Below, one piece after another: positions 1-64,000 of a DNA stretch of 64,000 nt (positions are counted from its first letter, which is position 1; every line of letters begins with the position of its first letter). The stretch spans positions 47,819 through 111,818 of the forward strand of contig JBKPDR010000004.1 in the NCBI GenBank assembly GCA_046727975.1. Reading direction: 5' to 3'. This stretch comes from Actinomycetota bacterium. GTDB taxonomy: Bacteria; Actinomycetota; Thermoleophilia; Gaiellales; Gaiellaceae. The translations under genes and the position numbers were made by a program. The notes beneath the pieces were generated by a model that was not told the origin of the DNA, did no database searches, and saw nothing but the letters and a program-made list of their open reading frames with translations.

Positions 1-5
1 AGTGT

Positions 6-719
6 TCATGCCGTCCTTTCCAGTTGCGTGTCCTCGTGGATGCCGCACTCGAGCTTGTCCGAGCCCGCCCAGCGCCCCGCACGCTCCTCCTCGTCGGGTC
101 GCGTGGGCCGGGTGCAGGGAATGCAGCCGATCGAACGGTACCCGGCCTCGTGCAGCGGGTTGAAGGGGATGTCGTTGACCTGGACGTAGGCCCAGACGCG
201 CTTCTCGTCCCAGTCTGCGAGCGGGTGGATCTTGAACACCCCGTAGCGCTCGGACCACTCGATCTTCGGCGTCTCCGCGCGGCTCGGCGACTGGTCGCGG
301 CGAATGCCGGAGATCCAGGCATCGTATGGCTCGAGCGCGCGGACGAGCGGCTCGACCTTGCGGATGTGGCAGCAGCGGTCCGGATCGCGCTCCCACAGGT
401 TGGGACCCTCGGCTCGATGCTGCTCCGCGACTGTCGGTATCTCGGGCTGGATCAGCTTGAGCGTGTACTTCTCGACGAGCCGGTCACGAGTCTCGTAGGA
501 CTCTCGGAAGAAGAGATGCGTGTCGAGCTCGACGGTGTCCATCCGCAGCCCGAGCTCCGCGACCATGTGCACGAGTACGGACGACTGCTTTTGCCACGAG
601 CAGGTCAGGCAGAGACGCGGCCAGAAGAAGCTGTGGGCCCAGGAGATCAGCTCCTCGGCCCTCATGGCTTCGAAATCCAGGTCAGGAAGCCGGGGCTGGC
701 TCGACAGTGGCAGAGCCAA
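6..719 (-). CDS. cysH: Adenylylsulfate (APS)/PAPS reductase, Fe-S type
   Basis: ORF track 6..719 (237 aa). Motifs DRCCHIRK and GCIPCT (cluster cysteines of APS-type reductases) plus C-terminal ECGIH. Start is TTG at 719 with GAAGGAGG about 6 nt upstream. Overlaps the comA 3' end by 38 nt. An ATG at 9..7 overlaps the cysH stop (ATGA), so the operon probably continues off-window. Confidence 0.9.
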   Translation of the reverse strand: MALPLSSQPRLPDLDFEAMRAEELISWAHSFFWPRLCLTCSWQKQSSVLVHMVAELGLRMDTVELDTHLFFRESYETRDRLVEKYTLKLIQPEIPTVAEQHRAEGPNLWERDPDRCCHIRKVEPLVRALEPYDAWISGIRRDQSPSRAETPKIEWSERYGVFKIHPLADWDEKRVWAYVQVNDIPFNPLHEAGYRSIGCIPCTRPTRPDEEERAGRWAGSDKLECGIHEDTQLERTA

Positions 720-1485
720 GGAGCACCTCCTTCAGCGTGTCGCCGCGGAGCCCGAGCCTGAGCGTCTCGAGCGCGATGACCTCGTCGGGTGGGATGTTCC
801 CGAGGTTGACCTCCGGGCCGAAGTGCTTCACGAACCAGGCCTGGGAGTCCTTGGTCGGCGCCTCCCAGATCAGGTCGTGGAAGCTGAGCGAGTGCTCGAT
901 CTCGTCGACGAGGCCCGTCCGAAGCTCACCGGTCGGGCGATAGATGCCCGCGGTGCCCCCTTCGCGCCCCTCCGCGATCACCTTCCAGGCGCCTGCCTCG
1001 AGCTCCTCGCGCATCCACTGCACCCACAGATAGGGGGCGATGTTGACGTCCGCGTCCTTCGAGCCGACCTCGGAGAGCACGACGAAGTCCTGCGCGAACT
1101 CCGCGATCAGCTCCAGCTTCCGGTCGCGCGGGATCTCGAGAGTCCCGTCCGAGATCTCGACGTGCGAGAAGCGGAAGTGCTCGAGCCACCGCTTGAAGTC
1201 CTCGACCTTGTCCTGCCCGTAGACGGCCTCGAAGAGGGTTCCGCCACACACGACGGGCGTCCCGAACGAGCGGTAGAGCGCGATCTTCTTCTCCAGGTTG
1301 TTCGTGACGTAGCTCGTGCCCCAGCCGAGCTTCACGATGTCGACGTACTCGCCGGCGGTATCGAAGAGACCTTCGATCTCGCGCAGGTTGAGGCCCTTGT
1401 CGATGACATGGGTCAGCCCGCGCGAGCGCGGCTTCCCCTCACGCGTCGGAATGTCGAGGAACGAGCTCACCTCAGAGTCGTGCAT
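682..1485 (-). CDS. comA: (2R)-phospho-3-sulfolactate synthase (ComA/YitD family)
   Basis: ORF 682..1485 (267 aa), ATG at 1485. Full-length resemblance to the phosphosulfolactate synthase family (DIVKLGWGTS, VEISDGT, SEVGSKD blocks). Overlaps the upstream hydro-lyase beta gene by 14 nt. Confidence 0.88.
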   Translation of the reverse strand: MHDSEVSSFLDIPTREGKPRSRGLTHVIDKGLNLREIEGLFDTAGEYVDIVKLGWGTSYVTNNLEKKIALYRSFGTPVVCGGTLFEAVYGQDKVEDFKRWLEHFRFSHVEISDGTLEIPRDRKLELIAEFAQDFVVLSEVGSKDADVNIAPYLWVQWMREELEAGAWKVIAEGREGGTAGIYRPTGELRTGLVDEIEHSLSFHDLIWEAPTKDSQAWFVKHFGPEVNLGNIPPDEVIALETLRLGLRGDTLKEVLLGSATVEPAPAS

Positions 1486-2059
1486 AGATGTCCTCCAGCT
1501 TCTTGCGCGCGCGCTCCTGCACGTCGCGATAGAGCGAGTTCCCGTGAGCGTCGATGCCGACGGTGAGTGGGCCGAAGTCCTTCACGCGGAACTTCCAGAG
1601 GCACTCGGGCATGAGCTCCTCCCAGGCGACCTCCTCGATCTCTTCGATCTGGGTCGTCTCGAGAGCAGCGGCGCCGCCGACGATCGCGAAGTAGACCATT
1701 CCGAGCCGCTGCATCGGTTGGATCGCCTCGTCCGGGAAGCCTCCTTTGCCACAGATCGCGCGGACGCCGTACGTCTCGCCGAGACCCTCGGTGAAGCGCA
1801 CCATGCGGGCGCTCGTGGTCGTCCCGATGCAGACCTTCTCGTACCGGCCGGGGCCGAGCTTGCGAACGCCGGGCGCCGTGTGCAGAAGAAACGCCCCGCT
1901 GAGATCCATGGGCGGCTCCACGCCCTGGTCGAAGATGCGGATCTGGGTCCGGTCGCGGATCCCGATGATGTGGCCCTGGACGACGACCTCGTCACCCGCG
2001 TGCAGCTTCAGGATCTCGGCGGGGTCCGTGATCGGGAAGGTGACCTCGTGCGTGGCCAT
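1472..2059 (-). CDS. Fe-S hydro-lyase beta subunit (class I fumarase C-terminal / tartrate dehydratase beta type)
   Basis: Internal ATG at 2059 of ORF 1472..2515 (MATHEVTFPI...). The upstream 152 codons of the ORF are Arg/Gly-rich GC artefact. CGKGG and VGGAAAL blocks are typical of the family. TAATG junction with the alpha subunit stop. Confidence 0.85.
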   Translation of the reverse strand: MATHEVTFPITDPAEILKLHAGDEVVVQGHIIGIRDRTQIRIFDQGVEPPMDLSGAFLLHTAPGVRKLGPGRYEKVCIGTTTSARMVRFTEGLGETYGVRAICGKGGFPDEAIQPMQRLGMVYFAIVGGAAALETTQIEEIEEVAWEELMPECLWKFRVKDFGPLTVGIDAHGNSLYRDVQERARKKLEDIYARL

Positions 2060-2955
2060 TACGCGTCCCTCTCGTATGAGATCGAACCGTCCGCCGCGAC
2101 GTGCGCCGAGGCGCGCCGTGCCGCCCAGCACTGGTAGTTGACCGCAACCGGGTTGAGGGTCATGTGCGTGTCCGCGTGCTCGACGTGGACCGAGAGGACG
2201 GTGACGTCGCCGCCCAAGCCCATCGGTCCCACCCCCGTCTCGTTCAACAGCGCAAACAGGTCCTCCTCGAGCTTCGCGACCTCCGGATCGGAGTTGCGCG
2301 TGCCGACGGGCCTCGCAATCGCCTCCTTCGCGAGGTGCATGGCGTAGTCGGCGGAACCACCGATCCCGACGCCGACGATCCCCGGCGGGCACGGCTTCCC
2401 GCCCGCGCCGACTATCGACTCGAGGACGAACTGCTTGATGCCGCGGACACCGTCGGCCGGGACGCACATCTTGAGGAAGCTCATGTTCTCGGAGCCCGAG
2501 CCCTTGGGAACGCACTTCACGTCGAGGCCGTCCCAGTCGGGCACGAACTCCCAGTGCACGATGGGTACGCGGAACCCGACGTTCTGACCCGTGTTCTCGC
2601 GGGTCAGCGTGTGCACGGTGTTCGAGCGCAGCGGATGCTCGACCGTCGCGCGCTCCGTGCCGGCCTTGAGCGCCTCGTAGATGCGCGCCGGATGCAGCGG
2701 GAAGCCCTCGCCGACCCGGCAGTAGTAGACGGCGATGCCCGTGTCCTGGCAGACGAGGTTCTGCTCATCCTCCGCAACGTTCACGTTCCGGAGGATCGTC
2801 TGCAGAACTCTCTGGCCCGTGACCGAGGTCTCGGTCGTCGCCGCGTTCGCCAGCGCGTCCCTCAGGTCTTTGGGGATGTCCATGAGCGCCCAGACGTACA
2901 GGTGGGCTGCGGCGTCCTCGACAGCCTGCCGGAGATCCGTCGCAAGAACGCTCAA
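2059..2955 (-). CDS. Fe-S hydro-lyase alpha subunit (class I fumarase N-terminal / tartrate dehydratase alpha type)
   Basis: ORF 2059..2955 (298 aa). Blocks VCQDTGIAV, KGSGSEN and PCPPGIVGVGIGG match the 4Fe-4S hydro-lyase catalytic subunit. 4-nt overlap with the ankyrin gene. Confidence 0.85.
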   Translation of the reverse strand: MSVLATDLRQAVEDAAAHLYVWALMDIPKDLRDALANAATTETSVTGQRVLQTILRNVNVAEDEQNLVCQDTGIAVYYCRVGEGFPLHPARIYEALKAGTERATVEHPLRSNTVHTLTRENTGQNVGFRVPIVHWEFVPDWDGLDVKCVPKGSGSENMSFLKMCVPADGVRGIKQFVLESIVGAGGKPCPPGIVGVGIGGSADYAMHLAKEAIARPVGTRNSDPEVAKLEEDLFALLNETGVGPMGLGGDVTVLSVHVEHADTHMTLNPVAVNYQCWAARRASAHVAADGSISYERDA

Positions 2956-3359
2956 CCTGCGACCTCCGTCGCCTCGAGCAGCTCGAGCACCGCTCGTGCG
3001 TCATCGCCTCCCGCACGCGCGTGCTCCACGAGCGGGATGCCGTGCGGCCCTTTCGCGTCGTGCATCTCCGGAAAGTCCGAGAGCACGGCGCTGACGATGT
3101 CGAAGTAGCCCAGCATCGCGGCCGCGAAGAGGTCGAGTCGCGCTCCGTGCTCGAGCAGGAGCAGGGCAATCTGACGCCGCCCCATGTGTGACGCCGCCCC
3201 GAGGGCGGTCTCCCAGTCGCCGCCGCCCCAGTCCCAGGCGGCGTTCACGAGTGCAGGCTCCTCCCCGAGCAGCTCGCGGACGGCCTCGAGGTCGCCGTGG
3301 GCGTTGGCTACGAACGCTTGAACCTTCTCGGGATCGAGTCGTGCCGGCGTGTCGCTCAT
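2952..3359 (-). CDS. Ankyrin-repeat protein (135 aa)
   Basis: Internal ATG at 3359 (MSDTPARLDPEKV...) of ORF 2952..3851. Repeated ...G.TALGAASHMGRRQIALLLLEHGA.../...AAMLGYFDIVSAVL... helix-turn-helix ankyrin pattern. ATGA overlaps on both sides. Confidence 0.72.
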   Translation of the reverse strand: MSDTPARLDPEKVQAFVANAHGDLEAVRELLGEEPALVNAAWDWGGGDWETALGAASHMGRRQIALLLLEHGARLDLFAAAMLGYFDIVSAVLSDFPEMHDAKGPHGIPLVEHARAGGDDARAVLELLEATEVAG

Positions 3360-4570
3360 GCTGCGCTCCTCTCTGCCGCAGCCTTGCCCGCTCGTCGTCC
3401 GAACACCGTGCACTCCAGGAGTGAGTTCCCCATCATCCGGTTCCGGCCGTGCGTACCGCCGGCGATCTCGCCGCAAGCGAACACGCCCTCGAGCGTCGTT
3501 TCCGCGTGCTCGTCGATGACGAGCCCGCCGTTCTGGTAGTGGAGCACCGGATAGGTGTAGATCTTCTCCTGGAGCGGGTCGATTCCCCCATTTCGGTACC
3601 GGCGAAGCATGTACGGGAGCGAGATCTGCGCATCCGCGACGGGAATCCTCGTTGTGTCGAGCCAGACCGCGGGACGTCCGCCCGGAGTGCGCACTCCCTT
3701 GCCCTTCTCGACCTCGTCGAAAATCGCCTGGGACACCGCGTCGCGCGGACCCAGGGAGTCCGTGAACTCGTCGCCGTCCACGTTCAGGAGGACGGCTCCG
3801 TACGCGCGCGTCGTCTCGGGGATCGAGTAGCCCTGCATCGTGTCGGGCCACGCGCCTCCATTCGGGTGGTACTGGAGCGCGTCGAGATCGCGCGCCTCGG
3901 CGCCCGCCTCGAGCGCGATGCGCGTGGTCTCACCGGTCGCGTTCGGGTGATTCGTCGACAGCTCGCCTCGCGCTTTCGCCTCTCGATAGCAGCGACCGCC
4001 GGCCGCAAGCACCACGGTGCCCGCGGCAATGTCCACGAGACCCAGCTTCGTCTCGAAGGTCGCGGTCCAGCCATGCTCGACCGGCTCGAGCACAGCCAGT
4101 GCGTGATGCGGCAGCACCGTCCCGGTACCGCCTTCGAACGCCTCGCGGAGCGACTTCGTGATCGCGTGGCCCGTGCGATCGCCCACTTGCAGAAGCCGCT
4201 TGCGGCTCGCTCCGCCACAGCGCGCGAGGCGATAGCCCCCGTTCGAGCGCGTGAACTCGACGCCGAGCGCTTCGAGCCAATGGATCGCCGACGGCGCCTC
4301 GCCCGTCAGCGTCTCGACGAGGCGCGGGTTCGCCGTGCCGTGCGAGCTTCGCATGACGTCTTGGGCGTGCACCTCGGGGGAGTCGTCGTCGCCGAATGCG
4401 GCCTGGATGCCGCCCTGGGCCTTGGCGGAGTTGCAGGCCTGAAGGGTGGTCTTCGTGGCGAGACCCACCCGGGCTCCCGCTCGCTCGGCGGAAACCGCGG
4501 CCGCAAGGCCGGCGGCACCGCTACCGACCACGAGCACGTCGAAGGAGGCCTCGGTTGGCACGACCCGCAT
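3356..4570 (-). CDS. FAD-dependent oxidoreductase, fumarate reductase/succinate dehydrogenase/L-aspartate oxidase flavoprotein-like (short form)
   Basis: ORF 3356..4603. Rossmann motif DVLVVGSGAAGLAAA, HYxxGG-type block (LHYQNGGL) and C-terminal ACGE..GG.HG.NR.G.NSL. The start is ambiguous: ATG at 4570, ATG at 4597 or TTG at 4603. Confidence 0.8.
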   Translation of the reverse strand: MRVVPTEASFDVLVVGSGAAGLAAAVSAERAGARVGLATKTTLQACNSAKAQGGIQAAFGDDDSPEVHAQDVMRSSHGTANPRLVETLTGEAPSAIHWLEALGVEFTRSNGGYRLARCGGASRKRLLQVGDRTGHAITKSLREAFEGGTGTVLPHHALAVLEPVEHGWTATFETKLGLVDIAAGTVVLAAGGRCYREAKARGELSTNHPNATGETTRIALEAGAEARDLDALQYHPNGGAWPDTMQGYSIPETTRAYGAVLLNVDGDEFTDSLGPRDAVSQAIFDEVEKGKGVRTPGGRPAVWLDTTRIPVADAQISLPYMLRRYRNGGIDPLQEKIYTYPVLHYQNGGLVIDEHAETTLEGVFACGEIAGGTHGRNRMMGNSLLECTVFGRRAGKAAAERSAA

Positions 4571-4668
4571 CCTAGCGCACTTTCTTATCCGCGTCATTAT
4601 CAATGTTTATTCGATGCTTCACCGCTTCGCCACATGCGCCCGCCCCCGGAAGCGGCTAGACTCGCCAA

Positions 4669-5076
4669 ATGACCACCCTCGCGGACATCGTCAAGCCCAA
4701 CTTCCTGACCGTCGCCCCCGAGGACACGCTCGGCGAGGTCGCCGAGCGGATGACCCGCGAGAACGTCGGCGCCGTGATCGTCAAGGACTACGGGCGCCTG
4801 ATCGGGATCTTGACCGAGCGCGACATGCTGCACGCGATGGCGGCCCGGGTGCATACGAGCGACGCCCGTGTCCGACAGTGGATGACCGCGGATCCGATCA
4901 CCGTGTCCGTGGACACGGAGCTCGACGACGCCGCGAAGATCATGCTCGACAACGGGTTCCGCCACCTGCCGGTGGTCGACGGCGAGACCGTCCGCGGCGT
5001 GGTCAGCCTGCGGCGGGTTCTCGGCGGCCGCCGCCGACCGGCGCCCGAGCCGGCTCCTGCTCCCGAAGCCGCGTAG
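4669..5076 (+). CDS. CBS-pair domain protein
   Basis: ORF 4669..5076 (135 aa). Two CBS repeats (...VGAVIV.D.GRLIGILTERD... and ...FRHLPVVDGETVRGVVSLRRV...). Confidence 0.85.
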   Translation: MTTLADIVKPNFLTVAPEDTLGEVAERMTRENVGAVIVKDYGRLIGILTERDMLHAMAARVHTSDARVRQWMTADPITVSVDTELDDAAKIMLDNGFRHLPVVDGETVRGVVSLRRVLGGRRRPAPEPAPAPEAA

Positions 5077-5082
5077 CGCCGC

Positions 5083-5535
5083 TCAGCTGCAGGCGGAGGC
5101 GATTCCGCGCACGAGCGTGGCCGCGGCGGTCGTCAAGCTCACGTGGACCCGTCGCAGCTGGCGAACGAGCTTCGCGTTCTTCCGAATCTCGACGAGTGCC
5201 TCGCGCTCGGTGTCGTCACGCTGAGTCCTCGCGAAGAGGCACGAGAGCGCGCTCTTCTTGCCGCCGATCCAGCCAACGGTGTACAGGTACTTGAGCACCG
5301 GCTTCTTGTACGGCGCCTGCCTGTAGACCGCGCGGGCCTCTCCGGGCGGGACCTTCTGGGCGCGCGCACCCGCGCTGACGGCGGTCAAGGCCGTGCCGTT
5401 CGACGTCGGAAGCGCCGCGAGCCTCTGGCCGAACGAGCCGCTTATGGTCGATACGAGCACCCCAATCGCCGCCACCACGCTCGCGTATTCGACGATCACC
5501 GACCCATCGTCCGCTTCCACGAGAGGGCCCGTCAA
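5083..5535 (-). CDS. Flp/Fap-type pilin-like protein with long C-terminal extension
   Basis: ORF 5083..5580. Contains the Flp prepilin signature G/xxxxEY (DDG-SVIV-EY) followed by a hydrophobic helix ASVVAAIGVLVSTI. I prefer the TTG at 5535, which avoids a 41-nt overlap with the upstream gene. The GTG at 5580 is the alternative. Confidence 0.45.
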   Translation of the reverse strand: MTGPLVEADDGSVIVEYASVVAAIGVLVSTISGSFGQRLAALPTSNGTALTAVSAGARAQKVPPGEARAVYRQAPYKKPVLKYLYTVGWIGGKKSALSCLFARTQRDDTEREALVEIRKNAKLVRQLRRVHVSLTTAAATLVRGIASACS

Positions 5536-5539
5536 GCCC

Positions 5540-6499
5540 CTACCAGACGGAACGGAGGAGCTCTCCGATGTCTCGAGCACTCGCCGGGCGGGGATTCGCC
5601 CGCGCGCCGGGCCGCACCGCGACGGCCTCCGCGAGCTCGGCCAGCTCGTCCTCGGGGACGCCGAAGTCGCGCAACCGTTCGAATCCCCCGAGACGCGCGA
5701 GATCGGCGACTCGCGAGGCAGGATCGTCGGTGCCGAGCGCTCCTCCGAGCTGTTCGATCGCGCCTGGAACCGCGGGCTCGTTGAAGCGGAGCGCGGGCGG
5801 GAGGCAGATAGCGTTCATCGCCCCGTGCGGCAAGCCGTAGCGGCCGCCGAGCGCCTGCGCCATCGCATGCGCGAGGTAGAGACCTTGCTCAGACACGGCC
5901 CGGCCGGCGTGCATAGCTCCCCGGAGCAGCGCGGTGCGCGCCGCGAAGTCCGTTCCGTCCTCGACGACGCGCGGCAGCCAGCGGCAGATCAGCCGCGCAC
6001 CTTCGACTGCGTCTGCGGAATCTCCCGGGTACAACGCCTCGGCGCAGTGGGCGAGCGCGTTCAGCGCCGTTCCGACGGTCTCCGCGCGCGGAAGGTCGAG
6101 CGTGAGGGAGGGCTCGTACACGATCGCCTCGGTTCTCGCTCCGGAGCCGCCGGCCTTCACACGCCGCTTCTCGTCTCGAGAGCCGAAGTACGAGGTCCAC
6201 TCCGCCCCGGCGTAGGTCGTCGGAACAGCGACGAGTCGCAAGCCGGTTGCGGCGGAAGCCGCCTTCGCGGTGTCGATCGCGCTCCCGCCGCCGAGGCCGA
6301 CGAGCCCGTCGGCGACTCGCGCCGCAGCCACCGCCGCGGAGACCACGTCGAGCGGGGCATGGCGTCGGACGCCGGTGAAGCGCGAGCCGACCGGCAGGTC
6401 GAGAGCCGCAAACCTCTTGCTCGTCACGAGTAGCGGCTGTTCGCTCCCGAGCTCTCTCAGCACCGGCTCCAGCTCGGCGAGGCCCCAGCGAACGATCAC
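5540..6499 (-). CDS. Iron-containing alcohol dehydrogenase family (maleylacetate reductase-like)
   Basis: ORF 5540..6499 (319 aa). GLGGGSAIDTAK glycine-rich motif and the AHxxxxxxGxPHG metal-binding region. 4-nt overlap with the lysR-type gene upstream. Confidence 0.8.
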   Translation of the reverse strand: MIVRWGLAELEPVLRELGSEQPLLVTSKRFAALDLPVGSRFTGVRRHAPLDVVSAAVAAARVADGLVGLGGGSAIDTAKAASAATGLRLVAVPTTYAGAEWTSYFGSRDEKRRVKAGGSGARTEAIVYEPSLTLDLPRAETVGTALNALAHCAEALYPGDSADAVEGARLICRWLPRVVEDGTDFAARTALLRGAMHAGRAVSEQGLYLAHAMAQALGGRYGLPHGAMNAICLPPALRFNEPAVPGAIEQLGGALGTDDPASRVADLARLGGFERLRDFGVPEDELAELAEAVAVRPGARANPRPASARDIGELLRSVW

Positions 6500-7392
6500 G
6501 CGGCGAGCCGTGCGTGCGCGAAGCCCACGAAGGCGTCGGCGACACGTGTGCGTGGACGTCCGACCGCGCTGGCGAGAGAGATCACGCGCGACGCCTCGAG
6601 CCCGTGCACACGCGCCTCCGCAAGGCGCCCGGCCTCGAGATCGGCCTCGACTGCGTTCCGGGAGATGAACGTCACGCCGTACCCGGCCTCGACCGCTCTC
6701 CGCACGGACTCCTGCAGCCCGAGCTCGAGCCGCACATCGAGGTCGCGCAGGCGAACGCCGCGCTTGCGGAGCGCGTCCTCGACGATCTGGCGCACTCCCG
6801 CCCCCTCCTGCATCAGGATGAGCGTCTCGTCACGCAGTTCGTCGAGCGACACCGTTCGATCGGCGAAGCGGTGCCCGGCCGGACAGACGAGGATCACCTG
6901 GTCCGCGAAGAACGGCTCGAAGCGGACGCCGCGCTGCCGGCGGGCGGCTCCGACGATCCCGAGCTCGAGCTCTCTCGCACCGACGGCCTCGACGACGCTC
7001 TGGGTATCGGACACGGTCAGGACCACGTGAACCCCCGGGTTCTCGCGTTGAAACTCACAGAGGAGAAGTGGCACCACGATCGCCGCCGGCCCCGTCGAGG
7101 CGCCGATCTGAAGCTGTCCCTGCAACGCGCCCTCAGCGCTCGAGGCGACGTCCGACACGATCTGCTCCTCGAGCGAGAGCAGCTTCTGCGACCCGCGGTA
7201 CAGCCGCCAGCCTGCTTCGGTCGGCTCGACTCGCCTGCCGGAGCGATCGAGCAGCTGGGTTCCGAGCCGCTTCTCGAGCGCGCGTATCTGGAGCGAAACG
7301 GCGGGTTGCGTGACACCGAGCCGCTCGGCAGCCTGCGAGAAGCTCCTCCGCTCGACGACGGCGCAGAAGGCGGCAAGCTGGCGAGTGTCCAT
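6496..7392 (-). CDS. LysR-family transcriptional regulator
   Basis: Internal ATG at 7392 (MDTRQLAAFCAVVERRSFSQAAERLGVTQPAVSLQIRALE...) of ORF 6496..7605. Classic LysR wHTH N-terminus and substrate-binding domain. Confidence 0.9.
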   Translation of the reverse strand: MDTRQLAAFCAVVERRSFSQAAERLGVTQPAVSLQIRALEKRLGTQLLDRSGRRVEPTEAGWRLYRGSQKLLSLEEQIVSDVASSAEGALQGQLQIGASTGPAAIVVPLLLCEFQRENPGVHVVLTVSDTQSVVEAVGARELELGIVGAARRQRGVRFEPFFADQVILVCPAGHRFADRTVSLDELRDETLILMQEGAGVRQIVEDALRKRGVRLRDLDVRLELGLQESVRRAVEAGYGVTFISRNAVEADLEAGRLAEARVHGLEASRVISLASAVGRPRTRVADAFVGFAHARLAA

Positions 7393-7407
7393 ATAAGCAG
7401 AGCTTAT
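7393..7407. promoter_or_regulatory. LysR-type T-N11-A palindrome (ATAAGC-AGA-GCTTAT)
   Basis: Perfect inverted repeat directly abutting the lysR start, in the 39-nt divergent region with the DUF354 gene. Fits the T-N11-A LysR box. Confidence 0.5.
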
Positions 7408-7431
7408 CGCTGAGACGCTAGGGTCAGGCCG

Positions 7432-8469
7432 ATGCGGGTCTGGATCGACGTCTCCAACTCGCCACAGGTGCTCTTCCTCCGGCCGCTCATCGGCCTGCTC
7501 CTGCAGCGCGGCCACAGCGTCGAGGTGACGACGCGCGACTACGCGCAGACCGTCCAGCTCCTCGACCTGCACGGCATCCCCTATCAGGTCGTTGGTCCGC
7601 CCCACGGCGGAGCGCGCGCGTTGGGGAAGGGCCGCGCCATGGCCGGCCGCCTACGGGCGCTGCGGACCTTCGCAAGAGGACGCGCGTTCGACGTCGCGCT
7701 CTCACACGCGTCGCACGAGCTGCCTGTGGTCGCCCGGTCGCTCGGGGTCCCCTCGGCGTATGCCTTCGACTACGAGTTCGCGCGCGTCCAACACGGGCTC
7801 GGCTGCCGGGCGGCGCGGCGCGTCGTCGTCCCGGACACGATCCCGCAGGAGCGCCTCGACCGGCTCGGCGCCCGCGTCGCAAAGGTGCAGCGCTACCCGG
7901 GATTGAAGGAGGAGTACTACCTCTCGGGATTTCGGCCCGAGGAACGCGTGCTCGCGGAGCTCGGCCTCGACCGCGAGCGGGTGCTCGCCGTCGTGCGGAC
8001 GCCGCCGGACGTCTCGCTGTACCATCGCCACGGCAACCCGCTCTTCGCGGACCTTCTCCGGAGGCTCGGGACCGATCCGAAGGTGCAGGCCGTCGTTCTC
8101 CCGCGAACGACGGAGCAGCGGGAGGCGGTGCACGCGCTGGCACTGCCCGCGCTGGTCGTCCCAGAGCACGCGGTCGACGCCCAGAGCCTGATCGCTTTCT
8201 CGGATCTCGTCGTCTCGGCCGGCGGGACGATGAATCGCGAGGCAGTGGCGCTCGGTGTGCCCGTGTACACGACCTTTGCGGCCCGGGTCGGCGCCGTGGA
8301 CGAGGCGCTGATCGGTCAAGGTCGGCTCAAGCCGCTCGCCGCCGTGGACGATCTCGCGCTCGCCAAAAGGCCGGCGGATGCGCCGCCGCCCATGCGCGAT
8401 CCCGCATTGCTCCTCGACCTCCTGCTCTCGGCCCTCGACACGTCGCACGAAGCGTCTCTGTCTGGTTAA
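7432..8469 (+). CDS. DUF354-family protein (glycosyltransferase-like fold)
   Basis: ORF 7432..8469 (345 aa). N-terminus MRVWIDVSNSPQVLFLRPLI and C-terminal SAGGTMNREAA.LGVP resemble DUF354 / GT-B-like proteins. Confidence 0.65.
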   Translation: MRVWIDVSNSPQVLFLRPLIGLLLQRGHSVEVTTRDYAQTVQLLDLHGIPYQVVGPPHGGARALGKGRAMAGRLRALRTFARGRAFDVALSHASHELPVVARSLGVPSAYAFDYEFARVQHGLGCRAARRVVVPDTIPQERLDRLGARVAKVQRYPGLKEEYYLSGFRPEERVLAELGLDRERVLAVVRTPPDVSLYHRHGNPLFADLLRRLGTDPKVQAVVLPRTTEQREAVHALALPALVVPEHAVDAQSLIAFSDLVVSAGGTMNREAVALGVPVYTTFAARVGAVDEALIGQGRLKPLAAVDDLALAKRPADAPPPMRDPALLLDLLLSALDTSHEASLSG

Positions 8470-8499
8470 GGTCCTTCGGTCAGACAAGGGAGGGGAGAA

Positions 8500-10275
8500 A
8501 TGAGACGACTTCGGCTTGCCGTGCCGACGGTGATCGTCGTGCTCGCCCTCTTCAGTGCGGTCGCAGCGGCCGGCGACAACGACTCCGGCTTCAAGACGTC
8601 ACGACCGTCGATGATCAACGTGCTCGCGCCGGCGAAGCCGACGGTGCCGATCATTACGACCGGCGAGACGATGCCTGCGGGATATCGCTTCGAGTCGATT
8701 CCGGACGGGATCGCCTTTCGTGCGCGGGGCCAGGGACGACTGGACGTCTTCGTGAACCACGAGACGTCGACGGTTCCGTTCCCGTTCAACGCACCCTTCG
8801 GCGGGTCGCCGCCAACCGAGGCGAATCAAAACGACTTCGACAACTCGCAGGTCAGCCAGCTGATCCTGAACCAGCACAGTGCGGGCGTCCTCTCCGCGAA
8901 GTACGCGATCGCAAGCGGGTCGAACTACCAGCGCTTCTGCTCGAGCTACATGGGAACGGAGCAGGAAGGTTTCGACCGGCCCGTCTACTTCGCGAACGAG
9001 GAGGCGCAGGATTGGGTCTTCCGCAGCGGAACCGCGTTCCGCGGGCCCGGCTTGACGCCGGCGGGCACCGCCGGCGCTGAGCAGACTGGCGTCACCGCCG
9101 CGTACGACGCTCAGACTGGCAAGTTCAAGACGATCTACGGCATGGGGCGGTTCAACCACGAGAACACGGTTCCCATACCGGTCGCCGACGATCTCTTCGT
9201 GCTCTCGACGGACGACACGTTCTTCACCACGCAGCTGGCCGAGCCGTACAAGCCGGCGTGGTCGCAGCTGTACAGCTACATCGCGCCCGACGCTGACGCG
9301 CTGATGAACGACGAGGGCGACCTCTGGGCGTTCGTCTCCGACACCGAGGGCTACGACGATTACTTCGACTTCACTCCCGGCGATACGACGGAGATCGAGG
9401 GACACTTCATCAAAGTGCCCAAGGCCATCGCCACCGGAAAGAATCCCGCGACCGGGGCCGATTGGCTCTCCACGAGCTTCCCGGGGATGCTGCCGCCGCC
9501 GGCGGTCTCGGGGGCTCCTCCGGATGGTCCGCAGTGGGTCCTCGACCAGTGGGGCAACGCAGAGAACAACGAGCAGGGCGAGAACGTGTTCCGCTTCGTC
9601 CGGCTCGAGGACGTTGCCTACGACAAGCGCCCGGGCATGTCGAACATCGTGTACATGGCGGACACGGGGCGGGCAACGGCAGGAGCCGCCCCCACCCCCG
9701 AACGCTCGACGAACGGCCGGATCTGGAAGCTCATCTTCGACCCGGACAACCCGACCGAGAATGCGAAGCTCTCGATCCTCGTCGAGGGTGACGACAACGA
9801 AGTCGCGGCAACCGATCCGGTTACCGCGTTCAACGAGATCCACCAGCCCGACAACCTCGACACGACGGCGAACGGCAGCCTGCTGGTCACGGAGGATCCG
9901 AGCAGCAACAACCAGTACGCATTCCCGAGAGACGCGAACGAGACGCCCGCTCGGCTCTGGCGCATCGACCTGAATGCAGCGAGCCCGGACGCGTCCAAGG
10001 TGACCGCTGCGGAGGTCGACCAGTCGCTCGACGAGCTCGACGGCTACGACGTCGACGCGGCCGGTCGCGCGAACATGGGGAACTGGGAGTCGAGCGGCGT
10101 CATCGACGCCTCCCCGGTCTTTGGACCCGGCGCGTTCCTCATCACGATCCAGGCGCACTCCCTCTGGATCGAGAAGGCCGACGGGCCCGATGCGCTCCCA
10201 CCCCCGGGGAAGGACTACACCTTCAAGCGGGAGGGCGGCCAGCTCGCACTCATCTACCTGAACCCGAGCTGGTAG
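8500..10275 (+). CDS. Secreted DUF839/PhoX-like beta-propeller protein (putative phosphatase)
   Basis: ORF 8500..10275 (591 aa). Signal peptide MRRLRLAVPTVIVVLALFSAVAAAG. Blocks FANEE, GRFNHEN and PDNLDTTANGSLLVTEDP resemble PhoX-family propellers. GGGAGGGGAG RBS upstream. Confidence 0.55.
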   Translation: MRRLRLAVPTVIVVLALFSAVAAAGDNDSGFKTSRPSMINVLAPAKPTVPIITTGETMPAGYRFESIPDGIAFRARGQGRLDVFVNHETSTVPFPFNAPFGGSPPTEANQNDFDNSQVSQLILNQHSAGVLSAKYAIASGSNYQRFCSSYMGTEQEGFDRPVYFANEEAQDWVFRSGTAFRGPGLTPAGTAGAEQTGVTAAYDAQTGKFKTIYGMGRFNHENTVPIPVADDLFVLSTDDTFFTTQLAEPYKPAWSQLYSYIAPDADALMNDEGDLWAFVSDTEGYDDYFDFTPGDTTEIEGHFIKVPKAIATGKNPATGADWLSTSFPGMLPPPAVSGAPPDGPQWVLDQWGNAENNEQGENVFRFVRLEDVAYDKRPGMSNIVYMADTGRATAGAAPTPERSTNGRIWKLIFDPDNPTENAKLSILVEGDDNEVAATDPVTAFNEIHQPDNLDTTANGSLLVTEDPSSNNQYAFPRDANETPARLWRIDLNAASPDASKVTAAEVDQSLDELDGYDVDAAGRANMGNWESSGVIDASPVFGPGAFLITIQAHSLWIEKADGPDALPPPGKDYTFKREGGQLALIYLNPSW

Positions 10276-10300
10276 CTCGAGCGTAGAGACCATCTCGCAC

Positions 10301-10323
10301 GCGGGCGCCGTTCGGCGGCGCCC
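10301..10323 (+). terminator. GC-rich hairpin downstream of the PhoX-like gene
   Basis: gcgggcgcc-gttcg-ggcgcccgc: 9-bp perfect stem with a 5-nt loop, 26 nt after the stop. No U-tract, which is common in high-GC genomes. Confidence 0.5.
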
Positions 10324-10356
10324 GCGGCATCGTGGAGGCGACTACGATCGCCCTAC

Positions 10357-11478
10357 ATGGGCGACACGATCGTCCTGGGCCGGGTCTACGGGATCCGGAT
10401 CGGGATCAACTGGAGCTGGCTCGTCATCGCCGCGCTCCTCGTCTGGTCGCTTGCAGGCAGCGTCTTTCCCGAGACGAACCCTGGGCTTTCGGACGGAACG
10501 TACGTCGCGATGGCGATCGGGGCCGCCGTCGCGTTCTTCGTCTGCCTCCTGCTGCACGAGCTCGGGCACGCACTCCAGGCCCGTCGCGAACGCGTCGCGA
10601 TCGAGGGGATCACGCTCTGGATGCTCGGCGGAGTCGCGAAGCTCACCGGGAGCGTTCCGAACGCCGGAGCGGAGCTCCGCATCGCCGTCGCCGGGCCCGC
10701 CGTCTCCCTCGTGCTCGGATTGGCGTTCACCGGAATCGCGGCAGGCCTCTCCCTTCCGGAGTCGGTCGACGCGGTCGCCGCCTGGCTCGGCTACGTAAAC
10801 CTGCTCCTGCTCGGGTTCAATCTCCTCCCCGCCTTTCCGCTCGACGGCGGCCGGCTGCTCTTCGGCGGCATCTGGCTCGCCACGGGCAGTCTCGTCCGGG
10901 CCACCCGCGCGGCGGTCGCCGTGAGTCGCGCTGCGGCCCTCGCCATGATCGTGCTCGGCGTCCTGCTCCTCTTCGGAGGAGGTGCCACCGCCGGCATCTG
11001 GCTCGCATTCATCGGCTGGTTTCTGTTGCAGGCGGCCGGCGCCGAAGCGGAGCGGCGGACGACGGAAGAACGCCTTCGCGGGGTGCGCGTCCGCGACCTC
11101 ATGACCGCGAATCCCGTCTCGGTCCCCGCAGACCTGTCGCTCTCCGATTTCGTCGACGAGGTCGTCTGGCGCGCCCGGGTCACGACGTACCCGGTCGTCG
11201 AGAACGGTGCTCCGATCGGCCTTCTGCCGTTCTCCGCGGTCGCCGAGGTGCCTAGGCCCCGATGGGACGAGACAAGCGTCGCGGACTGCATGCTGCCGCT
11301 CGAAAAGGTGCCGGTGCTCGCGCCGGAGACTCCTGTAGTGGACGCGCTGGCTGAGATATCGGGCTCTGACGTGCGGCGGGCGCTCGTCGTCGCGAACGGT
11401 CGCCTCGCCGGCATCCTCTCGATCACCGATCTCATGCGGGCACTCGAGGTCGGCGGGCCGGCCTCGAGACGGAGCTGA
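10357..11478 (+). CDS. Site-2 protease family M50 metalloprotease with C-terminal CBS pair
   Basis: ORF 10357..11478 (373 aa). HELGH zinc motif, multiple TM helices, FNLLPAFPLDGG motif, then two CBS repeats. Confidence 0.88.
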   Translation: MGDTIVLGRVYGIRIGINWSWLVIAALLVWSLAGSVFPETNPGLSDGTYVAMAIGAAVAFFVCLLLHELGHALQARRERVAIEGITLWMLGGVAKLTGSVPNAGAELRIAVAGPAVSLVLGLAFTGIAAGLSLPESVDAVAAWLGYVNLLLLGFNLLPAFPLDGGRLLFGGIWLATGSLVRATRAAVAVSRAAALAMIVLGVLLLFGGGATAGIWLAFIGWFLLQAAGAEAERRTTEERLRGVRVRDLMTANPVSVPADLSLSDFVDEVVWRARVTTYPVVENGAPIGLLPFSAVAEVPRPRWDETSVADCMLPLEKVPVLAPETPVVDALAEISGSDVRRALVVANGRLAGILSITDLMRALEVGGPASRRS

Positions 11479-11549
11479 CTTAGAGCACCTCACGCAATGA
11501 GCGGCCATGTCGCCACGCGACGGGCGATCATTCTGTGAGGCGCTCTTAG
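11479..11549. terminator. Long inverted repeat spanning the two convergent stop codons
   Basis: cttagagcacctcac ... gtgaggcgctcttag: 13 of 15 positions pair, with a 41-nt loop. Lies between the M50 protease (+) and capD-like (-) 3' ends. Confidence 0.3.
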
Positions 11550-13453
11550 CCGGACGCCGGGGCCGTCTTCGCGGCGCCCGCGCCGTCGCCGGCCGCGAGC
11601 TCGACGCGGCGCGGCGCGGCGACGATGGCGTTCAACCGGCCGACGAGCTCCAGCGTCTCCCCTCCCACGACGAGCCGCTCGAGGAGGTCCAGCTCGCCGT
11701 CGAGCCACTCCGCTTCGATCGGTGGGCGGGTCACGAGCAGAATCGCCTCGTAGCGCGAGGGGGTTACCGTCTCGTCGCGCGACCAGAGCTCCTCGTGCAG
11801 CTTCTCTCCCCGCCGCGCGCCCACGATCTCGATCTCGATGTCCCGGCCCGGTTCCTTCCCGGAAAGCCGGATCATCGTGTCCGCGAGATCGACGATGCGG
11901 ACAGGGTCGCCCATGTCGAGCACGTAGATCTGGCCCTGTCCCCCGATGGCGCCGGCCTGGATGACGAGCTGGACCGCCTCTGGGATCGTCATGAAGAAGC
12001 GCGTCATTTCCCTGTGTGTGACGGTCACCGGGCCGCCGCGCGCGATCTGCTTGCGGAAGGTGGGGATGACGCTCCCCGACGAGCCGAGCACGTTTCCGAA
12101 GCGCACCGCACAGAAGCGTGTCGGCGTATCGTCCCGATGTCCCCAGGCTTCCACGAGCCATTCGCACAACGCCTTCGATTGACCCATGACGTTCTTCGAG
12201 TTCACTGCCTTGTCGGTGGACACGAGGACGAACCGCTTCGCCTCGAACTCCACCGCGACGTCGGCGACGGTGCGGGTGACGAGGGTGTTGTTGCGGACCG
12301 CTTCGATCGGGTTCGCCTCCACCAGGGGAACGTGCTTGTACGCGGCGGCGTGGAACACGACCCCCGGCCGGTACTTCTCGAACACCTGGCGCATCTTGGT
12401 CGCGTTGCCGGCGTCGGCGAGGATTGCCGCTGTCGCGCGGAAGTCGCGCTCGTCGACGAGCTCGCGCTCGATCTCGAACAGCCCGCGCTCGCCGTTGTCC
12501 ACGAGCACGAGCCGTGTCGGTGCGACACGTGCGATCTGTCTGCAGAGCTCCGCGCCGATGGAGCCTCCTGCCCCGGTCACGAGCACGACCTCGCCCGTCA
12601 GGTACTCCGCAATCGACTCGAGGTCCACCTCGACCGGCTCGCGGCCGAGCAAGTCTTCCACCTCGACCGGCCGGATCTGACCGGTGAAGTTCGAGTCCGT
12701 GGAGATCATCTCGGCCAGGCCGGGAAGCGTCTTCACGGGAACCCGCTCGGTGCGCGCGATCGCGACGATGCGCTCGCGCTGCTCGCCCGAGGCGGAGGGG
12801 ATCGCGATGAGGAGCTCGTCCGGCCGTCGCTCGCGGAGCAGGTAGCGGAGATCGCCGGTCGTCCCGAGAACTCGGACTCCGTGCAGGCGGACGTTCTTCT
12901 TCCGCGGATCGTCGTCGACGAGGCCGATCGGCGTGTAGCCGAGAGCCGGCGTGCGCAGCATCTCGCGGAGGATCTGCTCGCCGGCGTCTCCGGCGCCGAC
13001 GATGATGACCTCCTTGCCGCGGGCGACGATCGTCCCTGCGGCCGGCCGCTCGAGCAGCGTCCGGACGAGCAGCCGCGATCCCGTCACGAGGCCGAGGAGG
13101 AGCAGCAGATCGACGATCCAGATCCCACGCGGCACACGCGCGGGGTGGAAGTCGAGCAGCGTGAAGACGAGAAAGGCGGCGATCACGGCCGCCGAGACGC
13201 CGCGGGCCGCGCCCCACATGTCCCGCGTCGACACGTATCGCCACCAGCGGTTGTAGAAGCCGAAGGCGACGAAGACGGGAATCGTGATCCCGACGACGAG
13301 CACGACGACGTCCCACTCGAGGTACCGCCGGTAGTACACCGGCGGCTCGAAGTCGTCGAAGCGCAGGTACCACGAGAGGAGCCAAGCCGCCGCGACGAGC
13401 GCGGCGTCGACCGCGACCTGCCACAGCCTGTGCCTATTGACGGGGCTCCTCAT
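11546..13453 (-). CDS. Membrane-anchored NDP-sugar 4,6-dehydratase (CapD/WbpM/PglF family)
   Basis: ORF 11546..13453 (635 aa). Four N-terminal TM helices, then VLVTGAGGSIG Rossmann and the YxxxK SDR core. Confidence 0.9.
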   Translation of the reverse strand: MRSPVNRHRLWQVAVDAALVAAAWLLSWYLRFDDFEPPVYYRRYLEWDVVVLVVGITIPVFVAFGFYNRWWRYVSTRDMWGAARGVSAAVIAAFLVFTLLDFHPARVPRGIWIVDLLLLLGLVTGSRLLVRTLLERPAAGTIVARGKEVIIVGAGDAGEQILREMLRTPALGYTPIGLVDDDPRKKNVRLHGVRVLGTTGDLRYLLRERRPDELLIAIPSASGEQRERIVAIARTERVPVKTLPGLAEMISTDSNFTGQIRPVEVEDLLGREPVEVDLESIAEYLTGEVVLVTGAGGSIGAELCRQIARVAPTRLVLVDNGERGLFEIERELVDERDFRATAAILADAGNATKMRQVFEKYRPGVVFHAAAYKHVPLVEANPIEAVRNNTLVTRTVADVAVEFEAKRFVLVSTDKAVNSKNVMGQSKALCEWLVEAWGHRDDTPTRFCAVRFGNVLGSSGSVIPTFRKQIARGGPVTVTHREMTRFFMTIPEAVQLVIQAGAIGGQGQIYVLDMGDPVRIVDLADTMIRLSGKEPGRDIEIEIVGARRGEKLHEELWSRDETVTPSRYEAILLVTRPPIEAEWLDGELDLLERLVVGGETLELVGRLNAIVAAPRRVELAAGDGAGAAKTAPASG

Positions 13454-14538
13454 GCCCGGACTCCAGCAGTCGCAAGGACCGTTTGGACGACCCGCTGCTG
13501 CTGCTCGGCCGTGATCCCCGCCCAGAGCGGGATCGAGAAGTTCTCCCGCGCCGCGCGCTCGGTCTCGGGCAGGTCCCCTTCCTCGTATCCGAGATAGCGG
13601 AGCGCCGGCTGCAGGTGCAGGGGCGGCTGGTAGTAGTGGGCGTTCCCGATCTGCGCATCCGTGAGCGCGGCTTGGATCTCGTCGCGCTGCGGCGAGCGGG
13701 AGACGAAGACGTGGTACACGTGGCCGGGCTCGTCCTCGGGGAGCTCACACGCCTGGCCGAGCCCGAGTCGGCGATACCGCCCGGCGGCCTCGCGGCGCTG
13801 CGCGGTCCACGAGTCGAGCTCGCGGAGGAAGATGCGGAGAACGGCGGCTTGAATCTCGTCGAGCCTGGAGTTCGTGCCGATGTAGTCGAACGTGCGCTTC
13901 TCCTTCGAGCCGTGGAAGCGCAGCATCCGAATGCGCTCGGCGAGCTCCTCGTCGTTCACGGCGACGAGACCTCCGTCCCCGAGCGCGAACAGGTTCTTGG
14001 TCGGGTAGAAGCTGAACGTCGACGCGATGCCGACCTTGGCGATGTCCGGCGATCCGAACGACTGTGCCGCGTCCTCGATCAGCGGAAGCCCGAACGCGGC
14101 GAGCTCGGCGAGCGGCGCCGGCCTTCCGAAGAGATGCACCGGCATGATCGCCTTCGTACGCGACGTGATGCGCTCGGCGACGCGCTCCGGATCCAGGTTG
14201 AACGTCTGCGGGTCGATGTCCGCGAACACGGGAGTGGCCCCCACGCGAGCGATCGCCTCGGCCGTCGCGTAGAAGGTGAATGCGGGACAGATGACCTCGT
14301 CTCCCGCACCGATCTCGAGGGCGTTCAAGACGAGCACGATCGCGTCAGTGCCGTTCCCGACGCTCACTGTCTCGCGGACGGCGAGGAAGCCCGCCGCCTC
14401 CTGCTCGAATGCGGCGACGTTGGGCCCGAACACGAACTGCCCGCTCTCGAGCACGTCGTCGACCGCCCGTCTGATGTCGGGAAGCAGAGGCGCGTACTGC
14501 GCCTTCACGTCGATGAGCGGAATCGGCCGCGGAGTCAC
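13450..14538 (-). CDS. DegT/DnrJ/EryC1/StrS-family sugar aminotransferase
   Basis: In frame with ORF 13450..14757. Homology starts at IPLIDVKAQY. The only plausible start is GTG at 14538, because upstream codons overlap dedA. PLP-lysine region FSFYPTKNL. ATGA-type overlap with the capD-like gene. Confidence 0.88.
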   Translation of the reverse strand: MTPRPIPLIDVKAQYAPLLPDIRRAVDDVLESGQFVFGPNVAAFEQEAAGFLAVRETVSVGNGTDAIVLVLNALEIGAGDEVICPAFTFYATAEAIARVGATPVFADIDPQTFNLDPERVAERITSRTKAIMPVHLFGRPAPLAELAAFGLPLIEDAAQSFGSPDIAKVGIASTFSFYPTKNLFALGDGGLVAVNDEELAERIRMLRFHGSKEKRTFDYIGTNSRLDEIQAAVLRIFLRELDSWTAQRREAAGRYRRLGLGQACELPEDEPGHVYHVFVSRSPQRDEIQAALTDAQIGNAHYYQPPLHLQPALRYLGYEEGDLPETERAARENFSIPLWAGITAEQQQRVVQTVLATAGVRA

Positions 14539-14582
14539 GGGGACATCCGAGTGTAACCGTGAAGAGTCAGACCTCAGGCCGT

Positions 14583-15269
14583 TCAGCGTGAGGACGATTC
14601 CTCGGCCGCACGCCGGCTGCGAAGCCGCCTGAAAACGAGCCATGCGACGGCCACGACGACCGCGCCGACGACGGCGTAGTCGAAATAGCTGAAGGCGTCG
14701 TGGATGTCCTCCCAGTTCGCACCGGCCGCCCAGCCTCCAGCCGCAAAGGCGAAGCACCAGATCGCCGATCCCGCGAGCGTCAAGAGCGTGTAGCGGAGGA
14801 GCGGCGTCTCCATGACGCCGGCGGGGATGGAGACGAACGAGCGAACGACGGGCGTCAGGCGCCCGAGGAACACCGCCCAGTCCTCCCAGCGCTCGAACCA
14901 GCGCTCCGCCCGGTCGAGCTTCTCCCGATCGAGATGCAGCCAGCGCCCGCGGCGTTCAAGGTACGGGCGGCCGCCGTAGAGCCCGATGGCCCAGCCTGCG
15001 ATCGAGCCGAGCGTGTAGCCGAGCGTGCCGGCGAGAGCGACCGCGACGTAGGCGGGGAGCCCGGCGTCGGGCTCCCAGCCGAGGAGCACGACGTCCTGCT
15101 CGGCGAAGGCGCCGGAGGCGACGGCGCCCGCGTACACCATCACGACTTCGCTCGCGGCCGGGAGGACCGCGTCGACGAGCATGAGCAGGAAGACCGCGTA
15201 CAGCCCGTAGTCTCCGATCGCGGACGTGACCGCCTCGGTGACCTCGCTGACGATCGAGGCGACGAGCAT
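14583..15269 (-). CDS. dedA: DedA-family membrane protein
   Basis: ORF 14583..15269 (228 aa). Conserved DedA blocks (GRPYLERRG..., FLGRLTPVVRSFVSIPAG). Confidence 0.88.
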   Translation of the reverse strand: MLVASIVSEVTEAVTSAIGDYGLYAVFLLMLVDAVLPAASEVVMVYAGAVASGAFAEQDVVLLGWEPDAGLPAYVAVALAGTLGYTLGSIAGWAIGLYGGRPYLERRGRWLHLDREKLDRAERWFERWEDWAVFLGRLTPVVRSFVSIPAGVMETPLLRYTLLTLAGSAIWCFAFAAGGWAAGANWEDIHDAFSYFDYAVVGAVVVAVAWLVFRRLRSRRAAEESSSR

Positions 15270-15284
15270 CGGGCGAGTCTATTT

Positions 15285-15460
15285 GTGCGCAAGGCCGGAA
15301 TCGCTTCAGTGCGCAAGAGCAGAATCTGCGAGCGCAGATTCTGCTCGCGCGAAAGAGTCCTGCGCCCGCTACGCGGGCGCTGGCGCACGCGGATTCCGGC
15401 CGCGCGTAAACCCCTGAAGTGCGGCCGCTTCGCGACCGCCGTGTTTGCCAGCTTCAGATA
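15285..15460. repeat. Composite hairpin-module repeat (family 1), nested copy
   Basis: Aligns with 53521..53625. The outer module gtgcgcaag-ccggaatcgc...gcggattccgg-ccgcgcg is interrupted by a second module (stem 15319..15329 / 15334..15344, 11 bp perfect). A gcgcccgc-tac-gcgggcgc hairpin (15362..15380) and a gcggccg-cttcg-cgaccgc hairpin follow. Confidence 0.75.
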
Positions 15461-15477
15461 ACGCCTCGGGTGGCGCG

Positions 15478-17262
15478 TTACCTGCGCGCAGCAACCCGTC
15501 GCACCGTGAGCGCCTGCTCGAGCGAGACCGATCCCAGCTCATTGCGCGCGAGGACGAGAACGCGGTAGCGGCCGCCGTAGGCTAGGCGTCCGTCACGCCG
15601 CCTGCCGTTCCAGAGCACCACGCTCTGACCCGCCGCGAACGCTCGCTGGGCCACGGTCTGCAGCAAGATGCCGTGCATCGTCTCGACGCGCACGGTGACG
15701 CGTGCGGGGCGCGCTTGGTTCCACTGGATCCTGACCGTGCCCCCGTCGGGACGAAGGAAGAGCGTCCGCGGTGCGACCTTGAGGAAGCCGAGGGTGGAGT
15801 TCACCCAGAACCGCCGGGTCATGGTCGATGCCAGGCTTTGGTCGTCGGTCGCGGAGACGGCGAGCGTCCAGCGCCCCTCTGCGGCAGGCAGAGGGGCGCT
15901 GAGAGGCGCCGGCGGAACTCCAGGCTCGGACGGAGGAGGTTCCGGCGGCAGAGGTGGGAACGGCACCTCGTACCTGCCGGGCTCGCGGAGTGCGGTCTCC
16001 TGGAACGCGACGCTGCCGTCGGGAGCCGTGAGCGTCACCGTCACGTTGGAAGGACGCACGACCTTGTACGCGAGCCGCTCTTCCTCTCCAACGCCGTCGC
16101 CGTTCGGAGAGAGCACGGAAGCGGTCGGCGGCGGCGCGTACACGCCGCTGTAGAGGAGCATGAGCGCCGTCGAAATGGGTCGCTCCCGACCCTCGGACGG
16201 CCGGTTCAGGACGACGCCGTCGAACGCGAGCGTGGTGGAACCACCGCCGTCCAACGCCATCGCCCGGACCGCGCCGAACCGCATCATCGTCTGGGCCATC
16301 TCGAAGTTGGTCATGCCCACCGAGTACCCGGACTGCCGCCCGTCGACTGCGATCAGCAGGATCCGTCCGTCGGCGGTCTGGCCGACCGCCGTGCGCGGAT
16401 GTCGCGGAGCGAGCTGCGACGTCGTGAAGGCCTCGTTCGCGCGGAAGACAGGCGCACCGTCCCTGACGAGCACCGGCCCGCCGCCGATTGCGTCCCCGAC
16501 GGTCTCCCAGCCCGGTTGCAGGATGAGCCGGATGGTGACGGTTGCTCCGAGCGCGGCCTCCGCCGTGAGCTTCGCCGCCGCTGTTCCCCGCGCGACGAGT
16601 ACCGCCGTCCCGGGCGCGATGGGGACCGACTCGGCCTGGAAGGCGTCGGCGACAGGCGCGATGAGGTCGGCGTTCGGCGTCGCCGCCGGAAACGGGGAGA
16701 GGATGACGTTCACCGCGCCCGGTACCCGAGGCGTTGCCGGTCCCCAGTCGGACGTGAAAAGGGCGATCCCGTTCGCGCCCGGAGCCTCGTTGTACGCGTT
16801 CACAGGACGGCGCTGGCCGGTTCCGCGCCAGGTGGCGAAGAGCTTGACCCGTTGGACGTCGAGCGTGCCGTCGAGCGAGATGCCGGCGCTCGAGCGCTTG
16901 CCCTCGGGCGCGCTGACGAGCACGCCGTCCCGGAGCAGGATCCCGCTCGGCCTACCGTCCTTGAACGAGTAGTAGTCGCCGTTGATCCCGACCGCGGTGG
17001 CCTGCGTGCTCATCCGGCGCTGAATGGCGGTGACCGTCTCGAGCCTCGTCACCGACTCGTTCGACAGCACCGGCCGCAGCCGATAGAGACCGCTCGGGCG
17101 CGGGCTCCGGACGACGTGGATTGCAACCGGGCCGTGCGGCGTGAACTGGACGTCCTGCTCATAGGTGACCCCGGGAAGGAGCTGCGTGCCCTGCGCAGGT
17201 GCAGTCGTGGCGAACGCGAGAGCGACCGCGGCGAACGCGGGGACGAGCGCGAGGCGAAGCAC
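15478..17262 (-). CDS. Secreted phosphodiester glycosidase family protein (DUF2233/NAGPA-like) with C-terminal FlgD-Ig-like domains
   Basis: ORF 15478..17262 (594 aa). Signal peptide. GINGDYY and AVGQTADGRILLIAVDGRQ...ALDGGGSTT blocks. SPNGDG-type Ig-like repeats at the C-terminus. Confidence 0.72.
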   Translation of the reverse strand: MLRLALVPAFAAVALAFATTAPAQGTQLLPGVTYEQDVQFTPHGPVAIHVVRSPRPSGLYRLRPVLSNESVTRLETVTAIQRRMSTQATAVGINGDYYSFKDGRPSGILLRDGVLVSAPEGKRSSAGISLDGTLDVQRVKLFATWRGTGQRRPVNAYNEAPGANGIALFTSDWGPATPRVPGAVNVILSPFPAATPNADLIAPVADAFQAESVPIAPGTAVLVARGTAAAKLTAEAALGATVTIRLILQPGWETVGDAIGGGPVLVRDGAPVFRANEAFTTSQLAPRHPRTAVGQTADGRILLIAVDGRQSGYSVGMTNFEMAQTMMRFGAVRAMALDGGGSTTLAFDGVVLNRPSEGRERPISTALMLLYSGVYAPPPTASVLSPNGDGVGEEERLAYKVVRPSNVTVTLTAPDGSVAFQETALREPGRYEVPFPPLPPEPPPSEPGVPPAPLSAPLPAAEGRWTLAVSATDDQSLASTMTRRFWVNSTLGFLKVAPRTLFLRPDGGTVRIQWNQARPARVTVRVETMHGILLQTVAQRAFAAGQSVVLWNGRRRDGRLAYGGRYRVLVLARNELGSVSLEQALTVRRVAARR

Positions 17263-17337
17263 GGCGCGGTCGAGGGTACCTCAACCGGAACCGTCGATTT
17301 GCAGGCTCTTACACGATTCGAACAGGAGCGATGGCTG

Positions 17338-18444
17338 CTACGTGAAGACCTTGACCGTCCGGTACAGCGTGTCGCGCTGCACCGGGACCTTCCCCAGCGA
17401 GCGGATGAGATGGACGAGCTCGTCCGTCGTCGTCCGGTGTGTGGTGCCGGCGGCCGAGACGACGTTCTCCTCGATCATCACCGATCCCATGTCGTCGGCG
17501 CCGAACCCGAGTGCGACCTGGCCGACCTTCATTCCCTGCGTCACCCAGGAAGACTGGATGTGCGGCACGTTGTCCAGGTAGATGCGCGAGACCGCCTGCG
17601 TCAGCAGGTAGTCGACGGAGGTCGGGCGGTCCTCCTCGCGCACGACGGCGTCCATGCGGTTGCCGTCGCGCTGGAACGTCCAGGAGATAAAAGCCCGGAA
17701 GCCGCGGGTCTCGTCCTGGAGCTCCCGGATCCGGCGCATGTGCTCGACGCGCTCCTCGAGCGTCTCGACGTGCCCGTACATCATCGTCGCGGTGGTCGAC
17801 ATGCCCAGTCGATGGGCCTGGCGCATGACGTCGAGCCATTCGTCGGTGCGCGTCTTCTTGGGGGCGATGATCTTGCGGACTCGATCCACGAGTATTTCCG
17901 CTCCTCCTCCTGGCAACGAGTCGAGTCCGCTATCGCGGAGACGCGACAATGTCTCGGCGACGGTAAGCTTCGAGCGGCGCGCGATGTGCTGGACCTCCGG
18001 GGGCGAGAGCGCGTGCAGGTGGATCTTGTAGCGCGCCTTGATCGAGCGGAAGAGGTCCTCGTAGTAGTCGATACCGAGATCGGGATGGTGACCTCCCTGC
18101 ATGAGCAGGCCGGTGCCGCCGATCGCAAGCGTCTCCTCGATCTTCTTGTAGATGACCGGCTTCGGGAGCAGGTAGCCCTCGCGCCGGTCCCCGGGGCGCC
18201 GGTAAAACGCGCAGAAGTCGCAGTCGGTGACGCAGATGTTCGTGTAGTTGACGTTCCGGTCGACGATGAACGTCACGCGCGAGGGATCGTTGAAGCGATT
18301 TCGGATCGCGTTCGCCGCCCGACCGACCGGTACGAGGTCGCGCGAGCGCAGCAGCACGACGGCCTCCTCGTCCGAGATGCGCTCCCCGTCGAGCGCTTTC
18401 TCGAGCACGTCGGGAACCGACGTCATCTCTGTCGCCACCCTCAT
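17338..18444 (-). CDS. mqnC: Cyclic dehypoxanthinyl futalosine synthase (radical SAM)
   Basis: ORF 17338..18444 (368 aa). CxxxCxxC radical-SAM motif (CVTDCDFCAF) and the FISWTFQ block typical of MqnC. ATGA overlap with mqnA. Confidence 0.82.
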   Translation of the reverse strand: MRVATEMTSVPDVLEKALDGERISDEEAVVLLRSRDLVPVGRAANAIRNRFNDPSRVTFIVDRNVNYTNICVTDCDFCAFYRRPGDRREGYLLPKPVIYKKIEETLAIGGTGLLMQGGHHPDLGIDYYEDLFRSIKARYKIHLHALSPPEVQHIARRSKLTVAETLSRLRDSGLDSLPGGGAEILVDRVRKIIAPKKTRTDEWLDVMRQAHRLGMSTTATMMYGHVETLEERVEHMRRIRELQDETRGFRAFISWTFQRDGNRMDAVVREEDRPTSVDYLLTQAVSRIYLDNVPHIQSSWVTQGMKVGQVALGFGADDMGSVMIEENVVSAAGTTHRTTTDELVHLIRSLGKVPVQRDTLYRTVKVFT

Positions 18445-19202
18445 ACCTTGGCCTCCGCCGGGACGAAGCGGAGCTCGGGAACGTGCGCGAGCTCGCCGAC
18501 GTCGCGTGCCATCTCGAGGAACGTGTACAGGCCCGCACGCTCGCGGGGGCCGAAGCTGTAGCGGAGCTTCTCGAAGTAGCGGGCGAGGAAGCCGGCCGGA
18601 TAGCCGTAGGTCTCGCTCGCCTGCCGGGCGAGCCGCTCCGGTTCCGCGCGCGCGAGACGCACCGATGCGACGAGGGCATGCTCGAGCTCGGTGAGCCCGT
18701 CCACGAGCGGCTCCGGGGCGGCCCAGACCGCGAACACCATGGGCAGGCCGGTGCGGTCGAGCCAGAGCCGCCCGAGATCGAAGTGCGGCGTCGGGTCCTC
18801 GAACGCGCTCCGGAGGGCGGCGTCACCGATGAGCAGCGTCGCGTCGGCGTCGAAGCCGAAGGGCACGATCTCGGCATTCGGGAGGAGGATGCGCACGAGC
18901 ACCACCGAGGTCGCGCTCTCGGGCGTCACTGCGACGGAGCGCACCTGACCGAACCGCATCCGAGTCACGAGCTGGATCGACTCCACCGCCCCCTCCGAGG
19001 AGACGCACAAGCGAGGGAGGATCCGGAGCCGGTCGGCGTTCCGGGCGTACTCGATCGACGGAATCGGAGCGACGTCGATCTCGCCGTCGAGGAGCATCTG
19101 GTTGAGCTCCGTCGGGACGCCGACCACCTCGTCGACGTCCGCTTCGAGCCCGTAGAAAACGGGCGCCATGTTCACGTACGAGATCCGGCCCAGGCGGATC
19201 AT
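18441..19202 (-). CDS. mqnA: Chorismate dehydratase (futalosine pathway, VitK2_biosynth fold)
   Basis: Internal ATG at 19202 (MIRLGRISYVNMAPVFYGL...) of the artefactually long ORF 18441..20468. The ISYxN motif favours MqnA over MqnD. ATGA overlaps at both ends. Confidence 0.78.
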   Translation of the reverse strand: MIRLGRISYVNMAPVFYGLEADVDEVVGVPTELNQMLLDGEIDVAPIPSIEYARNADRLRILPRLCVSSEGAVESIQLVTRMRFGQVRSVAVTPESATSVVLVRILLPNAEIVPFGFDADATLLIGDAALRSAFEDPTPHFDLGRLWLDRTGLPMVFAVWAAPEPLVDGLTELEHALVASVRLARAEPERLARQASETYGYPAGFLARYFEKLRYSFGPRERAGLYTFLEMARDVGELAHVPELRFVPAEAKV

Positions 19203-20380
19203 GTCCACCTTCTGAGCTCGTTGTAGAGCGTGTCGCGCTGCACGGGAATCCGGCCCGCCTCGCGGATGAAGCGGACGAGTTGCTCGACCTTCTGCTCGGT
19301 CTCCGTCCGCGCGCCGGCGGCATGGAAGATCTCCTCGCGGACCACCGTTCCCTGCACGTCGTTCGCCCCGAAGTGGAGCGCGACGGCGGCGAGCGGCATT
19401 CCCATCATGATCCAGTACGCCTTCACGTGCGGCACGTTGTCGAGCATCAACCGCGAGAAGGCCAGCATCCTGAGATCGTCCGACCCCGTCGTGTGACGCC
19501 AGCCGCGGCGCTCGAAGACCGTGTTCTCCGGGTGGAATGCGAGTGGGATGAACGCGAGGAACCCGCCCGTGCGGTCCTGCTGGTCGCGAAGCCGGATCAC
19601 GTGGTCGACCCGTTCCTCGTAGGTCTCGACGTGCCCGTACAGCATCGTGCAGTGCGTCGGGATCCCGAGCTTGTGCGCGGTGTCGTGGACGTGGAACCAC
19701 ACGTCGGGATGCTCCTTGCCCGGGGCGACGAGCCGCCGCACGCGGTCGGCGAAGACCTCCGCCCCGCCACCCGGAAGCGAGCCGAGGCCCGCGTCCTTGA
19801 GCTCTCGCAGCACGTCCTCGTGCGTGAGCCCGGAGAGCGTCGTCATGTGGTGGATCTCGGACGCCGTGTAGCACTTGAGGTGCACGTCCGGTAGCGCCTC
19901 GCGCAGCGCCGCAATCGTGTCGCGGTAGAAGTCGAAGTCCACGTGGGGGTTCTCGCCGTTCACCATGTGGATCTCCGTGAACTCCGTGACCTCCCGCTGC
20001 CGCTGAACGTCCTCGACGAGCTCCTCGGCGGTGTAGGTGTACGCGTGCGGCTGCTTGCGCGTCGCCGCGAACGCGCAGAACTTGCACTTCACGCGGCAGA
20101 CGTTGGTCTGGTTCAGGTAGAGGTTCTGCACGAAGTAGACCTCGTCCGTGCCCCCGCGTATGCGCCGCGCGAGGTCCGCGAGCTCGCCGAGGGCGAGCAG
20201 GTCGTCCGATTCGAGAAGCGCGAGGCCGTCCTCGAAGTCGAGACGCTCCCCGGCCCCGACCTTGTCCCGGATCCGCTCGAGCGTCGCGTGGTGTTCGAGA
20301 ACGGCGATCAGAAGCTCCTCTCGACGACGGCCTCGGCGAGCGCTTCGAGCTCCTCGCGGCGCCCGGCGCCGTCGAGGCAC
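19199..20380 (-). CDS. mqnE: Aminodeoxyfutalosine synthase (radical SAM)
   Basis: ORF 19199..20380. CRVKCKFCAF radical-SAM motif. ASEIHHM and FIPLAFHPENT blocks resemble MqnE. The start is uncertain: the track GTG at 20380 overlaps the upstream gene by 73 nt, homology begins near LERIRDKV, and only CTG (20311) or ATC lies there. Confidence 0.78.
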   Translation of the reverse strand: MPRRRRAPRGARSARRGRRREELLIAVLEHHATLERIRDKVGAGERLDFEDGLALLESDDLLALGELADLARRIRGGTDEVYFVQNLYLNQTNVCRVKCKFCAFAATRKQPHAYTYTAEELVEDVQRQREVTEFTEIHMVNGENPHVDFDFYRDTIAALREALPDVHLKCYTASEIHHMTTLSGLTHEDVLRELKDAGLGSLPGGGAEVFADRVRRLVAPGKEHPDVWFHVHDTAHKLGIPTHCTMLYGHVETYEERVDHVIRLRDQQDRTGGFLAFIPLAFHPENTVFERRGWRHTTGSDDLRMLAFSRLMLDNVPHVKAYWIMMGMPLAAVALHFGANDVQGTVVREEIFHAAGARTETEQKVEQLVRFIREAGRIPVQRDTLYNELRRWT

Positions 20381-21210
20381 GCCTGTGCCCTGGCAGCGTA
20401 GTCGCGGGCGACCTCACGAGAGCGCTCGAGCGCGCCCGTCGCCGCGATGCGGACGAGCGCGCCCTCACGCGAGCCGCCGGCGAGGGCCGCGCGCACGAAG
20501 GGGTCCTCGCGGGCCGCGAGGAGCAGCGGCAGCGTGGGCGTCCCGTCGTGAAGGTCGGTGCCGGGCACCTTGCCCGTCTCGATCGTCTCGCCGGCGCAGT
20601 CGAGTATGTCGTCCACGATCTGGAACGCCACGCCGAGCAGACGCCCGTAGTCCGCGCTTCCGTTCCCTAGGAGACAGGCCGCGGCGAAGAGCGCGCCGGT
20701 CTTCAGCGCACAACGTTCGAGGTAGTCCTCGATCGGGGTCTCCGGCGTATGGCGCTGACGCCGCTGCAGTGCCTCGCCCCGAGCGAGCTCGAGGCATGCC
20801 CGAGCCAGGATCGTGAGCGCACGCGGATCTTGCTGCTCGGCGAGAACGGTGAACGCGCGGGCGAACAAGAAGTCGCCCGTGGCCTTCGCGGTCTCGGCGC
20901 CGTGCTCGCTCCAGGCCGCCGCGTGACCGCGCCGCACCGGCGCCCCGTCGATGAGATCGTCGTGAACGAGGCTCGCCATGTGCACGAGCTCGACCGCCAC
21001 CCCTGCCGCGAGCGGCGGGTCGGAGCCCGGCCGCGAGGAGAGGAACGCGAGCGCCGGGCGCAGCCGCTTTCCCCCCGCCGCGAGCGCTTCGGCGCTGACC
21101 TCGGCGACGAGGCCCGGGTAGACCGAGACGGTCTCGGCAAGGCGCTCCTCGACCTCCGCGAGATACTCGTCGAGCCCGATCGCCGTCCGGACCGTCTCGA
21201 GGGCGCTCAC
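20308..21210 (-). CDS. Long-chain polyprenyl diphosphate synthase
   Basis: GTG at 21210 (VSALETVRTAIG...) within ORF 20308..21720. DDxxD motifs (LVHDDLID, IVDDILD). GTGA overlap with the menG stop. Confidence 0.85.
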   Translation of the reverse strand: MSALETVRTAIGLDEYLAEVEERLAETVSVYPGLVAEVSAEALAAGGKRLRPALAFLSSRPGSDPPLAAGVAVELVHMASLVHDDLIDGAPVRRGHAAAWSEHGAETAKATGDFLFARAFTVLAEQQDPRALTILARACLELARGEALQRRQRHTPETPIEDYLERCALKTGALFAAACLLGNGSADYGRLLGVAFQIVDDILDCAGETIETGKVPGTDLHDGTPTLPLLLAAREDPFVRAALAGGSREGALVRIAATGALERSREVARDYAARAQACLDGAGRREELEALAEAVVERSF

Positions 21211-21902
21211 GGCCGGACTCCGGTGTGCAGTGCCACGCTTCCGCCGCCCAGCAGCCTGTAGCGCACATCGCGGAAGCCACCGCTCTCGAGCAGCTTCGAG
21301 AGATCCTGCGGCCCTGGGAACCGGCGAACGCTCGCCGGGAGGTACGTGTACGCCTTGCCACCCGGGAGGAGCCGACCGGCGAGCGGGATGAGAGCGTCGA
21401 GCCAGATCCGGAAGAACGGGCGCAGGAGGCCGCGCGGCCGGGTGATCTCGAGGACCGCGACCCGTCCCCCCGGCCGGAGGACGCGCGCGAGCTCGCGCAG
21501 CCCCAGCCCGAGGTCGTCCAGGTTGCGCACGCCGAAGCCCACGGTGGCAGCGTCGAACTCGCCGTCCGCGAACGGCAGAGCCAACGCGTCTCCCTGAATC
21601 CACTCGATCGTTCCCGACTTCTTCAGCGCGCGCTCGAGCATCCGCTGGGAGAAGTCGAGGCCGACGACTCGTCCGCCGCGCCGCTCGGCCTCGATCGCGA
21701 GGTCGCCGGTGCCACAGCACGCGTCGAGGACGCGGTCGCCCGGCCAGACGACCTCTCTCACCGCAAGGCGTCTCCAGCGTCTGTCGAGGCCCGCCGTCAT
21801 GACCCGGTTCATGACGTCGTACACGGGCGCGATGCGGTCGAACATCGTCCGGAGAACGTCCGGCGGCAGCTTCCCGGACTCGTAGCTCATCGGCCTGGTC
21901 AT
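21207..21902 (-). CDS. menG: Demethylmenaquinone methyltransferase (UbiE/MenG)
   Basis: ORF 21207..21902 (231 aa). FDRIAPVYDVMN signature and SAM motif LDACCGTGD. Confidence 0.9.
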   Translation of the reverse strand: MTRPMSYESGKLPPDVLRTMFDRIAPVYDVMNRVMTAGLDRRWRRLAVREVVWPGDRVLDACCGTGDLAIEAERRGGRVVGLDFSQRMLERALKKSGTIEWIQGDALALPFADGEFDAATVGFGVRNLDDLGLGLRELARVLRPGGRVAVLEITRPRGLLRPFFRIWLDALIPLAGRLLPGGKAYTYLPASVRRFPGPQDLSKLLESGGFRDVRYRLLGGGSVALHTGVRP

Positions 21903-22084
21903 AGGCCGGCCCCCGACCTATGAGTGGGGAGGGGCGTGGGGAACCGGGAGGTTCCGAACGCTCTCAAGAAGAAGGGGGTATGCGGAGCTCTCGAAAGACC
22001 GCCATTCGCTCTCGCGAATTGCGGTCGCGGAAAGGCTTGAAGGACGGTTTCCCCCGCGAACGCGAGCCGGAGGCGAACGTTCAC
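21899..22084 (-). repeat. Intercistronic repeat (family 2) forming a 61-codon mini-ORF coupled to ubiX and menG
   Basis: GTG at 22084 overlaps the ubiX TGA (GTGA), and the stop TGA overlaps the menG ATG (ATGA). The nucleotide sequence aligns with 43475..43612 in the same transcriptional sense. It carries a 51-nt net in-frame insertion homologous to the family-1 hairpin module (stem 21999..22009 / 22014..22024). Confidence 0.75.
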
Positions 22085-22668
22085 TGGCCCCACCGGGCCA
22101 CGAGCGCGTTGTCGATCCCGATCTGGTCGAGACAGCGGGCGACGACGAAGTCGACGAGGTCGTCGATCGTCTCCGGCCCGTGGTAGAAGCCAGGCGCCGC
22201 GAAGAGGATGACCGCGCCCGCGTCGTTGAGCGCCGCCAGGCCGCGCAGGTGAATCGCCGAGAGCGGCGTCTCGCGCGGTACGAGGACGAGCTTGCGCCGC
22301 TCCTTGATGGCGACCGACGCTGCACGATGGATGAGATTCGACATGGCCCCCGAGGCGAGCGTCCCGACGGTCGCCATCGAGCAGGGGCAGATGACGTACG
22401 CGTCGACTCTCGCCGAGCCGCTCGCGTACGGGCTCCGAAAGTCGTTCTCGCCGTAGACGGTGACCTGCTCGGCGGCCGACCCGACGAACCGCTCGAGCAC
22501 GTCTTCCCGCATGAGCGAGGGGTCGCCGTAGAGTTCCGTCGCCAGCACCTCGATCCCGGAGCGCGACGCCGTGAGGCCGATCTCGCAGTCCACCGCAGCC
22601 AGTGCTCGAAGCAGGCGCTCGGCGTAGGGAGCGCCGGACGCGCCGGTCACGCCGAGGAAGACGCGCAC
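22081..22668 (-). CDS. ubiX: Flavin prenyltransferase UbiX
   Basis: ORF 22081..22668 (195 aa). GVTGASGA N-terminus and PCSM.T....A.G block. Confidence 0.9.
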   Translation of the reverse strand: MRVFLGVTGASGAPYAERLLRALAAVDCEIGLTASRSGIEVLATELYGDPSLMREDVLERFVGSAAEQVTVYGENDFRSPYASGSARVDAYVICPCSMATVGTLASGAMSNLIHRAASVAIKERRKLVLVPRETPLSAIHLRGLAALNDAGAVILFAAPGFYHGPETIDDLVDFVVARCLDQIGIDNALVARWGQ

Positions 22669-22705
22669 GGCCGCAAGGCTACCGCCGTCGCGGTCGCCCG
22701 AGCCT

Positions 22706-23524
22706 CTACTTCGGTCCGTCCGAAGCGGCCAGGAATGCGCCCAGAGCCTGAAGGTTCTGGTTCCCGAGGTACGAGTACGAGCCCATGACCGTGTTCCCGA
22801 ACGCAGCCGGGTTCATGACGTACTGGACGAAGTAGCCCGCCTCGTTCGTCTGCCCGATCTCGGAGAGATCGGGCGCGCCGAGGTTCCCCGCGCCCTGACC
22901 CAGGTACGTGTGGCACTGCAGGCACCCGGAGGTGGCGAACAGGTCGGCGCCTCGCTCTGCCTGTTGGTTGCCCCTGAAGCCCTGCTCTTCCGCCCACTCG
23001 GTCGGGATTCCATCGGCGATGAGCTCCGAGCCGAGCGCTTCCCTCGCCGTAGCCCCCTTGTACGTCAGCACCGCCATCGAGAGCACCACGAGGACGGCGG
23101 CGATCATCGCGACCGGCCGTCTCGAAGGCCGTCGCTCGCGCCGGCGATCGTAGAACGGGAGGCCGAACAGGAGGATCAGGAGGATCGTGGGGATCCCGAC
23201 CGTCGCGATGAACACCGTCTCCGGCCACTCGAAGATGCGGAGCAAGTAGAAGAGGAAGTAGAAGTACCAGTCGGGTCGAGGGATGAAGTCGGTCGTTCCG
23301 GGATCCGCCTTCTCGGCGTACAGGGGACCAAGTTGACCCGCTTCGGTACCGTCGGCGTCGGCGTACCAGATCACAGCCAAGGCGATGATCACGAGCACGA
23401 CGACGGTCGCCATGACCGTGTCGTGGAGCATCGCGCGCGGGAAGAAGGCCTTCCCCTCCTTCTTGACGTCGTCCTTGTAGCGCGCGTACTCCTCGCGGTT
23501 CAGCTCGCCCAGTTCTCGGGCCAT
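22706..23524 (-). CDS. qcrC: Menaquinol-cytochrome c reductase cytochrome b subunit IV-like domain fused to mono-haem cytochrome c
   Basis: ORF 22706..23524 (272 aa). PDWYFYFLF (PEWY-type motif of cytochrome b C-terminal half / subunit IV), three TM helices, then CLQCH haem-c site. Confidence 0.8.
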   Translation of the reverse strand: MARELGELNREEYARYKDDVKKEGKAFFPRAMLHDTVMATVVVLVIIALAVIWYADADGTEAGQLGPLYAEKADPGTTDFIPRPDWYFYFLFYLLRIFEWPETVFIATVGIPTILLILLFGLPFYDRRRERRPSRRPVAMIAAVLVVLSMAVLTYKGATAREALGSELIADGIPTEWAEEQGFRGNQQAERGADLFATSGCLQCHTYLGQGAGNLGAPDLSEIGQTNEAGYFVQYVMNPAAFGNTVMGSYSYLGNQNLQALGAFLAASDGPK

Positions 23525-24327
23525 TACCTGCGACTCCCATCGCCGCCGCGGACGAGCCCCGCGCGCGTGCCCGGGCGTGCCGTCATGGGCCGCTCACGCC
23601 CCGCCGCCTCCTTCGACCACGGCGGCGACGTGACTCCGAGTCGTGCGACGAGGTAGAGGTGGATGCCGATGAGCGCGAAGAGCGCTCCCGGGAGCAGCAG
23701 CATGTGCAGCGCGTACCACTTGGCGAGCGTGTCCCCGGTGATCTCGGGGCCCCCTGCGAGGAACTGCGCCAGCCACGGGCCGGCGAAGGGGGCGGTGCCG
23801 TTCAGGTTGATCCCCACGACCGTCGCCCAGTACGCGGTCTGGTCCCAGGGGAGCAGGTAGCCCGTGAAGCCCGAGAGCATCCCCGTCACGAGGATGCTGG
23901 CGCCGATGATCCAGTTCAGCTCGCGCGGGTACTTGTAGGCGCCGAACAGGAACACCCTCCCCATGTGGAGGAAGAGGAGGATGATGAAGACGCTCGCCCC
24001 CCACCGGTGCATGCCGCGCACGAGCCAGCCGAGCGTGAGGTCGTCGATGTGCTGGATCGACTCGTAGGCCGAGTTCGGATCCGGCTTGTAGTACATCGCG
24101 AGAATCACCCCGGTCAGGACCTGGTTCGTGAACGCGATGAGCGACGCGAAGCCGAGTGTCTGCGCCCAGCTGATGTCCCGCGGGACGTTGCGGAAGAGGA
24201 ACCACTTCGTCCCACGGACCGCCGCCGTGCGCTCGTCGATCCAGTCGAGCGGGACGAGGACGGCGGTCTCGACGAGCTTCGCGCGCCGGGTCTTCGTCCT
24301 CCTTCTCCGTGCAGGTGCGACCGCCAC
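23524..24327 (-). CDS. qcrB: Cytochrome b6-type (split) cytochrome b
   Basis: GTG at 24327 (TAGTG junction with the qcrA stop) within ORF 23524..25296. Conserved RGMHRWGASVFIILLFLHM and YLLPWDQ blocks. Ends 1 nt into the qcrC start. Confidence 0.85.
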   Translation of the reverse strand: MAVAPARRRRTKTRRAKLVETAVLVPLDWIDERTAAVRGTKWFLFRNVPRDISWAQTLGFASLIAFTNQVLTGVILAMYYKPDPNSAYESIQHIDDLTLGWLVRGMHRWGASVFIILLFLHMGRVFLFGAYKYPRELNWIIGASILVTGMLSGFTGYLLPWDQTAYWATVVGINLNGTAPFAGPWLAQFLAGGPEITGDTLAKWYALHMLLLPGALFALIGIHLYLVARLGVTSPPWSKEAAGRERPMTARPGTRAGLVRGGDGSRR

Positions 24328-25250
24328 TAGCCCGTCACCTGGCTCGGGACGATCGGGTAGAGCCACGACTCGATGCCGTCGACGTGCGTCCCCGGCGTCG
24401 ACCACGGGTACTTCGAGATCTCCGCCGTGGCCCCGGTGCCGACGACGTTGCCCACGGCGTACACCTTCCCGAGCACGAGGTTGCCGTTCCTGATCGAGTA
24501 CTCGAAGCGGTCGAGCGAGCGCACGGGCGGGCCCGCCGTGCGGTTGCCCTCGGAGTTGTACTGACCGCCGTGGCAGGGACAGCCGAACGACTGCGCCAGC
24601 ACGGGGCGGAGCTCGACCGAACGGACACGCTTCGTCGCAGCCTCGTCGATCTCCCCGTTGGGCTGCACGGGACAACCGAGATGCACGCACCGGCTGTAGA
24701 GGAGTGTGAAGCTCGGTTCTCCGCCTTCGGTGAGGCCGTTGTTCCGGACGAACACGGTGCGACGTGTCACCTCGCCCTGCCTCGGATCCTGGAGATACGT
24801 CGCGACCACGTACTTGCCTTCGGGGAAGTTCTCGATCGGGCCGAGGTCGATGTCGAAGTCCTCGACGTCCGTGAACGAGGGCAGGACCATGAAGCCGAGC
24901 ACGGGAAGCGTGAGGACGCCGCCGAGGGCTGCCGAGAGACCGATCAGCGACGCCTCGAGGAATCTCGAGCGCGGAAAGGCGGGGAGAGGCTCCTGGACGC
25001 CGTAGGCCGGCGCGGCCTCGTCGGCTACGACGCGTCGCTCTGGCTCGATCTCCGGCACCTCGCCGCGCACGTCGCGCGTGACGTCGCGCGCCCAGAGCAG
25101 GCCGAAAACGACCGCCAGCGCGGCACCGATCGCGGCTACGAGCCAGCTCAGGACGAGGCCGAGGAGGAGACACGCTATCCCGACCGCGAAGCCGATCGGC
25201 CAGAGGCTCGGCCCTGGGTGGTCGGGAGTGTCCTGACGGAATTCGCTCAA
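24327..25250 (-). CDS. qcrA: Rieske 2Fe-2S subunit with N-terminal two-helix extension
   Basis: ORF 24327..25250 (307 aa), TTG start. CVHLGC and CPCHGG cluster boxes. The extra N-terminal ~60 aa (PSLWPIGFAVGIACLLLGLV...) precede the usual TM anchor. Confidence 0.85.
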   Translation of the reverse strand: MSEFRQDTPDHPGPSLWPIGFAVGIACLLLGLVLSWLVAAIGAALAVVFGLLWARDVTRDVRGEVPEIEPERRVVADEAAPAYGVQEPLPAFPRSRFLEASLIGLSAALGGVLTLPVLGFMVLPSFTDVEDFDIDLGPIENFPEGKYVVATYLQDPRQGEVTRRTVFVRNNGLTEGGEPSFTLLYSRCVHLGCPVQPNGEIDEAATKRVRSVELRPVLAQSFGCPCHGGQYNSEGNRTAGPPVRSLDRFEYSIRNGNLVLGKVYAVGNVVGTGATAEISKYPWSTPGTHVDGIESWLYPIVPSQVTG

Positions 25251-25347
25251 CGCGGGCCCACGCCGGATTCAACCGCTCGGTCGTTACGCCTGTCAACGAC
25301 GTGACGACTGTCGCTACCGGGATTCTGACCGGTTCGCCCAGGCTACG

Positions 25348-26790
25348 TCAGGAGAACCCGTATTCGGCCCAGCGGCGCGACACCAGGTCCCGGATCTCGT
25401 CGCTCATGACGATCTCCTCGGGCCAGGGCCGAGCGTCCTCCTCCGGGAGCTTGTGAGTCGCGTCGATGCCGAGCTTCCCCCCGTAGAACTGCCGCCCAGG
25501 GGCGTGGTCGAGGTGGTCGAGCGGGCCCTCGCTGATGAGGATGTCCCTCTTGGGATCGACGTTCGCCGTCACGCGAAAGAAGACGTCGGCGTAGTCGTGC
25601 ACGTCCACGTGCGCGTCCACGACGACGATCGACTTCGAAAGCGAGAGCATCCCGAGGCCCCAGAGCGCGTGCATGACCTTCTGGGCGTGGCCGGGGAACG
25701 CCTTGCGGATCGAGACGATGACGCAGTTGTGGAACGCCCCGGCGACCGGGAGGTCGTAGTCGACGACCTCGGGCAGCGTCATCCGCACCGCCGGCAGGAA
25801 GATCCGCTCCGTCGCCTTGCCCAGCCAGGCGTCCTCGGCGGGCGGCTTGCCGACGACGATGGAGGCGTAGATCGCGTCGCGGCGCATCGTCATGGCCGAG
25901 ATCCGGAAGATCGGGAACTCCTCGGCGTGCGAGTAGTAGCCGGTGTGGTCGCCGAACGGGCCCTCGATGCCCACGTCGTCGCGAGAGACATGACCCTCGA
26001 GCACGATCTCCGCGTTCGCCGGAACCTCCAGGTCGACCGTCTTGCAGCGGACGAGCTCGACCGGCTCGCCGCGCAGGAAGCCGGCGAGCATGAGCTCGTC
26101 GATGTGGTGCGGGAGCGGTGCGCTTGCGGAGTACGTCGTGACCGGGTCGAGCCCGATCGCGACCGCGACCGGTATGCGCCCATCCTCCGCTGCAAGGAGG
26201 TCGGCACGGCCGTCCTTGTGCATCTGCCAGTGCATGAAGGTCGAGCGCGCGTCGATCACCTGCATCCGATACATGCCGAGGTTCCGGACCCCCGACTTCG
26301 GGTCCTTCGTGATCACCGCAGGGAGCGTGATGAAGGGCGCGGGATCCCCCGGCCAGCAGCGCTGGATGGGAAGCCGGCCGAGGTCGATCTGGTCGCCCTC
26401 CAGCACGACCTCCTGGCACGAGCCCTTGGAGACGGTCTTCGGCAGAGAGTCCGCGACCGACTTCAGCTTCAGGAGCCCCCTCACCTTCTCGACGAGGCCC
26501 TGCGGAGGCTGCATGTCGAGAACGTCGCCGATCTTGGCGGCCGCATCGTCCAGCTTCTCGACGCCGAGCGCGAGACACATGCGGCGCTCGCTGCCGAACT
26601 GGTTGATGAGGAGCGGGTGCTGGGAGCCCTTCGGATTCTCGAAGAGGAGCGCGGGCCCACCCGACTTCACCATGCGGTCCGTGATCTCCGTCATCTCGAG
26701 GTCGGGGTCGACCTCGGCCGAGATGCGCTTCAGCTCGCCCTCGCGCTCGAGGAGCGCGATCCACTCGCGCAGGTCTCGCGGAGGCGCCAT
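25348..26790 (-). CDS. ubiD: UbiD-family (prenylated-FMN dependent) decarboxylase, menaquinone-pathway type
   Basis: ORF 25348..26790 (480 aa). Full-length UbiD pattern (DLREWIALLE..., GPALLFENPKG, GPFGDHTGYY). Confidence 0.9.
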   Translation of the reverse strand: MAPPRDLREWIALLEREGELKRISAEVDPDLEMTEITDRMVKSGGPALLFENPKGSQHPLLINQFGSERRMCLALGVEKLDDAAAKIGDVLDMQPPQGLVEKVRGLLKLKSVADSLPKTVSKGSCQEVVLEGDQIDLGRLPIQRCWPGDPAPFITLPAVITKDPKSGVRNLGMYRMQVIDARSTFMHWQMHKDGRADLLAAEDGRIPVAVAIGLDPVTTYSASAPLPHHIDELMLAGFLRGEPVELVRCKTVDLEVPANAEIVLEGHVSRDDVGIEGPFGDHTGYYSHAEEFPIFRISAMTMRRDAIYASIVVGKPPAEDAWLGKATERIFLPAVRMTLPEVVDYDLPVAGAFHNCVIVSIRKAFPGHAQKVMHALWGLGMLSLSKSIVVVDAHVDVHDYADVFFRVTANVDPKRDILISEGPLDHLDHAPGRQFYGGKLGIDATHKLPEEDARPWPEEIVMSDEIRDLVSRRWAEYGFS

Positions 26791-26802
26791 CCCGCGGTCA
26801 GT

Positions 26803-27772
26803 CTAGGGAGGCACGGCGAGCTCAGATCCGATGCTCTCTTGTTCCTCCATGCCCCGCTTGTAGAAAGCTTCGAAGCGAGACTCGCCGAGATCAAGCCGCG
26901 CGCGCTCGGCATACGACCAACAGAGCTGCTCTTCGAACGGGCCGAATAGCTCGAGACCACTCTCTCGGAGCTTGCCCTCTGCTGCGCCGAACAACAGCGC
27001 GGCCCGCTCGGCGTCTCCCTGGACCGCCGCGAGCATCCCGGCGACTCGCAGCGCCCGGATCTCAATCGAATAGTCTCGAAGGCCGGGTATCGTGATGAGG
27101 GCTTCGCGCAGCACGCTCGCCGCCTCAGCTGGTCTGCCGAGTAGCACCTCACATTCGGCCGACACAAGCCGCGCGTCGGCAGCATCACCGTGGGAGCCCG
27201 CGCTTTCGTAAACGGCGGGTCTCGAGGCGCTCGCCCGCGTACTCCCGGATCGTCTCCAGCATCCAGTAGCGCTCGCTCGTAAAGCGAAGAACACGCTTCT
27301 CGACGAGCGAGTGCAGGGTGTCGAGGTCGGCGTCGGCCACCTCTTCGGCCGCTTCCAGGGTGCAGCCGCCCGCGAAGACGGATAGGGAGCGGAAGAGGCG
27401 CTGCTCCTCGGGGGTGAGCAGGTCGTAGCTCCACTCGATCGCGGCTCTGAGCGTCTGCTGGCGGGGGTCGGCGTCGTGGCCTCCCCTGAGCAGGTCGAGA
27501 CGGGAGGAGAGGGCGCCCCAGGATCTGCGCCGGGGAGAGCGCCTTCGTCCGCGCGGCCGCGAGCTCGACCGCGAGCGGGAGGTGCGTCCCCCTGCGTGTC
27601 GACCTCGACGCCGCCTTGCGTAGCCCACGCCTCGCGCACGATCAGGCGGTGTTCGGCGAGCGCACCCGCGTACCGCTCTGCGCCCAGCTCGCGCAGGAGC
27701 TTCGTCGAGCCCTCGACATCGGTGAAGAGAAAGGTGACCGTTCCGGAGGGGAGGTCGCACGAGCTGAATCAT
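26803..27772 (-). pseudogene. Decayed adenylate-cyclase/ATPase/TPR-type regulator
   Basis: Homology fragments lie in three different frames. GTVTFLFTDVEGSTKLLRELG...VEVDTQGDA is a class III cyclase N-terminus. It joins directly to LPLAVELAAARTKALSPAQILG, then after a frameshift to SSRLDLLRGGHDADPRQQTLRAAIEWSYDLLTPEEQRLFRSLSVFAGG...ETIREYAGERLE, then after another shift to a short TPR tail. Most of the cyclase and the whole ATPase domain are missing. Confidence 0.65.
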
Positions 27773-27793
27773 GTGCCAGCCCGCGCGAGGCGG

Positions 27794-27943
27794 CTAGTGG
27801 CGGGAGCGGCGCCTGCGGTGAAGCCACTCGTTCAGATCGCCGAGCAGGATCACCGCGAGAAAGACGAGCCCGACGACGAGCATCGAGACGACGATGTCCT
27901 TGCCTTCCTCCGCTGCGTCGGCGAGAAGGAGCGCCCCGCTCAT
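27794..27943 (-). CDS. Small (49 aa) single-TM protein, not in ORF track
   Basis: ATG at 27943, TAG at 27796..27794. MSGALLLADAAEEGKDIVVSMLVVGLVFLAVILLGDLNEWLHRRRRSRH. Nearly every third codon position is G/C, as in real genes here. Starts 11 nt after the upstream gene stop. Confidence 0.4.
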   Translation of the reverse strand: MSGALLLADAAEEGKDIVVSMLVVGLVFLAVILLGDLNEWLHRRRRSRH

Positions 27944-27954
27944 CGAGCGCGACT

Positions 27955-28482
27955 CTATCCGACGAGACGGGCGTGCGCCGCGAGCGCCCGCTCGACCTTT
28001 TCCTCTCCCGCCGCGTCCCGCGCAACTCGCTCGAGCGGCTCCGGATCGCCGTGTGCGCCGAGGGCCTCACGGGCATCCTCGAGCCCGCCCGAGCCGAGAC
28101 GCGCGACAGTCGCGGCCCAAGCGGCAGCGTCACCGTCCCTGCCGTCCGCGCGTGAACGCGCGCACAAGGAGATCAGCTCCGCAAGGTCGTTGACTGCCGC
28201 GACGTTGCCCGTCGCCGCAACTCGCACGAGCCCGTGGGCGTAGAGGTAGTCGCCGAGGAGGAGTGCGGTATCGGGATCCTGCGGCGCGAAGAGCCGCGGC
28301 CGCCCGTAATGGACGAGATATCCCTCGTAGATCGTCTCCACGCCGAGCGCGTGCTCCGCAGGGCCGAGCGGCGAGAAGATCGGCTCGAGGCGACGCGCGG
28401 CCGGCGGGAGGAGCGCATCCCCCCAGAGCGGGCTCTCCGCGGCGGCCTCGTCGGCGATCGTCTCCCACACGGCGGGGACCAC
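27955..28482 (-). CDS. Hypothetical protein (175 aa)
   Basis: ORF 27955..28482, GTG start adjacent to the upstream stop. Coding-like GC3. A LLLGDYLYAHGL segment faintly recalls polyprenyl-synthase helices. No confident family. Confidence 0.55.
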   Translation of the reverse strand: MVPAVWETIADEAAAESPLWGDALLPPAARRLEPIFSPLGPAEHALGVETIYEGYLVHYGRPRLFAPQDPDTALLLGDYLYAHGLVRVAATGNVAAVNDLAELISLCARSRADGRDGDAAAWAATVARLGSGGLEDAREALGAHGDPEPLERVARDAAGEEKVERALAAHARLVG

Positions 28483-29682
28483 TCAGTCCGAGCCGCTGAC
28501 CGCTCGCGGAGGCTCCGCGGGCGGCGCCTCGAGCTCGACCTCGACCGGCACCTCGGGCCCGCCCTCGTCCCATCGCTCCAGCCGGACGCGCCCGCTGAAG
28601 AAGCCCCAGATTGCCCGCAGGCCTGCCATGGTCGGCAGCGCGATGAGGACGCCGGGAATGCCGTACAGCTCCCCGCCTGCAAGGAGCCCGAAGATCACGA
28701 GGAGTGGGTGTAGCCGCAGGGCGCTCGCCATCACGTTCGGGACGACGACGTGCCCTTCGACCTGGTAGATGAAGAGGAACAGCAGCGCGACCCAGATGAC
28801 GCCGATCGGCTCGACGAAGAGCGCGTAGATCACCGGCGGCACGGCCGAGAGCCAGGGACCGATGTACGGGATCACCTCGATGAAGGCCGTCCAGAGGCCG
28901 AAGAGCAAGGCGTAGTCCTCGGCCCCGTCGACGAGGCCGGTGACGCCCAGGATGTACATGCCGACGCCGGCGCTCGTGCCGATGACCGTCGAGAGGATGG
29001 CCTGTCCTTTCACATAGCCCCAGAGCGCGCTCTCGATCTGCTGCGTCAGGGGCGGTCCGCCGTGCGGTGGGAAGCGGGTGTCGATCGCGCGCTCGAGCCT
29101 CGGCATGTCGAGGAGCATGTAGATCGAGATGACGACGATGAGGATGATCGAGAACAAGAGGAACACGACGGAGAGCGCGGCGCCCTGCGCGAACGAGATC
29201 GCGTCCTGCACGTAGCCAGAGATCTCCCCGGCGCCGAGCGAGTCGATCCAGTCGTTCACCTGCTCCCGGATCTGGATCTGCTCGAGCCCGTGATCGTCGA
29301 GCCAGACCTGGAGGCCGTCGATGTCCTCCTCGGCGCCTGTCTTCCCGGTCTCGGGGCTCTCCTCGGTGACGTACTGGTCGATCCGGTCGGAGGCCTCACG
29401 CGTCTGGTCGACCGCGACGGCCCCGATCGCGATCAGCAGCGCCGCGACGGCCGACGCGAAGACGAGGTAGACGATCGCGACAGCCAGCCCTCGCGGCACC
29501 TTCAGCCGCGTCAGGTCTCGCACGAGCGGGTTGAGCCCGAATGCGATCACCGACGCGGTCAGGAAGAGGAAGAGCGCGTGTCCGAGCGTGCTTGCGAGGA
29601 GGAGAACCACGACAGCGAGCACGGGCAGCCCAACGAGCTGGATCCACCGCGGGATCTGGATCGTCGGCCCTGGGCCGGCCAT
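28483..29682 (-). CDS. AI-2E family transporter (PerM/UPF0118)
   Basis: ORF 28483..29682 (399 aa). Eight predicted TM helices and the conserved IPYIGP / HPLLVIFGLLAGGELYGIPG blocks. Confidence 0.85.
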   Translation of the reverse strand: MAGPGPTIQIPRWIQLVGLPVLAVVVLLLASTLGHALFLFLTASVIAFGLNPLVRDLTRLKVPRGLAVAIVYLVFASAVAALLIAIGAVAVDQTREASDRIDQYVTEESPETGKTGAEEDIDGLQVWLDDHGLEQIQIREQVNDWIDSLGAGEISGYVQDAISFAQGAALSVVFLLFSIILIVVISIYMLLDMPRLERAIDTRFPPHGGPPLTQQIESALWGYVKGQAILSTVIGTSAGVGMYILGVTGLVDGAEDYALLFGLWTAFIEVIPYIGPWLSAVPPVIYALFVEPIGVIWVALLFLFIYQVEGHVVVPNVMASALRLHPLLVIFGLLAGGELYGIPGVLIALPTMAGLRAIWGFFSGRVRLERWDEGGPEVPVEVELEAPPAEPPRAVSGSD

Positions 29683-29763
29683 GCGCGTGATGCTACAGCG
29701 GGCCTAACGCGGCTCCGCGATGGGGCGAGAAGCCCGCGGGCGACCTTGCTACGGTCCCCCGCG

Positions 29764-30528
29764 ATGACGACACCCCGCTCACGGCACGCAGCCAGGCTTC
29801 GTGCCCACCGGCGCCGGGCACAGGCGCGTGCGCGGTGGTTCGTGCTCGCGGTAGCGGTCGGAATCCTGGGCGTGGTGACGCTGGTCGTGTCCGCGTTCGG
29901 GAACGATCGGTCGAGCGGCTCTCCGCTGGCCACCGCGACGCCGAGTGCGCCTATAACGTCCGCCCCGCCGGAGCCTCAATGGCTGGCGGCCGTGGGAAAC
30001 CTGCGAATCCAGTCTCCGATCGCCGAGGGCGGGGTGACCGCGGTCGGATTCCACGGAAGCGACGACGGGGCGCTCGTGCTTCAGCCCGTCGGACCGCAGG
30101 CGAACGAGGGTCTGCTGGCACGGCTCTGGCACCGCATCACGGGCTCGGAGCACGAGGGCTTCGCCTGGTACCAGCTCGAGAGCGGCGATCTGCGGACGAT
30201 CGACGTCGGAGCGGTCGCCGGAACGGACGTCTATTCCCCCGTCGACGGTACCGTCATCGCGATTCGGGAGCACGTCATCTCCGGACGCGCGGTCGGAGCC
30301 GAAATCGAGCTGCGGCCGTCGTCCGCTCCGTCGCTGGTCGTCGCCCTCCAGAACGTGGCAGCGGACCCGGCCCTGAGCGTCGGGGCGAACGTCGCGGCCG
30401 GATCTTCGAAGCTGGGCACCGTCGTCGACATCGGCGCGGTGGAGGACCAGGCACTCGCCGACTACGCCCCCGACAGGGGGAACAACGTCGCGATCGAGGT
30501 CTTCCCGGCGACCCTCGGCGTCCCTTAA
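29764..30528 (+). CDS. Membrane-anchored protein with degenerate LytM/M23-like barrel
   Basis: Internal ATG at 29764 (MTTPRSRHAARL...) of ORF 28750..30528. One TM helix. The DVYSPVDGTVIAI motif resembles M23 peptidases, but the metal-binding histidines are not evident. Confidence 0.45.
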   Translation: MTTPRSRHAARLRAHRRRAQARARWFVLAVAVGILGVVTLVVSAFGNDRSSGSPLATATPSAPITSAPPEPQWLAAVGNLRIQSPIAEGGVTAVGFHGSDDGALVLQPVGPQANEGLLARLWHRITGSEHEGFAWYQLESGDLRTIDVGAVAGTDVYSPVDGTVIAIREHVISGRAVGAEIELRPSSAPSLVVALQNVAADPALSVGANVAAGSSKLGTVVDIGAVEDQALADYAPDRGNNVAIEVFPATLGVP

Positions 30529-30540
30529 CCTTCGCGACCC

Positions 30541-31323
30541 CTGAGAATCCTCTTCATCGCCGATGTCGTCGGACCCCCTGGGCGCGGAGCGGTCGAAGCG
30601 CGGCTGCGCCAGCTCCGCGCGGAGCTGGAAGCGGACGTCTGCGTCGTCAACGGCGAGAACCTCGCCGACGGAGTGGGCATCACGCCGCGACTCGCCGAGC
30701 GCCTGCTCGCGGCGGGGGCGGACGCGATCACGCTCGGAAACCACGCGTTTCGGCGGACCGAGATCGGTCCGTACCTCGACTCCTCGGAGCGGGTCATCCG
30801 CCCTGCGAACACATCGAGGAGCACGCCGGGCCGAGGGCTGACGATCGTTCCTGCCGAGAACGGGACGCGGCTCGCCGTGATCAACGTCCTCGGATCTCTC
30901 TTCCTGCATCCGGCGACCTCGATGTTCGAGATGATCGATGGCCTGGTCGAAGAGGCGAGACGCGAGACGTCGGTCATCCTCGTGGACGTGCACGCCGAGG
31001 CTACGAGCGAGAAGATCGCGCTCGCGAAATGGCTCGACGGGAGAGTGACTGCGGTCGTCGGCACGCACACGCACGTCCAGACCGCGGACCCCCAAGTCCT
31101 CGCCAGGGGTACCGCGTTCATCACGGACGCAGGCATGACCGGACCTCACGACTCGGTCATCGGGGTCGAGTCGGATCTTGCGATCCAGCGCATGCGCACA
31201 GGGATGCCGGTCCGGTTCCAGACGGCGACAGGCGACGTCCGCATCGAGGGTGCGTTGATCGAATGCGACCCCGAGACAGGACGGGCAAGCTCGATCCGCG
31301 CCGTGCGCGTCCCGCATCCATAG
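30541..31323 (+). CDS. YmdB-like metallophosphoesterase (2',3'-cyclic-nucleotide phosphodiesterase family)
   Basis: The ORF track starts at GTG 30673, but family homology (LRILFIADVVGPPGRGAV...VVNGENLADGVGIT) begins at CTG 30541, 13 nt after the upstream TAA. GNHAF and GTHTHVQTAD motifs are present. Confidence 0.72.
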   Translation: MRILFIADVVGPPGRGAVEARLRQLRAELEADVCVVNGENLADGVGITPRLAERLLAAGADAITLGNHAFRRTEIGPYLDSSERVIRPANTSRSTPGRGLTIVPAENGTRLAVINVLGSLFLHPATSMFEMIDGLVEEARRETSVILVDVHAEATSEKIALAKWLDGRVTAVVGTHTHVQTADPQVLARGTAFITDAGMTGPHDSVIGVESDLAIQRMRTGMPVRFQTATGDVRIEGALIECDPETGRASSIRAVRVPHP

Positions 31324-31344
31324 TGGCGTCTTAAGCTTGGAGGC

Positions 31345-32553
31345 GTGCTCTACAGCCCGGAGGCGTTCGAGCCGCTGGCAGACGCGGTCTGGGAGGAGGC
31401 GCGCGTCGCTGACGCGATCCGCGAGATCGTCAAGGACACGGAGGACGCGCTGCGCGGCCCGAAGCTGCTCTGGCGCGCGGATCCCTGGGACAGCTGGCAC
31501 GCGACCAGCCCGATGAAGTGCCTGTACGTCGGAGCCGCCGGTGTCATCTGGGCACTCGACGCGCTCTGCGGGCGGGGACACGCCGAAACCAGGCTCGACC
31601 TTCCCACTCTCGCGGTGCAGACGCTGGAGCTCTTCCGCACGAGGCCCGACCTGCTGAAGGGCACGAAGCTTCCCGACCCGCCCGAGTCGGCGCTCCTCAA
31701 CGGTGAGACCGGGATCCTGCTCGTCGCCTGGCGACTCGCGCCGAACGCGGAGCTGGCCGACGCGCTGCTCGAGCACGTGTACGCGAACGTCGACAACGAG
31801 GCCGACGAGCTGATGTGGGGGACGCCCGGCACGCTCCACGCCGCCCGCACGATGCTCGAGTGGACCGGCGAGAGCCGCTGGCGGGAGGCATGGCTGGAGA
31901 GCGCCGACGCCCTGTGGTCGCGGCGCGGCGAAGACGGCCTCTGGGTGCAGCGCCTGTACGGCCAGGAGCTCAGGAGCCTCACACCTCCTCACGGGCTCGT
32001 CGGCAACGTCCACGTGCTCTTGCGCGGCGACGACTTGCTCCGCGCGGAACGACGCAGGGTCTTGACAAGGGACACGAACGCCGTTCTCGAGCGAACCGCC
32101 GTGACGGAAGACGGCCTGGTGAACTGGCCACCGCGTTCACGCCCGGAACTGCCAGGCCCCGACGGCCAGAGCCGACTCCAGTGGTGCGCCGGCGCGCCGG
32201 GCATCGTCATTGGAGCGGCGCAGTACCTCGACGAGGGCCTGCTCCTGGCCGGCGCAGAGCTGACCTGGCGCGCGGGCCCGCACAGCCTGGAGAAGGGCCC
32301 GGGCATCTGCCACGGCACGGCCGGAAACGGCTATGCGTTCCTCAAGGTCTTCGACCGCACGGGTGACGAGGTCTGGCTCGACCGGGCCCGTCGTTTCGCC
32401 ATGCACGCACTCGACCAGGTTCGTCGACTCCGGGCAGAGCGGGGACGCGGTCGCTACTCGCTCTGGACTGGAGACATCGGAGCTGCACTCTTTGCCGCCG
32501 ACTGCCTCGACTCCAAGACGTCGTACCCGGTGGTCGACTCCTGGGACTGGTAG
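31345..32553 (+). CDS. LanC-like (lanthionine synthetase C-like) protein, stand-alone
   Basis: ORF 31345..32553 (402 aa). Motifs GAAG, QWCAGAPG (WCxG), ICHGTAGNGY (CHG) and a SLWTGDIG tail. Confidence 0.72.
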   Translation: MLYSPEAFEPLADAVWEEARVADAIREIVKDTEDALRGPKLLWRADPWDSWHATSPMKCLYVGAAGVIWALDALCGRGHAETRLDLPTLAVQTLELFRTRPDLLKGTKLPDPPESALLNGETGILLVAWRLAPNAELADALLEHVYANVDNEADELMWGTPGTLHAARTMLEWTGESRWREAWLESADALWSRRGEDGLWVQRLYGQELRSLTPPHGLVGNVHVLLRGDDLLRAERRRVLTRDTNAVLERTAVTEDGLVNWPPRSRPELPGPDGQSRLQWCAGAPGIVIGAAQYLDEGLLLAGAELTWRAGPHSLEKGPGICHGTAGNGYAFLKVFDRTGDEVWLDRARRFAMHALDQVRRLRAERGRGRYSLWTGDIGAALFAADCLDSKTSYPVVDSWDW

Positions 32554-34259
32554 CGCGTCGGCTGCGCAGGGAGGAGCAGCCAGAGGAGGACGAACGGGAC
32601 GACCCACGGTAGGTAGAGGTAGAACCAGTGGGTCAGCGGGAGCTGGAACGCGACGAGGACCGCAGCGGTCAGCGCCGCGAGCTCGACGGGTCCCTTGCGG
32701 CGGGGAACGACGGCGACGGCCAGAGCCAGAACGACGGCCAGGACCGCGAGCACGGGCTTCCCGGGTGCGAGATCGGGGATCCCCGCCGCGTGGTACTGGC
32801 CCCAATCCCAGAGCGAGAAAGGCGAGTGGCGCCCGAACTGGAAGTCGATCGTCCGGTCCCAGAAGGTCCGCAGCGCGGTCCAGAGGCTCGGCTCGAGGAG
32901 CAGGATGCCGAAGGCCGCGACACTCGTCGCGGCGAAAGCAAGCGCGAAGCGACCGGCGCCTCCACGCCGGAACCGCGGATACGTCGCCCAGAGCGGTGCG
33001 ACGAGGAGGGCGCCGAACTTCGTCCAGCCCGCGAGCCCGACCGCCGTTCCCCGGGCCCAGGGCGACGAGACGAGCCAGAACCCCCACACGAGGGCCGCCG
33101 GCAGAATCGTGTCGTTCGTGTTCGCGTTGAGCGTGTATGCCGTGAAGGGATAGGCAACCCAGCCAAACGCGAGCGCAGCCGCCAGCCTGCTGCCTCCGAA
33201 GCGCAGCCCGACGAGGACGAGACCGAGCAGCGTCAACAGGTCGAATGCGATCGAGGTCGCATGCGCGGCAGGGAGCGAATCCCACTTCCCGCTCCACCCG
33301 AACGCAAGGTAGGCCGGAACGTATGCGAGGTACGCAACCGGCCCGTACGTGTCCCCGTGCTCGTTCGCGGACTCGCAGCGCCCGTTCGTCTGAATTCGAT
33401 CTCGCACATCCCCCTCGGCGTCAGCCGGCCCGCACGGCTCGAGGGCGTCGCGGACGGGCATGTGCCCGTAGGGAGCCTCACCGTTGGCGATCCGGTTCGC
33501 GCCAATCACCCCGGCAAGGCCGACGTCGATGACGCCGCGAGGCGACTGGATGTTCAGCCCCACCCGAAAACCGACGAGAAACACGGCGGCGACCGCGAGC
33601 GCCCACACGGGCCAAACCGGTCGCAGGCGGTCTCCCCTCCCGCGAATACCCACCCAGAGCCCCCGCCCGAGGAGATACACGAGGGGTGGGTACACGAGGG
33701 GAACGCTTCGGAAGATCTCACCACGGTTGAAGAACGCGAGGGAGACGGAAAACGCGACGAGCGCAAGCAGATCGAAGTTGCGAACCGAGAGCGGCTTCCG
33801 GAGATCGGCGAGCCCGAGGAGAAAGAGGACGCAGAGCGATACCCAGACGTACGGGTTCATCAGGGTCTTCCCGCCGAAGGCGCCCTTTCGCCCGCGCGCC
33901 ATCTTCCACGCGACCTGGGGGCCCGTCCAGGCCTCGGTCACGCGTCCGGTGGTGTCCTCGACCGTGGCGAGGGCAATCTCGCCCGCCTCCCCCGACCAGG
34001 CCCTCACCACCCAGGTTCGGGTCTCGTGACGAAACGTCGCCGACGTCGTGGGATCGGGCGGATAGCGCCGGAGCCACGCCGTAACCTTGGGCTGCTCGAG
34101 CGCGGCGCGCGTTGCCTCGTCTTCGGTGAGCCGAGACGGTTCCTTCGTCGCGGGTGCTCCGAGAGGGGCGGCGTGGGTTCCGGCCCTGGTCGTGCCCGCG
34201 ACCGCCGGTGAGACCAGCGTGAGAGCAGCGGCGGCGGCAAGCCCTCCTAGTGCCGCCAA
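32454..34259 (-). CDS. Polytopic GT-C-type glycosyltransferase-like membrane protein (DUF2029-like) with N-terminal PepSY-like domain
   Basis: In frame with ORF 32454..34754. The TTG at 34259 gives the signal/TM (M)AALGGLAAAAALTLV. About 12 TM helices. The start is uncertain (CTG 34277 is the alternative). The 3' end overlaps the convergent LanC-like gene by 100 nt. Confidence 0.6.
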   Translation of the reverse strand: MAALGGLAAAAALTLVSPAVAGTTRAGTHAAPLGAPATKEPSRLTEDEATRAALEQPKVTAWLRRYPPDPTTSATFRHETRTWVVRAWSGEAGEIALATVEDTTGRVTEAWTGPQVAWKMARGRKGAFGGKTLMNPYVWVSLCVLFLLGLADLRKPLSVRNFDLLALVAFSVSLAFFNRGEIFRSVPLVYPPLVYLLGRGLWVGIRGRGDRLRPVWPVWALAVAAVFLVGFRVGLNIQSPRGVIDVGLAGVIGANRIANGEAPYGHMPVRDALEPCGPADAEGDVRDRIQTNGRCESANEHGDTYGPVAYLAYVPAYLAFGWSGKWDSLPAAHATSIAFDLLTLLGLVLVGLRFGGSRLAAALAFGWVAYPFTAYTLNANTNDTILPAALVWGFWLVSSPWARGTAVGLAGWTKFGALLVAPLWATYPRFRRGGAGRFALAFAATSVAAFGILLLEPSLWTALRTFWDRTIDFQFGRHSPFSLWDWGQYHAAGIPDLAPGKPVLAVLAVVLALAVAVVPRRKGPVELAALTAAVLVAFQLPLTHWFYLYLPWVVPFVLLWLLLPAQPTRYQSQESTTGYDVLESRQSAAKSAAPMSPVQSE

Positions 34260-34702
34260 CGCGGGCCGAACGACCAGAGCTTGTTGCCGATGAAGTTCAC
34301 CGGCGTCACGAGCACGATCGCGATCGCCTGCGCGGCGACCTTGTCGACGCCGGCTTCGACGTAGAGCTGGAGCACCACGAGGTTCGCGCCGAGCGCGAGG
34401 AGCGAGACGACGAAGAACCTCATACCCTGGTATGCGTAGTGGCCACGCTGCGAGCGGAACGTCCAGAGCCGGTTCCAGGTGTAGTTGTTGGTCACAGCCA
34501 CGAGGAACGAGCAGACCGCCGCGGGGATGTAGTGCACGCCGAAGACCTTGAGGAGCAACGTGTAGACGGCGAGGTTGACGACGTAGCCGCTCAGCCCGAC
34601 GAGGCAGAACTTGACCAGCTGCTCCCAGTTTCCACGCCGGCGAAGCGCGGCGTTCACGCGCGCGCGCGAAATTCCCGCCCTGACCTGCGCCGACGGATCC
34701 AC
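34247..34702 (-). CDS. GtrA-family membrane protein
   Basis: ORF 34247..34702 (151 aa). Four TM helices and the NYxxNRxWTF motif (NNYTWNRLWTF). Confidence 0.85.
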   Translation of the reverse strand: MDPSAQVRAGISRARVNAALRRRGNWEQLVKFCLVGLSGYVVNLAVYTLLLKVFGVHYIPAAVCSFLVAVTNNYTWNRLWTFRSQRGHYAYQGMRFFVVSLLALGANLVVLQLYVEAGVDKVAAQAIAIVLVTPVNFIGNKLWSFGPRWRH

Positions 34703-34750
34703 AGACGCCGAGAGTAGCCGAGTACCCGGTTATAGCGACCCCCGGACGGG

Positions 34751-35401
34751 TCACGCCCGCTCGAAGCCTCCGACGCCGACGAGGGGAACGAAGCGGCAGG
34801 GAACGGACGTACGTTCGACGGGCCCATCCTCGGTCTTGACGACCTGCACGAGATCCTGGCCCCAGCGCGATCCTTGCGGCAGCACGAGGCGTCCCTCGAT
34901 CACGAGCTGCTCGTAGAGCGCCTCGGGAATGGTCGGAGCCGCTGCAGCAACCGCGATCGCCTCGTAGGGCGCCTTGTCGGTAACACCCAGGGAGCCGTCC
35001 CCGAGGCGCACGTCGACGTCCGTGTAACCGGCCTCGACGAGTGCGGTGCGTGCTCGCTCGACGAGCTCGGGGACGCGCTCGATCGTGACCACCTCCGAGG
35101 CAAGCTCGGCGAGCACCGCCGCCTGGTAACCGGATCCCGTTCCGACGTCGAGGACGCGCTCGCCGCCCGTGAGCTCGAGAAGCGAGCAGATCACGGCGAC
35201 GATATACGGCTGCGAGATCGTTTGGCCGTACCCGATCGGCAGAGCACCGTCTTCGTATGCGAGGTCGCGTAGATCCTCCGGCACGAACAGCTCGCGGGGG
35301 ACACGCCCCATGGCCGCGAGGACCCGCTCGTCGGCGATCCCCCGCCGCCGAAGCTGGCGCTCGACCATGAGGCGGCGAGCTTCGACCGGGTCAGCGGGCA
35401 C
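34751..35401 (-). CDS. pcm: Protein-L-isoaspartate O-methyltransferase
   Basis: ORF 34751..35401 (216 aa). TISQPYIVA and LDVGTGSGYQAAVLA motifs. Confidence 0.9.
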   Translation of the reverse strand: MPADPVEARRLMVERQLRRRGIADERVLAAMGRVPRELFVPEDLRDLAYEDGALPIGYGQTISQPYIVAVICSLLELTGGERVLDVGTGSGYQAAVLAELASEVVTIERVPELVERARTALVEAGYTDVDVRLGDGSLGVTDKAPYEAIAVAAAAPTIPEALYEQLVIEGRLVLPQGSRWGQDLVQVVKTEDGPVERTSVPCRFVPLVGVGGFERA

Positions 35402-35437
35402 CGTCGAGCCGAGGATCGGAACGGGCGGTGGCCCGCC

Positions 35438-35854
35438 TCACTTTGCGAGCGTCCGGAGCCCCGCGTAACGGGCGGCCCGACGCCCACGCATGCGTGTCGC
35501 GGCCAGCGGAAGCAGGACGGCCTCCAGGTATCCCACGAGGGGGATCAGGGCAACGAGCGCCAGGAGCATGCCGCCCAGACCGACAAAGGCGGCGAGCCCG
35601 AGCCGGGTCGCCCCGCGGCGCATGGCCCCGAACACGACCACGGCGGACGAGAGCGCCCCGAGAACGCCGCCCGCACCTCCGGCGACGAGCTCCGGCGTTT
35701 CGCCGATCGCCAGGCCGACGATCGCGCCGATGCCCGCACCGGCGAGGAGAGCGGCGCCGAGCCCGACCGTGTTGACGCCGAGGACTGCGCTGAGCATGAC
35801 TCCGAGACCGAGCCCGACACCGAGCGCGAGGCCGATGGTGTACCAGCCCCCCAT
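35438..35854 (-). CDS. Gly/Ala-rich integral membrane protein (138 aa)
   Basis: ORF 35438..35854. Four hydrophobic segments and coding-like GC3. No family recognised. Confidence 0.5.
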   Translation of the reverse strand: MGGWYTIGLALGVGLGLGVMLSAVLGVNTVGLGAALLAGAGIGAIVGLAIGETPELVAGGAGGVLGALSSAVVVFGAMRRGATRLGLAAFVGLGGMLLALVALIPLVGYLEAVLLPLAATRMRGRRAARYAGLRTLAK

Positions 35855-35926
35855 GCGAACCAGTCTAAAGACGAAGGTAGGGCGACAGAGCGGGCGTCAG
35901 CCCGCTCCGCGCCTCAGACGTTGGAC

Positions 35927-36451
35927 CTACGGAAGGTTTCCGCGGATCTCGCCGCCCGGAAAGTCGCCGGGGCCCGTGTTGGTCGGGGCGATGCCGTCAT
36001 TCGTGTGGAAGTTGACGTACGCATTGCCGCCGTCCAACGCGGCGACGAGATCGGCCAGCGGATGGCCGGCGAGGTCATTGATGAGGTCGGCTGCCGTGAT
36101 CGTTCCGGTGACCAGGACTCCGTCCGTGCGACCGGCTCCGAGCGGTCCGGCCACGTTGGGCGTGGTCGACGGATACAGCCAGACGACGATGTTGCCGTTC
36201 GAGCCAGCGGGCGCCATATGAATGTGGGCCATGAAGACGTTCTCGATGTTCGACGCGATGAGCTTGTACTCGAGCTCGGTCCCGTCCGTCGAGAGATGGA
36301 AGATCGCCTGGCCCTGACCCTGCGAGTCGCGGGCCGGCACCTCCAGCGAACCCTTTGCGTGGGTACTCCAGTTGCTGTTCAGCCCGGCGACCGCCACCCC
36401 GACCGCGACCGATCCGAGCACGAGAACGATGCCGACTAGGAGTCTGCGCAT
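35927..36451 (-). CDS. Secreted CHRD-domain protein
   Basis: ATG at 36451 with AAGGAGGGGG 6 nt upstream (the ORF track extends to 36490). Signal peptide. AHIHMAPAGSNG and NAYVNFHT blocks are typical of CHRD. Confidence 0.72.
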   Translation of the reverse strand: MRRLLVGIVLVLGSVAVGVAVAGLNSNWSTHAKGSLEVPARDSQGQGQAIFHLSTDGTELEYKLIASNIENVFMAHIHMAPAGSNGNIVVWLYPSTTPNVAGPLGAGRTDGVLVTGTITAADLINDLAGHPLADLVAALDGGNAYVNFHTNDGIAPTNTGPGDFPGGEIRGNLP

Positions 36452-36489
36452 GCCTGTCCCCCTCCTTTGACCGAAGGTTCCCGAAGTCA

Positions 36490-37596
36490 TTACGCGGAAG
36501 CGCCGCCTGCGGTTTGCAGGTGGGCGATCACCGAGAGCCCGAACTCACCCGCGCGCGCTCCGTCGACGACGCGATGGTCGAAGGTGATCGCGACGATGCC
36601 GATCGGGCAGATGACCACGTCTCCGTCCCGCACCACAGGCCGCTCGGCGATCCGGCCGACGCTGAGGATGGCGACCTCCGGGTGATTGATGATCGGAGTC
36701 TGGAAGAGGCCGGCGAGCTTCCCCGCGCTCGTGACCGTGAACGTCGACCCGCGAACCTCGTCTGGCGTGAGCGTTCCCTCGCGGGCGCCGTCCGCAAGGC
36801 GTCTGACGTCCACGTCGATCTCCTCGACGCTCTTGACATCGCAGCCGCGTACGACGGGCACGACCAGCCCCTGTTCCGTCTGCACCGCCACGCCGATGTC
36901 GTAGCGGTCGAGATAGACGATGTCGTCTCCTTCGAGCCGCGCATTCAGCTCGGGGAACTCCGTCAGCCCGAGCGCGCATGCCTTCACCACGGTCGCGACG
37001 ATTCGGTCGAGATCGACCTGGCCGAAGTCGCACTCCTCCACCCAGGTGACGGCCGGAATGTCGGCGTGGGCGCGCGCCATGTGCTCCGCGATCAGGCGCC
37101 GCACGCCGCGGAGCGGGACGCGCCGGCCCTCCGACGGGCCCGTACCCTGTGCAACTTGGGCGGCGGAGCGCACGTCGCTCTCGGTGATCCGTCCATTCGC
37201 CCCGGATCCGGCAACGGACGTGAGGTCGACCCCCAGCTCCTTCGCAACGCGGCGGACCAACGGCGTAGCTGCGATTCGCCGTTCCGGCGAATCGCTTTGT
37301 GTAGCTCCCGGCCCTCGCCTGGCAGTTTCCGGCGCGTCCGAGCCCGAAACCGCCTCGCCTGGATCTCCGATCAGCACGAGCACGGCGCCCACCGGGGCGA
37401 TCTCGCCCTCGGCGACGACCACCTTCAGCACGGTCCCCGCGTAGGGCGAGGGGATCTCCACGGTGGCCTTGTCGGTCTGGATCTCGACCAGCGGATCGTC
37501 CTCGGCGATCTCCTGGCCTTCGGCGACGAGCCAGCGGGCGACCTCGCCCTCGGTGAGGCCCTCGCCGAGGTCGGGGAGGCGAAACTCGTGGGCCAT
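36490..37596 (-). CDS. 2-oxoacid dehydrogenase E2 (dihydrolipoamide acyltransferase)
   Basis: ORF 36490..37596 (368 aa). Lipoyl site EIQTDKATVEIPS, a subunit-binding domain, and the catalytic DHRVVDG motif. Confidence 0.9.
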   Translation of the reverse strand: MAHEFRLPDLGEGLTEGEVARWLVAEGQEIAEDDPLVEIQTDKATVEIPSPYAGTVLKVVVAEGEIAPVGAVLVLIGDPGEAVSGSDAPETARRGPGATQSDSPERRIAATPLVRRVAKELGVDLTSVAGSGANGRITESDVRSAAQVAQGTGPSEGRRVPLRGVRRLIAEHMARAHADIPAVTWVEECDFGQVDLDRIVATVVKACALGLTEFPELNARLEGDDIVYLDRYDIGVAVQTEQGLVVPVVRGCDVKSVEEIDVDVRRLADGAREGTLTPDEVRGSTFTVTSAGKLAGLFQTPIINHPEVAILSVGRIAERPVVRDGDVVICPIGIVAITFDHRVVDGARAGEFGLSVIAHLQTAGGASA

Positions 37597-37598
37597 GA

Positions 37599-38078
37599 TT
37601 ACGCGATCCTCTCCGCAAGTCCGGGATAACGGACTACGAGCCCCTCGTCGTCGACCTCGAGGTCCGCGGTGAACGAGCCGGAGCGGTATCGAATCGTGCC
37701 TCCTGCGAGCGGCTCGTAGCGCTGCTCCGACCGGCTGACGTCCAGCGAAGGCACTTCGACCCAGGCCATGACGTAGTCGCGACCTTCGCCGCCCAGATGG
37801 AGCCCGTCACGCCGGATCGGCAGAGAGTTGAAGAGCGGCGAGTAGCCGAGGTCGAAGAAGTCGTGCTCTCCAACCTCGAGCTCGATCGAGCGGCCGCCGG
37901 TGACTGCTGCCCGCAGGCGTGAGCCGGAGAGCTCGTAGCGCAGTTCGTACACAACGCCGATCTGCGTCCCGGTCGCGTCGAGCCCGTGAGGGTGTAGGTG
38001 CACGTAAGCGATTTCCATCAGGGGCATGTCGGTGCCCCGCCACAGGCAATGCGACCTGGTCGACCCGCCTCCCGCCAT
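37599..38078 (-). CDS. Putative glycolipid-binding-domain-like protein (159 aa)
   Basis: ATG at 38078 (MAGGGSTRSHCLWRGTD...) within ORF 37599..38912. The pattern LWR...E.A.V......A.G..IG...Y.L.Y.L recalls PF06475-type proteins. Sits 14 nt after the E1-beta stop and 2 nt before the E2 start. Confidence 0.55.
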   Translation of the reverse strand: MAGGGSTRSHCLWRGTDMPLMEIAYVHLHPHGLDATGTQIGVVYELRYELSGSRLRAAVTGGRSIELEVGEHDFFDLGYSPLFNSLPIRRDGLHLGGEGRDYVMAWVEVPSLDVSRSEQRYEPLAGGTIRYRSGSFTADLEVDDEGLVVRYPGLAERIA

Positions 38079-38092
38079 GCTCGGCCGATCCG

Positions 38093-39067
38093 TCACGACG
38101 CAAGCAGACGGCGAGCGGCGTCCACGACGCGCTCCACGGACGGCATGTACGCGTCCTCGATCTGCCAGTACGGATACGGCACGTCGTAGCCGGTCACGCG
38201 CAGGACCGGCCCTTGCAGATCGTAGATCGCCTTCTCGGCGAGAACGGCGGCGACCTCGGCCGCATACCCCAGAGTCCGGGGCGCCTCCTGGACGACGACC
38301 ACTCTTCCGGTCTTCGCGGCCGAGCGGAGCAGGGTCTCCTCGTCGAGCGGCTTCAGGGTGCGCAGGTCGACGACCTCGCACGACGCCTCGCCCTCGAGCG
38401 AGTCCGCAGCCCGCTCCGCGAGGGGCACCATCGCGCCGTACGCGACGAAGGTGACGTCCGTCCCCTCGCGAGCGATGCGCGCCTCTCCGAGTGGAACGAC
38501 GTGCTCGCCCTCCGGGACCTCGCCGCGCGAGGTTCGGTAGATGAGCTTCGGCTCGAGCACGACGACCGGGTCGGGATCGCGAATCGCCGCCGCGAGGAGC
38601 CCCTTCGCGTCGGCGGGAGTCGACGGAACCGCCACCTTCACCCCTGGGGTGTGGACGTAGTACGTCTCGGGCGAGTCGTCGTGCAGCTCGGGCGCCCGCA
38701 CGCCTCCGCCGTACGGCATCCGCACGACGAGCGGGAACGACATCCTCCCGCGGGTGCGCCAGCGGTAGCGCCCGACATGGTTGATCAGCTGGTCGAGCGA
38801 TGGGTAGCTGAAGGCGTCGTACTGCATCTCGCAAACCGGACGCCAGCCGGCCATGCAGAGCCCGACGGCGGTCCCGAGGATCCCCGCTTCGGCGAGTGGG
38901 GTGTCGACGCAACGATCCGGGCCGAATCGCTCCTGCAGCCCCGCCGTCGCGCGAAAGACACCGCCCAGCTTCCCAACGTCTTCACCCATGACCATGACGG
39001 TCGGATCGCGCTCCATCTCCATGTGCAGGGCGTCGTTGACCGCCTCCACGAGCAGGCGCTCACTCAC
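38093..39067 (-). CDS. 2-oxoacid dehydrogenase E1 beta subunit
   Basis: GTG at 39067 (VSERLLVEAVNDAL...) within ORF 38093..39361. Transketolase-like pyrimidine-binding and C-terminal domains. 8-nt overlap with E1 alpha. Confidence 0.9.
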   Translation of the reverse strand: MSERLLVEAVNDALHMEMERDPTVMVMGEDVGKLGGVFRATAGLQERFGPDRCVDTPLAEAGILGTAVGLCMAGWRPVCEMQYDAFSYPSLDQLINHVGRYRWRTRGRMSFPLVVRMPYGGGVRAPELHDDSPETYYVHTPGVKVAVPSTPADAKGLLAAAIRDPDPVVVLEPKLIYRTSRGEVPEGEHVVPLGEARIAREGTDVTFVAYGAMVPLAERAADSLEGEASCEVVDLRTLKPLDEETLLRSAAKTGRVVVVQEAPRTLGYAAEVAAVLAEKAIYDLQGPVLRVTGYDVPYPYWQIEDAYMPSVERVVDAARRLLAS

Positions 39068-40124
39068 CGAGGACCCTCCGCAACTCCGCAAGGTCGTCCG
39101 CGAGCGCGGGCAGCGGGTGGGCGTACGCATGCTCGAAGACGAGCCCGACATCTGCCGGCGGTTCCGCCTCCGCCTCCGCAATGCCGGCCCGCATGAGCTC
39201 GAGGCAGTCTTGCTTGACCTGCTCCGCGCCCTCGTCGGTGAGGATGCCGGCTCGTTGCAGGTAGCGCTCGTAGCGCCCGACGCACTCGTTCTGCTTCTCC
39301 TCCTCGACCCGCTCCTGGTCGATGTACAGAGAGGGGTCATCAGCGGTTGCGTGGGGCGCAACGCGGTAGGTCACTGCCTCGATGAAGGTGGGGCCGTCGC
39401 CGGCTCGTGCGCGAGCGACCGCTTCGCGCGTCGCCTCGTGCACCGCGAGCACGTCCCCCCCGTCCACGCGCACCGCGGGGATGCCGTAGCCGATCGCCTT
39501 GTCGGCAAGCGTCGGCGCCGCTGTCTGCGCCGAGAGGGGCGTCGAGATGGCCCACTGGTTGTTGTTGCAGAAGAGGATGACCGGCGCCTTCATGACGCCG
39601 GCGAAGGTCGCCCCCTCGTGGAAAGACCCCTCCGAAGTCGCACCGTCACCGAAGTAGACGAGCGTGACCCCGTCCTCGCCCTTCAGACGAGTGCCCCACG
39701 CGTGACCGACCGCGTGTGGAATCTGCGTTCCGATCGGGACACACAGCGAGGCGACGTTGTACTCCAGCGGGTTCCACCAGCCCGCCGGATGACCTCGCCA
39801 CCAGGAGAGCACGGTCGAGACGGGCATACCGCGAAGAAGGCCGATCGCCGAATCGCGGTAGCTCGGGAAGATCCAGTCCCGCTCCTCGAGCGCAAACGCC
39901 GAGCCCGCCTGCATCGCCTCGTGGTTCCAGAAGATCGCGTACGTCCCGATACGGCCTTGCCGGTGATAGACGAGCGAGCGCTCGTCGAAGGTGCGGAGGA
40001 GCACGAGGTCCCGGTAGAGCGCGAGGTGTTGCTCCGAGCTGAGCCCGACCTCCGCGTCGGGAAGCGTCTGCCCGTCGCCGATGACGCGGCGCAGGCCTCC
40101 TTCGGCGGGGAGCACCTGGCTCAT
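39060..40124 (-). CDS. 2-oxoacid dehydrogenase E1 alpha subunit (TPP-binding)
   Basis: ATG at 40124 (MSQVLPAEGG...) within ORF 39060..40847. TPP motif GDGATSEG...NNQWAIS. Confidence 0.9.
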   Translation of the reverse strand: MSQVLPAEGGLRRVIGDGQTLPDAEVGLSSEQHLALYRDLVLLRTFDERSLVYHRQGRIGTYAIFWNHEAMQAGSAFALEERDWIFPSYRDSAIGLLRGMPVSTVLSWWRGHPAGWWNPLEYNVASLCVPIGTQIPHAVGHAWGTRLKGEDGVTLVYFGDGATSEGSFHEGATFAGVMKAPVILFCNNNQWAISTPLSAQTAAPTLADKAIGYGIPAVRVDGGDVLAVHEATREAVARARAGDGPTFIEAVTYRVAPHATADDPSLYIDQERVEEEKQNECVGRYERYLQRAGILTDEGAEQVKQDCLELMRAGIAEAEAEPPADVGLVFEHAYAHPLPALADDLAELRRVLGE

Positions 40125-40214
40125 GGCGCGGCCAGTGTAGAGGCAACAGCGCAGGAACCTCACGAGCCACCGCGGTGTACGAAGTGCGATGTCGAACCTG
40201 CAGGAGGTCTCACG

Positions 40215-40808
40215 ATGAAGCGTCTCGTTCTCGCTCCCCTGGCCGTCGCCCTCTTCGCCGCACTCGTCCCTGCCGCCGCTCTCGCCAAGGGCGCGAGCGA
40301 GGCGACGATCGAGGGGCCGGGCCTCGACAGTCCGATCACCGTGAAGGACCGTGGCCTCCACTCGATGCTCGGACACCTGGCCGAGGTCACAGGGTTCTAT
40401 CCGGCCGTCTTCGCGCGGATCCCGGACCCGCTGCTTCAAGAGCGACCGGAAGGCAACCTCGGGCCTCGCTACACGATCACTTGGGTCATGCCCGGGCCCA
40501 ACGGTGAAACGGATCGCATTCGCCAGGATCTCTATCCATTCGCGAGCCAGGGGCCTGTGTCGTACGTCCAGCCGGGCCAGCCCTTCTTCGAGACGGACGA
40601 GACGCACGGTGGCTGGTACGTCGCGTCGTCTTTCCTGAAGGACGACCTCGTCGGTGTGGGGCTCCCCGAGACCCCGCCTACCGGCGGGGGCGGCTCGGAC
40701 TTCCCGTGGACGATGATCGGCGCCCTCGGGGCAGTCGTCATCGTCCTCGTGCTCGCGGTCGCGGCGACGCTCCACCTCCGCAGGCGCCCCGGCCCGGCAA
40801 CGGCGTGA
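40215..40808 (+). CDS. Secreted protein with C-terminal TM anchor (197 aa), hypothetical
   Basis: ATG at 40215 with AGGAGG 8 nt upstream (tail of ORF 38853..40808). Signal peptide MKRLVLAPLAVALFAALVPAAALA. C-terminal helix then RRRPG. Confidence 0.6.
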   Translation: MKRLVLAPLAVALFAALVPAAALAKGASEATIEGPGLDSPITVKDRGLHSMLGHLAEVTGFYPAVFARIPDPLLQERPEGNLGPRYTITWVMPGPNGETDRIRQDLYPFASQGPVSYVQPGQPFFETDETHGGWYVASSFLKDDLVGVGLPETPPTGGGGSDFPWTMIGALGAVVIVLVLAVAATLHLRRRPGPATA

Positions 40809-40850
40809 GACGTCACGTGGGGTCAGACCCCGGGGGTCGGACCCCACGTC

Positions 40851-41726
40851 TTACACGAGCACGGTCACGGCGTCTCGCTCGGCCTCGAAGACAGCCTGCT
40901 CGACGTCTCCGAGGTCCTCGCCGTCCACCTGCAACGGCAGGGGGCGGTCGCAGACGACCTCGAGCCGATCGACGTCGTGTGCATAGAGGAGCCTCCGCGC
41001 CTTCGACCGGTCACCCCCGCCGAGGACATACGAGAGCAGCCGCGGCAGCTCGTGCGCGCGGATCCGGATCGGGGCGACGAGATCGAGTCCGCTCTCGAAG
41101 CTCGCCTCCGGCGCCACTCGTAAGGCGAAGCGGCCGGCGTAGCTGTACTCGGCGCAGTTCGAGACAAGTGCGAAAGCGGCACGGCCGTGCCCCTTGAGCT
41201 CGAGCACGGGCTCGAGGCGAAACCGATGCTTCGCGAGCGTCCGCACCCCCGTCCAGGCGAAGCTGAGGTCCCCGGGGCGGCTACCGTCGGGGTGGCGGCC
41301 GAGCGCATCCACCGCGCGGACGATCTCCGCGTCGAGGCCGATCCCGGCGTTGAACCCGAAGCGCCTTCCGTTGACGCTCCCGACCCCGATCCGGCGCTCG
41401 ATGCCCCCGGCGACGCGATGTGCGGCCTCGACCGGCTCCCGAGGAAGCCCCAACGCACGTGGGAGGACGCTCGTGCCGCCCCCCGGAATGAGCCCGAGCG
41501 GCGTCGTGGCGTCGATCCCGTTCAACGCCTCGTTGAACGTCCCGTCTCCACCGAAGACGTAGAGCGCAGCGACCGTCGAGGACGCCTCGCGGGCGATCTC
41601 GTTCGCCTGGCCTTGCCGGGTGGTCACCCGCAGGACGGTCGCGCTCGGCAGCGCAGACCGGACCGCGGCCAGCCGCTCCTCGCTCACGCCCGTGGCGAAC
41701 GGATTGACGATCAGGATACGGCTCAC
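40851..41726 (-). CDS. Diacylglycerol/lipid kinase family protein (YegS/BmrU-like)
   Basis: Within ORF 40851..41846. Homology begins at (V)SRILIVNPFATG, so the GTG at 41726 is preferred. GGDGTFNEALNG motif. Confidence 0.8.
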   Translation of the reverse strand: MSRILIVNPFATGVSEERLAAVRSALPSATVLRVTTRQGQANEIAREASSTVAALYVFGGDGTFNEALNGIDATTPLGLIPGGGTSVLPRALGLPREPVEAAHRVAGGIERRIGVGSVNGRRFGFNAGIGLDAEIVRAVDALGRHPDGSRPGDLSFAWTGVRTLAKHRFRLEPVLELKGHGRAAFALVSNCAEYSYAGRFALRVAPEASFESGLDLVAPIRIRAHELPRLLSYVLGGGDRSKARRLLYAHDVDRLEVVCDRPLPLQVDGEDLGDVEQAVFEAERDAVTVLV

Positions 41727-41760
41727 ATGGACATGATGGCGGGGCGTAGAAGCCAAGGGG

Positions 41761-41777
41761 GTGTCAAGCCTTGACAC
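41761..41777. promoter_or_regulatory. 17-bp palindrome gtgtcaag-c-cttgacac carrying TTGACA on both strands
   Basis: Perfect 8-bp arms, 35 nt upstream of the lipid kinase start. May be a -35 element and/or an operator. Confidence 0.3.
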
Positions 41778-41948
41778 GCGCCTCGACGGTTGTTTGAATC
41801 GCGAACTCCCGACACCGGGTGTGGCTGGGCTCGAGATTTCGGGCACCTCGCCGCCTGATCCGGCGAGCTGGCGCTGAGCGCGTCCTTCCCGTTTGCCGAC
41901 TAGGCGGCTGTGCGGGCCGCCGCCCGCCTGCAGCCCGCCGCGTTGGTG

Positions 41949-42539
41949 TCAATCGTCGAATGTTCGGGGTGGCGTCGAGTAGCCGCGGATACCGTCGACG
42001 AGGATCGCCGTGAAGCGATCGGCCAGCTCGTCCGTGTCGCGTCCCGGCGAGAGCCAGGTGTACGCCCAGTTCGCCGCCGACAGGACGAGCAGCGCCGCGG
42101 CGCTTGGATCGAGGTCCGAACGGAGCTCGCCGGCCTCGACTCCCTCGCGGAAGAGCGCACGGAAACGTTCCTCGTAGCGGCGGCGCTCCGAGAGGAGCTC
42201 CTCGCGGTAGTCGCCCTCGAGGTACCGCCATTCGCGGGTGAAGACAGTGGCGACGTCGAGCTGCTCGGCCACGACCCGGAGATGCCCGCGCAGCGCGAGC
42301 CGCACCCGCTCGATCGTCGCGGCATCCTCGGGCACCATGTCGAGCGCCGCGTGGAACGCGCGAGCACCCTCTCGCATCGTCTCGAAGAGGAGCTGCTGCT
42401 TCGAGCCCGTCAAGGAGTAGAGCGAGCCCTTCTGCACCCCGAGTGCCTCCGCGAGATCGCCCATCGACGTGCCGTGGAAGCCTCGTTCGGCGAAGAGCCG
42501 GGCGGCAGTGCGGGCCAGCTCTTCCCTCCTCGCGGACAT
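41949..42539 (-). CDS. TetR-family regulator (PaaR-like by context)
   Basis: ORF 41949..42539 (196 aa). N-terminal TetR HTH (LFAERGFHGTSMGDLAEALGVQKGSLYS). Divergent from paaA. Confidence 0.85.
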   Translation of the reverse strand: MSARREELARTAARLFAERGFHGTSMGDLAEALGVQKGSLYSLTGSKQQLLFETMREGARAFHAALDMVPEDAATIERVRLALRGHLRVVAEQLDVATVFTREWRYLEGDYREELLSERRRYEERFRALFREGVEAGELRSDLDPSAAALLVLSAANWAYTWLSPGRDTDELADRFTAILVDGIRGYSTPPRTFDD

Positions 42540-42548
42540 ATACTGATG

Positions 42549-42566
42549 CTAACGACCGTTCGGTAG
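42549..42566. promoter_or_regulatory. Imperfect palindrome CTAACGACCGTTCGGTAG (candidate TetR/PaaR operator)
   Basis: 14 of 18 positions are self-complementary, with an ACCG-N2-CGGT core. Lies in the 36-nt paaR-paaA divergent region, just upstream of the paaA RBS GGGAGG. Confidence 0.35.
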
Positions 42567-42575
42567 GGAGGCGAC

Positions 42576-43478
42576 ATGAACACGCGCACCCAGGAGTTCC
42601 TCGAGTACGTCCAGTCCGGCGGCCAGGTCGAGACGGGCGACTGGATGCCCGACGAGTACCGCTCGAAGCTCATCAAGTTCATCGAGATGCACGGGAACTC
42701 GGAGCTCATGGGCGTCCTCCCGGAGCGCGACTGGATCCTGCGGGCACCGACGTTGCAGCGAAAGCTCGCGCTGACGGCGAAGATCCAGGACGAGGTCGGC
42801 CATGCGCAGCTCATCTACCGCGTCGTCGAGGATCTCGGGAAGCCTCGAAACGCGTGTCTCGACGACCTCGTGTCCGGCAAGTCCAAGTTCCACAACGTCT
42901 TCCACTACCCGACACGAACGTGGGGCGACGTGGGCGTGATCGCCTGGCTCGTCGACGCAGCGGCGATCGTCTCCCAGAAAGCGCTCCTCAAGTGCTCCTA
43001 CGCGCCGTACGCGCGAATCATGAAGAAGATCTGCTGGGAGGAGTCGTTCCACATCCTTCACGGCCGCGACGTGATCCTCGCCATGGTCACGGGCACGCAG
43101 GAGCAGTTCGAGCTCGTGCAGGAGGCGCTCGATCGCTGGTGGGAGCCGCTCATGCACTTTCACGGCAACCAGATCCCGGCCGACGAGGACCCGATGTACG
43201 TTTGGCGGATCAAGAGCCAGGCAAACGAGGACGCCCGGCAGCAGTTCCTCGACGGCTACGTCCCCCAGATCCGCGAGCTCGGCCTCGAGATCCCGGACCC
43301 CGCGCTCCGCAAGGACGAGGAGAGCGAGACGTGGCTCTACACCGAGCCGGACTGGGACAAGCTGCGCGCGGTCGTCACCGGCCACGGTCCGGCGTCTGCG
43401 GAGCGCCTCGCGTTCCGCCGGCTCTCGCGGGAGGACGTCGCGTGGGTCGAGAGGGTGGTGCTCGCGGAGGCCGCATGA
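42576..43478 (+). CDS. paaA: 1,2-phenylacetyl-CoA epoxidase subunit A
   Basis: ORF 42576..43478 (300 aa). Di-iron ligand blocks QDEVGHAQ and EESFHILHG. Confidence 0.9.
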   Translation: MNTRTQEFLEYVQSGGQVETGDWMPDEYRSKLIKFIEMHGNSELMGVLPERDWILRAPTLQRKLALTAKIQDEVGHAQLIYRVVEDLGKPRNACLDDLVSGKSKFHNVFHYPTRTWGDVGVIAWLVDAAAIVSQKALLKCSYAPYARIMKKICWEESFHILHGRDVILAMVTGTQEQFELVQEALDRWWEPLMHFHGNQIPADEDPMYVWRIKSQANEDARQQFLDGYVPQIRELGLEIPDPALRKDEESETWLYTEPDWDKLRAVVTGHGPASAERLAFRRLSREDVAWVERVVLAEAA

Positions 43479-43612
43479 ACGCTCGCCTTCGGCTCGCGTT
43501 GATGGGGGAAACCATGTTTCCCCCATCTGCCCCCTTCTTCCTGAGAGCGCGGGGAACCTCCCGGCTCCCCGCACCCCTCGACGCGCATGTGCCAACTGGA
43601 GTTGGCCCATGA
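43475..43612 (+). repeat. Intercistronic repeat (family 2) forming a 45-codon mini-ORF coupled to paaA and paaB
   Basis: ATG at 43475 overlaps the paaA TGA (ATGA), and the stop TGA 43610..43612 overlaps the paaB ATG (ATGA). Contains hairpins gggggaaac-cat-gtttccccc and gcggggaacc-tccc-ggctccccgc. Homologous to 21899..22084. Confidence 0.75.
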
Positions 43613-43908
43613 GCATCTACGAGGTCTTCAGGCAAGAACGAAAGGGCCAGCCCTTCCAGCACGCGGGAACGGTTACGGCGCCCGATCTGCGCTTCGCCGA
43701 GATCTACGCCCGCGAGCAGTACGGGCGCCGCCAGGAGTCGGCCGCTCTGTGGCTCGTACCGCGCGAGTCGATGACCGAGATCGACGAGTTTCCGGACGAG
43801 TTCGACCTCAAATATCGAAGGGTCGACGGCTACTCGATCAAGACGCGGCTCCGCGAGGCACGCGAGAAGGCACTTTCGTCTTCGACGAAAGTGCCTAGGG
43901 AGACATGA
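43609..43908 (+). CDS. paaB: 1,2-phenylacetyl-CoA epoxidase subunit B
   Basis: ORF 43609..43908 (99 aa). YEVF.......H.G.V.A.D...A...A...Y pattern of PaaB. Confidence 0.88.
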   Translation: MSIYEVFRQERKGQPFQHAGTVTAPDLRFAEIYAREQYGRRQESAALWLVPRESMTEIDEFPDEFDLKYRRVDGYSIKTRLREAREKALSSSTKVPRET

Positions 43909-44576
43909 GCGAAAGGACCAACCTTCTCCTCGAGATCGCGGACGACGAGCTCGTCCTCGGTTGGCGGGACTCGGAGTGGACGGGGATCGCCCCCTTCCTC
44001 GAGGAGGACGTCGCTTTCTCCTCGATCGCGCAGAACGAGATCGGCCACGCGCGGGCCCTGTACGAGATCGCCGCGCGGGAGCTCGACACGACCGCGGACG
44101 GTCTCGCCTTCGACCGGCAGCCCGACGAGTACCGCTGCGCGCCGCTCGTGCAGCTCAGGCGACTCGAGTGGGCGCGAACGATCGCGCGCCACTGGCTCTA
44201 CGAGACGGCAGACGAGATCCGGCTCGCGGTGCTCACGGCGTCGGCCGATCCCGAGCTTGCGGGTATCGCGGCGAAGATCGACCGCGAGGAGGCGTACCAC
44301 CGCATGCACGCCGGGATGTGGATCGACCGCCTGCTCGCGACGGACGAGGGTCGCACGCGCCTGAACGAGTCCGTCGACGAGCTCTGGCCGTTCGCGCTCG
44401 GCGTCCTCGACGAGGAGCTGCAGCTGGAGCTTCGCCGCCGCGCAGAGGAGCGGCTGGGCCGAGCGTTGTCCGAAGCCGAGCCGGTCCCGCGCGGTCGGCA
44501 CGAGGCCGAGCTCCGCGATCTCTGGGAGGAGATGACGATGGTGCGCCGCTCGGCGCCGGTGGGTGCACAGTGGTAA
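43905..44576 (+). CDS. paaC: 1,2-phenylacetyl-CoA epoxidase subunit C
   Basis: ORF 43905..44576 (223 aa). LGDDELVLG-type N-terminus (IADDELVLGWRDSEW) and ferritin-like helices. ATGA overlap with paaB. Confidence 0.85.
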   Translation: MSERTNLLLEIADDELVLGWRDSEWTGIAPFLEEDVAFSSIAQNEIGHARALYEIAARELDTTADGLAFDRQPDEYRCAPLVQLRRLEWARTIARHWLYETADEIRLAVLTASADPELAGIAAKIDREEAYHRMHAGMWIDRLLATDEGRTRLNESVDELWPFALGVLDEELQLELRRRAEERLGRALSEAEPVPRGRHEAELRDLWEEMTMVRRSAPVGAQW

Positions 44577-44606
44577 GGCCATTTCTCGCTGCGCGAGAAA
44601 TGGCCT
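44576..44606 (+). other. Perfect 14-bp stem hairpin between paaC and paaD
   Basis: aggccatttctcgc-tgc-gcgagaaatggcct, starting at the last base of the paaC TAA. The paaD ATG is 15 nt downstream. Confidence 0.6.
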
Positions 44607-44620
44607 AGAAGGCTTCAGCG

Positions 44621-45139
44621 ATGACGAGTTCCGACTCTCCAACCACACGTCGTCCACCAACGGTGGACGACGTGTGGCGGTCGCTGGCCGAGATCCCGGA
44701 TCCCGAGATCCCGGCGATCTCACTGGTCGACCTCGGCGTGATCAAGAGCGTCCACGTCGAAGATCGCCGCGTCCGGATCGAGCTCACGCCGACGTTCATG
44801 GGGTGCCCGGCTCTCGACCGAATGCGCGTGGAAATGCGGGAGGCGGTCGAGCAGCTCGGCGGCGAGCCGCGGATCGACGTCGTCCTCGACGACTCCTGGT
44901 CGACGGACCGCATCAGCGCCGAAGGCCGCGAGAAGCTACGTCGCGCCGGCTTTGCGCCGCCGATGCCGCGCAAGCTGAGCGCACCGACGCTCGTCGAGCT
45001 GCAACGTGGCACCTTCCGCTGCCCGTACTGCGGATCGACCGACACGCGCCTCGAGAACATCTTCGGGCCGACCCCGTGCCGCTCGATCCGCTACTGCAAT
45101 GCGTGCCGGCAGCCGTTCGAGCAGTTCAAGACGCTTTAA
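44621..45139 (+). CDS. paaD: Phenylacetate-CoA oxygenase subunit PaaD (SUF-like / zinc-ribbon C-terminus)
   Basis: ORF 44621..45139 (172 aa). DPEIP.ISLVDLG block and C-terminal CPYCGS...CNAC. Confidence 0.85.
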   Translation: MTSSDSPTTRRPPTVDDVWRSLAEIPDPEIPAISLVDLGVIKSVHVEDRRVRIELTPTFMGCPALDRMRVEMREAVEQLGGEPRIDVVLDDSWSTDRISAEGREKLRRAGFAPPMPRKLSAPTLVELQRGTFRCPYCGSTDTRLENIFGPTPCRSIRYCNACRQPFEQFKTL

Positions 45140-45149
45140 GCCGAGCGGA

Positions 45150-45530
45150 TCAGAGCGGGGCGTAGAGATCGACCGGGACGCCGTCCGGGTCCAGGAGCTG
45201 CGCGTACCGCTGTCTCCAGAACGCGTCCCACGGTTCCTTCTCGCCGTGGAAACCCGCCGATGTGACACGCGCATAGACCTCGTCGACCTCGACGGAGCTC
45301 TCGCACTCGAAGGCGAGCCCGAGTTGGTTTCCGGTCTCCCTCGTCCATTCCGGGCGGAAGCTGCGCACGGTGTCCTCCGTGTCGAGCATGAAGCGGACGC
45401 CGTTCGGGAGGAACGTGTCGACGTGCCCCTCGTCCGGCGTATCGGGCACGTCGAGCCCGAGGAGGCGATAGAACCGGATCGAGCGCTCCATATCGGAGGC
45501 GACGATCCCGACGGCATTGAGCTGCGGCAT
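45150..45530 (-). CDS. Glyoxalase/VOC-family protein
   Basis: ATG at 45530 (MPQLNAVGIVASDMERSIRFY...) within ORF 45150..45776. Typical VOC beta-alpha-beta-beta-beta N-terminus. Confidence 0.8.
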   Translation of the reverse strand: MPQLNAVGIVASDMERSIRFYRLLGLDVPDTPDEGHVDTFLPNGVRFMLDTEDTVRSFRPEWTRETGNQLGLAFECESSVEVDEVYARVTSAGFHGEKEPWDAFWRQRYAQLLDPDGVPVDLYAPL

Positions 45531-45584
45531 CGTGGCGACACTAGCCGAAGCGTCTCTCTCGGCGCCCGCCGCTATGTTGCCTCG

Positions 45585-45803
45585 GTGACGGTCGAGATCC
45601 ACTACTGCCCGACCTGAAGCGGCTACGACACGCGGGCCGCGAGTCTCGCGGCCGAGATCACCTCGAAGCTCGGTCTCGACGCGAACCCGATACCGGGGTC
45701 GAACGGGCAGTTCGACGTCGTCTCCGACGGACGGCTCCTCTTCTCGAAGCAGGCCGAGGGGCGCTTCCCGGAGCATGACGAAATCGTGTTCGCCCTCGCC
45801 TAG
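45585..45803 (+). CDS. SelW/Rdx-family selenoprotein candidate (72 aa, in-frame TGA = Sec at codon 11)
   Basis: GTG 45585, then TVEIHYCPT-TGA(45615..45617)-SGYDTRAASLAAEITSKLGLDANPIPGSNGQFDVVSDGRLLFSKQAEGRFPEHDEIVFALA, TAG at 45801..45803. The CxxU falls at the family redox motif, and the PG..G.F.V..DG.L.FSK...GRFPE block downstream of the TGA is family-typical. The ORF track stops at the TGA. Confidence 0.68.
45635..45653 (+). promoter_or_regulatory. Candidate bacterial SECIS hairpin
   Basis: ggccgcg-agucu-cgcggcc: 7-bp GC stem (8 bp with the A-U closing pair). The apical loop contains GU and starts 24 nt after the UGA. Confidence 0.5.
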
Positions 45804-45922
45804 GTCACGCGGACGCTGTGGACAAGCAGAGGTGGCGGTGATATATCGGCTCGCGTGGACACGGCGGCTCTCCCGGTCATTGTGGGCGAGCGCGGGCTCG
45901 AGCCTCTCGCCGACCGCGACAC

Positions 45923-47002
45923 ATGACCGAGACGCGCGAGGCCGCTCTCGCCTCCCCGGTGAACACGGCGTCAGCGGGAAACCCCGTCATCCGGGCTCGC
46001 GGCGTGTGGAAGGTCTTCGGTCCCCATCCGGAACGATTGGTGGGCTCGCCGGACGCGCTGCTCCCGCGCCGTGAGCTGAGGGAAAAGACCGGGTGCGTCG
46101 TCGCCGTTCGCGACGTCTCGCTCGAGGTCTTCTCGGGAGAGGTCTTCGTGGTCATGGGCCTCTCGGGCTCCGGCAAGTCGACCCTCGTGCGGACGCTCAT
46201 CCGACTGATCGAGCCGACAGCAGGCGAGATCGAGATCGCCGGGCGCGACGTGATGAAGGCGGACCGTGCCGAGCTCCGGGCTCTGCGCCGCCATTCCGTC
46301 TCGATGGTGTTTCAGCACTTCGGGCTGCTCGCGCACCGGCGCGTGATCGACAACGTCGCCTTTGGACTCGAGGTCCGGGGCGTGGGGAAGCACGAGCGGC
46401 ATGCTCGGGCGCACGACGTGCTGAAGCTCGTCGGCCTGGAAGACGTCGCCGACCAGTTCCCCGACCAGCTCTCCGGGGGGATGCAGCAACGGGTCGGCGT
46501 CGCCCGCGCGTTCGCCGTCGATCCGGAGGTAATGCTCTACGACGAGCCCTTCAGCGCGCTCGATCCGCTCATCCGCCGAGACATGCAGGACGAGGTGATG
46601 CGGCTCCAGCGCGAGATCCGCAAGACCACGCTCTTCATCACCCACGACCTGCCCGAGGCGCTGCGCCTTGGCGCGCGGATCGCGATCATGCGCGACGGCG
46701 CGATCGTCCAGCTCGGAACGCCGGAGGAGCTGGTTGGCTCACCCGCCGACGAGTACGTCGAGAACTTCACCCGGGACATTCCACGCAGCCACGTGCTGAC
46801 CCTGCGCTGGATCATGCGCGAGCCAGGCGCGGGGGAGGCTACGGACGGTCCTCGGCTCGACGTCAAGACGACCGTGCGGCAAGCGGTCCCGGTGCTCGCT
46901 TCGAGCGAGAAGCCCGTCTGCTGTGTCGAGGACGGGAACGTCGTCGGCGTGGTCGACCGCGAGGCTGTGCTCGAAGCCATCGCGCAGGAACCGGACGACT
47001 GA
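45923..47002 (+). CDS. proV: Glycine betaine/choline ABC transporter ATPase with C-terminal CBS region
   Basis: ORF 45923..47002 (359 aa). Walker [10 protein letters not shown], signature LSGGMQQR, Walker [11 protein letters not shown]. Confidence 0.9.
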
Positions 47003-47004
47003 TC

Positions 47005-49011
47005 GTGGCAACTGTCGTTGCCGAGACGGTCAGGACGACGCCGGTCGTCGTCCATCGCCCCTGGTGGCGCGGGAAGCTCGTCCAGGTCGGAGCGATCGTC
47101 GCGCTCATGTACGTCACCTACCGCGTGTGGGCGCTCGACTACCCGTGGCCGAACGATCTCGTCTGGAACTCGCTCTCGCTGCATCTCGACGACTTCCAGA
47201 CCTGGCTCCTCACCGAGCGGGGCAAGGAGGACACGAGCCTCGTCTTCACCGTGTTCGAGGGCTTCAGCAACTCGATCGACCACCTCGTCGACTGGTTCGA
47301 CCGGCTTCTGCTCTGGATGACCTGGGCGGGGACGACGGTCGCAGGCACGTTGCTCGTGCTGCGCTTCGGCGGGTTGCGCGCTGCGCTGATCACGCTGTTT
47401 GCGTTCGCGACGTTTGCGCTCACGGGGCTGTGGGAGCAGAGCATGCAGACCCTCGCCCTGATGCTGGTGGCGGTCGCGCTCTCACTCGTCGTCGGGATGC
47501 CGCTGGGGATCCTCGCCGGCCGGTCACGACGCTTCAAGAGGACGATCACGCCCGTGCTCGATGCGATGCAGATCGTCCCGGCGTTCGCTTATCTGATGCC
47601 TGTCGTCATCCTCTTCTCGATCGGACCGGCCGCGGCCGTCGTCTCGACGATGATCTACGCGATCCCGCCGGCCATCCGCATCACGGCTCTCGGTATCCAG
47701 AGCGTGCCGGTCAACACCGTCGAAGCGGCGACCTCGATGGGCGCCACCCGCACGCAGCTGCTCGGCAAGGTCCAGCTCCCGCTCGCCCGGAAGATGATCC
47801 TCCTGGGCGTGAACCAGACGATCCTCTTCGCGCTCTCGATGGTCGTGATCGCGGGCTTGATCGGCGGGGGCGGGCTGGGAGCGGTCGTGACGAACGGGCT
47901 CTACTCGAACCCGGCGCTCGCGATCCTTGCCGGGCTCGTGATCGTGGTCACGGCGATGGCGGTCGACCGCGCCACGGAGGCGATCGCAGAGCGGACCGAC
48001 CCCGCGCACGCGCACGTCGACGAGGCGCGGAAGCGGAGGCTGCGTCTTCTGACCGTGGGTACGGCCCTGGGCATCGCGGCCGGGGTGGGCATCTCGAAGG
48101 CGCTCGGGGCGGCACCGGTGTATCCGGACACGTTCGGCGGCGAAGAGGGACGGAGCGCGACGCTCGACGAATGGCTCCTCGCAAAGATCCAGGTCGTCCT
48201 GGACTACGTGCAGGACCCGACCACGTTCGTCTTCGCGATCACCGAGCGCATCGGAGTCTTCATCCTCCAGCAACTGCTGCTGCCCCTCCAGGAGTTCCTC
48301 GTGGAGGCGCCGTGGTTCACGACCGTCGCCGGGCTCACGGCGATCGCGTTCGTCATCAGCGGCCTCCGGCCCGCGCTCACTACGCTCGCGATGCTCGGCC
48401 TGATCGGCTTCACCGGCGTCTGGGCGCTCGCCATGGACACGCTCTCGCAGGTGCTCGTCGCAGCCGCGATCGCGGTCGTCATCGGCGTCGCGCTAGGCAT
48501 TCTGGCTGCGGAAAGCGACCGCTTCTCGAAAGCGATGCGCCCGGTCAACGACATCCTGCAGACGCTCCCGCAGCTCGTCTACATCATCCCGTTCATCTAC
48601 CTGATGCCCGTCTCGATCGTGCCGGGGATCGTCGCCGGTGTGCTCTACGCGTTCCCCGTCACCCTGCGGCTCGTCGAGCGGGGCGTGCGCGATGTGGCGC
48701 CTGCCTCGGTCGAGGCCGCAAGCGCATACGGGGCCTCGAGGCGGCAGGTGCTGACGAAGGTGAAGCTCCCACTTGCGGGTGATGCCGTCATGCTGGGCCT
48801 CAACCAGGCGATCATCATGGTGCTCGCCGTCGTCGTGATCGGCGGGCTCGTCGGGTCGGGAGGTCTCGGCTACGAAGTGGCGCAGGGTCTCGTCCGAGGC
48901 CAGTTCGGACAGGGCGTGATCGCCTCCCTCGCGATTCTCGCACTGGGCATCGCTCTCGATCGTGTGACGCAAGGCTCGAGGCAAGGAAGGAGGGCATGGA
49001 ATGAGTCATAG
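47005..49011 (+). CDS. proW: Tandem-fused (duplicated) ProW/OpuAB-type ABC permease
   Basis: GTG at 47005, 2 nt after the proV stop, within ORF 46093..49011. Two complete permease modules, each with an EAA-like loop (VEAATSMGATRTQLL.KVQLPLA and VEAASAYGASRRQVLTKVKLPLA). Confidence 0.85.
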   Translation: MATVVAETVRTTPVVVHRPWWRGKLVQVGAIVALMYVTYRVWALDYPWPNDLVWNSLSLHLDDFQTWLLTERGKEDTSLVFTVFEGFSNSIDHLVDWFDRLLLWMTWAGTTVAGTLLVLRFGGLRAALITLFAFATFALTGLWEQSMQTLALMLVAVALSLVVGMPLGILAGRSRRFKRTITPVLDAMQIVPAFAYLMPVVILFSIGPAAAVVSTMIYAIPPAIRITALGIQSVPVNTVEAATSMGATRTQLLGKVQLPLARKMILLGVNQTILFALSMVVIAGLIGGGGLGAVVTNGLYSNPALAILAGLVIVVTAMAVDRATEAIAERTDPAHAHVDEARKRRLRLLTVGTALGIAAGVGISKALGAAPVYPDTFGGEEGRSATLDEWLLAKIQVVLDYVQDPTTFVFAITERIGVFILQQLLLPLQEFLVEAPWFTTVAGLTAIAFVISGLRPALTTLAMLGLIGFTGVWALAMDTLSQVLVAAAIAVVIGVALGILAAESDRFSKAMRPVNDILQTLPQLVYIIPFIYLMPVSIVPGIVAGVLYAFPVTLRLVERGVRDVAPASVEAASAYGASRRQVLTKVKLPLAGDAVMLGLNQAIIMVLAVVVIGGLVGSGGLGYEVAQGLVRGQFGQGVIASLAILALGIALDRVTQGSRQGRRAWNES

Positions 49012-49033
49012 CTCCGTGGGGAAGGAGGGTCGA

Positions 49034-50011
49034 ATGTCGGATCGTCTTGGCCGTCGCGGCGTCGTCGGCCTGATCGGTATTGCGCTCGTCGCGGCAGCGG
49101 CGCTCTCCGTGTCGGGGAGCGCGTTCGGCGGAAGTGCGCAGAGCTGCGGCACGGTCGTCATCAACGAGCAGTCGTGGGCGGGCTCGACGGCGAACACCTA
49201 CGTCGCGAAGTACGTGCTCGAGAAGCGGCTCGGCTGCAAGATCAAGATCACGAACGTCACGGAGGGCCCGCCGTACTTCCAGGCGATGCGAGACGGCAAG
49301 GTGGACGTCGCGCTCGAGGACTGGGACAACACGCTGACGGCGGCAGCGAAGCCCTACATAAAGGACGGGTCGGTCCGTGTTATCGGCTCGAACGGGATCA
49401 CCGGCGTCATCGGCTGGTACATCCCACGCTATCTCCTGAAGCAGTACCCGCAGTTCAAGACCTGGAGAGGCCTGAAGGGGAAAGAGGACGTGTTCAAGTC
49501 TCCGGAGTCGGGCTCGCAGGGGATGTTCCTCGGGGGCGATCCCTCCTACGTGCAGAAGGATCGCATGCTGATCCGTGGCCTCGGCCTCAACCTGAAGCAC
49601 GTGGTCGCAGGGGCCGAGCCGGCGCAGGTTGCGCGTTGGAGTCAGCTGTACAAGCAGAAGAAGCCCGTGCTCTTCTACTGGTACGACCCGCAGTACCTGA
49701 ACGCGCAGTACGACCTGTACCGGGTGAAGCTGCCTCCGCGCTTCAAGGGCTGCCAGGACGACGAGAAGCAGGGCGGAGACCCGAAAAAGTACGCGTGCGA
49801 GTACCCCTCCTACGGTCTCGACAAGCTCATCTCGAAGAAGTTCGCGACGAGCGGCTCGCCGGCCGTCGCGTTCGTCAAGAAGTGGAAGTGGACCTCGGCG
49901 GACCAGAACTTCGTCGCCAACCTCATCGCCGGCAAGAAGCTGAAGCCGGAGAAGGCGGCGGCGCAGTGGGTGAAGGCGAACAAGGCGAAAGTCAACGCAT
50001 GGCTCAAGTGA
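49034..50011 (+). CDS. proX: Glycine betaine/choline ABC transporter substrate-binding protein
   Basis: ORF 49001..50011. I prefer the ATG at 49034, preceded by GGAAGGAGGG. Signal peptide. WAGS..N and GWYIP blocks of the OpuAC family. Confidence 0.85.
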   Translation: MSDRLGRRGVVGLIGIALVAAAALSVSGSAFGGSAQSCGTVVINEQSWAGSTANTYVAKYVLEKRLGCKIKITNVTEGPPYFQAMRDGKVDVALEDWDNTLTAAAKPYIKDGSVRVIGSNGITGVIGWYIPRYLLKQYPQFKTWRGLKGKEDVFKSPESGSQGMFLGGDPSYVQKDRMLIRGLGLNLKHVVAGAEPAQVARWSQLYKQKKPVLFYWYDPQYLNAQYDLYRVKLPPRFKGCQDDEKQGGDPKKYACEYPSYGLDKLISKKFATSGSPAVAFVKKWKWTSADQNFVANLIAGKKLKPEKAAAQWVKANKAKVNAWLK

Positions 50012-50021
50012 GCTGACGTCT

Positions 50022-50051
50022 GCGGCGGGGGCGCCCCCGCGTCCCCGCCGT
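50022..50051. terminator. GC-rich palindrome between convergent proX and aldehyde dehydrogenase genes
   Basis: Perfect 16-nt palindrome gcgggggcgcccccgc (50025..50040). An alternative pairing is cggcgggg / ccccgccg. Confidence 0.5.
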
Positions 50052-50057
50052 TGGCAT

Positions 50058-51515
50058 CTACCCCAGGTTCACAACTACGGTCTTCAGCTCGGTGAAAGAC
50101 TCCATCGCGTGTCGCCCGCCGACGCGGCCGACGCCGGACCCCGATCCCGAGCGGCCTCCGAAGGGGAGATGGCTCTCCCAGTAGTTCGTCGACTCGTTGA
50201 TGTTGACCCAGCCGGCGCGGGCCGCCTCGGCGAAGCGCAGGCCGCGCCCGAGATCGCGCGTCCAGACGGCCGCGAGCAGCCCGTACGGAGAGCTGTTCAC
50301 GATCCGTAGCGCATCGTCCTCCGACTGGATGGTCGAGATCGGGAGCACCGGCCCGAACGTCTCCTCACGGGCCACCTCCATCTCGTCGGTGACGCTGTCG
50401 AGCACGGTCGCCTGCCAGTAGAGATCGGTCGGGAAACCGTTTGCCCGCGAGCCGCCGAGGACGATCTCGGCGCCACGATCCACGGCTTCGCCGACGTGGC
50501 GGTCGATCTTCTCCGCGGTCGGCGCGTTGTTGAGCGGCCCCATCGTGGTCTCCTCGAGGAGGGGGTCACCGAGACGGATCTCGCGCGCGATCGCCGCCTG
50601 CAGCTTGTCCACGTACTCGTCGTGCACGGCGTCGTGAACGAGGAAGCGCTCGCCTGCGGTGCAGCTCTGGCCCGCGCACAGGAAAGCGGCGACGAGGCTC
50701 CCCTCGACGGCCGCGTCCAGGTCGGCATCGTCGAGAATCACCATCGGCCCGTTGCCGCCGAGCTCGAGCACGAGCGTCTTGCCCGCCGCACGAGCCGCGA
50801 CCGCGTTCCCCGTGGCCGTCGAGCCGATGAACCCGACAGCGTGCGTGCCCGTGCTGCCGGCGAGTTCGTCCCCTACGACGCGACCCGGGCCGGTGACCAT
50901 CGAAAAGACGCCCTCCGGCAGCTCGGCGTCGACGATGCACTCCGCCAGCTTCACGGCACACACCGAGGTCGAGCTTGCGGGCGCCCAGACGACGGCGTTG
51001 CCCGCGGCGAGGGCGGGTGCCAGGAGCTCCGCGGGCATCGTGTACGGCCAGTTCCACGGCGTGATCACGGCGGCGACGCCGCGCGGCACGCGATAGGCGA
51101 GGACACGCTTGTCCGCGCTGACCGAGGGAGGCATCGACCCTTCCAGTCGCTTGACGTCCGCGGCAGCCATTGCCCAGTACTCGATGAGCTCGTCGACCTC
51201 GCCGTACGCCTCCGCGTGGAGCGGCTTGCCCTGGTCGAGCGCGAGCGTGTAAGCCAGGTCGTCGCGACGCTCGGCGATGAGCTCCGCGACGCGCTCCATG
51301 GCGTGCGCGCGCTCGAACGCAGATCGGGCCGCCCAGTCGGCGGAGGCCGTGTTGGCCGCCGCAATCGCGCGCTGCGCGTCCTCGCGGGTTCCTTCCGGGA
51401 CCGTCCCGATGATCTCGCCCGTCGCGGGGCTCGTCGCCTCGATGCGGCTGCCCGACTCGCTCTCCGTCCAGGCGCCGCCGACCACCATCCCGTAGTCGCG
51501 CACCGCGGTGCTCAT
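50058..51515 (-). CDS. NAD(P)-dependent aldehyde dehydrogenase (betaine-aldehyde dehydrogenase candidate by context)
   Basis: ATG at 51515 (MSTAVRDYGMVVGG...) within ORF 50058..52418. ELGGNGP and FLCAGQSCTAG catalytic blocks. ATGA overlap with the upstream ADH. Confidence 0.88.
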   Translation of the reverse strand: MSTAVRDYGMVVGGAWTESESGSRIEATSPATGEIIGTVPEGTREDAQRAIAAANTASADWAARSAFERAHAMERVAELIAERRDDLAYTLALDQGKPLHAEAYGEVDELIEYWAMAAADVKRLEGSMPPSVSADKRVLAYRVPRGVAAVITPWNWPYTMPAELLAPALAAGNAVVWAPASSTSVCAVKLAECIVDAELPEGVFSMVTGPGRVVGDELAGSTGTHAVGFIGSTATGNAVAARAAGKTLVLELGGNGPMVILDDADLDAAVEGSLVAAFLCAGQSCTAGERFLVHDAVHDEYVDKLQAAIAREIRLGDPLLEETTMGPLNNAPTAEKIDRHVGEAVDRGAEIVLGGSRANGFPTDLYWQATVLDSVTDEMEVAREETFGPVLPISTIQSEDDALRIVNSSPYGLLAAVWTRDLGRGLRFAEAARAGWVNINESTNYWESHLPFGGRSGSGSGVGRVGGRHAMESFTELKTVVVNLG

Positions 51516-52684
51516 CGCTTCCCCCGCGAGAACGCGTTGCGGTAGATCTCCTCGTAGCCGTCGACGTCGACCTCGCGGGGATTGCCGATCGTCTGCGGGT
51601 CCTCGAAGGCGATGCGGGCGAGCATCGGGATCTCGTCCGTCGAGAATCCGAGGTCCTCCATCGTCGGAATGTCCACGTCCTCGGTCAGCCGGTAGACCTC
51701 CTCGACACCCGCAGCCGCGGCCTCGAGCGTGTCCAGCCCGGACGTGTCGACGCCCAGAGCCTGGGCGATCCGGGCGTAGCGTTCCGGGGCGGCCGGGACG
51801 TTGTGCTCGCAGACCGGCCCGAGAACGCGTGCCGTGAGAGCTCCGTGGGGACAGTCGTGTACTCCGCCCGCCGACTGACTCATCGCATGCGCTGCGCCGG
51901 CACTCTCGGTGCCGTAGGCCATGCCGCCGAACGTCGCCGAGTGCGCCATCATCGTGCGTGCCTCGACATTCCGGCCGTCCTCGTAGGCGAGTCGTAGCCA
52001 CTTCCCGGCGAGCTCGATGGCCGTGAGCGCGACGGCATCGTTGAACGGCTGGTGGTAGTCGCACGTGTAGCACTCGATCCCGTGGGAGAGCGCGTCCATT
52101 CCCGTGGCCGCAGTGACGGCCGGCGGCAGGCCGAGCGTCAGCTCTGGATCGACGAGCGCGACGTGCGGGCCGATGAGCGGCGTTCCCCCGACGTTGAACT
52201 TGATCCTGCGGTCGGTGTCCGTGATGACCGCCCAGAGGGTCACCTCGCTCCCGGTCCCGGCGGTCGTCGGAACCGCGACCAGAGGGGGGATACGCGACGT
52301 GATGGGTGTCTGGCCGTACTCGTACCTGCGGATCGAGCCCCCGTGAGCGATCTCCACACCGATCGACTTCGCGGTGTCGATCGAGCTCCCCCCGCCTAGA
52401 GCGACGAGCCCATCGCATCCCTCGCCGCGATAAACAGCGGACGCCCGCCCGACGAGCTCTATGTCGGGATTCGCATAGACGTCGTCGAAGAGGACGGCGC
52501 CCTCGAGGTGCTCGAGCGCACGGTCCGCGAGCCCCGCCCCGGCGACACCTTTGTCCGTGACGAGAAGGGGCCGCGTGACACCGAGGTCGCGGACGACGTC
52601 TCCGAGCTGCGAGATCGCCCCTGGGCCGTGGACGATCCTGGTCGGCAGCTCCACCGTACGCACGGTCTCGACCTCGACGCTCAC
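51512..52684 (-). CDS. Type III iron-containing alcohol dehydrogenase (choline dehydrogenase GbsB-like by context)
   Basis: ORF 51512..52684 (390 aa). GGGSSIDTAK and metal-binding histidines (ALSHGIE, AHAMSQ..GG..D.PHG). Confidence 0.88.
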   Translation of the reverse strand: MSVEVETVRTVELPTRIVHGPGAISQLGDVVRDLGVTRPLLVTDKGVAGAGLADRALEHLEGAVLFDDVYANPDIELVGRASAVYRGEGCDGLVALGGGSSIDTAKSIGVEIAHGGSIRRYEYGQTPITSRIPPLVAVPTTAGTGSEVTLWAVITDTDRRIKFNVGGTPLIGPHVALVDPELTLGLPPAVTAATGMDALSHGIECYTCDYHQPFNDAVALTAIELAGKWLRLAYEDGRNVEARTMMAHSATFGGMAYGTESAGAAHAMSQSAGGVHDCPHGALTARVLGPVCEHNVPAAPERYARIAQALGVDTSGLDTLEAAAAGVEEVYRLTEDVDIPTMEDLGFSTDEIPMLARIAFEDPQTIGNPREVDVDGYEEIYRNAFSRGKR

Positions 52685-52748
52685 CCTGTCCTCACGCTCA
52701 GAATCACGGCCGGAAAGATCCTATTCACGCGACCTCACCTGAGCAACG

Positions 52749-53510
52749 TTGCAGATCAGGCACAGGTCGTGCAAAATCCGCAACGCCTTGCAGTCAGCCG
52801 ACAGGGCACTCGCGATCCTTGCAGCGTTCAGCCCCGACCGCTCGTCGCTTCGGGTCTCCGAGCTCGCGCGCGAGCTCGGGCTGCACAAGAGCACCGTCTC
52901 GCGCCTGCTTGCGATCCTCCAGGCACGCGGGCTCGTACGACGGGACGGGAACAGCTTTGCCCCCGGGCCGGAGCTCGCACGCCTCGGCGCCCTCGCCGTG
53001 AGCAGCCTCCCTCTCGCGCAGGTCGCGCGGCAGCCGCTCGGACGGCTGGCCGAGGTCACGGGCGAGACGGTCAACCTCGCCGTCCGCCGAGGCGAGGAGG
53101 CGGTGAACGTGCTGCAGGTCCAGACAACCCACTTCGTCGGAATGACCGATTGGACCGGCCGCGGCGCCCCGCTGCACGCGACGGCCAACGGGAAAGTCCT
53201 GCTCGCGTTCGGCGACGGCCCTACACCGGCACGGCTACCCGCTCTGACCGACCGAACCATCGTGGACAGGTCCGCGCTCGAAGCCGAGCTCGCGGAGGTG
53301 CGGCGCAGAGGCTATGCGACCGCATCCGAGGAGCTCGAGATCGGCCTCGTCGCCGTCGCCGCACCCGTTCTCGACTCCTTGGGAGCGTGCGCGGGAGCCG
53401 TGTCCGTATCCGGGCCCGCATACCGGTTGGACCCCGAACGGACGGCCGAGGCGTGCCTGGCCACGGCCGCCGAGATTTCGAAGCTGCTCGGCTTCAAGGA
53501 AGCCGCGTGA
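52749..53510 (+). CDS. IclR-family transcriptional regulator
   Basis: ORF 52749..53510 (TTG start; alternative TTG at 52788 giving (M)QSADRALAIL). wHTH VSELARELGLHKSTVSRLL plus an IclR effector domain. Confidence 0.85.
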   Translation: MQIRHRSCKIRNALQSADRALAILAAFSPDRSSLRVSELARELGLHKSTVSRLLAILQARGLVRRDGNSFAPGPELARLGALAVSSLPLAQVARQPLGRLAEVTGETVNLAVRRGEEAVNVLQVQTTHFVGMTDWTGRGAPLHATANGKVLLAFGDGPTPARLPALTDRTIVDRSALEAELAEVRRRGYATASEELEIGLVAVAAPVLDSLGACAGAVSVSGPAYRLDPERTAEACLATAAEISKLLGFKEAA

Positions 53511-53653
53511 CAACGCCCAACCGTGCGCAAGACCGGAATCCGCTCGCGCGGATTCCGGTCGCGCGAAGATCCCTAAAGCGCGGCCGCTTCGCGGCCGCGG
53601 TGGCTGCGACTTTCACATCAAGTCTCCAACACACAACAGAGGAGGCGCCATGA
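53507..53653 (+). repeat. Intercistronic repeat (family 1) forming a 48-codon mini-ORF coupled to iclR and the demethylase gene
   Basis: GTG 53507 overlaps the iclR TGA (GTGA), and TGA 53651..53653 overlaps the downstream ATG (ATGA). Hairpins ccggaatccgc-tcgc-gcggattccgg (53533..53558) and cgcggccg-cttcg-cggccgcg (53579..53599). The element supplies the GGAGG RBS of the next gene. Homologous to 15285..15460. Confidence 0.75.
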
Positions 53654-54840
53654 GCATCGAGCAGCACCCCGAGATCCTCTTGTACACGCGGATTCGGAGG
53701 TCGCCCTACTTCCACGCCTCGCGCCGGCACGGCGTGAAGATGTACAGCGTCTACAACCGCACCTACCACGCCCGGCACTACGGCGACCCGTTCGCGGAGT
53801 ACTGGCAGCTCATCGAAGGCGTGACGCTCTGGGACGTCGGAGTCGAGCGACAGACCGAGATCACAGGGCCTGACGCCTTCGCCCTCGCGAACATGCTCGT
53901 ACCCCGCGACCTGTCGAAATGCGCGGTCGGACAGTGCAAGTACGTCTTCATAACAGCGCCCGACGGCGGAATCATCAACGACCCGGTGCTCCTGCGCCTC
54001 GCCGAGAACCACTTCTGGATCTCTGCGGCGGACAGCGACCTCCTCCTCTGGGCGCTCGGCGTCGCCTACAAGTCGGGGCTCGACGTCACCGTTCGTGAGC
54101 CCGACGTCGCCCCGGTGCAGATCCAGGGGCCCAAGTCCGCGGAGGTCATGGTCGAGCTCTTCGGAGAGAGCATCCTCGAGGTGCCCTACTACCACCTGGC
54201 CGAAACGAGCGTCGACGGGATGGACGTGATCGTCTCGCGAACGGGCTACACCGGCGAACTCGGGTACGAGATCTACTGCAAGGAGGCGAGCAAGAACGGC
54301 GTGCGCCTGTGGGACGCCGTGCTGGAGGCGGGCAAGCCGCACGACCTCGCGGTCATCGGCCCCTGTCACATCCGCCGCATCGAAGGTGGCATCCTCGCGT
54401 ACGGAGCGGACATGGAGCTCGACACGAACCCGTACGAGGTGGACATGGGGTACGAGTGGATGGTCGACCTCCAGCAGGAGTCCGACTTCGTCGGCAAGGA
54501 CGCGCTCGAGCGCATCAAGCAGGAGGGAATCTCGCGGAAGCTCGTCGGCGTGGAGATCGGCGGCGAGCAGCTCGGGTCGTACATCGACTCGTCGATGATC
54601 GATTTCTTCCCCGTCTACCGCGACGGCGACAAGGTCGGGGATGTCACGTCGGCGTGCTACTCACCTCGGCTCGAGAAGAACATCGGCTACGCGATGCTGC
54701 CGATCGAGCTGACCGAGCTCGGAACCGAGCTCGAGGTGGAGACCACGACCGAGCGCACGTCGGCGGTCGTCGTCCAGAAGCCCTTCGTCGACCCGAAGAA
54801 GGAGATCCCGAAGCAGACGCTGACGACCGGGGCATCTTGA
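53650..54840 (+). CDS. GcvT-family THF-dependent demethylase-like protein (DmdA-like subgroup)
   Basis: ATG at 53650 within ORF 53314..54840. The N-terminal block RRSPYF...G.K.YSVYN......Y.....EY..L...V.LWDV.VERQ.EI.GPDA resembles the DmdA/aminomethyltransferase subgroup. GYTGELGYEIY core. Confidence 0.78.
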   Translation: MSIEQHPEILLYTRIRRSPYFHASRRHGVKMYSVYNRTYHARHYGDPFAEYWQLIEGVTLWDVGVERQTEITGPDAFALANMLVPRDLSKCAVGQCKYVFITAPDGGIINDPVLLRLAENHFWISAADSDLLLWALGVAYKSGLDVTVREPDVAPVQIQGPKSAEVMVELFGESILEVPYYHLAETSVDGMDVIVSRTGYTGELGYEIYCKEASKNGVRLWDAVLEAGKPHDLAVIGPCHIRRIEGGILAYGADMELDTNPYEVDMGYEWMVDLQQESDFVGKDALERIKQEGISRKLVGVEIGGEQLGSYIDSSMIDFFPVYRDGDKVGDVTSACYSPRLEKNIGYAMLPIELTELGTELEVETTTERTSAVVVQKPFVDPKKEIPKQTLTTGAS

Positions 54841-54860
54841 GCGGGCTCCTCGACGCCCTC

Positions 54861-55658
54861 ATGCGCCCGCGCTACGAGGTGTATGCCGCGTCAGGGACCG
54901 CAGCGGCGGTTGCCCGGCACGTCCCGACGAGCATCAAGGTGACGGTCACGAGCTCCGAAGCGCGAGGGCTCGACGCCACCCTCGACCTGACCACGGAGCT
55001 CGCAGGCGTCGGCTATGAGGTCGTTCCGCACCTCGCCGCGCGGCTCGTGCTCGACCGGTCGCACCTGGCGAGGATCGTCCGGCGGCTCGACGACGCGGAC
55101 GTGCGCGAGGTATTCGTCATCGCGGGGGACGCGAGCGAGCCGCACGGCGACTACCCGGACGCGCTCTCGTTGCTCCTCGCCATGCGCGAGCTCGGTCACG
55201 GACTGACGCACATCGGGTTCGTCGGATACCCGGAGCCGCACCCGTTTCTCACCGACGACGTGCTGGCGCGGGCCCTCAGGGACAAGGCCGTGCACGCAAC
55301 GTACATCGTCACGCAGATCTGTTTCGAGCCGCAGCCGATCGACGAGTGGGTCGCGCGACTTCGGGAGGACGGAATCGCGTTGCCTGTCCACATCGGCGTT
55401 CCCGGGGTGGTCGACCACGACCGGCTTCGGCGCATCGTGCACCGACTCGGGCTCCGCGATTCCACCCCCCCTGCCCCCGAATCGGGTAGCTACACACCGG
55501 ACGTGCTCGTCGAGGGGCTGCGGTCACTCGACGATCCGGGCGCCGGGATCGGCGGCCTCCACGTCTACACGTTCAACGAGCTCGCGGAGACGGAGGCGTG
55601 GCGCCGCGCGAGGTTGGAGCTGGCCTCGCCGGCCGTGGCCCAGGAGACGCGCACGTGA
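54861..55658 (+). CDS. metF: Methylenetetrahydrofolate reductase-like protein
   Basis: Within ORF 54309..55658. ATG at 54861 (alternative TTG at 54837, overlapping the upstream TGA). MTHFR blocks VPHLAAR, VIAGD, GYPEPHP, TQICFE. Confidence 0.7.
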   Translation: MRPRYEVYAASGTAAAVARHVPTSIKVTVTSSEARGLDATLDLTTELAGVGYEVVPHLAARLVLDRSHLARIVRRLDDADVREVFVIAGDASEPHGDYPDALSLLLAMRELGHGLTHIGFVGYPEPHPFLTDDVLARALRDKAVHATYIVTQICFEPQPIDEWVARLREDGIALPVHIGVPGVVDHDRLRRIVHRLGLRDSTPPAPESGSYTPDVLVEGLRSLDDPGAGIGGLHVYTFNELAETEAWRRARLELASPAVAQETRT

Positions 55659-58171
55659 GCGAGCTTCCGGAGCAAGCAAGCGTCGTCATCATCGGCGCCG
55701 GGATCCAGGGAAACTGCGTCGCTCACCACCTGGCGCGGCTCGGGTGGCGGGACATCGTGCTCGTCGACAAGGGGCCTTTCCCCAACCCCGGCGGCTCGAC
55801 CGGTCACGCCTCGAACTTCCTGTTCCCGGTCGACCACTCGAAAGAGATGACGAAGCTCACCCAGGAGAGCATCCGCCAGTACGAGGAGCTGGGCGTCGCC
55901 ACCGTGTGCGGAGGAGTCGAGGTCGCGCGCACGCCGGAGCGGCTGGAGGAGCTCAAGCGGCGCCTCGCGTCGGCCAAGGCATGGGGAGAGCCGGCGGAGC
56001 TGCTTTCACCCGCGGAGGTCAAGGAGCTCATCCCCTTCATCAACGAGGAGATCATCCTCGGCGGGTTCAACTCTCCGGGGGTCACGGTCGTGGATCCTCT
56101 GCAGGCGGGGACGCTCATGCGCGAGGAGGGAAAGCGCTTGAACGCGCTCACCGCGTCTGCGAGCACCGAGGTCGTCGGAATCGACGTCGAGGGCGGCCGT
56201 GTCCGACGGGTCCGCACGACCCGCGGGGACATCGAGGCGGACACGGCGGTCGTCGCCTGTGGCGTCTGGAGCCCGCGCATCGCGCGCATGGCGGGCGCGT
56301 CCATCCCGCTGACGCCCGCGGTGCACCAGATGATCGATGTCGGGCCGGTTCCCCAGTTCGCCGAGACCGTCGGCGAGATCGGCTTCCCGATCGTCCGCGA
56401 CATGGACACAAACATGTACGAGCGCCAGCACGGGAGCGAGTTCGAGATCGGCTCGTACGCGCACCGGCCCATCCTCGTCGACCCTGACGAGATCCCCTCT
56501 CTCGAGGAGTCCGCGCTCTCGCCGACCGAGCTCCCGTTCACCCAGGAGGACTTCGAGCCGCAGCTGGAGCAGGCGCTCGAGCTCTTCCCCGAGATCGTCG
56601 GAGATGAATCGGTGGGGATCAAGTACGCGATCAACGGCCTCCTCTCGCTCACCCCGGACGGCATGCCGATCCTCGGCGAGAGCCCGGAGGTGCGCGGGCT
56701 CTGGTCGGTCGCCGCGGTCTGGGTGAAGGAGGCACCCGGCATCGGCAAGACGATCGCGGAGTGGATGACGGACGGCAGCCCCGAGATCGACCCGCATGCG
56801 TCGGACATCGCCCGCTTCTACGGGTACGCGCGCAAGGCCGACCACATCCGGGGGCGAACCTCCGAGGGCTACAACAAGACCTACGGGATCGTGCACCCGC
56901 AGGAGCAATGGCTCTCCAACCGCGACGTCCGCGTGAGCCCCTTCCACGCCGGCGAGCAGAAGCTCGGCGCGGTCTTCTTCGAGACCGCCGGGTGGGAGCG
57001 CCCGCACTGGTACGACTCCAACACGACGTTGCTCGACGAGTACGGCGACCGCGTCATGGCGCGCGAGGCGGAGTGGGACGCGCGTTGGTGGTCGCCTATC
57101 GTCAACGCGGAGCATCTCGCGTTGCGCGACCGAGGCGGAATGGTCGACCTCACGGCGTTCGCGATCCTCGACGTCGCGGGGACGGGGGCGCTCGACTACC
57201 TCCAAGAGCTGGCCGTCGCCGAGATGGACGTGCCGGTCGGCCGGGTCGTCTACACGCCGCTCCTCAACGAGGCGGGAGGAATCAAGGCCGACCTCACCAT
57301 CATGCGGCTCGGCGACGACAGCTTCCGCGTCGTCACCGGCGGCTTCGGAGGTGGGATGGACAAGAAGTGGTTCGTCGACCACTTGCCGGCCGACGGCTCG
57401 GTAGATCTCGTCGACCAGACCTCGGCCTGGTGCACGCTCGGCCTCTGGGGGCCGCGCGCCCGAGACGTGCTCGCATCGGTCACGCGAAACGACGTCTCGC
57501 ACGTGGGGTTTCCGTTCGTCACGTGCCGGGAGATCACGGTGGGAAAGGTCCCGGTGCTGGCTTCGCGCATCTCGTACGTCGGCGAGCTCGGGTGGGAGCT
57601 GCACACGCCCATGGACCACGGCGAGGCGCTCTGGGACGCGCTCTGGGAGGCCGGGAGAGGCGCCGGCATCGCGCCCGTCGGCATCGGCGTGTACGCGACG
57701 ACCGGACGCCTCGAGAAGTGCTACCGCGCGTACGGGAACGAGCTCGAACTCGAGTTCGACCTCGTCGAGACGGGCCTCGCCCGGCCGAAAGTCAAGGCGC
57801 ACGAGTTCGTCGGCAAGGACGCATACCTGGGGCAAAGAGACGAAGAGCCGGCGGCGATCCTCTGCACACTCACGCTCGACGACCCCACATCCTCGTCGGG
57901 CGTGAAGCGGTACATGCTGGGGCGGGAGCCGGTCCTTACAGCCGAGGGCGAGCCGATCGTCGACAGAAAGGGGCGGCGCTCGTACGTGACGAGCGCGGGC
58001 TCGGGCCCCTCGGTTGGAGCGCACATCCTCATGGCGTTCCTGCCGCCCGAGCTCGCGGAGGCCGGGAGACGGCTCTCCGTCGAGTACTTCGGGGAGCAGT
58101 ATCCGGTGACGGTGGCCGTCGCCGGCAACGCACCGCTCTTCGATCCCGAAAACTCGCGCATCAAGCGCTGA
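55655..58171 (+). CDS. Dimethylglycine/sarcosine dehydrogenase (FAD oxidoreductase fused to GcvT-like folate domain)
   Basis: GTG at 55655 (GTGA overlap) within ORF 55598..58171, 838 aa. VVIIGAGIQG dinucleotide fold. C-terminal aminomethyltransferase-like domain (SYVGELGWELH). Confidence 0.85.
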   Translation: MSELPEQASVVIIGAGIQGNCVAHHLARLGWRDIVLVDKGPFPNPGGSTGHASNFLFPVDHSKEMTKLTQESIRQYEELGVATVCGGVEVARTPERLEELKRRLASAKAWGEPAELLSPAEVKELIPFINEEIILGGFNSPGVTVVDPLQAGTLMREEGKRLNALTASASTEVVGIDVEGGRVRRVRTTRGDIEADTAVVACGVWSPRIARMAGASIPLTPAVHQMIDVGPVPQFAETVGEIGFPIVRDMDTNMYERQHGSEFEIGSYAHRPILVDPDEIPSLEESALSPTELPFTQEDFEPQLEQALELFPEIVGDESVGIKYAINGLLSLTPDGMPILGESPEVRGLWSVAAVWVKEAPGIGKTIAEWMTDGSPEIDPHASDIARFYGYARKADHIRGRTSEGYNKTYGIVHPQEQWLSNRDVRVSPFHAGEQKLGAVFFETAGWERPHWYDSNTTLLDEYGDRVMAREAEWDARWWSPIVNAEHLALRDRGGMVDLTAFAILDVAGTGALDYLQELAVAEMDVPVGRVVYTPLLNEAGGIKADLTIMRLGDDSFRVVTGGFGGGMDKKWFVDHLPADGSVDLVDQTSAWCTLGLWGPRARDVLASVTRNDVSHVGFPFVTCREITVGKVPVLASRISYVGELGWELHTPMDHGEALWDALWEAGRGAGIAPVGIGVYATTGRLEKCYRAYGNELELEFDLVETGLARPKVKAHEFVGKDAYLGQRDEEPAAILCTLTLDDPTSSSGVKRYMLGREPVLTAEGEPIVDRKGRRSYVTSAGSGPSVGAHILMAFLPPELAEAGRRLSVEYFGEQYPVTVAVAGNAPLFDPENSRIKR

Positions 58172-58938
58172 TGAACGTGCTCGTCTGCGTCAAGCGGGTC
58201 CCGGCGACGGGCGGAAGGATCACGCTGACTCCGGACGAGCAGGAGATCGACACCCGCTACCTCGGGTTCACGGTGAGCCCGCACGAGGAGTGCGCCGTGG
58301 AAGAGGCCGTGCGCTTGATCGACGCGCACGGGGGATCGAGCACCGTGCTGACGCTCGGTCCGGAGGCTGCCGTCGAGCAGCTCCGCGACGCACTGGCGCT
58401 CGGTGTGGACCGTGCGCTCCTCCTCGAAACGGACGGCAGCGAATGGGACGCGGGTGCGACGGCTCAGGCGATCGTCGAGACGGTCCGGCGCGAGGCTGTG
58501 TCCGGCACCGAGTACGACCTGCTCCTCTTCGGCAACGAGTCCGCCGACGCCGGCGGCTTTCAGGTCGGGATACGCGTCGCCCATGCGCTCGCGCGTCCCT
58601 GCGTCACCGGCGTGAAAGCACTCGAGATCAACGACCGAACCGTCGTCGCGCGTCGAGAAGCAGCCGGAGGCTGGGAGGTCTACGAGCTCCAGCTGCCGGC
58701 CGTGATCACGGTGAAGGAGGGGATCAACCTCCCCCGCTACCCGTCGATTCCGGGCCGTCTGCGGGCGAAGCGTCAGCAGATCGAGCGCGTCCGGCCGGAC
58801 CCGCCGGGAAACGACCTCCGCAAGCTGCGACTCCGGCTCCCGGAGGAGCGGGCGAAAAACGTCGAGATCCTGGGGCACGGGCCGGAGGCGGCTTCGCGCG
58901 TGGTTGGCGTCTTCGAAGAGTTGGGACTCGTATCGTGA
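58171..58938 (+). CDS. etfB: Electron transfer flavoprotein beta subunit
   Basis: ATG at 58171 (MNVLVCVKRVP...) within ORF 56761..58938. TGATG junction with the upstream gene. Confidence 0.9.
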   Translation: MNVLVCVKRVPATGGRITLTPDEQEIDTRYLGFTVSPHEECAVEEAVRLIDAHGGSSTVLTLGPEAAVEQLRDALALGVDRALLLETDGSEWDAGATAQAIVETVRREAVSGTEYDLLLFGNESADAGGFQVGIRVAHALARPCVTGVKALEINDRTVVARREAAGGWEVYELQLPAVITVKEGINLPRYPSIPGRLRAKRQQIERVRPDPPGNDLRKLRLRLPEERAKNVEILGHGPEAASRVVGVFEELGLVS

Positions 58939-59903
58939 TCCTCGGGCTCGTCGATCACGACCAGGGACAGCTCGACGAGCTTTCGCTCCAGACGCTCACG
59001 CTCTGCCGCCGCATCGCCGAGGCCTCGAGCCGATCGCTCGAAGCGGTGCTGATCGGTGAGGACGCGCGTCCGCTCGCCGAGAGCCTCGGGAGCTACGGCG
59101 TCTCGACCGTCCACGTTGTCGAGCACCCGCGTCTCGACGCGTTCGCGCCCGAGGCCTGGGCGGAGAGCATCGCTCAGCTCGCCGCGAGGTCGACCCCGGC
59201 TGCGGTCGTCGCAGGAGGAAGCGATCGCGGTAACGAGATCCTCGCCCGCCTCGCTGCGCGGACCGAGCTGCCGATGGCCGCCAACTGCATCGAAGTGTCT
59301 CCGGGTGATTCGTATGTCGTGACCCGCGTTCGCTGGGGTGGAAGCCTGCTCGAAGAGGCCAGCCTGGAGGGGCCGATGAAACTGCTGACGGTCGCGCCGC
59401 ACGCGGTGCAGATCGAAGAGGCTCCTTCGCCCGCGGCGCCGGAGATCCGGACCTTCGCGCCCGAGCTCTCCGACGATGTCCTCCGCGTGCGGGTCGTGAG
59501 GAGGGTCGAGCCCGAAGCCGGGAAAGTGTCCCTCGCCGAGGCCCGCGTCGTCGTGGGCGGCGGGCGCGGCCTCGGTAGCGCGGACGGGTTCGCGGCTCTC
59601 GAGGCACTCGCGGAGCTCCTCGGAGGCCCAGTCGGGTGCTCCCGGGCCGTGACGAGCCTGGGGTGGCGACCGCACGCCGACCAGATCGGGCAGACGGGAA
59701 CGCGGATCGCACCCGATCTCTACATCGCGTGCGGGATCAGTGGCGCGATCCAGCACATGGTCGGCTGCAAAGGGGCGAAGCGCGTCCTCGTGATCAACAC
59801 GGACCCGCAGGCCCCGATCCTCGCCCATGCGGACTATGCGGTCATCGGCGACGTCCACGCCGTGGTGCCCGCCCTGACCGAGGAGATCAAGAGGCGTCGG
59901 TAA
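58935..59903 (+). CDS. etfA: Electron transfer flavoprotein alpha subunit
   Basis: GTG at 58935 (GTGA overlap) within ORF 58290..59903. FAD-binding tail YIACGISGAIQH.AG. Confidence 0.9.
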   Translation: MILGLVDHDQGQLDELSLQTLTLCRRIAEASSRSLEAVLIGEDARPLAESLGSYGVSTVHVVEHPRLDAFAPEAWAESIAQLAARSTPAAVVAGGSDRGNEILARLAARTELPMAANCIEVSPGDSYVVTRVRWGGSLLEEASLEGPMKLLTVAPHAVQIEEAPSPAAPEIRTFAPELSDDVLRVRVVRRVEPEAGKVSLAEARVVVGGGRGLGSADGFAALEALAELLGGPVGCSRAVTSLGWRPHADQIGQTGTRIAPDLYIACGISGAIQHMVGCKGAKRVLVINTDPQAPILAHADYAVIGDVHAVVPALTEEIKRRR

Positions 59904-59927
59904 GGCACTTCCCGTCGGGAAGTGCCT
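59903..59927. terminator. Bidirectional hairpin bridging the etfA and kinase stop codons
   Basis: aggcacttccc-gtc-gggaagtgcct: 11-bp perfect stem, flanked by TAA (etfA) and CTA (kinase TAG). Confidence 0.6.
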
Positions 59928-61257
59928 AGTCGTCCTTGCCGCGCTTCTTCCCCTTGCCCTTGCCCTTGCCCTCTGGAAGACAGGCGCGTTCGGCGTCATC
60001 CCGCAGGCGGTCGATGGGCTCGCGCTCGCCCTGGATCCGCTCGGAGCGGCCGAGCAGAGTGAGCACGCCGTCGCAGCGACCGAGCGCGAAGCGGGTGAAG
60101 GCAAGGTTGTAGCTCGCGTAGGCCTCGTCCAGCGACCCCGAGCCGAAGAGTTTTCTCACCGAGCGCTCGAGCAGAGGCAGAGCCTCTGCGTAGTTGCCCG
60201 CGAGCATGAGGGCGTACCCGTCTTCGTTGAGCTCAGCACCGGTCGGGCCTTGGGAGGCGACGGTCGTGGGGGCAGTGGATGCCGTGGAGGTCGTCGTGTT
60301 CGTCGCGGCGTTTCTGCGCGTCGAGGAGCGCGCGCCGTCATCGTCCCCGCTCGCAATGCCGAGCACGGCTGCGATCCCGATGCCGGCGATCACGAGCGCG
60401 GTCGCCACACCGGCGTAGACGGCGGAGCGCGCGCGGGACCCGGTCGGACGATGGATGCGGACGGTCGGAGCCGCAGCCTCGACGAGCGTCGCTGGCACGG
60501 GCTGCTCGAACGCCCGGCGTAGGCTCGCGACGAGCTCGGCGCAGGTCTCGGGACGGTCTCCCGGCTGCTTGGCGAGCGCCCGAGCAAAGACGAGGTCGAT
60601 CCCCTTCGGAAGGTCCGGGGCGGCGCGCACCGCGCTCGGTATCGGCGCGTGCAGGTGCGCGAACGCCTCGGTCGTCGACGTGTCGGAGGCGAAAGGACGA
60701 CGCCCGGTGAGGAGCTCGAACGCGACAACTCCCAGCCCATACCGATCACTCGCCGCGGTCGCGGGCTCACCGCGTGCCTGCTCTGGAGAGAGATAGCCGA
60801 CGGTACCGAGGACGGTGCCGGGGAGCGTGAGCGTCTCCTGCCCTGCGGCGAACGCAATGCCGAAGTCCGAAACACGAACGTTGCCGTCTCGATCGAGAAG
60901 CAGGTTCGCGGGCTTCACGTCACGGTGCACCACGTGCTGCCGATGAGCGGCGTCGAGCGCTGCGCCCGCCTGCGCGAGCCATTCCAGCGCCTGCTCCACG
61001 GGGACGCGTCCCGCGCGCAGGCGGTCGTGTACCGACCCGCCCTCGAGGTACTCCATGACGATGAATGGCTTACCCTCGTGCTCGCCGACGTCGAAGACCG
61101 TGATGACATACGGCTCGCCCGACAGGCCCGCGGCCGTGCGTGCCTCGCGCAGGAAGCGGGCTCGGACCTCGGGCTCACGGACGTGCCGCTCGTCGAGCAG
61201 CTTGACGGCAACCGTCCGCCCGAGCACCTCGTCGGTCGCGCGATAGACCTCGCCCAT
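59926..61257 (-). CDS. Transmembrane Ser/Thr protein kinase with extracellular TPR-like domain and (GK)n tail
   Basis: ORF 59926..61257 (443 aa). HRDVKPAN, DFG and SPE motifs. TM helix AVYAGVATALVIAGIGIAAVLGIA. Kinase homology (RYSSPTLVARGG-MGEVY) continues upstream of the first ATG to at least 61329. Confidence 0.85.
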   Translation of the reverse strand: MGEVYRATDEVLGRTVAVKLLDERHVREPEVRARFLREARTAAGLSGEPYVITVFDVGEHEGKPFIVMEYLEGGSVHDRLRAGRVPVEQALEWLAQAGAALDAAHRQHVVHRDVKPANLLLDRDGNVRVSDFGIAFAAGQETLTLPGTVLGTVGYLSPEQARGEPATAASDRYGLGVVAFELLTGRRPFASDTSTTEAFAHLHAPIPSAVRAAPDLPKGIDLVFARALAKQPGDRPETCAELVASLRRAFEQPVPATLVEAAAPTVRIHRPTGSRARSAVYAGVATALVIAGIGIAAVLGIASGDDDGARSSTRRNAATNTTTSTASTAPTTVASQGPTGAELNEDGYALMLAGNYAEALPLLERSVRKLFGSGSLDEAYASYNLAFTRFALGRCDGVLTLLGRSERIQGEREPIDRLRDDAERACLPEGKGKGKGKKRGKDD

Positions 61258-61409
61258 TCCGCCTCGGGCGACGAGCGTCGGCGAGGAGTACCTCGTCGGA
61301 AGTACGTCGCTGGCGATACGGATAGTGATACCGGATCTTTCCCTGCGGCTGCTCCTTCCATGCCTGGAGACGGCCCTGACCGAGGAGTGGTTGCCTCTGC
61401 ATCGCAGCT

Positions 61410-61423
61410 CTGCTATATAGCAG
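61410..61423. promoter_or_regulatory. Perfect 14-bp AT-centred palindrome ctgctatatagcag
   Basis: Lies 7 nt upstream of the XRE-family ATG, in the divergent region with the kinase. The TATATA core could be a -10 element and/or an operator. Confidence 0.4.
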
Positions 61424-61430
61424 AATTGAG

Positions 61431-61727
61431 ATGAGGGAGCGTCGTTCGGGTGAGACCATCGAGCGCCTGCGCAAACGGCTTGCGCACGTCGGTGAGGACG
61501 GCTGGTTCTTCTCGCAGCTCGCTGACCAGGTCGCGGAGCGGCGCAGGGCTCTTGGCCTCTCCCAACTCGACCTCGCGGAGCTCACGGGAACGACGCAGTC
61601 CGCGGTTGCTCGGCTCGAGGCGGGTGCCCGCCCGCCGAAGATCGACACGCTGCTGCGCATCGCACACGCGCTCGACTGTGAGCTCGAAGTCCATCTGCGC
61701 CCCAGAACGACGACGAAGGAGACATGA
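61431..61727 (+). CDS. XRE-family helix-turn-helix regulator
   Basis: ORF 61431..61727 (98 aa). LSQLDLAELTGTTQSAVARLEAG HTH. Confidence 0.8.
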   Translation: MRERRSGETIERLRKRLAHVGEDGWFFSQLADQVAERRRALGLSQLDLAELTGTTQSAVARLEAGARPPKIDTLLRIAHALDCELEVHLRPRTTTKET

Positions 61728-61728
61728 C

Positions 61729-62619
61729 ATGGCGACGTACGCAGTCGACGTCGACGAGATCCAGACGACGCGTGGCGAAAAGGCGCTCGCCGTCGTGCTC
61801 GGGATCTTCATCCTCATCGGGCTCGTCTGGGCATACGACAAGCTCGACCGGCGCAGCTACCACGCCGTCCAACCCACGACCGCGGAGCAGAGCGCGATAG
61901 GACCGTACGACCGGGCAACCCAGGAGCTGAGCGTTGCAACCGGAGAGCGGGATCGGGCACTTGCCGATCTCGAGCCGCGCCGCGAGCGCTACCGGACCGC
62001 GCTCGATGCGGGTGAGCCCGCCGCCGCACTGGAACGGGAATACAGGCTCGCCGAGCGGGCGCTGACCGTTGCCGAGGAGCGCGTCAAGGCGGCGCATGCT
62101 CGGGTGGCGGCCACCCGGCCGGCGGCGGACGCCGCGCGCCAGCGGGTCGCCGACGAGACCGCGGAACTCGCACGACGGGATGCAGGCCTCACGTTCTTCC
62201 TGCGCCTGGCCTTCGCGCTCCTCGTGCTCGGCGTCTCCTACGGGCTCTTCATGGTGCTCCGCGGCTCCCGCTACCTGACGCTGGGGCTCGCGGCGGTCGG
62301 CGCGGCGGCCGTGCTCGCGCTCGTCTTCACGGGCGACTACGTCGAGGACTACGTCGAATGGCGACGGACAGGGCCACTTGCGTCGTCGCTGGCCGGCATC
62401 GCACTGACGATCGCCGCGTTCTGGGGCCTCCAGCGCTACCTCCAGCGCAGAATCCCGCTGCGGCGCGTCCGGAAACGTGAGTGCCCGTTCTGCGGCTACC
62501 CGGCCGGCGCCGGTCCCCGCTGCGAAGGCTGCGGTCGGGAGGTCGTCGCACGGTGCACGCAGTGCGACGAGCCGCGTCGCGTTGGAGTCGCCTTCTGCGC
62601 GAGCTGCGGGAGGGCCTAA
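61729..62619 (+). CDS. Membrane protein with coiled-coil, four TM helices and C-terminal double zinc ribbon
   Basis: ATG at 61729, 1 nt after the XRE stop, within ORF 61450..62619. C-terminus CPFCG...CEGCG...CTQCD...CASCG. Confidence 0.6.
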   Translation: MATYAVDVDEIQTTRGEKALAVVLGIFILIGLVWAYDKLDRRSYHAVQPTTAEQSAIGPYDRATQELSVATGERDRALADLEPRRERYRTALDAGEPAAALEREYRLAERALTVAEERVKAAHARVAATRPAADAARQRVADETAELARRDAGLTFFLRLAFALLVLGVSYGLFMVLRGSRYLTLGLAAVGAAAVLALVFTGDYVEDYVEWRRTGPLASSLAGIALTIAAFWGLQRYLQRRIPLRRVRKRECPFCGYPAGAGPRCEGCGREVVARCTQCDEPRRVGVAFCASCGRA

Positions 62620-63566
62620 CGGAGGAGAAAGCCTTCTTCGAGCGGATCCTCCGGGTCCAGCTCGAAGACGTGCTCGCCCGTGCGGTACGCGCTCCCTTCG
62701 ACCTCGGTGACGACCGCCGAGATCCCAGCGATGTTCGCGTCGGCGACGACGCGCCCGGTGAACTCGGAGCCGACGATGCTCCGATGGGTGAGCACTCCTC
62801 CGCGCGGCAAGCGCCCAGAGCGGTCGAGGAGCGCCAGGCGGGCCGAGGTCCCGCTTCCGCAGGGCGAGCGGTCGGCCTCGCCGTCCGCGAAGACGGTCAC
62901 GTTCCGCTGGGTCAGCGGGCTCTCTCCTTCCTCCTGCCAGAAGATCACGCCGTACACGTCGCGCAGCTCGGGCTCCAGGGGATGGACGATCTCGTGCTCG
63001 GCTTCGAGCAAACGCTTCAGCTCACGGCCGAGTTCGATCAGGCGGGGAAGCTCGCCCGGTTCGACTCGTTCCTGGAGCGAGGCGTAGAAGGCGCCGCCGA
63101 ACGCGACGTCGACGGCTCGGCCAGCGACCTCGAGCCGCTCCGCCCAGACGTAGGCGGGGACGTTTCGGAAGCGGACCGAGCGCACGCGGCCGTTCTCGAC
63201 CCAGGCCCACGTCTGGAGTCGTCCCGACGGGACGTCCACGACGACGCGGTTCTCCCCCTCGCGGCGCTCCACGATCTCCTCGTCGAGCGCCCACGTGACG
63301 AGTGCGATCGTCCCGTGCCCGCAGGCCGTCGAGTAGCCCGAGTTGTGGAAGAAGACGACGCCGAGATCCGCGTCGGCGTCGTTCGGCTCGACCACGAAGC
63401 AGCCGTACATGTCCGCGTGGCCGCGAGGCTCGTACACGAGGAGCCGCCGGACGTGGTCGAGCCGCTCGAGCGCGTCGCGGCGCTTGTCCAGGATCGTGTC
63501 CCCCTGCGGACGCTCGGAGCCGCCCGTGACGATCCGGAAGGGCTCCCCTCCGGTGTGATAGTCGAC
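62616..63566 (-). CDS. Proline racemase family (Cys/Cys type: 4-hydroxyproline 2-epimerase / proline racemase)
   Basis: The ORF track begins at GTG 63437, but family homology (VDYHTGGEPFRIVTGG...) extends to 63566 in the same frame. Catalytic ACGHG and SPCGSGTSA motifs. No canonical start codon exists between the in-frame TAG (63597..63599) and the homology. Confidence 0.75.
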   Translation of the reverse strand, partial: VDYHTGGEPFRIVTGGSERPQGDTILDKRRDALERLDHVRRLLVYEPRGHADMYGCFVVEPNDADADLGVVFFHNSGYSTACGHGTIALVTWALDEEIVERREGENRVVVDVPSGRLQTWAWVENGRVRSVRFRNVPAYVWAERLEVAGRAVDVAFGGAFYASLQERVEPGELPRLIELGRELKRLLEAEHEIVHPLEPELRDVYGVIFWQEEGESPLTQRNVTVFADGEADRSPCGSGTSARLALLDRSGRLPRGGVLTHRSIVGSEFTGRVVADANIAGISAVVTEVEGSAYRTGEHVFELDPEDPLEEGFLLR

Positions 63567-63596
63567 CGCGCTGACGGGCTCGAGAGACGTAACGGC

Positions 63597-64000
63597 CTAT
63601 CGACCGCGGAAGTCCGGCGTGCGCTTGTCGAGGAACGCCTGAACACCTTCGCGGAAGTCCTCCGTCTGGGTCGTGAGCTCTTGCAGTTCGGCCTCGAGAT
63701 CGAGCTGCTGCTCGAGCGTCGCGGTCGCCGCGTGATCGAAAAGTTTCTTCGTCATCGCGACACCTCGCGTCGGAAGTGCCGCGTACGACTCGGCGAGCTC
63801 CGTGACCCGCGTCGACCAGCGGTCTTGCGGAACGACCTCCGAGACGAGCGCCCACTCGAGCGCCTCGTCCGCGCTCAGACGCCGGTTCGAGACCATCCAC
63901 TCGAACGCGCGCGGAACGCCGAGCAGCCGGCAGACGTAGAGCGAGCCACCCGAGTCGGGGACGAGCCCTATGCCGATGAACCCCGGGACGAAGCTCGCTT
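63597..64000 (-). CDS. Enoyl-CoA hydratase/isomerase (crotonase) family, 5'-partial at window edge
   Basis: ORF 63597..63896 and the same frame upstream to 64000 (...GLVPDSGGS...). C-terminal EGVQAFLDKRTP block. Confidence 0.8.
   Translation of the reverse strand, partial: ASFVPGFIGIGLVPDSGGSLYVCRLLGVPRAFEWMVSNRRLSADEALEWALVSEVVPQDRWSTRVTELAESYAALPTRGVAMTKKLFDHAATATLEQQLDLEAELQELTTQTEDFREGVQAFLDKRTPDFRGR

Follow-up and report, generated by a model that had tools for sequence, protein, structure and literature searches.

A candidate sulfonate-biosynthesis operon joining ComA with a fumarase-type hydro-lyase and a short flavoprotein in Gaiellaceae

In a soil actinobacterium of the family Gaiellaceae, phosphosulfolactate synthase (ComA) is encoded by an operon of overlapping genes, all in one direction, together with a sulfite-producing reductase, an Fe–S hydro-lyase, and a short flavoprotein. 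While biochemical proof is lacking, we are inclined to regard this as a dedicated sulfonate-biosynthesis operon that follows an undescribed route. Among the readings considered, we favor with moderate confidence, and again without biochemistry, the following sequence: PEP + sulfite → phosphosulfolactate → (R)-sulfolactate → sulfoacrylate → 3-sulfopropionate. A preliminary description, made from the sequence alone, had inferred that ComA supplies a C3 sulfonate and that the hydro-lyase and the flavoprotein convert it much as malate, fumarate, and succinate are interconverted. This core inference is supported by comparative evidence, not by biochemical proof, and the support is threefold: namely, the clade of the flavoprotein stands beside ComA, its partner elsewhere is an XcbC-like lyase, and the genes behave as an all-or-none block.

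The window (i.e., the whole stretch of 64,000 nucleotides analyzed here) contains six minus-strand open reading frames, all of which were confirmed and have high third-position GC (0.83–0.92):

3356..4570, minus strand: flavoprotein, short and FRD/NadB-like (404 aa), the operon's first gene; FAD_binding_2, E = 4e-65 (Pfam)
2952..3359, minus strand: small ankyrin-repeat protein (135 aa); weak Ank/Ank_2 (Pfam)
2059..2955, minus strand: Fe–S hydro-lyase alpha, class I fumarase type (298 aa, TTG start); Fumerase, E = 3.8e-92 (Pfam)
1472..2059, minus strand: Fe–S hydro-lyase beta, a diverged subunit (195 aa); Fumerase_C, E = 1.7e-26 (Pfam)
682..1485, minus strand: ComA, phosphosulfolactate synthase (267 aa); PF02679 over its full length, E = 1.9e-87
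6..719, minus strand: CysH, thioredoxin-dependent APS/PAPS reductase of the Fe–S type (237 aa); PAPS_reduct, E = 2.9e-46 (Pfam)

Direct reading of the junctions gave overlaps of 4 nt between the flavoprotein and ankyrin genes (ATGA), 4 nt between the ankyrin and alpha genes (TTGA), 1 nt between alpha and beta (TAATG), 14 nt between the end of beta and the start of comA, and 38 nt between comA and cysH, with cysH starting at the TTG at position 719. In support of this choice, the matches that tblastn returned in relatives set in some 35 nt ahead of the comA stop. Ribosome-binding sites of the GGAGG type precede the ankyrin, alpha, and comA starts, and neither terminator-like sites nor Rfam matches were found in positions 1–9000 of the window. 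The preliminary description had listed six co-directional genes with these same overlaps, which held in the reading of frames and junctions; it had also proposed profile searches, and Pfam matched all six genes, the ankyrin one weakly. Its six-gene unit held only in part, since the unit is larger: a near-identical contig (L001) continues the operon with APS kinase (cysC), whose gene begins 128 nt past the cysH stop, then ATP sulfurylase (sat), and then a TauE-family permease (tauE). Likewise, the operon does run off the window as had been claimed, but not by way of the ATG at positions 9..7. This ATG is real; in L001, nonetheless, it opens only a 43-codon frame inside a dispersed palindromic repeat, and it was rejected as the start of the next operon gene, which is that of APS kinase. 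The repeat enters the window as follows:

1..9, minus strand: beginning of the 130-nt dispersed palindromic repeat, which separates cysH from cysC in this strain

The repeat in L001 (1878–2010) carries GGGGGAAAC-CATG-TTTCCCCC, and further copies are present at 43475–43524 and 21920–21977 of the window and also in L013, L023, L039, L045, and L055.

CysH scored 247 bits against NF002537, thereby passing the cut-off of 154, and its translation shows the motifs DRCCHIRK, GCIPC, and ECGIH. ComA gave 209 bits against Bacillus subtilis YitD (1u83) and 160 bits against Methanocaldococcus jannaschii ComA (1qwg). Indeed, linkage of sat/cysC/cysH with ComA has a precedent in yisZ-yitAB and yitCD of B. 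subtilis.

In the flavoprotein, FAD_binding_2 is the sole Pfam match, a C-terminal domain is absent, and the score is under every NCBIfam cut-off (e.g., 252 bits against 452 for nadB). In the numbering of FrdA, H232, R287, H355, and R390 are retained, H44, E49, and T244 are replaced by Asn, Gln, and Pro, respectively, and the equivalent of NadB E121 is Cys. The protein represents a clade (hereafter P-type) of about 400 residues that has Pro at FrdA 244 and lacks the C-terminal domain, the covalent-FAD His44, and NadB Glu121 but keeps the catalytic His/Arg/His/Arg set. Assignment as NadB or an ordinary FrdA was rejected on the grounds of the short clade, the Pro at 244, the missing Glu121, and the scores below the NCBIfam cut-offs. 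No Fe–S partner subunit accompanies the flavoprotein, and no electron donor is evident. Mutants of FrdA His44 show that non-covalent FAD favors reduction over oxidation. Reduction would thus be favored in the flavoprotein, because the covalent-FAD histidine is missing and the FAD is non-covalent. We propose it to be a sulfoacrylate reductase, which is an inference without biochemistry; no P-type enzyme has been assayed.

The genomic contexts of the P-type clade carry much of this proposal. The flavoprotein adjoins ComA in 57 copies in Gaiellaceae, and a gene-neighborhood comparison, also suggested at the outset, found the linkage of comA, hydro-lyase, and flavoprotein to be kept in 56 of 68 Gaiellaceae loci. 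Beyond this family, ComA accompanies the P-type flavoprotein in all 12 informative contexts, which come from unrelated lineages, with an XcbC-like lyase of the aspartase/fumarase superfamily (AFS), not a fumarase, as the partner in nine (L084, L085, L087, L089, L095, L096, L174, L175, and L176). In most of the nine, the lyase gene lies between those of the flavoprotein and ComA, namely in the slot of the hydro-lyase in Gaiellaceae, and the best matches of these lyases among plasmid records are XcbC of pXAUT01 and an xcb-like lyase of Methylocystis. XcbC converts phosphosulfolactate to sulfoacrylate (PMC9457059); the Xanthobacter route named in the preliminary description, which eliminates phosphate to give sulfoacrylate, was correctly described. 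The other three contexts have the order LysR–flavoprotein–ComA (L082, L088, and L112), and a carboxylate-activating ligase adjoins in seven glycan-type clusters. Furthermore, a sister clade (T-type), with Thr244 and about 530 aa, served as a control and is accompanied by ComA in 0 of 74 loci and by class I fumarase alpha and/or beta genes in about 15 of the 74. The pairing of T-type flavoproteins with class I fumarases shows hydro-lyase plus reductase to be a natural two-step module.

Alternatively, the flavoprotein might serve as an oxidase or dehydrogenase of a 2-substituted acid formed via ComA, converting, e.g., (R)-sulfolactate to sulfopyruvate in place of ComC, with sulfopyruvate, cysteate, or taurine-type products and not 3-sulfopropionate. 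In favor of such an oxidase, clusters of the Miltoncostaea type pair the flavoprotein with ComA and lack a lyase altogether, which also counts against our proposed pathway; L-aspartate oxidase is among the closest curated models, position 49 carries the Gln of SdhA and NadB, and DegT aminotransferases are frequent neighbors. Against it, the amino-group-binding Glu121 of NadB is missing, the FAD is non-covalent, and the usual partner is a lyase type yielding an alpha,beta-unsaturated sulfonate, a substrate for a reductase and not for an oxidase. Also, the flavoprotein family is not known to include a precedent for physiological oxidation of 2-hydroxy acids. We thus consider the oxidase unlikely.

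Sulfoacrylate reduction, our preferred reading, pairs the flavoprotein with the hydro-lyase, and the two are inherited together. Of 68 related Gaiellaceae loci, 56 contain the flavoprotein gene together with alpha and beta (module-positive) and 12 contain none of the three (module-negative), with no mixed case; the three genes are gained or lost as a single block at the comA locus. Synteny inside one family partly reflects shared ancestry. The ankyrin gene is found in just 18 of the 56 module-positive loci, and loci without it leave a gap of about 50 nt between the flavoprotein and alpha genes. Its Pfam matches are weak: Ank reaches 24.3 bits (cut-off 21.1) and Ank_2 26.4 bits (cut-off 27.3). 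The gene, which had been listed as an operon member, is indeed there, yet is an optional insert.

As to the hydro-lyase, alpha scored 316 bits against NF004885, an equivalog for genuine fumarate hydratase (cut-off 276), and 260 bits against PDB 7xky_A; it has the cysteine motifs CQDTG, KPCPP, and QCWA and shares 76 invariant positions with the fumarases linked to T-type flavoproteins. Beta reached 148.7 bits against NF004708, below the cut-off of 269, but retains the ligand motifs RD, TTSARM, and GKGG. Divergence of the hydro-lyase is concentrated in beta, with 36 group-specific substitutions versus 19, mostly conservative, in alpha, and the direct substrate ligands are all unchanged. In the Leishmania FH structure, the distal acid group is bound by this subunit. 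Malate is not excluded as a substrate by the sequence, because alpha passes the equivalog cut-off and the substrate ligands are unchanged.

The two enzymes could accordingly be suspected to be a fumarase and a soluble fumarate reductase or aspartate-oxidase-like enzyme that merely lie beside sulfate and ComA genes. This view is favored by the above score of alpha against the fumarate hydratase equivalog, by full conservation of the Fe–S cluster cysteines and of the ligands RD, TTSARM, and GKGG, and by the related T-type flavoproteins, which in about 15 metagenome loci adjoin class I fumarases in the absence of ComA. It is opposed by the 12 of 12 independent contexts of the P-type clade beside ComA, nine with a sulfoacrylate-forming type of lyase and not a fumarase; by the 14-nt overlap of the beta gene with comA; by co-gain and co-loss of the block exactly at the comA locus; and by a flavoprotein without NadB Glu121, FrdA Thr244, the C-terminal domain, or an Fe–S partner subunit. 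Ordinary C4-dicarboxylate enzymes are hence improbable here.

In our preferred pathway, sulfate would enter the cell, possibly through the TauE-family permease; the off-window ATP sulfurylase and APS kinase would activate it, and the Fe–S-type CysH would carry out its reduction to sulfite. ComA, judged by its family membership, would join sulfite with PEP to (2R)-phosphosulfolactate, and an unidentified phosphatase is inferred to release (R)-sulfolactate, the steric equivalent of L-malate. The class I fumarase-type hydro-lyase would dehydrate this to sulfoacrylate, and the short flavoprotein with non-covalent FAD would reduce the latter to 3-sulfopropionate; both steps are inferred. A ComB-type phosphatase was not found by tblastn in the 64-kb window or any Gaiellaceae locus, and, with no phosphatase present, how phosphosulfolactate would become the substrate of the hydro-lyase is unexplained.

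A variant coenzyme M (CoM) pathway, in which ComA and sulfoacrylate formation are followed by thiolation to CoM, can be envisaged, since ComA together with a plausible sulfoacrylate-giving step matches how the bacterial CoM route begins (PMC9457059). In tblastn of all compared loci, including the window and 80 metagenome loci, nonetheless, XcbD homologues were absent outside two xcb loci (L090 and L091); the XcbA search covered the compared loci including the window but not the 80 metagenome loci, and XcbE was outside the search. ComB, ComC, and ComDE, which the preliminary description had not seen either, drew no Pfam call from the initial 22 kb of the window or from loci with gene tables, the tblastn for ComB was negative in the whole window and every Gaiellaceae locus, and no CoM-dependent enzyme was noticed nearby. 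The CoM variant is thus very doubtful. Equally hard to support is catabolic operation along 3-sulfopropionate → sulfoacrylate → sulfolactate, a route that PMC11489063 cites from a thesis and that has been proposed for Roseovarius when it degrades homotaurine. The enzyme types fit either direction on paper, but the genes are translationally coupled to the biosynthetic sulfite-producing and -consuming set (sat, cysC, cysH, and comA), no sulfo-lyase such as SuyAB is present, and the missing covalent-FAD histidine is generally held to disfavor oxidation of the succinate type.

Upstream of the operon, which is preceded by a LysR/Fe-ADH pair, the window contains the following:

4571..4668, no strand: divergent intergenic region of 98 bp between the operon and the CBS gene, AT-richer, presumed promoter/operator region
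4669..5076, plus strand: stand-alone CBS-pair protein (135 aa), divergently transcribed; two CBS domains, E = 7.7e-31
5083..5580, minus strand: hypothetical protein (165 aa), conserved and fast-evolving, encoded downstream of Fe-ADH; 43 loci matched by tblastn, with 39–73% identity
5540..6499, minus strand: Fe-ADH-family protein of the maleylacetate-reductase type (319 aa); best PDB matches 3jzd, 3iv7, 3hl0, and 3w5s
6496..7401, minus strand: LysR-type regulator; HTH_1 and LysR_substrate, overlapping the Fe-ADH start by 4 nt
7432..8469, plus strand: DUF354 (GT-B-like) protein; PF04007, E = 7e-42, found in 59 loci
11546..14757, minus strand: PglF-like sugar 4,6-dehydratase and DegT aminotransferase; Polysacc_synt_2, E = 1.4e-110, and DegT, E = 4.5e-102

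The intergenic region gave no consensus sigma-70 match and no Rfam match, and Pfam returned nothing for the hypothetical protein. The CBS gene co-varies with the module, being present in 49 of the 56 module-positive and 0 of the 12 module-negative Gaiellaceae loci. The Fe-ADH gene is always near comA in this family and lies upstream of it in 40 of the 56 loci with the module and in all 12 without it. A LysR gene directly precedes the flavoprotein–ComA pair also in Miltoncostaea marina (L082), L088, and L112. The DUF354 gene belongs to a conserved amino-sugar gene set nearby, and the PglF-like and DegT genes represent the neighboring amino-sugar pathway; association of either with the operon is uncertain. 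Miltoncostaea likewise has a DegT–DUF354–Polysacc_synt_2 trio upstream of LysR–flavoprotein–ComA.

In other bacteria, the P-type flavoprotein and ComA would partner with an XcbC-like lyase forming sulfoacrylate via phosphate elimination, and the resulting acid would probably be activated by the adjacent ATP-grasp or adenylate-forming ligase and then linked to a surface glycan. In Gaiellaceae, the product could stay free, be exported, or join a glycan. To our knowledge, biosynthesis of 3-sulfopropionate has not been reported, and the putative product of the Gaiellaceae operon would be the sulfonate analogue of succinate.

The operon lies in the first 4.6 kb of the window, which has a G+C content of ~68%, and consists of six minus-strand open reading frames with a third-position GC of 0.83-0.92, as expected for real genes. 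These genes and their upstream neighbors are as follows.

Genes of the operon and its upstream flank
3356-4570, minus strand: flavoprotein, FAD_binding_2 (Pfam/NCBIfam), 404 residues
2952-3359, minus strand: ankyrin-repeat protein, weak match (Pfam)
2059-2955, minus strand: Fe-S hydro-lyase, alpha subunit (Fumerase)
1472-2059, minus strand: Fe-S hydro-lyase, beta subunit (Fumerase_C)
682-1485, minus strand: ComA, phosphosulfolactate synthase (Pfam/NCBIfam)
6-719, minus strand: CysH-type reductase (Pfam/NCBIfam), with CC, CxxC, and ECGIH in the translation
4669-5076, divergent from the operon: CBS-pair gene, upstream
5083-5580: conserved hypothetical gene, upstream of the operon
5540-7401: LysR regulator and Fe-ADH of the maleylacetate-reductase type, translationally coupled, upstream

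When the six proteins were searched against the profiles, the family assignments of the preliminary description held, with only a weak match for the ankyrin-repeat protein. Direct reading of the gene junctions gave ATGA, TTGA, TAATG, a 14-nt overlap, and a 38-nt overlap, and the overlaps of 4, 4, 1, 14, and 38 nt claimed in that description were exactly right. Its six-gene extent held only in part: the six genes are real, but the unit continues to cysC, sat, and tauE. Indeed, in L001 (GCA_046729655.1), a near-identical contig with the same ComA, cysH is followed by the genes for APS kinase, ATP sulfurylase, and a TauE-family permease. The ATG at 9..7, which had been proposed as the start of the next gene, was rejected because it opens a 43-codon reading frame inside a dispersed repeat of 130 nt. 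Neither a terminator-like hairpin matching the intrinsic terminator consensus nor a riboswitch or other Rfam RNA family was found in window positions 1-9000, and a scan for the sigma-70 promoter consensus gave no match.

The ~130-nt intergenic repeat bears a perfect palindrome, GGGGGAAAC-CATG-TTTCCCCC, and resembles a MITE- or REP-like element of Gaiellaceae. It separates cysH from cysC in this strain; in many relatives the two genes abut, cysC beginning right at the cysH stop.

Copies of the palindromic repeat
1-9, window
21920-21977, window
43475-43524, window
1878-2010, L001
also present in the fetched loci L013, L023, L039, L045, and L055

Elsewhere in the window, two adjacent radical-SAM genes of the CofH/MqnC type lie beside a polyprenyl synthetase gene (17338-21720, minus strand), and might belong to a futalosine-type menaquinone or related cofactor pathway.

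ComA matched PF02679 over its full length (E = 1.9e-87; residues 14-249 against profile positions 2-243 of 243) and scored under the cut-off of the archaeal equivalog TIGR03849 (246.1 bits against 280), its nearest solved structure being the bacterial YitD (1u83; 209 bits). The EISDG, SEVGSK, and EGRE blocks align with both solved ComA structures; the addition of sulfite to phosphoenolpyruvate (PEP) is inferred from family membership, and the individual catalytic residues are unmapped. CysH is of the Fe-S APS-reductase type, with DRCCHIRK, GCIPC, and ECGIH in its translation, and scored over the cut-off of NF002537 (247.1 bits against 154) and under that of TIGR02055, APS_reductase (209.7 bits against 235.3).

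The flavoprotein fell below all of the curated NCBIfam cut-offs (nadB, 252 bits against 452; TfrA, 234 against 718; SdhA/FrdA, 220 against 567). Its alignment with the nadB equivalog TIGR00551 (252.4 bits; cut-off, 452.75) stops at model position 389 of 489, the protein ends at residue 404, and the C-terminal (helical) domain is missing. While a first homologue search with the window flavoprotein returned near-identical Gaiellaceae proteins only, an exhaustive search of 50%-identity representatives gave a set of ~400-residue relatives with 35-55% identity. His232, Arg287, His355, and Arg390, the catalytic and substrate-binding residues of Escherichia coli FrdA, are kept in the window protein and in all of the ComA-linked members. 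The covalent-FAD residue His44 is Asn in the window protein and Asn or Lys across the ~400-residue relatives, and FrdA Glu49 is aligned with Gln. At the position of Glu121 (E. coli NadB numbering), the ligand of the substrate amino group, the window protein and its relatives in Thermoleophilia have Cys, the glycan-type members have Ala, and most of the ~500-residue NadB-like representatives have Glu. At position 244, located in the TE motif of the capping domain, all 57 Gaiellaceae copies and every ComA-linked member carry Pro, whereas FrdA, NadB, and 74 proteins of a sister group (hereafter T-type) have Thr or Ser; FrdA Thr244 is the contact to the distal carboxylate. In a neighbor-joining tree of 97 sequences, the Pro244 proteins (P-type) formed one group of 19 representatives.

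The window flavoprotein thus shares the FAD_binding_2 fold and the four catalytic equivalents with E. coli FrdA and NadB, Shewanella Fcc3, yeast Osm1, and methanogen TfrA, and its FAD is inferred from sequence to be non-covalent, as in NadB, Fcc3, and Osm1. Unlike these proteins, however, it is only ~400 residues long, lacks both the C-terminal domain and Glu121, and has Pro for Thr244. It also lacks an Fe-S or cytochrome partner: among the Pfam-annotated open reading frames of window 1-22 kb, none resembled SdhB or FrdB. Its genomic partner is ComA but not fumarase, nadA, or nadC. One archaeal protein nested in the P-type group (P0152; L083, 9001-10248) has lost Glu245 and Arg248; its residues at 244/245/248 are S-T-I (Thr244 to Ser, Glu245 to Thr, Arg248 to Ile), no ComA is nearby, and it has likely been re-purposed.

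Conservation of the operon was then examined in the 80 best genomic relatives of ComA, all of which were Gaiellaceae/Thermoleophilia metagenome-assembled genomes with 82-92% identity. This ComA-based scan reached Gaiellaceae only and is hence good for statistics within the family but useless for distant conservation, and gene presence was counted only in those 68 loci that extend 4 kb or more beyond comA on its upstream side. Of these, 56 had the flavoprotein, alpha, and beta genes together and the remaining 12 had none of the three, with no locus having a partial set; the three genes therefore behave as one module. The CBS gene co-travels with this block (49/56 block-positive against 0/12 block-negative loci). 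The ankyrin gene was found in only 18 of the 56 block-positive loci, and its product was accordingly rejected as a pathway component. The 12 block-negative loci read LysR-FeADH-comA-cysH'-cysC-cysD-cysN-tauE, and the module has been inserted exactly between the regulator/Fe-ADH genes and comA. This block-negative type of cluster is represented by L058, L067, L069, L070, and L073-L081 (e.g., L069, 7304-14988), in most of which cysH is only ~40% identical.

Decisive evidence for the link between the flavoprotein clade and ComA comes from the contexts outside Gaiellaceae. ComA was present in 12 of the 12 informative P-type contexts; two other contigs (L094 and L108) were too short to judge and were left out of the count. 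The linkage of comA to the flavoprotein and hydro-lyase genes put forward in the preliminary description was thus borne out within the family (56/68), and that of the flavoprotein to ComA beyond it (12/12). In Miltoncostaea marina (L082), the genes are ordered LysR-flavoprotein-ComA-ATP sulfurylase with a 4-nt overlap between flavoprotein and ComA, and LysR-flavoprotein-ComA is also found in L088 and L112. A conserved ~650-residue protein with a signal-like segment at its N-terminus and a region weakly similar to GH42 is encoded directly after the ComA cassette in L082 (12231-14240) and L088 (11155-13095), the two copies being 48% identical. We also considered that the flavoprotein might be an AprA-like APS reductase, an attractive idea given that Miltoncostaea has only sat, flavoprotein, and ComA, but rejected it because the protein matches the NadB, TfrA, and Sdh families best and because both Gaiellaceae and L089 have CysH as well.

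In nine contigs, furthermore, the flavoprotein and ComA are accompanied by an argininosuccinate-lyase-like gene (Lyase_1/ASL_C2, ~500 residues), which lies between the two in most of them.

Contigs with flavoprotein, ComA, and lyase (marine, gut, soil, and other metagenomes)
L084
L085
L087
L089
L095
L096
L174
L175
L176

These lyases of the aspartase/fumarase superfamily (AFS) share 40-55% identity with each other. When 72,556 plasmid records were searched, the best matches included XcbC of Xanthobacter pXAUT01 (Xaut_5068, which immediately follows ComA), a homologue in a Methylocystis xcb-like cluster, and lyases of alkene-oxidizing Nocardioides and Mycolicibacterium plasmids, the identity to XcbC or the Methylocystis homologue being 29-43%. 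The reaction shown for XcbC is the elimination of phosphate from phosphosulfolactate, which yields sulfoacrylate (PMC9457059). An alternative reading, in which the flavoprotein is an oxidase that converts sulfolactate to sulfopyruvate, would account for the lyase-less Miltoncostaea clusters; nonetheless, it is hard to reconcile with the lyase that usually accompanies the flavoprotein and with the absence of Glu121, and we regard it as unlikely.

In all nine lyase-bearing contigs, these genes lie within clusters of the capsule or O-antigen type, which contain Wza/Wzx/Wzy or Wzm/Wzt along with glycosyltransferases, DegT aminotransferases, and NeuB. A carboxylate-activating ligase is encoded beside the cassette in seven clusters, namely of the ATP-grasp type in L085, L094, L096, and L175, weakly so in L084 and L087, and of the AMP-binding type in L174. 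In Gaiellaceae, amino-sugar genes (DUF354, PglF-like dehydratase, and DegT) are conserved near the operon, the same trio lies beside the Miltoncostaea cluster, and glycan genes (formyltransferase, PIG-L, and Wzy_C) are found downstream in L001; these genes hint at a glycan destination. However, neither phmmer nor hmmsearch detected a ligase, whether ATP-grasp or other, in the window, L001, L082, L088, or L112, and the idea of glycan ligation is therefore not transferable to Gaiellaceae on present evidence. Two of the clusters deserve separate mention. In L174, a TARA marine contig, the order is lyase-ComA-AMP-binding ligase-flavoprotein (4254-9218) in a cluster with NeuB and a CMP-sugar synthetase, and this setting suggests a sulfonated acyl group on a nonulosonic acid. 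In L087, a single 489-residue ComA-ComB fusion (2835-4304, minus strand; PF02679 and PF04029) adjoins DegT, the P-type flavoprotein, the AFS lyase, and two sulfotransferases in a Wzm/Wzt glycan cluster; from this gene fusion, we infer that, in one lineage or more, the lyase can use sulfolactate as its substrate.

As a control, the same metagenome scan provided the 74 T-type proteins, which are ~525-560 residues long with a 90-residue N-terminal extension and Thr244, and whose best NCBIfam match is TfrA, under cut-off. ComA was absent from the fetched DNA of all 74 loci. Instead, class I fumarase alpha and/or beta was found in the fetched DNA of ~15 of them, directly after the flavoprotein gene in most, and many of these ~15 loci came from human gut metagenomes. 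The T-type family spans L097-L173 (e.g., L136, flavoprotein at 7725-9335 and fumarase alpha/beta at 9453-10900), and its fumarases are 35-44% identical to the window's hydro-lyase. Such pairs likely constitute a soluble malate-to-succinate module; given these loci and another T-type member, P0377, in a reductive-TCA context, a hydro-lyase followed by a reductase is an established two-step arrangement for malate to fumarate to succinate. The Gaiellaceae module copies this arrangement, but with a ComA-specific flavoprotein.

The hydro-lyase itself retains the features of a class I enzyme. The alpha subunit is conventional (260 bits against Methanocaldococcus jannaschii 7xky_A, with CQDTG, KPCPP, and QCWA aligned), scores 316.1 bits against an NCBIfam fumarate hydratase cut-off of 276, and has the cluster cysteines C69, C189, and C276, which are invariant in both Gaiellaceae and the T-type-linked fumarases. 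The beta subunit conserves the ligands R35, D36, T81, T82, R85, K105, and G106 (RD, TTSxRM, and GKGG) but falls far below the cut-off of NF004708 (148.7 bits against 269), passing only the domain-level TIGR00723 (149.1 against 145.15). While 19 mostly conservative substitutions separate the two groups in alpha, 36 do so in beta, several of which adjoin the ligand motifs (GPTTS to GTTTS, YTARD to IGIRD). In the structure of the Leishmania class I fumarase, the C-terminal (beta) domain holds the carboxylate distal to the cluster. This distal site is where a sulfonate would sit, and the divergence of beta is suggestive but not decisive. The fold, the three cysteines, CQDTG, TTSARM, and GKGG are common to class I fumarases (M. 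jannaschii 7xky; A. fulgidus 2isb) and the L-tartrate dehydratase TtdAB; unlike in those enzymes, the window's genes are translationally coupled to comA and co-inherited with a ComA-linked flavoprotein. The context thus argues for a sulfonate analogue as the substrate, but sequence cannot decide between this and L-malate/fumarate. Indeed, an ordinary fumarase with an ordinary fumarate reductase is not excluded on sequence alone; this rival is nevertheless unlikely, as it leaves unexplained both the exclusive association of the Pro244 clade with ComA and the swap with an XcbC-like lyase.

We hence propose that sulfate would be converted via APS/PAPS to sulfite by the products of the off-window sat and cysC together with CysH, and that ComA would add sulfite to PEP to form (2R)-phosphosulfolactate. 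Sulfolactate would then be released by a phosphatase that was not found at the locus. When the ComB domain (PF04029) of the L087 protein was used as a tblastn query, neither the 64-kb window nor any of the 80 Gaiellaceae loci matched, in agreement with the preliminary description, which had seen no comB; the rest of the genome was outside the search. A 591-residue protein with an N-terminal signal-like segment and a weak match to PhoX (alkaline phosphatase) is encoded at window 8500-10275 (plus strand), but, if extracytoplasmic, is unlikely to be the missing phosphatase. The hydro-lyase is predicted to dehydrate sulfolactate to sulfoacrylate, which the flavoprotein may reduce to 3-sulfopropionate. 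By the CIP rules, (2R)-sulfolactate has the spatial arrangement of (S)-malate, and the stereochemistry of the ComA product therefore fits a fumarase-type enzyme; this is chemical reasoning but not a result of the searches. In FrdA His44 variants, loss of covalent FAD favors the reductive direction, and the inferred absence of covalent FAD would favor it here as well. By analogy, the nearest precedent for a partner-less flavoprotein is the soluble reductases of the yeast Osm1 type, with the electron donor being unidentified. The TauE-family permease could be either a CysZ-like importer of sulfate (PMC5840216) or an exporter of 3-sulfopropionate (PMC11489063). Since its genes are coupled in translation to comA and to those for sulfate reduction, the module is unlikely to work in the catabolic direction.

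That these enzymes act on ComA-derived sulfonates is, by inference, likely; for the specific pathway to 3-sulfopropionate, also inferred, our confidence only slightly outweighs our doubt. We are more hesitant about a bolder reading that takes in the lyase, glycan, and minimal-form parts together, namely an unrecognized de novo pathway from sulfate and PEP to 3-sulfopropionate with the ~400-residue flavoprotein as its signature "sulfoacrylate reductase." For the step before this reduction, either of two unrelated lyases would have been recruited: Gaiellaceae would use a paralogue of the class I Fe-S fumarase, and Verrucomicrobia-like, marine, and other bacteria an AFS lyase that resembles XcbC. 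Many bacteria would activate the product by an ATP-grasp or adenylating ligase and place the sulfonated acyl group on amino sugars of capsule or O-antigen, an unreported modification. In a minimal Thermoleophilia form with flavoprotein and ComA only, it is even possible that the flavoprotein itself eliminates phosphate and then reduces the product.

ComA is so far known to serve biosynthesis of coenzyme M, by two routes, and of spore sulfolactate. With the coenzyme M route of Xanthobacter autotrophicus Py2 (XcbB/ComA, XcbC, XcbD, and XcbE; PMC9457059), in which sulfoacrylate is already known to arise from the ComA product, the operon shares the ComA start and, by inference, sulfoacrylate. In place of an AFS lyase, however, the window has the class I Fe-S hydro-lyase; the flavoprotein is missing from the xcb cluster, and the predicted fate of sulfoacrylate here is reduction but not cysteine addition. 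In tblastn searches, XcbC, XcbD, and XcbA found nothing in the window or any Gaiellaceae locus, and no homologues of XcbD and XcbA were found outside the two xcb loci (XcbD was tested in more loci than XcbA). We consider a coenzyme M pathway unlikely, given that the searches revealed no XcbD or XcbA homologue beyond the xcb loci, XcbE not being among the queries, and that no comB, comC, or comDE was found in the DNA examined. The spore sulfolactate system of Bacillus subtilis (yisZ-yitA-yitB and yitCD, the latter being ComB/ComA) has ATP sulfurylase, APS kinase, a CysH-type reductase, and ComA in common with the operon, and dedicated sulfate-activation genes with ComA are thus already known (Graham et al. 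2002, cited in PMC517825). That system, however, has neither flavoprotein nor hydro-lyase, its product is sulfolactate itself, and it possesses the ComB not found here. Degraders of sulfoquinovose and DHPS (HpfX, HpfYZ, and a TauE exporter; PMC11489063) share the predicted metabolite 3-sulfopropionate, a TauE-family permease in the cluster, and an ATP-grasp-type enzyme able to activate 3-sulfopropionate, but their pathway is catabolic, derives 3-sulfopropionate from DHPS via an aldehyde, and lacks ComA, flavoprotein, and lyase.

In the open-access literature that we searched (subscription journals were not covered), we came across no account of the flavoprotein clade, of its being coupled to ComA, or of such a role for a class I fumarase paralogue, and the statement in the preliminary description that this combination was not known with ComA held to that extent. 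We therefore place the operon in ComA-initiated sulfonate biosynthesis as a new variant pathway, a view whose specific route we favor by a narrow margin. If this is correct, there would be a third branch from ComA with its own diagnostic enzyme, and a function would be provided for a clade whose proteins are at present wrongly annotated as "L-aspartate oxidase" or "succinate dehydrogenase flavoprotein" and which comprises at least 19 clusters at 50% identity and thousands of Gaiellaceae sequences from soil. The Fe-S fumarase-type and aspartase/fumarase-superfamily lyases would represent a clean non-orthologous displacement at the same step. While 3-sulfopropionate has so far been reported only as a degradation intermediate (PMC11489063), the pathway would also constitute a biological source of this compound, which feeds sulfite-respiring gut bacteria, and would predict a new sulfonated decoration of bacterial surface glycans.

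What the first reader, a model, noticed from the sequence alone, without database searches (positions are those of the whole stretch)
45585..45803. Unannotated SelW/Rdx-family selenoprotein gene: CxxU with in-frame TGA and a SECIS-like hairpin
Seen in the sequence: GTG-TVEIHYCPT is followed by TGA at 45615..45617. The same frame then stays open for 61 more codons to TAG at 45801. The downstream part (NPIPGSNGQFDVVSDGRLLFSKQAEGRFPEHDEI) matches the conserved core of Rdx/SelW-like proteins. The TGA falls exactly where the family has the second redox residue of CxxC/CxxU. A GC hairpin (ggccgcg-agucu-cgcggcc) has its apical loop 24 nt after the UGA, with G at loop position 2.

Established knowledge: bacterial SelW-like selenoproteins exist. 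Bacterial SECIS elements are hairpins a short distance downstream of the UGA, with a conserved G near the start of the apical loop.

Inference: the TGA is decoded as selenocysteine. The ORF track and most gene callers would miss or truncate this gene.
Basis: partly seen in the sequence, partly recalled or inferred. Interest (0 to 1): 0.65.

Follow-up and report, generated by a model that had tools for sequence, protein, structure and literature searches.

The report
SelW-like selenoprotein gene with SECIS
This is a real but ordinary 72-codon gene for a small SelW/Rdx-type redox protein whose in-frame TGA is almost certainly read as selenocysteine; gene callers miss or truncate it, and the family is already well known in bacteria.

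Summary
GTG 45585 opens a 72-codon frame. It reads VEIHYCPT, then TGA (45615-17), then 61 codons to TAG 45801-03.

- **Family.** The protein matches Pfam Rdx and TIGR02174 above their cut-offs. The TGA aligns with the second Cys of the CxxC motif in solved SelW-related proteins.
- **Conservation.** All 80 best-matching loci from species-representative genomes carry TGA at this codon. All are Gaiellaceae or other Thermoleophilia MAGs. None has Cys. Protein sequence is conserved on both sides of the TGA.
- **Hairpin.** GGCCGCG-AGUCU-CGCGGCC (45635-53) is kept in these homologues, with compensatory base changes and frozen synonymous codons.
- **TGA is a normal stop here.** It is the commonest stop codon in the window. 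No in-frame start codon follows the TGA until codon 68.
- **Second gene.** A peroxiredoxin-like gene with TGA at the catalytic Cys and a similar hairpin lies near the gene in 7 related genomes.
- **Not shown.** selA, selB, selC and selD are absent from the window and from 1.39 Mb of flanks. I could not search whole genomes.

Verdict: a new member of the known bacterial SelW-like selenoprotein family, probably on a leaderless mRNA. Interest is modest.

The parts
45573..45578 (+). -10-like promoter hexamer TATGTT, 6 nt upstream of the start codon (leaderless-mRNA signature)
   Evidence: A TANNNT hexamer ends 6-8 nt before the aligned start codon in 76 of 82 distinct homologues (one more at 9 nt). 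A Shine-Dalgarno-like motif is present in only 5 of 82. The function is inferred and no transcription start was mapped.
45585..45803 (+). SelW-like (Rdx family) selenoprotein CDS, 72 codons including UGA-Sec at codon 11 and ending in the TAG stop
   Evidence: GC by codon position is 0.63/0.45/0.90, like real genes of the window. The aligned start codon is GTG in 63 and ATG in 17 of 82 homologues.
45606..45608 (+). Cys8 codon (TGC), first residue of the C-P-T-U redox motif
   Evidence: Cys is invariant in 83/83 distinct homologues. It aligns with the first Cys of CxxC in 2OJL, 2OKA and 2LJK.
45615..45617 (+). In-frame UGA, predicted selenocysteine codon 11
   Evidence: TGA in 83 of 86 loci examined, including all 80 species-representative genome loci, and never a Cys codon. 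It aligns with the second Cys of CxxC in solved Rdx proteins.
45635..45653 (+). SECIS-like hairpin: 7-bp stem (45635-41 with 45647-53) and loop AGUCU (45642-46; G45643, U45644)
   Evidence: 96.8% of cells are paired. 15 cells show changes on both sides, against 1.7 in shuffles (0/500 shuffles reach it). 3 of 7 pairs have compensatory changes, and slid registers pair in only 30-60% of cells. Codons inside are frozen: AGT 83/83, CTC 81/81, GCG 79/79. The loop is invariant apart from position 4 in 2 sequences.
45801..45803 (+). TAG stop codon of the full-length reading frame
   Evidence: Homologues end at the equivalent place with TAG (50), TGA (24) or TAA (9).

Best explanation
Window 45585-45803 (+) encodes a 72-residue SelW-like (Rdx-family) selenoprotein of a soil Gaiellaceae-type actinobacterium.

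**Transcription (inferred).** The mRNA probably starts at or next to the GTG. It looks leaderless: a -10 box TATGTT sits 6 nt upstream and there is no Shine-Dalgarno.

**Recoding (inferred from comparison).** At codon 11 the UGA is not read as stop. The hairpin 45635-53 (7-bp GC stem, loop AGUCU, 24 nt after the UGA) would act as a bacterial SECIS. It would bind SelB-GTP-Sec-tRNASec and deliver selenocysteine in competition with RF2. Translation then runs to TAG 45801.

**Product.** The predicted fold is a small thioredoxin-like domain (beta1-alpha1-beta2-beta3-beta4-alpha2). Cys8-Pro-Thr-Sec11 sits between beta1 and alpha1, where it can form a reversible selenenylsulfide. The protein is therefore most likely a thiol-dependent redox protein. 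Its substrate is unknown, as it is for the whole bacterial family.

**What is shown.** Sequence, family and fold membership; clade-wide conservation of the TGA; hairpin covariation.

**What is inferred.** Actual Sec insertion, SelB binding, the leaderless start and the redox role.
For: - **Family.** Pfam Rdx E=1.5e-14 and TIGR02174 at 44.9 bits against a cut-off of 34.2.
- **Position of the TGA.** It aligns with the second Cys of CxxC in 2OJL, 2OKA and MIEN1.
- **Fold.** The AF2 model of homologue P0001 has pLDDT 94.3. Its best PDB matches are bacterial SelW-related proteins (TM 0.81-0.87) and mouse SelW (0.70).
- **Conservation of the TGA.** 481 relatives were found in species-representative genomes. 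All 80 loci kept have TGA and none has Cys.
- **Selection on both sides.** Residues on both sides are conserved while their codons vary. For example, Pro9 is invariant yet uses all four codons.
- **Hairpin.** It shows covariation, and its synonymous sites are frozen at 0-0.8 bits. Four-fold sites of invariant residues elsewhere in the gene vary by 1.1-1.8 bits.
- **Resemblance to a proven SECIS.** The loop shares G-U-C-U with the E. coli fdhF SECIS loop region, which lies 18 nt after its UGA.
- **TGA is an ordinary stop here.** It ends 24 of 42 coding-like ORFs of the window and 24 of 83 homologues of this same gene.
- **No independent translation of the 3' part.** In the window no in-frame ATG, GTG or TTG follows the TGA until codon 68 (45786).
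- **Second selenoprotein candidate in the clade.** An AhpC/TSA peroxiredoxin-like gene has TGA at the peroxidatic Cys and a 7-bp hairpin with a 5-nt loop CGUGA, 21 nt after the UGA. It occurs in 7 of the related loci.
- **RNA-derived contigs.** Soil metatranscriptome contigs cover 45585-45656 of homologues with the TGA unchanged.
Against: - No selA, selB or selD (tblastn with the E. coli proteins, E<=1e-3) and no tRNA-Sec were found in the window or in 1.39 Mb of flanks of the related loci. The Sec machinery of this genome is therefore unverified.
- Single-sequence folding is not better than shuffles (z = -0.54), and the MFE prefers another pairing.
- There is no Rfam match, even at E<=10.
- The hairpin overlaps the conserved protein motif RAASLAAE, so part of its nucleotide conservation is protein-driven.
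- Three metagenome contigs carry TCA, AGA or GGA instead of TGA.
- Metatranscriptome contigs can contain DNA, and here they extend upstream of the start codon. They neither prove translation nor support the leaderless start.
Confidence: 0.88

Rival explanations
1. The UGA is read through by a near-cognate tRNA (Trp, Cys or Arg), helped by the downstream hairpin. No selenocysteine and no SelB are involved.
For: The Sec machinery could not be found in the sequence available. Structured RNA downstream of a stop codon can raise read-through (general knowledge).
Against: - A Cys or Trp codon would do the same job at no cost, yet 80 of 80 species keep TGA and none has TGC or TGT.
- The stop sits exactly on the catalytic CxxC/U position.
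- The hairpin has the bacterial SECIS layout, with an invariant G-U in a small apical loop.
- A second gene in the clade puts TGA on a peroxidatic Cys and has a like hairpin.
Confidence: 0.05
2. The UGA is a true stop. Only a 10-residue peptide is made, and the hairpin plus the downstream frame are a regulatory leader or an untranslated remnant.
For: TGA is the commonest stop codon in this genome. The ORF listing and gene callers see no gene here.
Against: - The 61 downstream codons have the coding signature GC3 0.90 / GC2 0.45.
- They match Rdx on their own at E=7e-10.
- Residues stay conserved while synonymous sites vary across 83 sequences.
- There is no conserved internal start codon, and none at all in the window before codon 68.
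- The Rdx fold needs beta1 and the CxxU, which lie before and at the stop.
Confidence: 0.03
3. This is a pseudogene of a Cys-type Rdx gene, or a sequencing error at the TGA.
For: Single metagenome contigs carry TCA, AGA or GGA at this codon, so single-base variants do occur at the site.
Against: - TGA is present in all 80 independent species-level genome loci and in both other metagenome contigs read through this codon, L001 and L090.
- Soil RNA-derived contigs laid on the region show no variant at the TGA.
- No Cys-codon form exists among the relatives examined.
- Purifying selection acts on both sides.
- The three variants are each one base away from TGA. L003-L005 are single short contigs, L004 at about 1.5x coverage. 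They are over-represented among 'full-length' database proteins because only such variants give an uninterrupted ORF.
Confidence: 0.01
4. TGA is reassigned genome-wide (to Trp or Gly, as in code 4 or 25), so this is an ordinary sense codon.
For: Six database homologues are written with W at this position.
Against: - For P0001 the DNA does not translate to the record under the standard code and shows TGA. The W therefore comes from the caller's code table.
- TGA ends 24 of 42 coding-like ORFs of the window, among them paaA, paaB, proV and proX.
- TGA also ends 24 of 83 homologues of this very gene.
Confidence: 0.01

Closest known systems
Bacterial SelW-like selenoproteins (Zhang, Gladyshev and co-workers: Sargasso Sea 2005, PMC1088965; bacterial genomes 2006, PMC1794560; GOS 2008, PMC2398784)
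   Same: A small Rdx/SelW-fold protein with a CxxU motif near the N-terminus and a stem-loop with a G in a small apical loop shortly after the UGA. Cys-containing forms are rare or absent, as those papers report for this family.
   Different: The lineage is soil Gaiellaceae/Thermoleophilia MAGs. My two literature searches on this clade found nothing relevant. The gene carries a leaderless-type promoter signature, and the same AGUCU-loop hairpin is kept across the whole clade.
E. coli fdhF SECIS element
   Same: A hairpin directly downstream of the UGA. The small apical loop contains G-U followed by C-U: fdhF has GCA-GGUC-UGC, this gene has GCG-AGUCU-CGC.
   Different: The loop starts 24 nt after the UGA here, against 18 nt in fdhF. 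There is no bulged U in the 7-bp stem, and no conserved lower stem was found. Binding by a SelB is inferred, not shown.
Cys-type bacterial Rdx proteins with solved structures (2OJL, 2OKA, 2FA8, 2OBK, 2P0G, 3DEX)
   Same: The same fold: TM 0.81-0.87 and rmsd 1.4-1.9 A for the model of a 76%-identical homologue. The same position of the redox motif.
   Different: Those proteins have CxxC and are about 100 residues long with extra termini. This one has CxxU, only 72 residues, and 23-30% identity to them.
Mammalian selenoprotein W (2NPB) and MIEN1 (2LJK)
   Same: Rdx family, CxxU/CxxC at beta1-alpha1, thioredoxin-like fold (TM 0.70 and 0.75).
   Different: The eukaryotic SECIS lies in the 3' UTR and is of a different type. 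Sequence identity is 17-28%.

Membership tests
Rdx / SelT-SelW-SelH family (Pfam PF10262, NCBIfam TIGR02174) | Profile match above the curated cut-off | tested here: met
   PF10262 scores 54.3 bits against a cut-off of 22.6. TIGR02174 scores 44.9 against 34.2 (U written as C). The narrower equivalog NF041051 (Campylobacter type) scores 65.5, below its cut-off of 88, so it is not that subtype.
Rdx / SelT-SelW-SelH family (Pfam PF10262, NCBIfam TIGR02174) | CxxC or CxxU redox motif after the first beta strand | tested here: met
   C8-P-T-(TGA)11 aligns with the CxxC of 2OJL, 2OKA and 2LJK. It lies between strand 2-7 and helix 14-29 of the model.
Rdx / SelT-SelW-SelH family (Pfam PF10262, NCBIfam TIGR02174) | Thioredoxin-like beta-alpha-beta-beta-beta-alpha fold | tested here: met
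   The AF2 model of homologue P0001 (76% identical, W at the Sec place) has pLDDT 94.3. The top 22 PDB matches are all Rdx-family proteins (bacterial SelW-related proteins and MIEN1), followed by mouse SelW and then thioredoxins.
Bacterial selenoprotein gene (UGA-Sec with SECIS) | In-frame UGA at a position occupied by Cys in homologues, with protein conservation on both sides | tested here: met
   TGA is in 83 of 86 loci. V3, E4, I5, Y7, C8 and P9 upstream and G13, Y14, D15, R17 and later residues downstream are 94-100% conserved.
Bacterial selenoprotein gene (UGA-Sec with SECIS) | Stem-loop a short distance after the UGA with a small apical loop carrying a conserved G. The criteria as I recall them from bSECISearch are 16-37 nt to the loop and a G in the first two loop positions; PMC1088965 confirms the small loop with a guanosine. 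| tested here: met
   A 7-bp stem, the 5-nt loop AGUCU, and 24 nt from the UGA. Covariation and the slide controls support it, as do the frozen synonymous sites. bSECISearch itself was not available.
Bacterial selenoprotein gene (UGA-Sec with SECIS) | selA, selB, selD and tRNA-Sec (selC) present in the same genome | tested here: inconclusive
   None is in the 64-kb window or in 1.39 Mb of flanks of related loci. Indirect support comes from a second TGA-at-catalytic-Cys gene in 7 related genomes.
Bacterial selenoprotein gene (UGA-Sec with SECIS) | Selenium actually incorporated (75Se labelling or mass spectrometry) | not testable with these tools
   This needs an experiment.
Rfam SECIS families | Covariance-model match | tested here: not met
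   No match at gathering scores over the window, nor at E<=10 over 45560-45720. Either no Rfam family covers this bacterial element or the models do not reach it.

The most novel reading that the evidence does not exclude
The gene is an obligate-Sec SelW that is fixed across the Gaiellaceae, with no Cys form in 80 species. It is expressed from a leaderless mRNA in which the UGA is only 30 nt, and the SECIS only 50-69 nt, from the 5' end. If so, it would be a natural, very compact Sec-insertion cassette working with 70S-type leaderless initiation in a high-GC actinobacterium. It would also mark this abundant, almost uncultured soil clade as a selenium user with at least two selenoproteins.
Probability: 0.55. 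Interest if true: 0.5.

Novelty: new member of a known kind. Interest (0 to 1): 0.4.

Why it matters
- **Annotation.** The gene is invisible to standard callers. They truncate it, or translate it with the wrong code. The same error affects hundreds of Gaiellaceae/Thermoleophilia genomes, since 481 relatives were found among species-representative genomes alone.
- **Biology.** It flags a very abundant soil actinobacterial clade as a likely selenium user. It also offers a conserved, minimal UGA-plus-hairpin unit that could be tested as a Sec-insertion element in high-GC Gram-positives.
- **Limits.** It does not open a new kind of system. SelW-like proteins have been among the most common known bacterial selenoproteins since 2005, and their biochemical role stays unknown.

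Tried and rejected
- **Sec machinery in the sequence at hand.** ARAGORN on the window and on 85 loci found no tRNA-Sec. tblastn with E. coli SelA, SelB and SelD found no hit at E<=1e-3.
- **Sec machinery by contig length.** I searched the protein database with E. coli SelA, hoping to match hits to the large Gaiellaceae contigs by their length. Only the best 120 of 8000 hits are listed and all are enterobacterial, so this was useless.
- **Source genome.** PaaA is not on record. PaaB is only on a 2.1-kb JGI contig. Sequencing-run look-ups gave soil metagenomes holding 5-9% of the words. There is no match in PLSDB plasmids.
- **Rfam.** Nothing at gathering or permissive thresholds.
- **Single-sequence folding.** Not significant, so I did not use it as evidence.
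- **Structure of the window protein.** I used homologue P0001 instead.
- **Other selenoprotein genes.** A Sec/Cys-homology scan of all TGA-interrupted coding-like frames in window plus loci gave only the SelW-like and the Prx-like genes. The other candidates were true gene ends.
- **Rejected readings.** Code-4/25 reassignment, pseudogene, and a leader peptide with an attenuator (see the rival explanations).

Full report
**1. The observation**

The window reads GTG(45585) ACG GTC GAG ATC CAC TAC TGC CCG ACC TGA(45615-17). The same frame then runs for 61 sense codons to TAG 45801-03, which gives VTVEIHYCPT*SGYDTRAASLAAEITSKLGLDANPIPGSNGQFDVVSDGRLLFSKQAEGRFPEHDEIVFALA*. The hairpin is as described:
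- 5' arm GGCCGCG at 45635-41;
- loop AGUCU at 45642-46;
- 3' arm CGCGGCC at 45647-53;
- 24 nt between the UGA and the loop.

The frame has the codon-position GC signature of real genes here (0.63/0.45/0.90). The long antisense ORF 45150-45776 is real only up to the ATG at 45530, where it encodes a glyoxalase/VOC protein. Its 5' extension over the finding has GC3 of only 0.63.

**2. Family**

With Cys written for the TGA, the 72-mer matches Pfam Rdx (E=1.5e-14) and TIGR02174 above their cut-offs. The part after the TGA matches on its own (E=7e-10), and the ten residues before it add 15 bits.

Against the PDB, the best sequence matches are bacterial SelW-related proteins (2OJL, 2OKA, 2FA8, 2OBK, 2P0G) and human MIEN1. 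Their CxxC aligns with C8...TGA11.

The window protein could not be submitted for folding, so I modelled P0001, which is 76% identical and is written with W at the TGA.
- The model has pLDDT 94.3.
- Its order of elements is beta(2-7), alpha(14-29), beta, beta, beta, alpha.
- It superposes on the bacterial SelW-related structures at TM 0.81-0.87 and on mouse SelW at 0.70, with thioredoxins next.

**3. Is the TGA a defect?**

The protein database returned 41 homologues.
- 31 begin after the TGA at various false starts.
- 10 are full length, with W (6), R (2), S or G at the position, and never C.
- For P0001 the DNA has TGA, so the W comes from the caller's code table.
- P0002, P0004 and P0005 really carry TCA, AGA and GGA, on single short contigs (L004 at about 1.5x coverage). 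Each is one base away from TGA. Such variants are enriched among 'full-length' proteins simply because only they give an uninterrupted ORF.

A scan of species-representative genomes found 481 relatives. The 80 loci kept are all from Gaiellaceae, Thermoleophilia or unclassified Actinomycetota MAGs. Two MAGs contribute two loci each, so they represent about 78 genomes. Every one of these loci has TGA at this codon.

TGA is not reassigned. It ends 24 of 42 coding-like ORFs of the window, including paaA, paaB, proV and proX. It also ends 24 of 83 homologues of this same gene.

In the window no in-frame ATG, GTG or TTG follows the TGA before codon 68 (45786). The conserved 3' part therefore cannot be translated on its own.

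**4. The hairpin**

I aligned 80 distinct sequences without gaps.
- The seven pairs are standard in 96.8% of cells.
- Three pairs show compensatory changes. G35:C53 becomes C:G in 4 sequences and A:U in 7. C38:G50 becomes U:A in 2. G39:C49 becomes A:U in 2, and there the change even alters two alanines to Thr and Val.
- 15 cells have changes on both sides, against 1.7 in shuffles (0 of 500 shuffles reach this).
- All slid registers pair in only 30-60% of cells.

The codons inside the hairpin are frozen: Ser20 is AGT in 83/83 (a GC3-poor codon in a genome whose genes have GC3 near 0.9), Leu21 is CTC in 81/81, and Ala19 is GCG in 79/79. Four-fold sites of invariant residues elsewhere in the gene vary by 1.1-1.8 bits.

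The loop is invariant except at position 4 in two sequences. It shares G-U-C-U with the loop region of the E. coli fdhF SECIS, which starts 18 nt after its UGA rather than 24.

A more distant homologue sits in a Gram-negative-type context with TonB-dependent receptor and ExbB/ExbD genes (locus L092). It keeps C-x-x-TGA and the same AGUCU loop on a stem with one G-U pair, one codon closer to the UGA.

Caveats: single-sequence folding is not significant, Rfam has no match, and the hairpin overlaps the conserved motif RAASLAAE.

**5. Other signs of Sec use in the clade**

My own scan for coding-like frames interrupted by TGA found a second gene, both with a hairpin filter and with a Sec/Cys homology filter. 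It lies in the 10-kb flanks of the SelW-like gene in 7 loci. It is a roughly 152-residue AhpC/TSA peroxiredoxin-like protein (Pfam E=1.1e-25) with TGA at the peroxidatic Cys (FYLFDWSST-TGA-TSE). A 7-bp hairpin with the loop CGUGA starts 21 nt after its UGA, again with G-U at loop positions 2-3. Peroxiredoxin and Prx-like proteins are known bacterial selenoprotein families (PMC1794560).

Soil metatranscriptome contigs cover the start-to-hairpin segment of many homologues with the TGA unchanged. Such contigs may include DNA.

**6. What could not be shown**

selA, selB, selD and tRNA-Sec are not in the window or in the 1.39 Mb of flanks. Whole genomes could not be searched with the tools left.

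**7. Expression and context**

76 of 82 distinct homologues have a TANNNT hexamer ending 6-8 nt before the start codon (one more at 9 nt). In the window this is TATGTT at 45573-78. Only 5 have a Shine-Dalgarno-like motif. This is the usual signature of leaderless actinobacterial mRNAs. It is an inference, and no 5' end was mapped.

The common gene order, seen in about 40 of 85 related loci, is:
- a TetR-family regulator gene on the minus strand;
- paaABCD on the plus strand;
- the SelW-like gene on the plus strand;
- a proline-racemase-like gene on the minus strand, convergent with it.

The window differs in two ways. A VOC gene sits between paaD and the SelW-like gene. About 17 kb of extra genes separate the SelW-like gene from the proline-racemase-like gene at 62616-63437:
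- glycine-betaine uptake (proV, proW, opuAC);
- aldehyde and alcohol dehydrogenases;
- an IclR regulator;
- a GcvT-like protein and a dimethylglycine-dehydrogenase-like protein;
- an ETF subunit;
- a protein kinase;
- a predicted zinc-ribbon membrane protein (read by eye only).

The context is thus positional synteny. It gives no clear functional link.

**8. Comparison with what is known, and verdict**

SelW-like proteins with CxxU were the most abundant selenoprotein family in the Sargasso Sea data. They are known in several bacterial phyla and have few or no Cys forms (PMC1088965, PMC1794560). My two literature searches on Gaiella or Thermoleophilia with selenoprotein terms turned up nothing relevant.

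This is a new member of a known kind. I put the probability that it is a genuine Sec-encoding SelW-like gene at about 0.88. Interest is modest (0.4). The interest lies mainly in annotation, in marking an abundant soil clade as a likely selenium user, and in the compact, apparently leaderless UGA-plus-SECIS arrangement.

Noticed in passing
L036 710-1309 (+); L041 16188-16709 (-); L042 7697-8164 (-); L046 18788-19309 (-); L059 15638-16153 (-); L075 3988-4458 (+); L077 2191-2658 (+): A second candidate selenoprotein gene lies in the 10-kb flanks of the SelW-like gene in 7 Gaiellaceae loci. It is an AhpC/TSA peroxiredoxin-like protein with TGA at the peroxidatic Cys (FYLFDWSST-TGA-TSE). The hairpin GCUCCUG-CGUGA-CAGGAGC starts 21 nt after the UGA. 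The gene is not present in the window.
   Followed up: partly
window 45573-45587 and the aligned upstream regions of L001-L085: A TANNNT -10-like hexamer ends 6-8 nt before the start codon in 76 of 82 homologues (one more at 9 nt), and a Shine-Dalgarno is almost never present. This suggests a leaderless mRNA with the UGA 30 nt from the 5' end.
   Followed up: partly
window 41949-45139 and 62616-63437; loci L007-L084: Conserved synteny in about 40 of 85 loci: a TetR gene (minus strand), paaABCD (plus), the SelW-like gene (plus), then a convergent proline-racemase-like gene (minus). The window has a VOC gene (45150-45530, minus strand) and a block of about 17 kb inserted within this arrangement.
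   Followed up: yes
window 45923-61257: A glycine-betaine uptake and demethylation-type cluster: proV, a fused double proW, opuAC, aldehyde dehydrogenase, Fe-alcohol dehydrogenase, IclR, a GcvT-like protein, a DAO+GcvT (dimethylglycine/sarcosine-dehydrogenase-like) protein, an ETF alpha-like protein and a Ser/Thr kinase.
   Followed up: partly
P0001-P0014; L003 621-623, L004 251-253, L005 900-902: 'Full-length' database homologues carry W, S, R or G at the Sec position and never Cys. At least one W is TGA translated with another code table. The S, one R and the G are real single-base variants of TGA on single short contigs (L004 at about 1.5x coverage). P0014 (R) was not checked.
   Followed up: partly
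L092 9951-10168 (+): A more distant SelW-like gene sits in a Gram-negative-type context (TonB-dependent receptor, ExbB/ExbD). It has a normal GGAGG ribosome-binding site and C-Q-A-TGA. It keeps the same AGUCU loop on a stem with one G-U pair, starting 21 nt after the UGA instead of 24.
   Followed up: partly
window 45150-45776 (-) and 45006-45617 (+): Long spurious ORFs overlap the finding on both strands, as is typical of 68% GC DNA. The minus-strand ORF is real only from the ATG at 45530 (a VOC/glyoxalase protein). The plus-strand ORF is the open upstream extension of the SelW frame.
   Followed up: yes
window 17338-18444 (-) and 19199-20380 (-): Two radical-SAM CofH/MqnC-type genes sit next to what look by eye like UbiE/MenG-like and UbiX-like genes (about 21207-22812). 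This suggests a futalosine-route menaquinone cluster.
   Followed up: partly
window 45585-45656 in runs X11, X12, X14, X18: Many distinct soil metatranscriptome contigs match only the start-codon-to-hairpin segment, which is the most conserved DNA of the gene. All have the TGA unchanged. The only common variant is G>A at 45632, a synonymous third position.
   Followed up: partly
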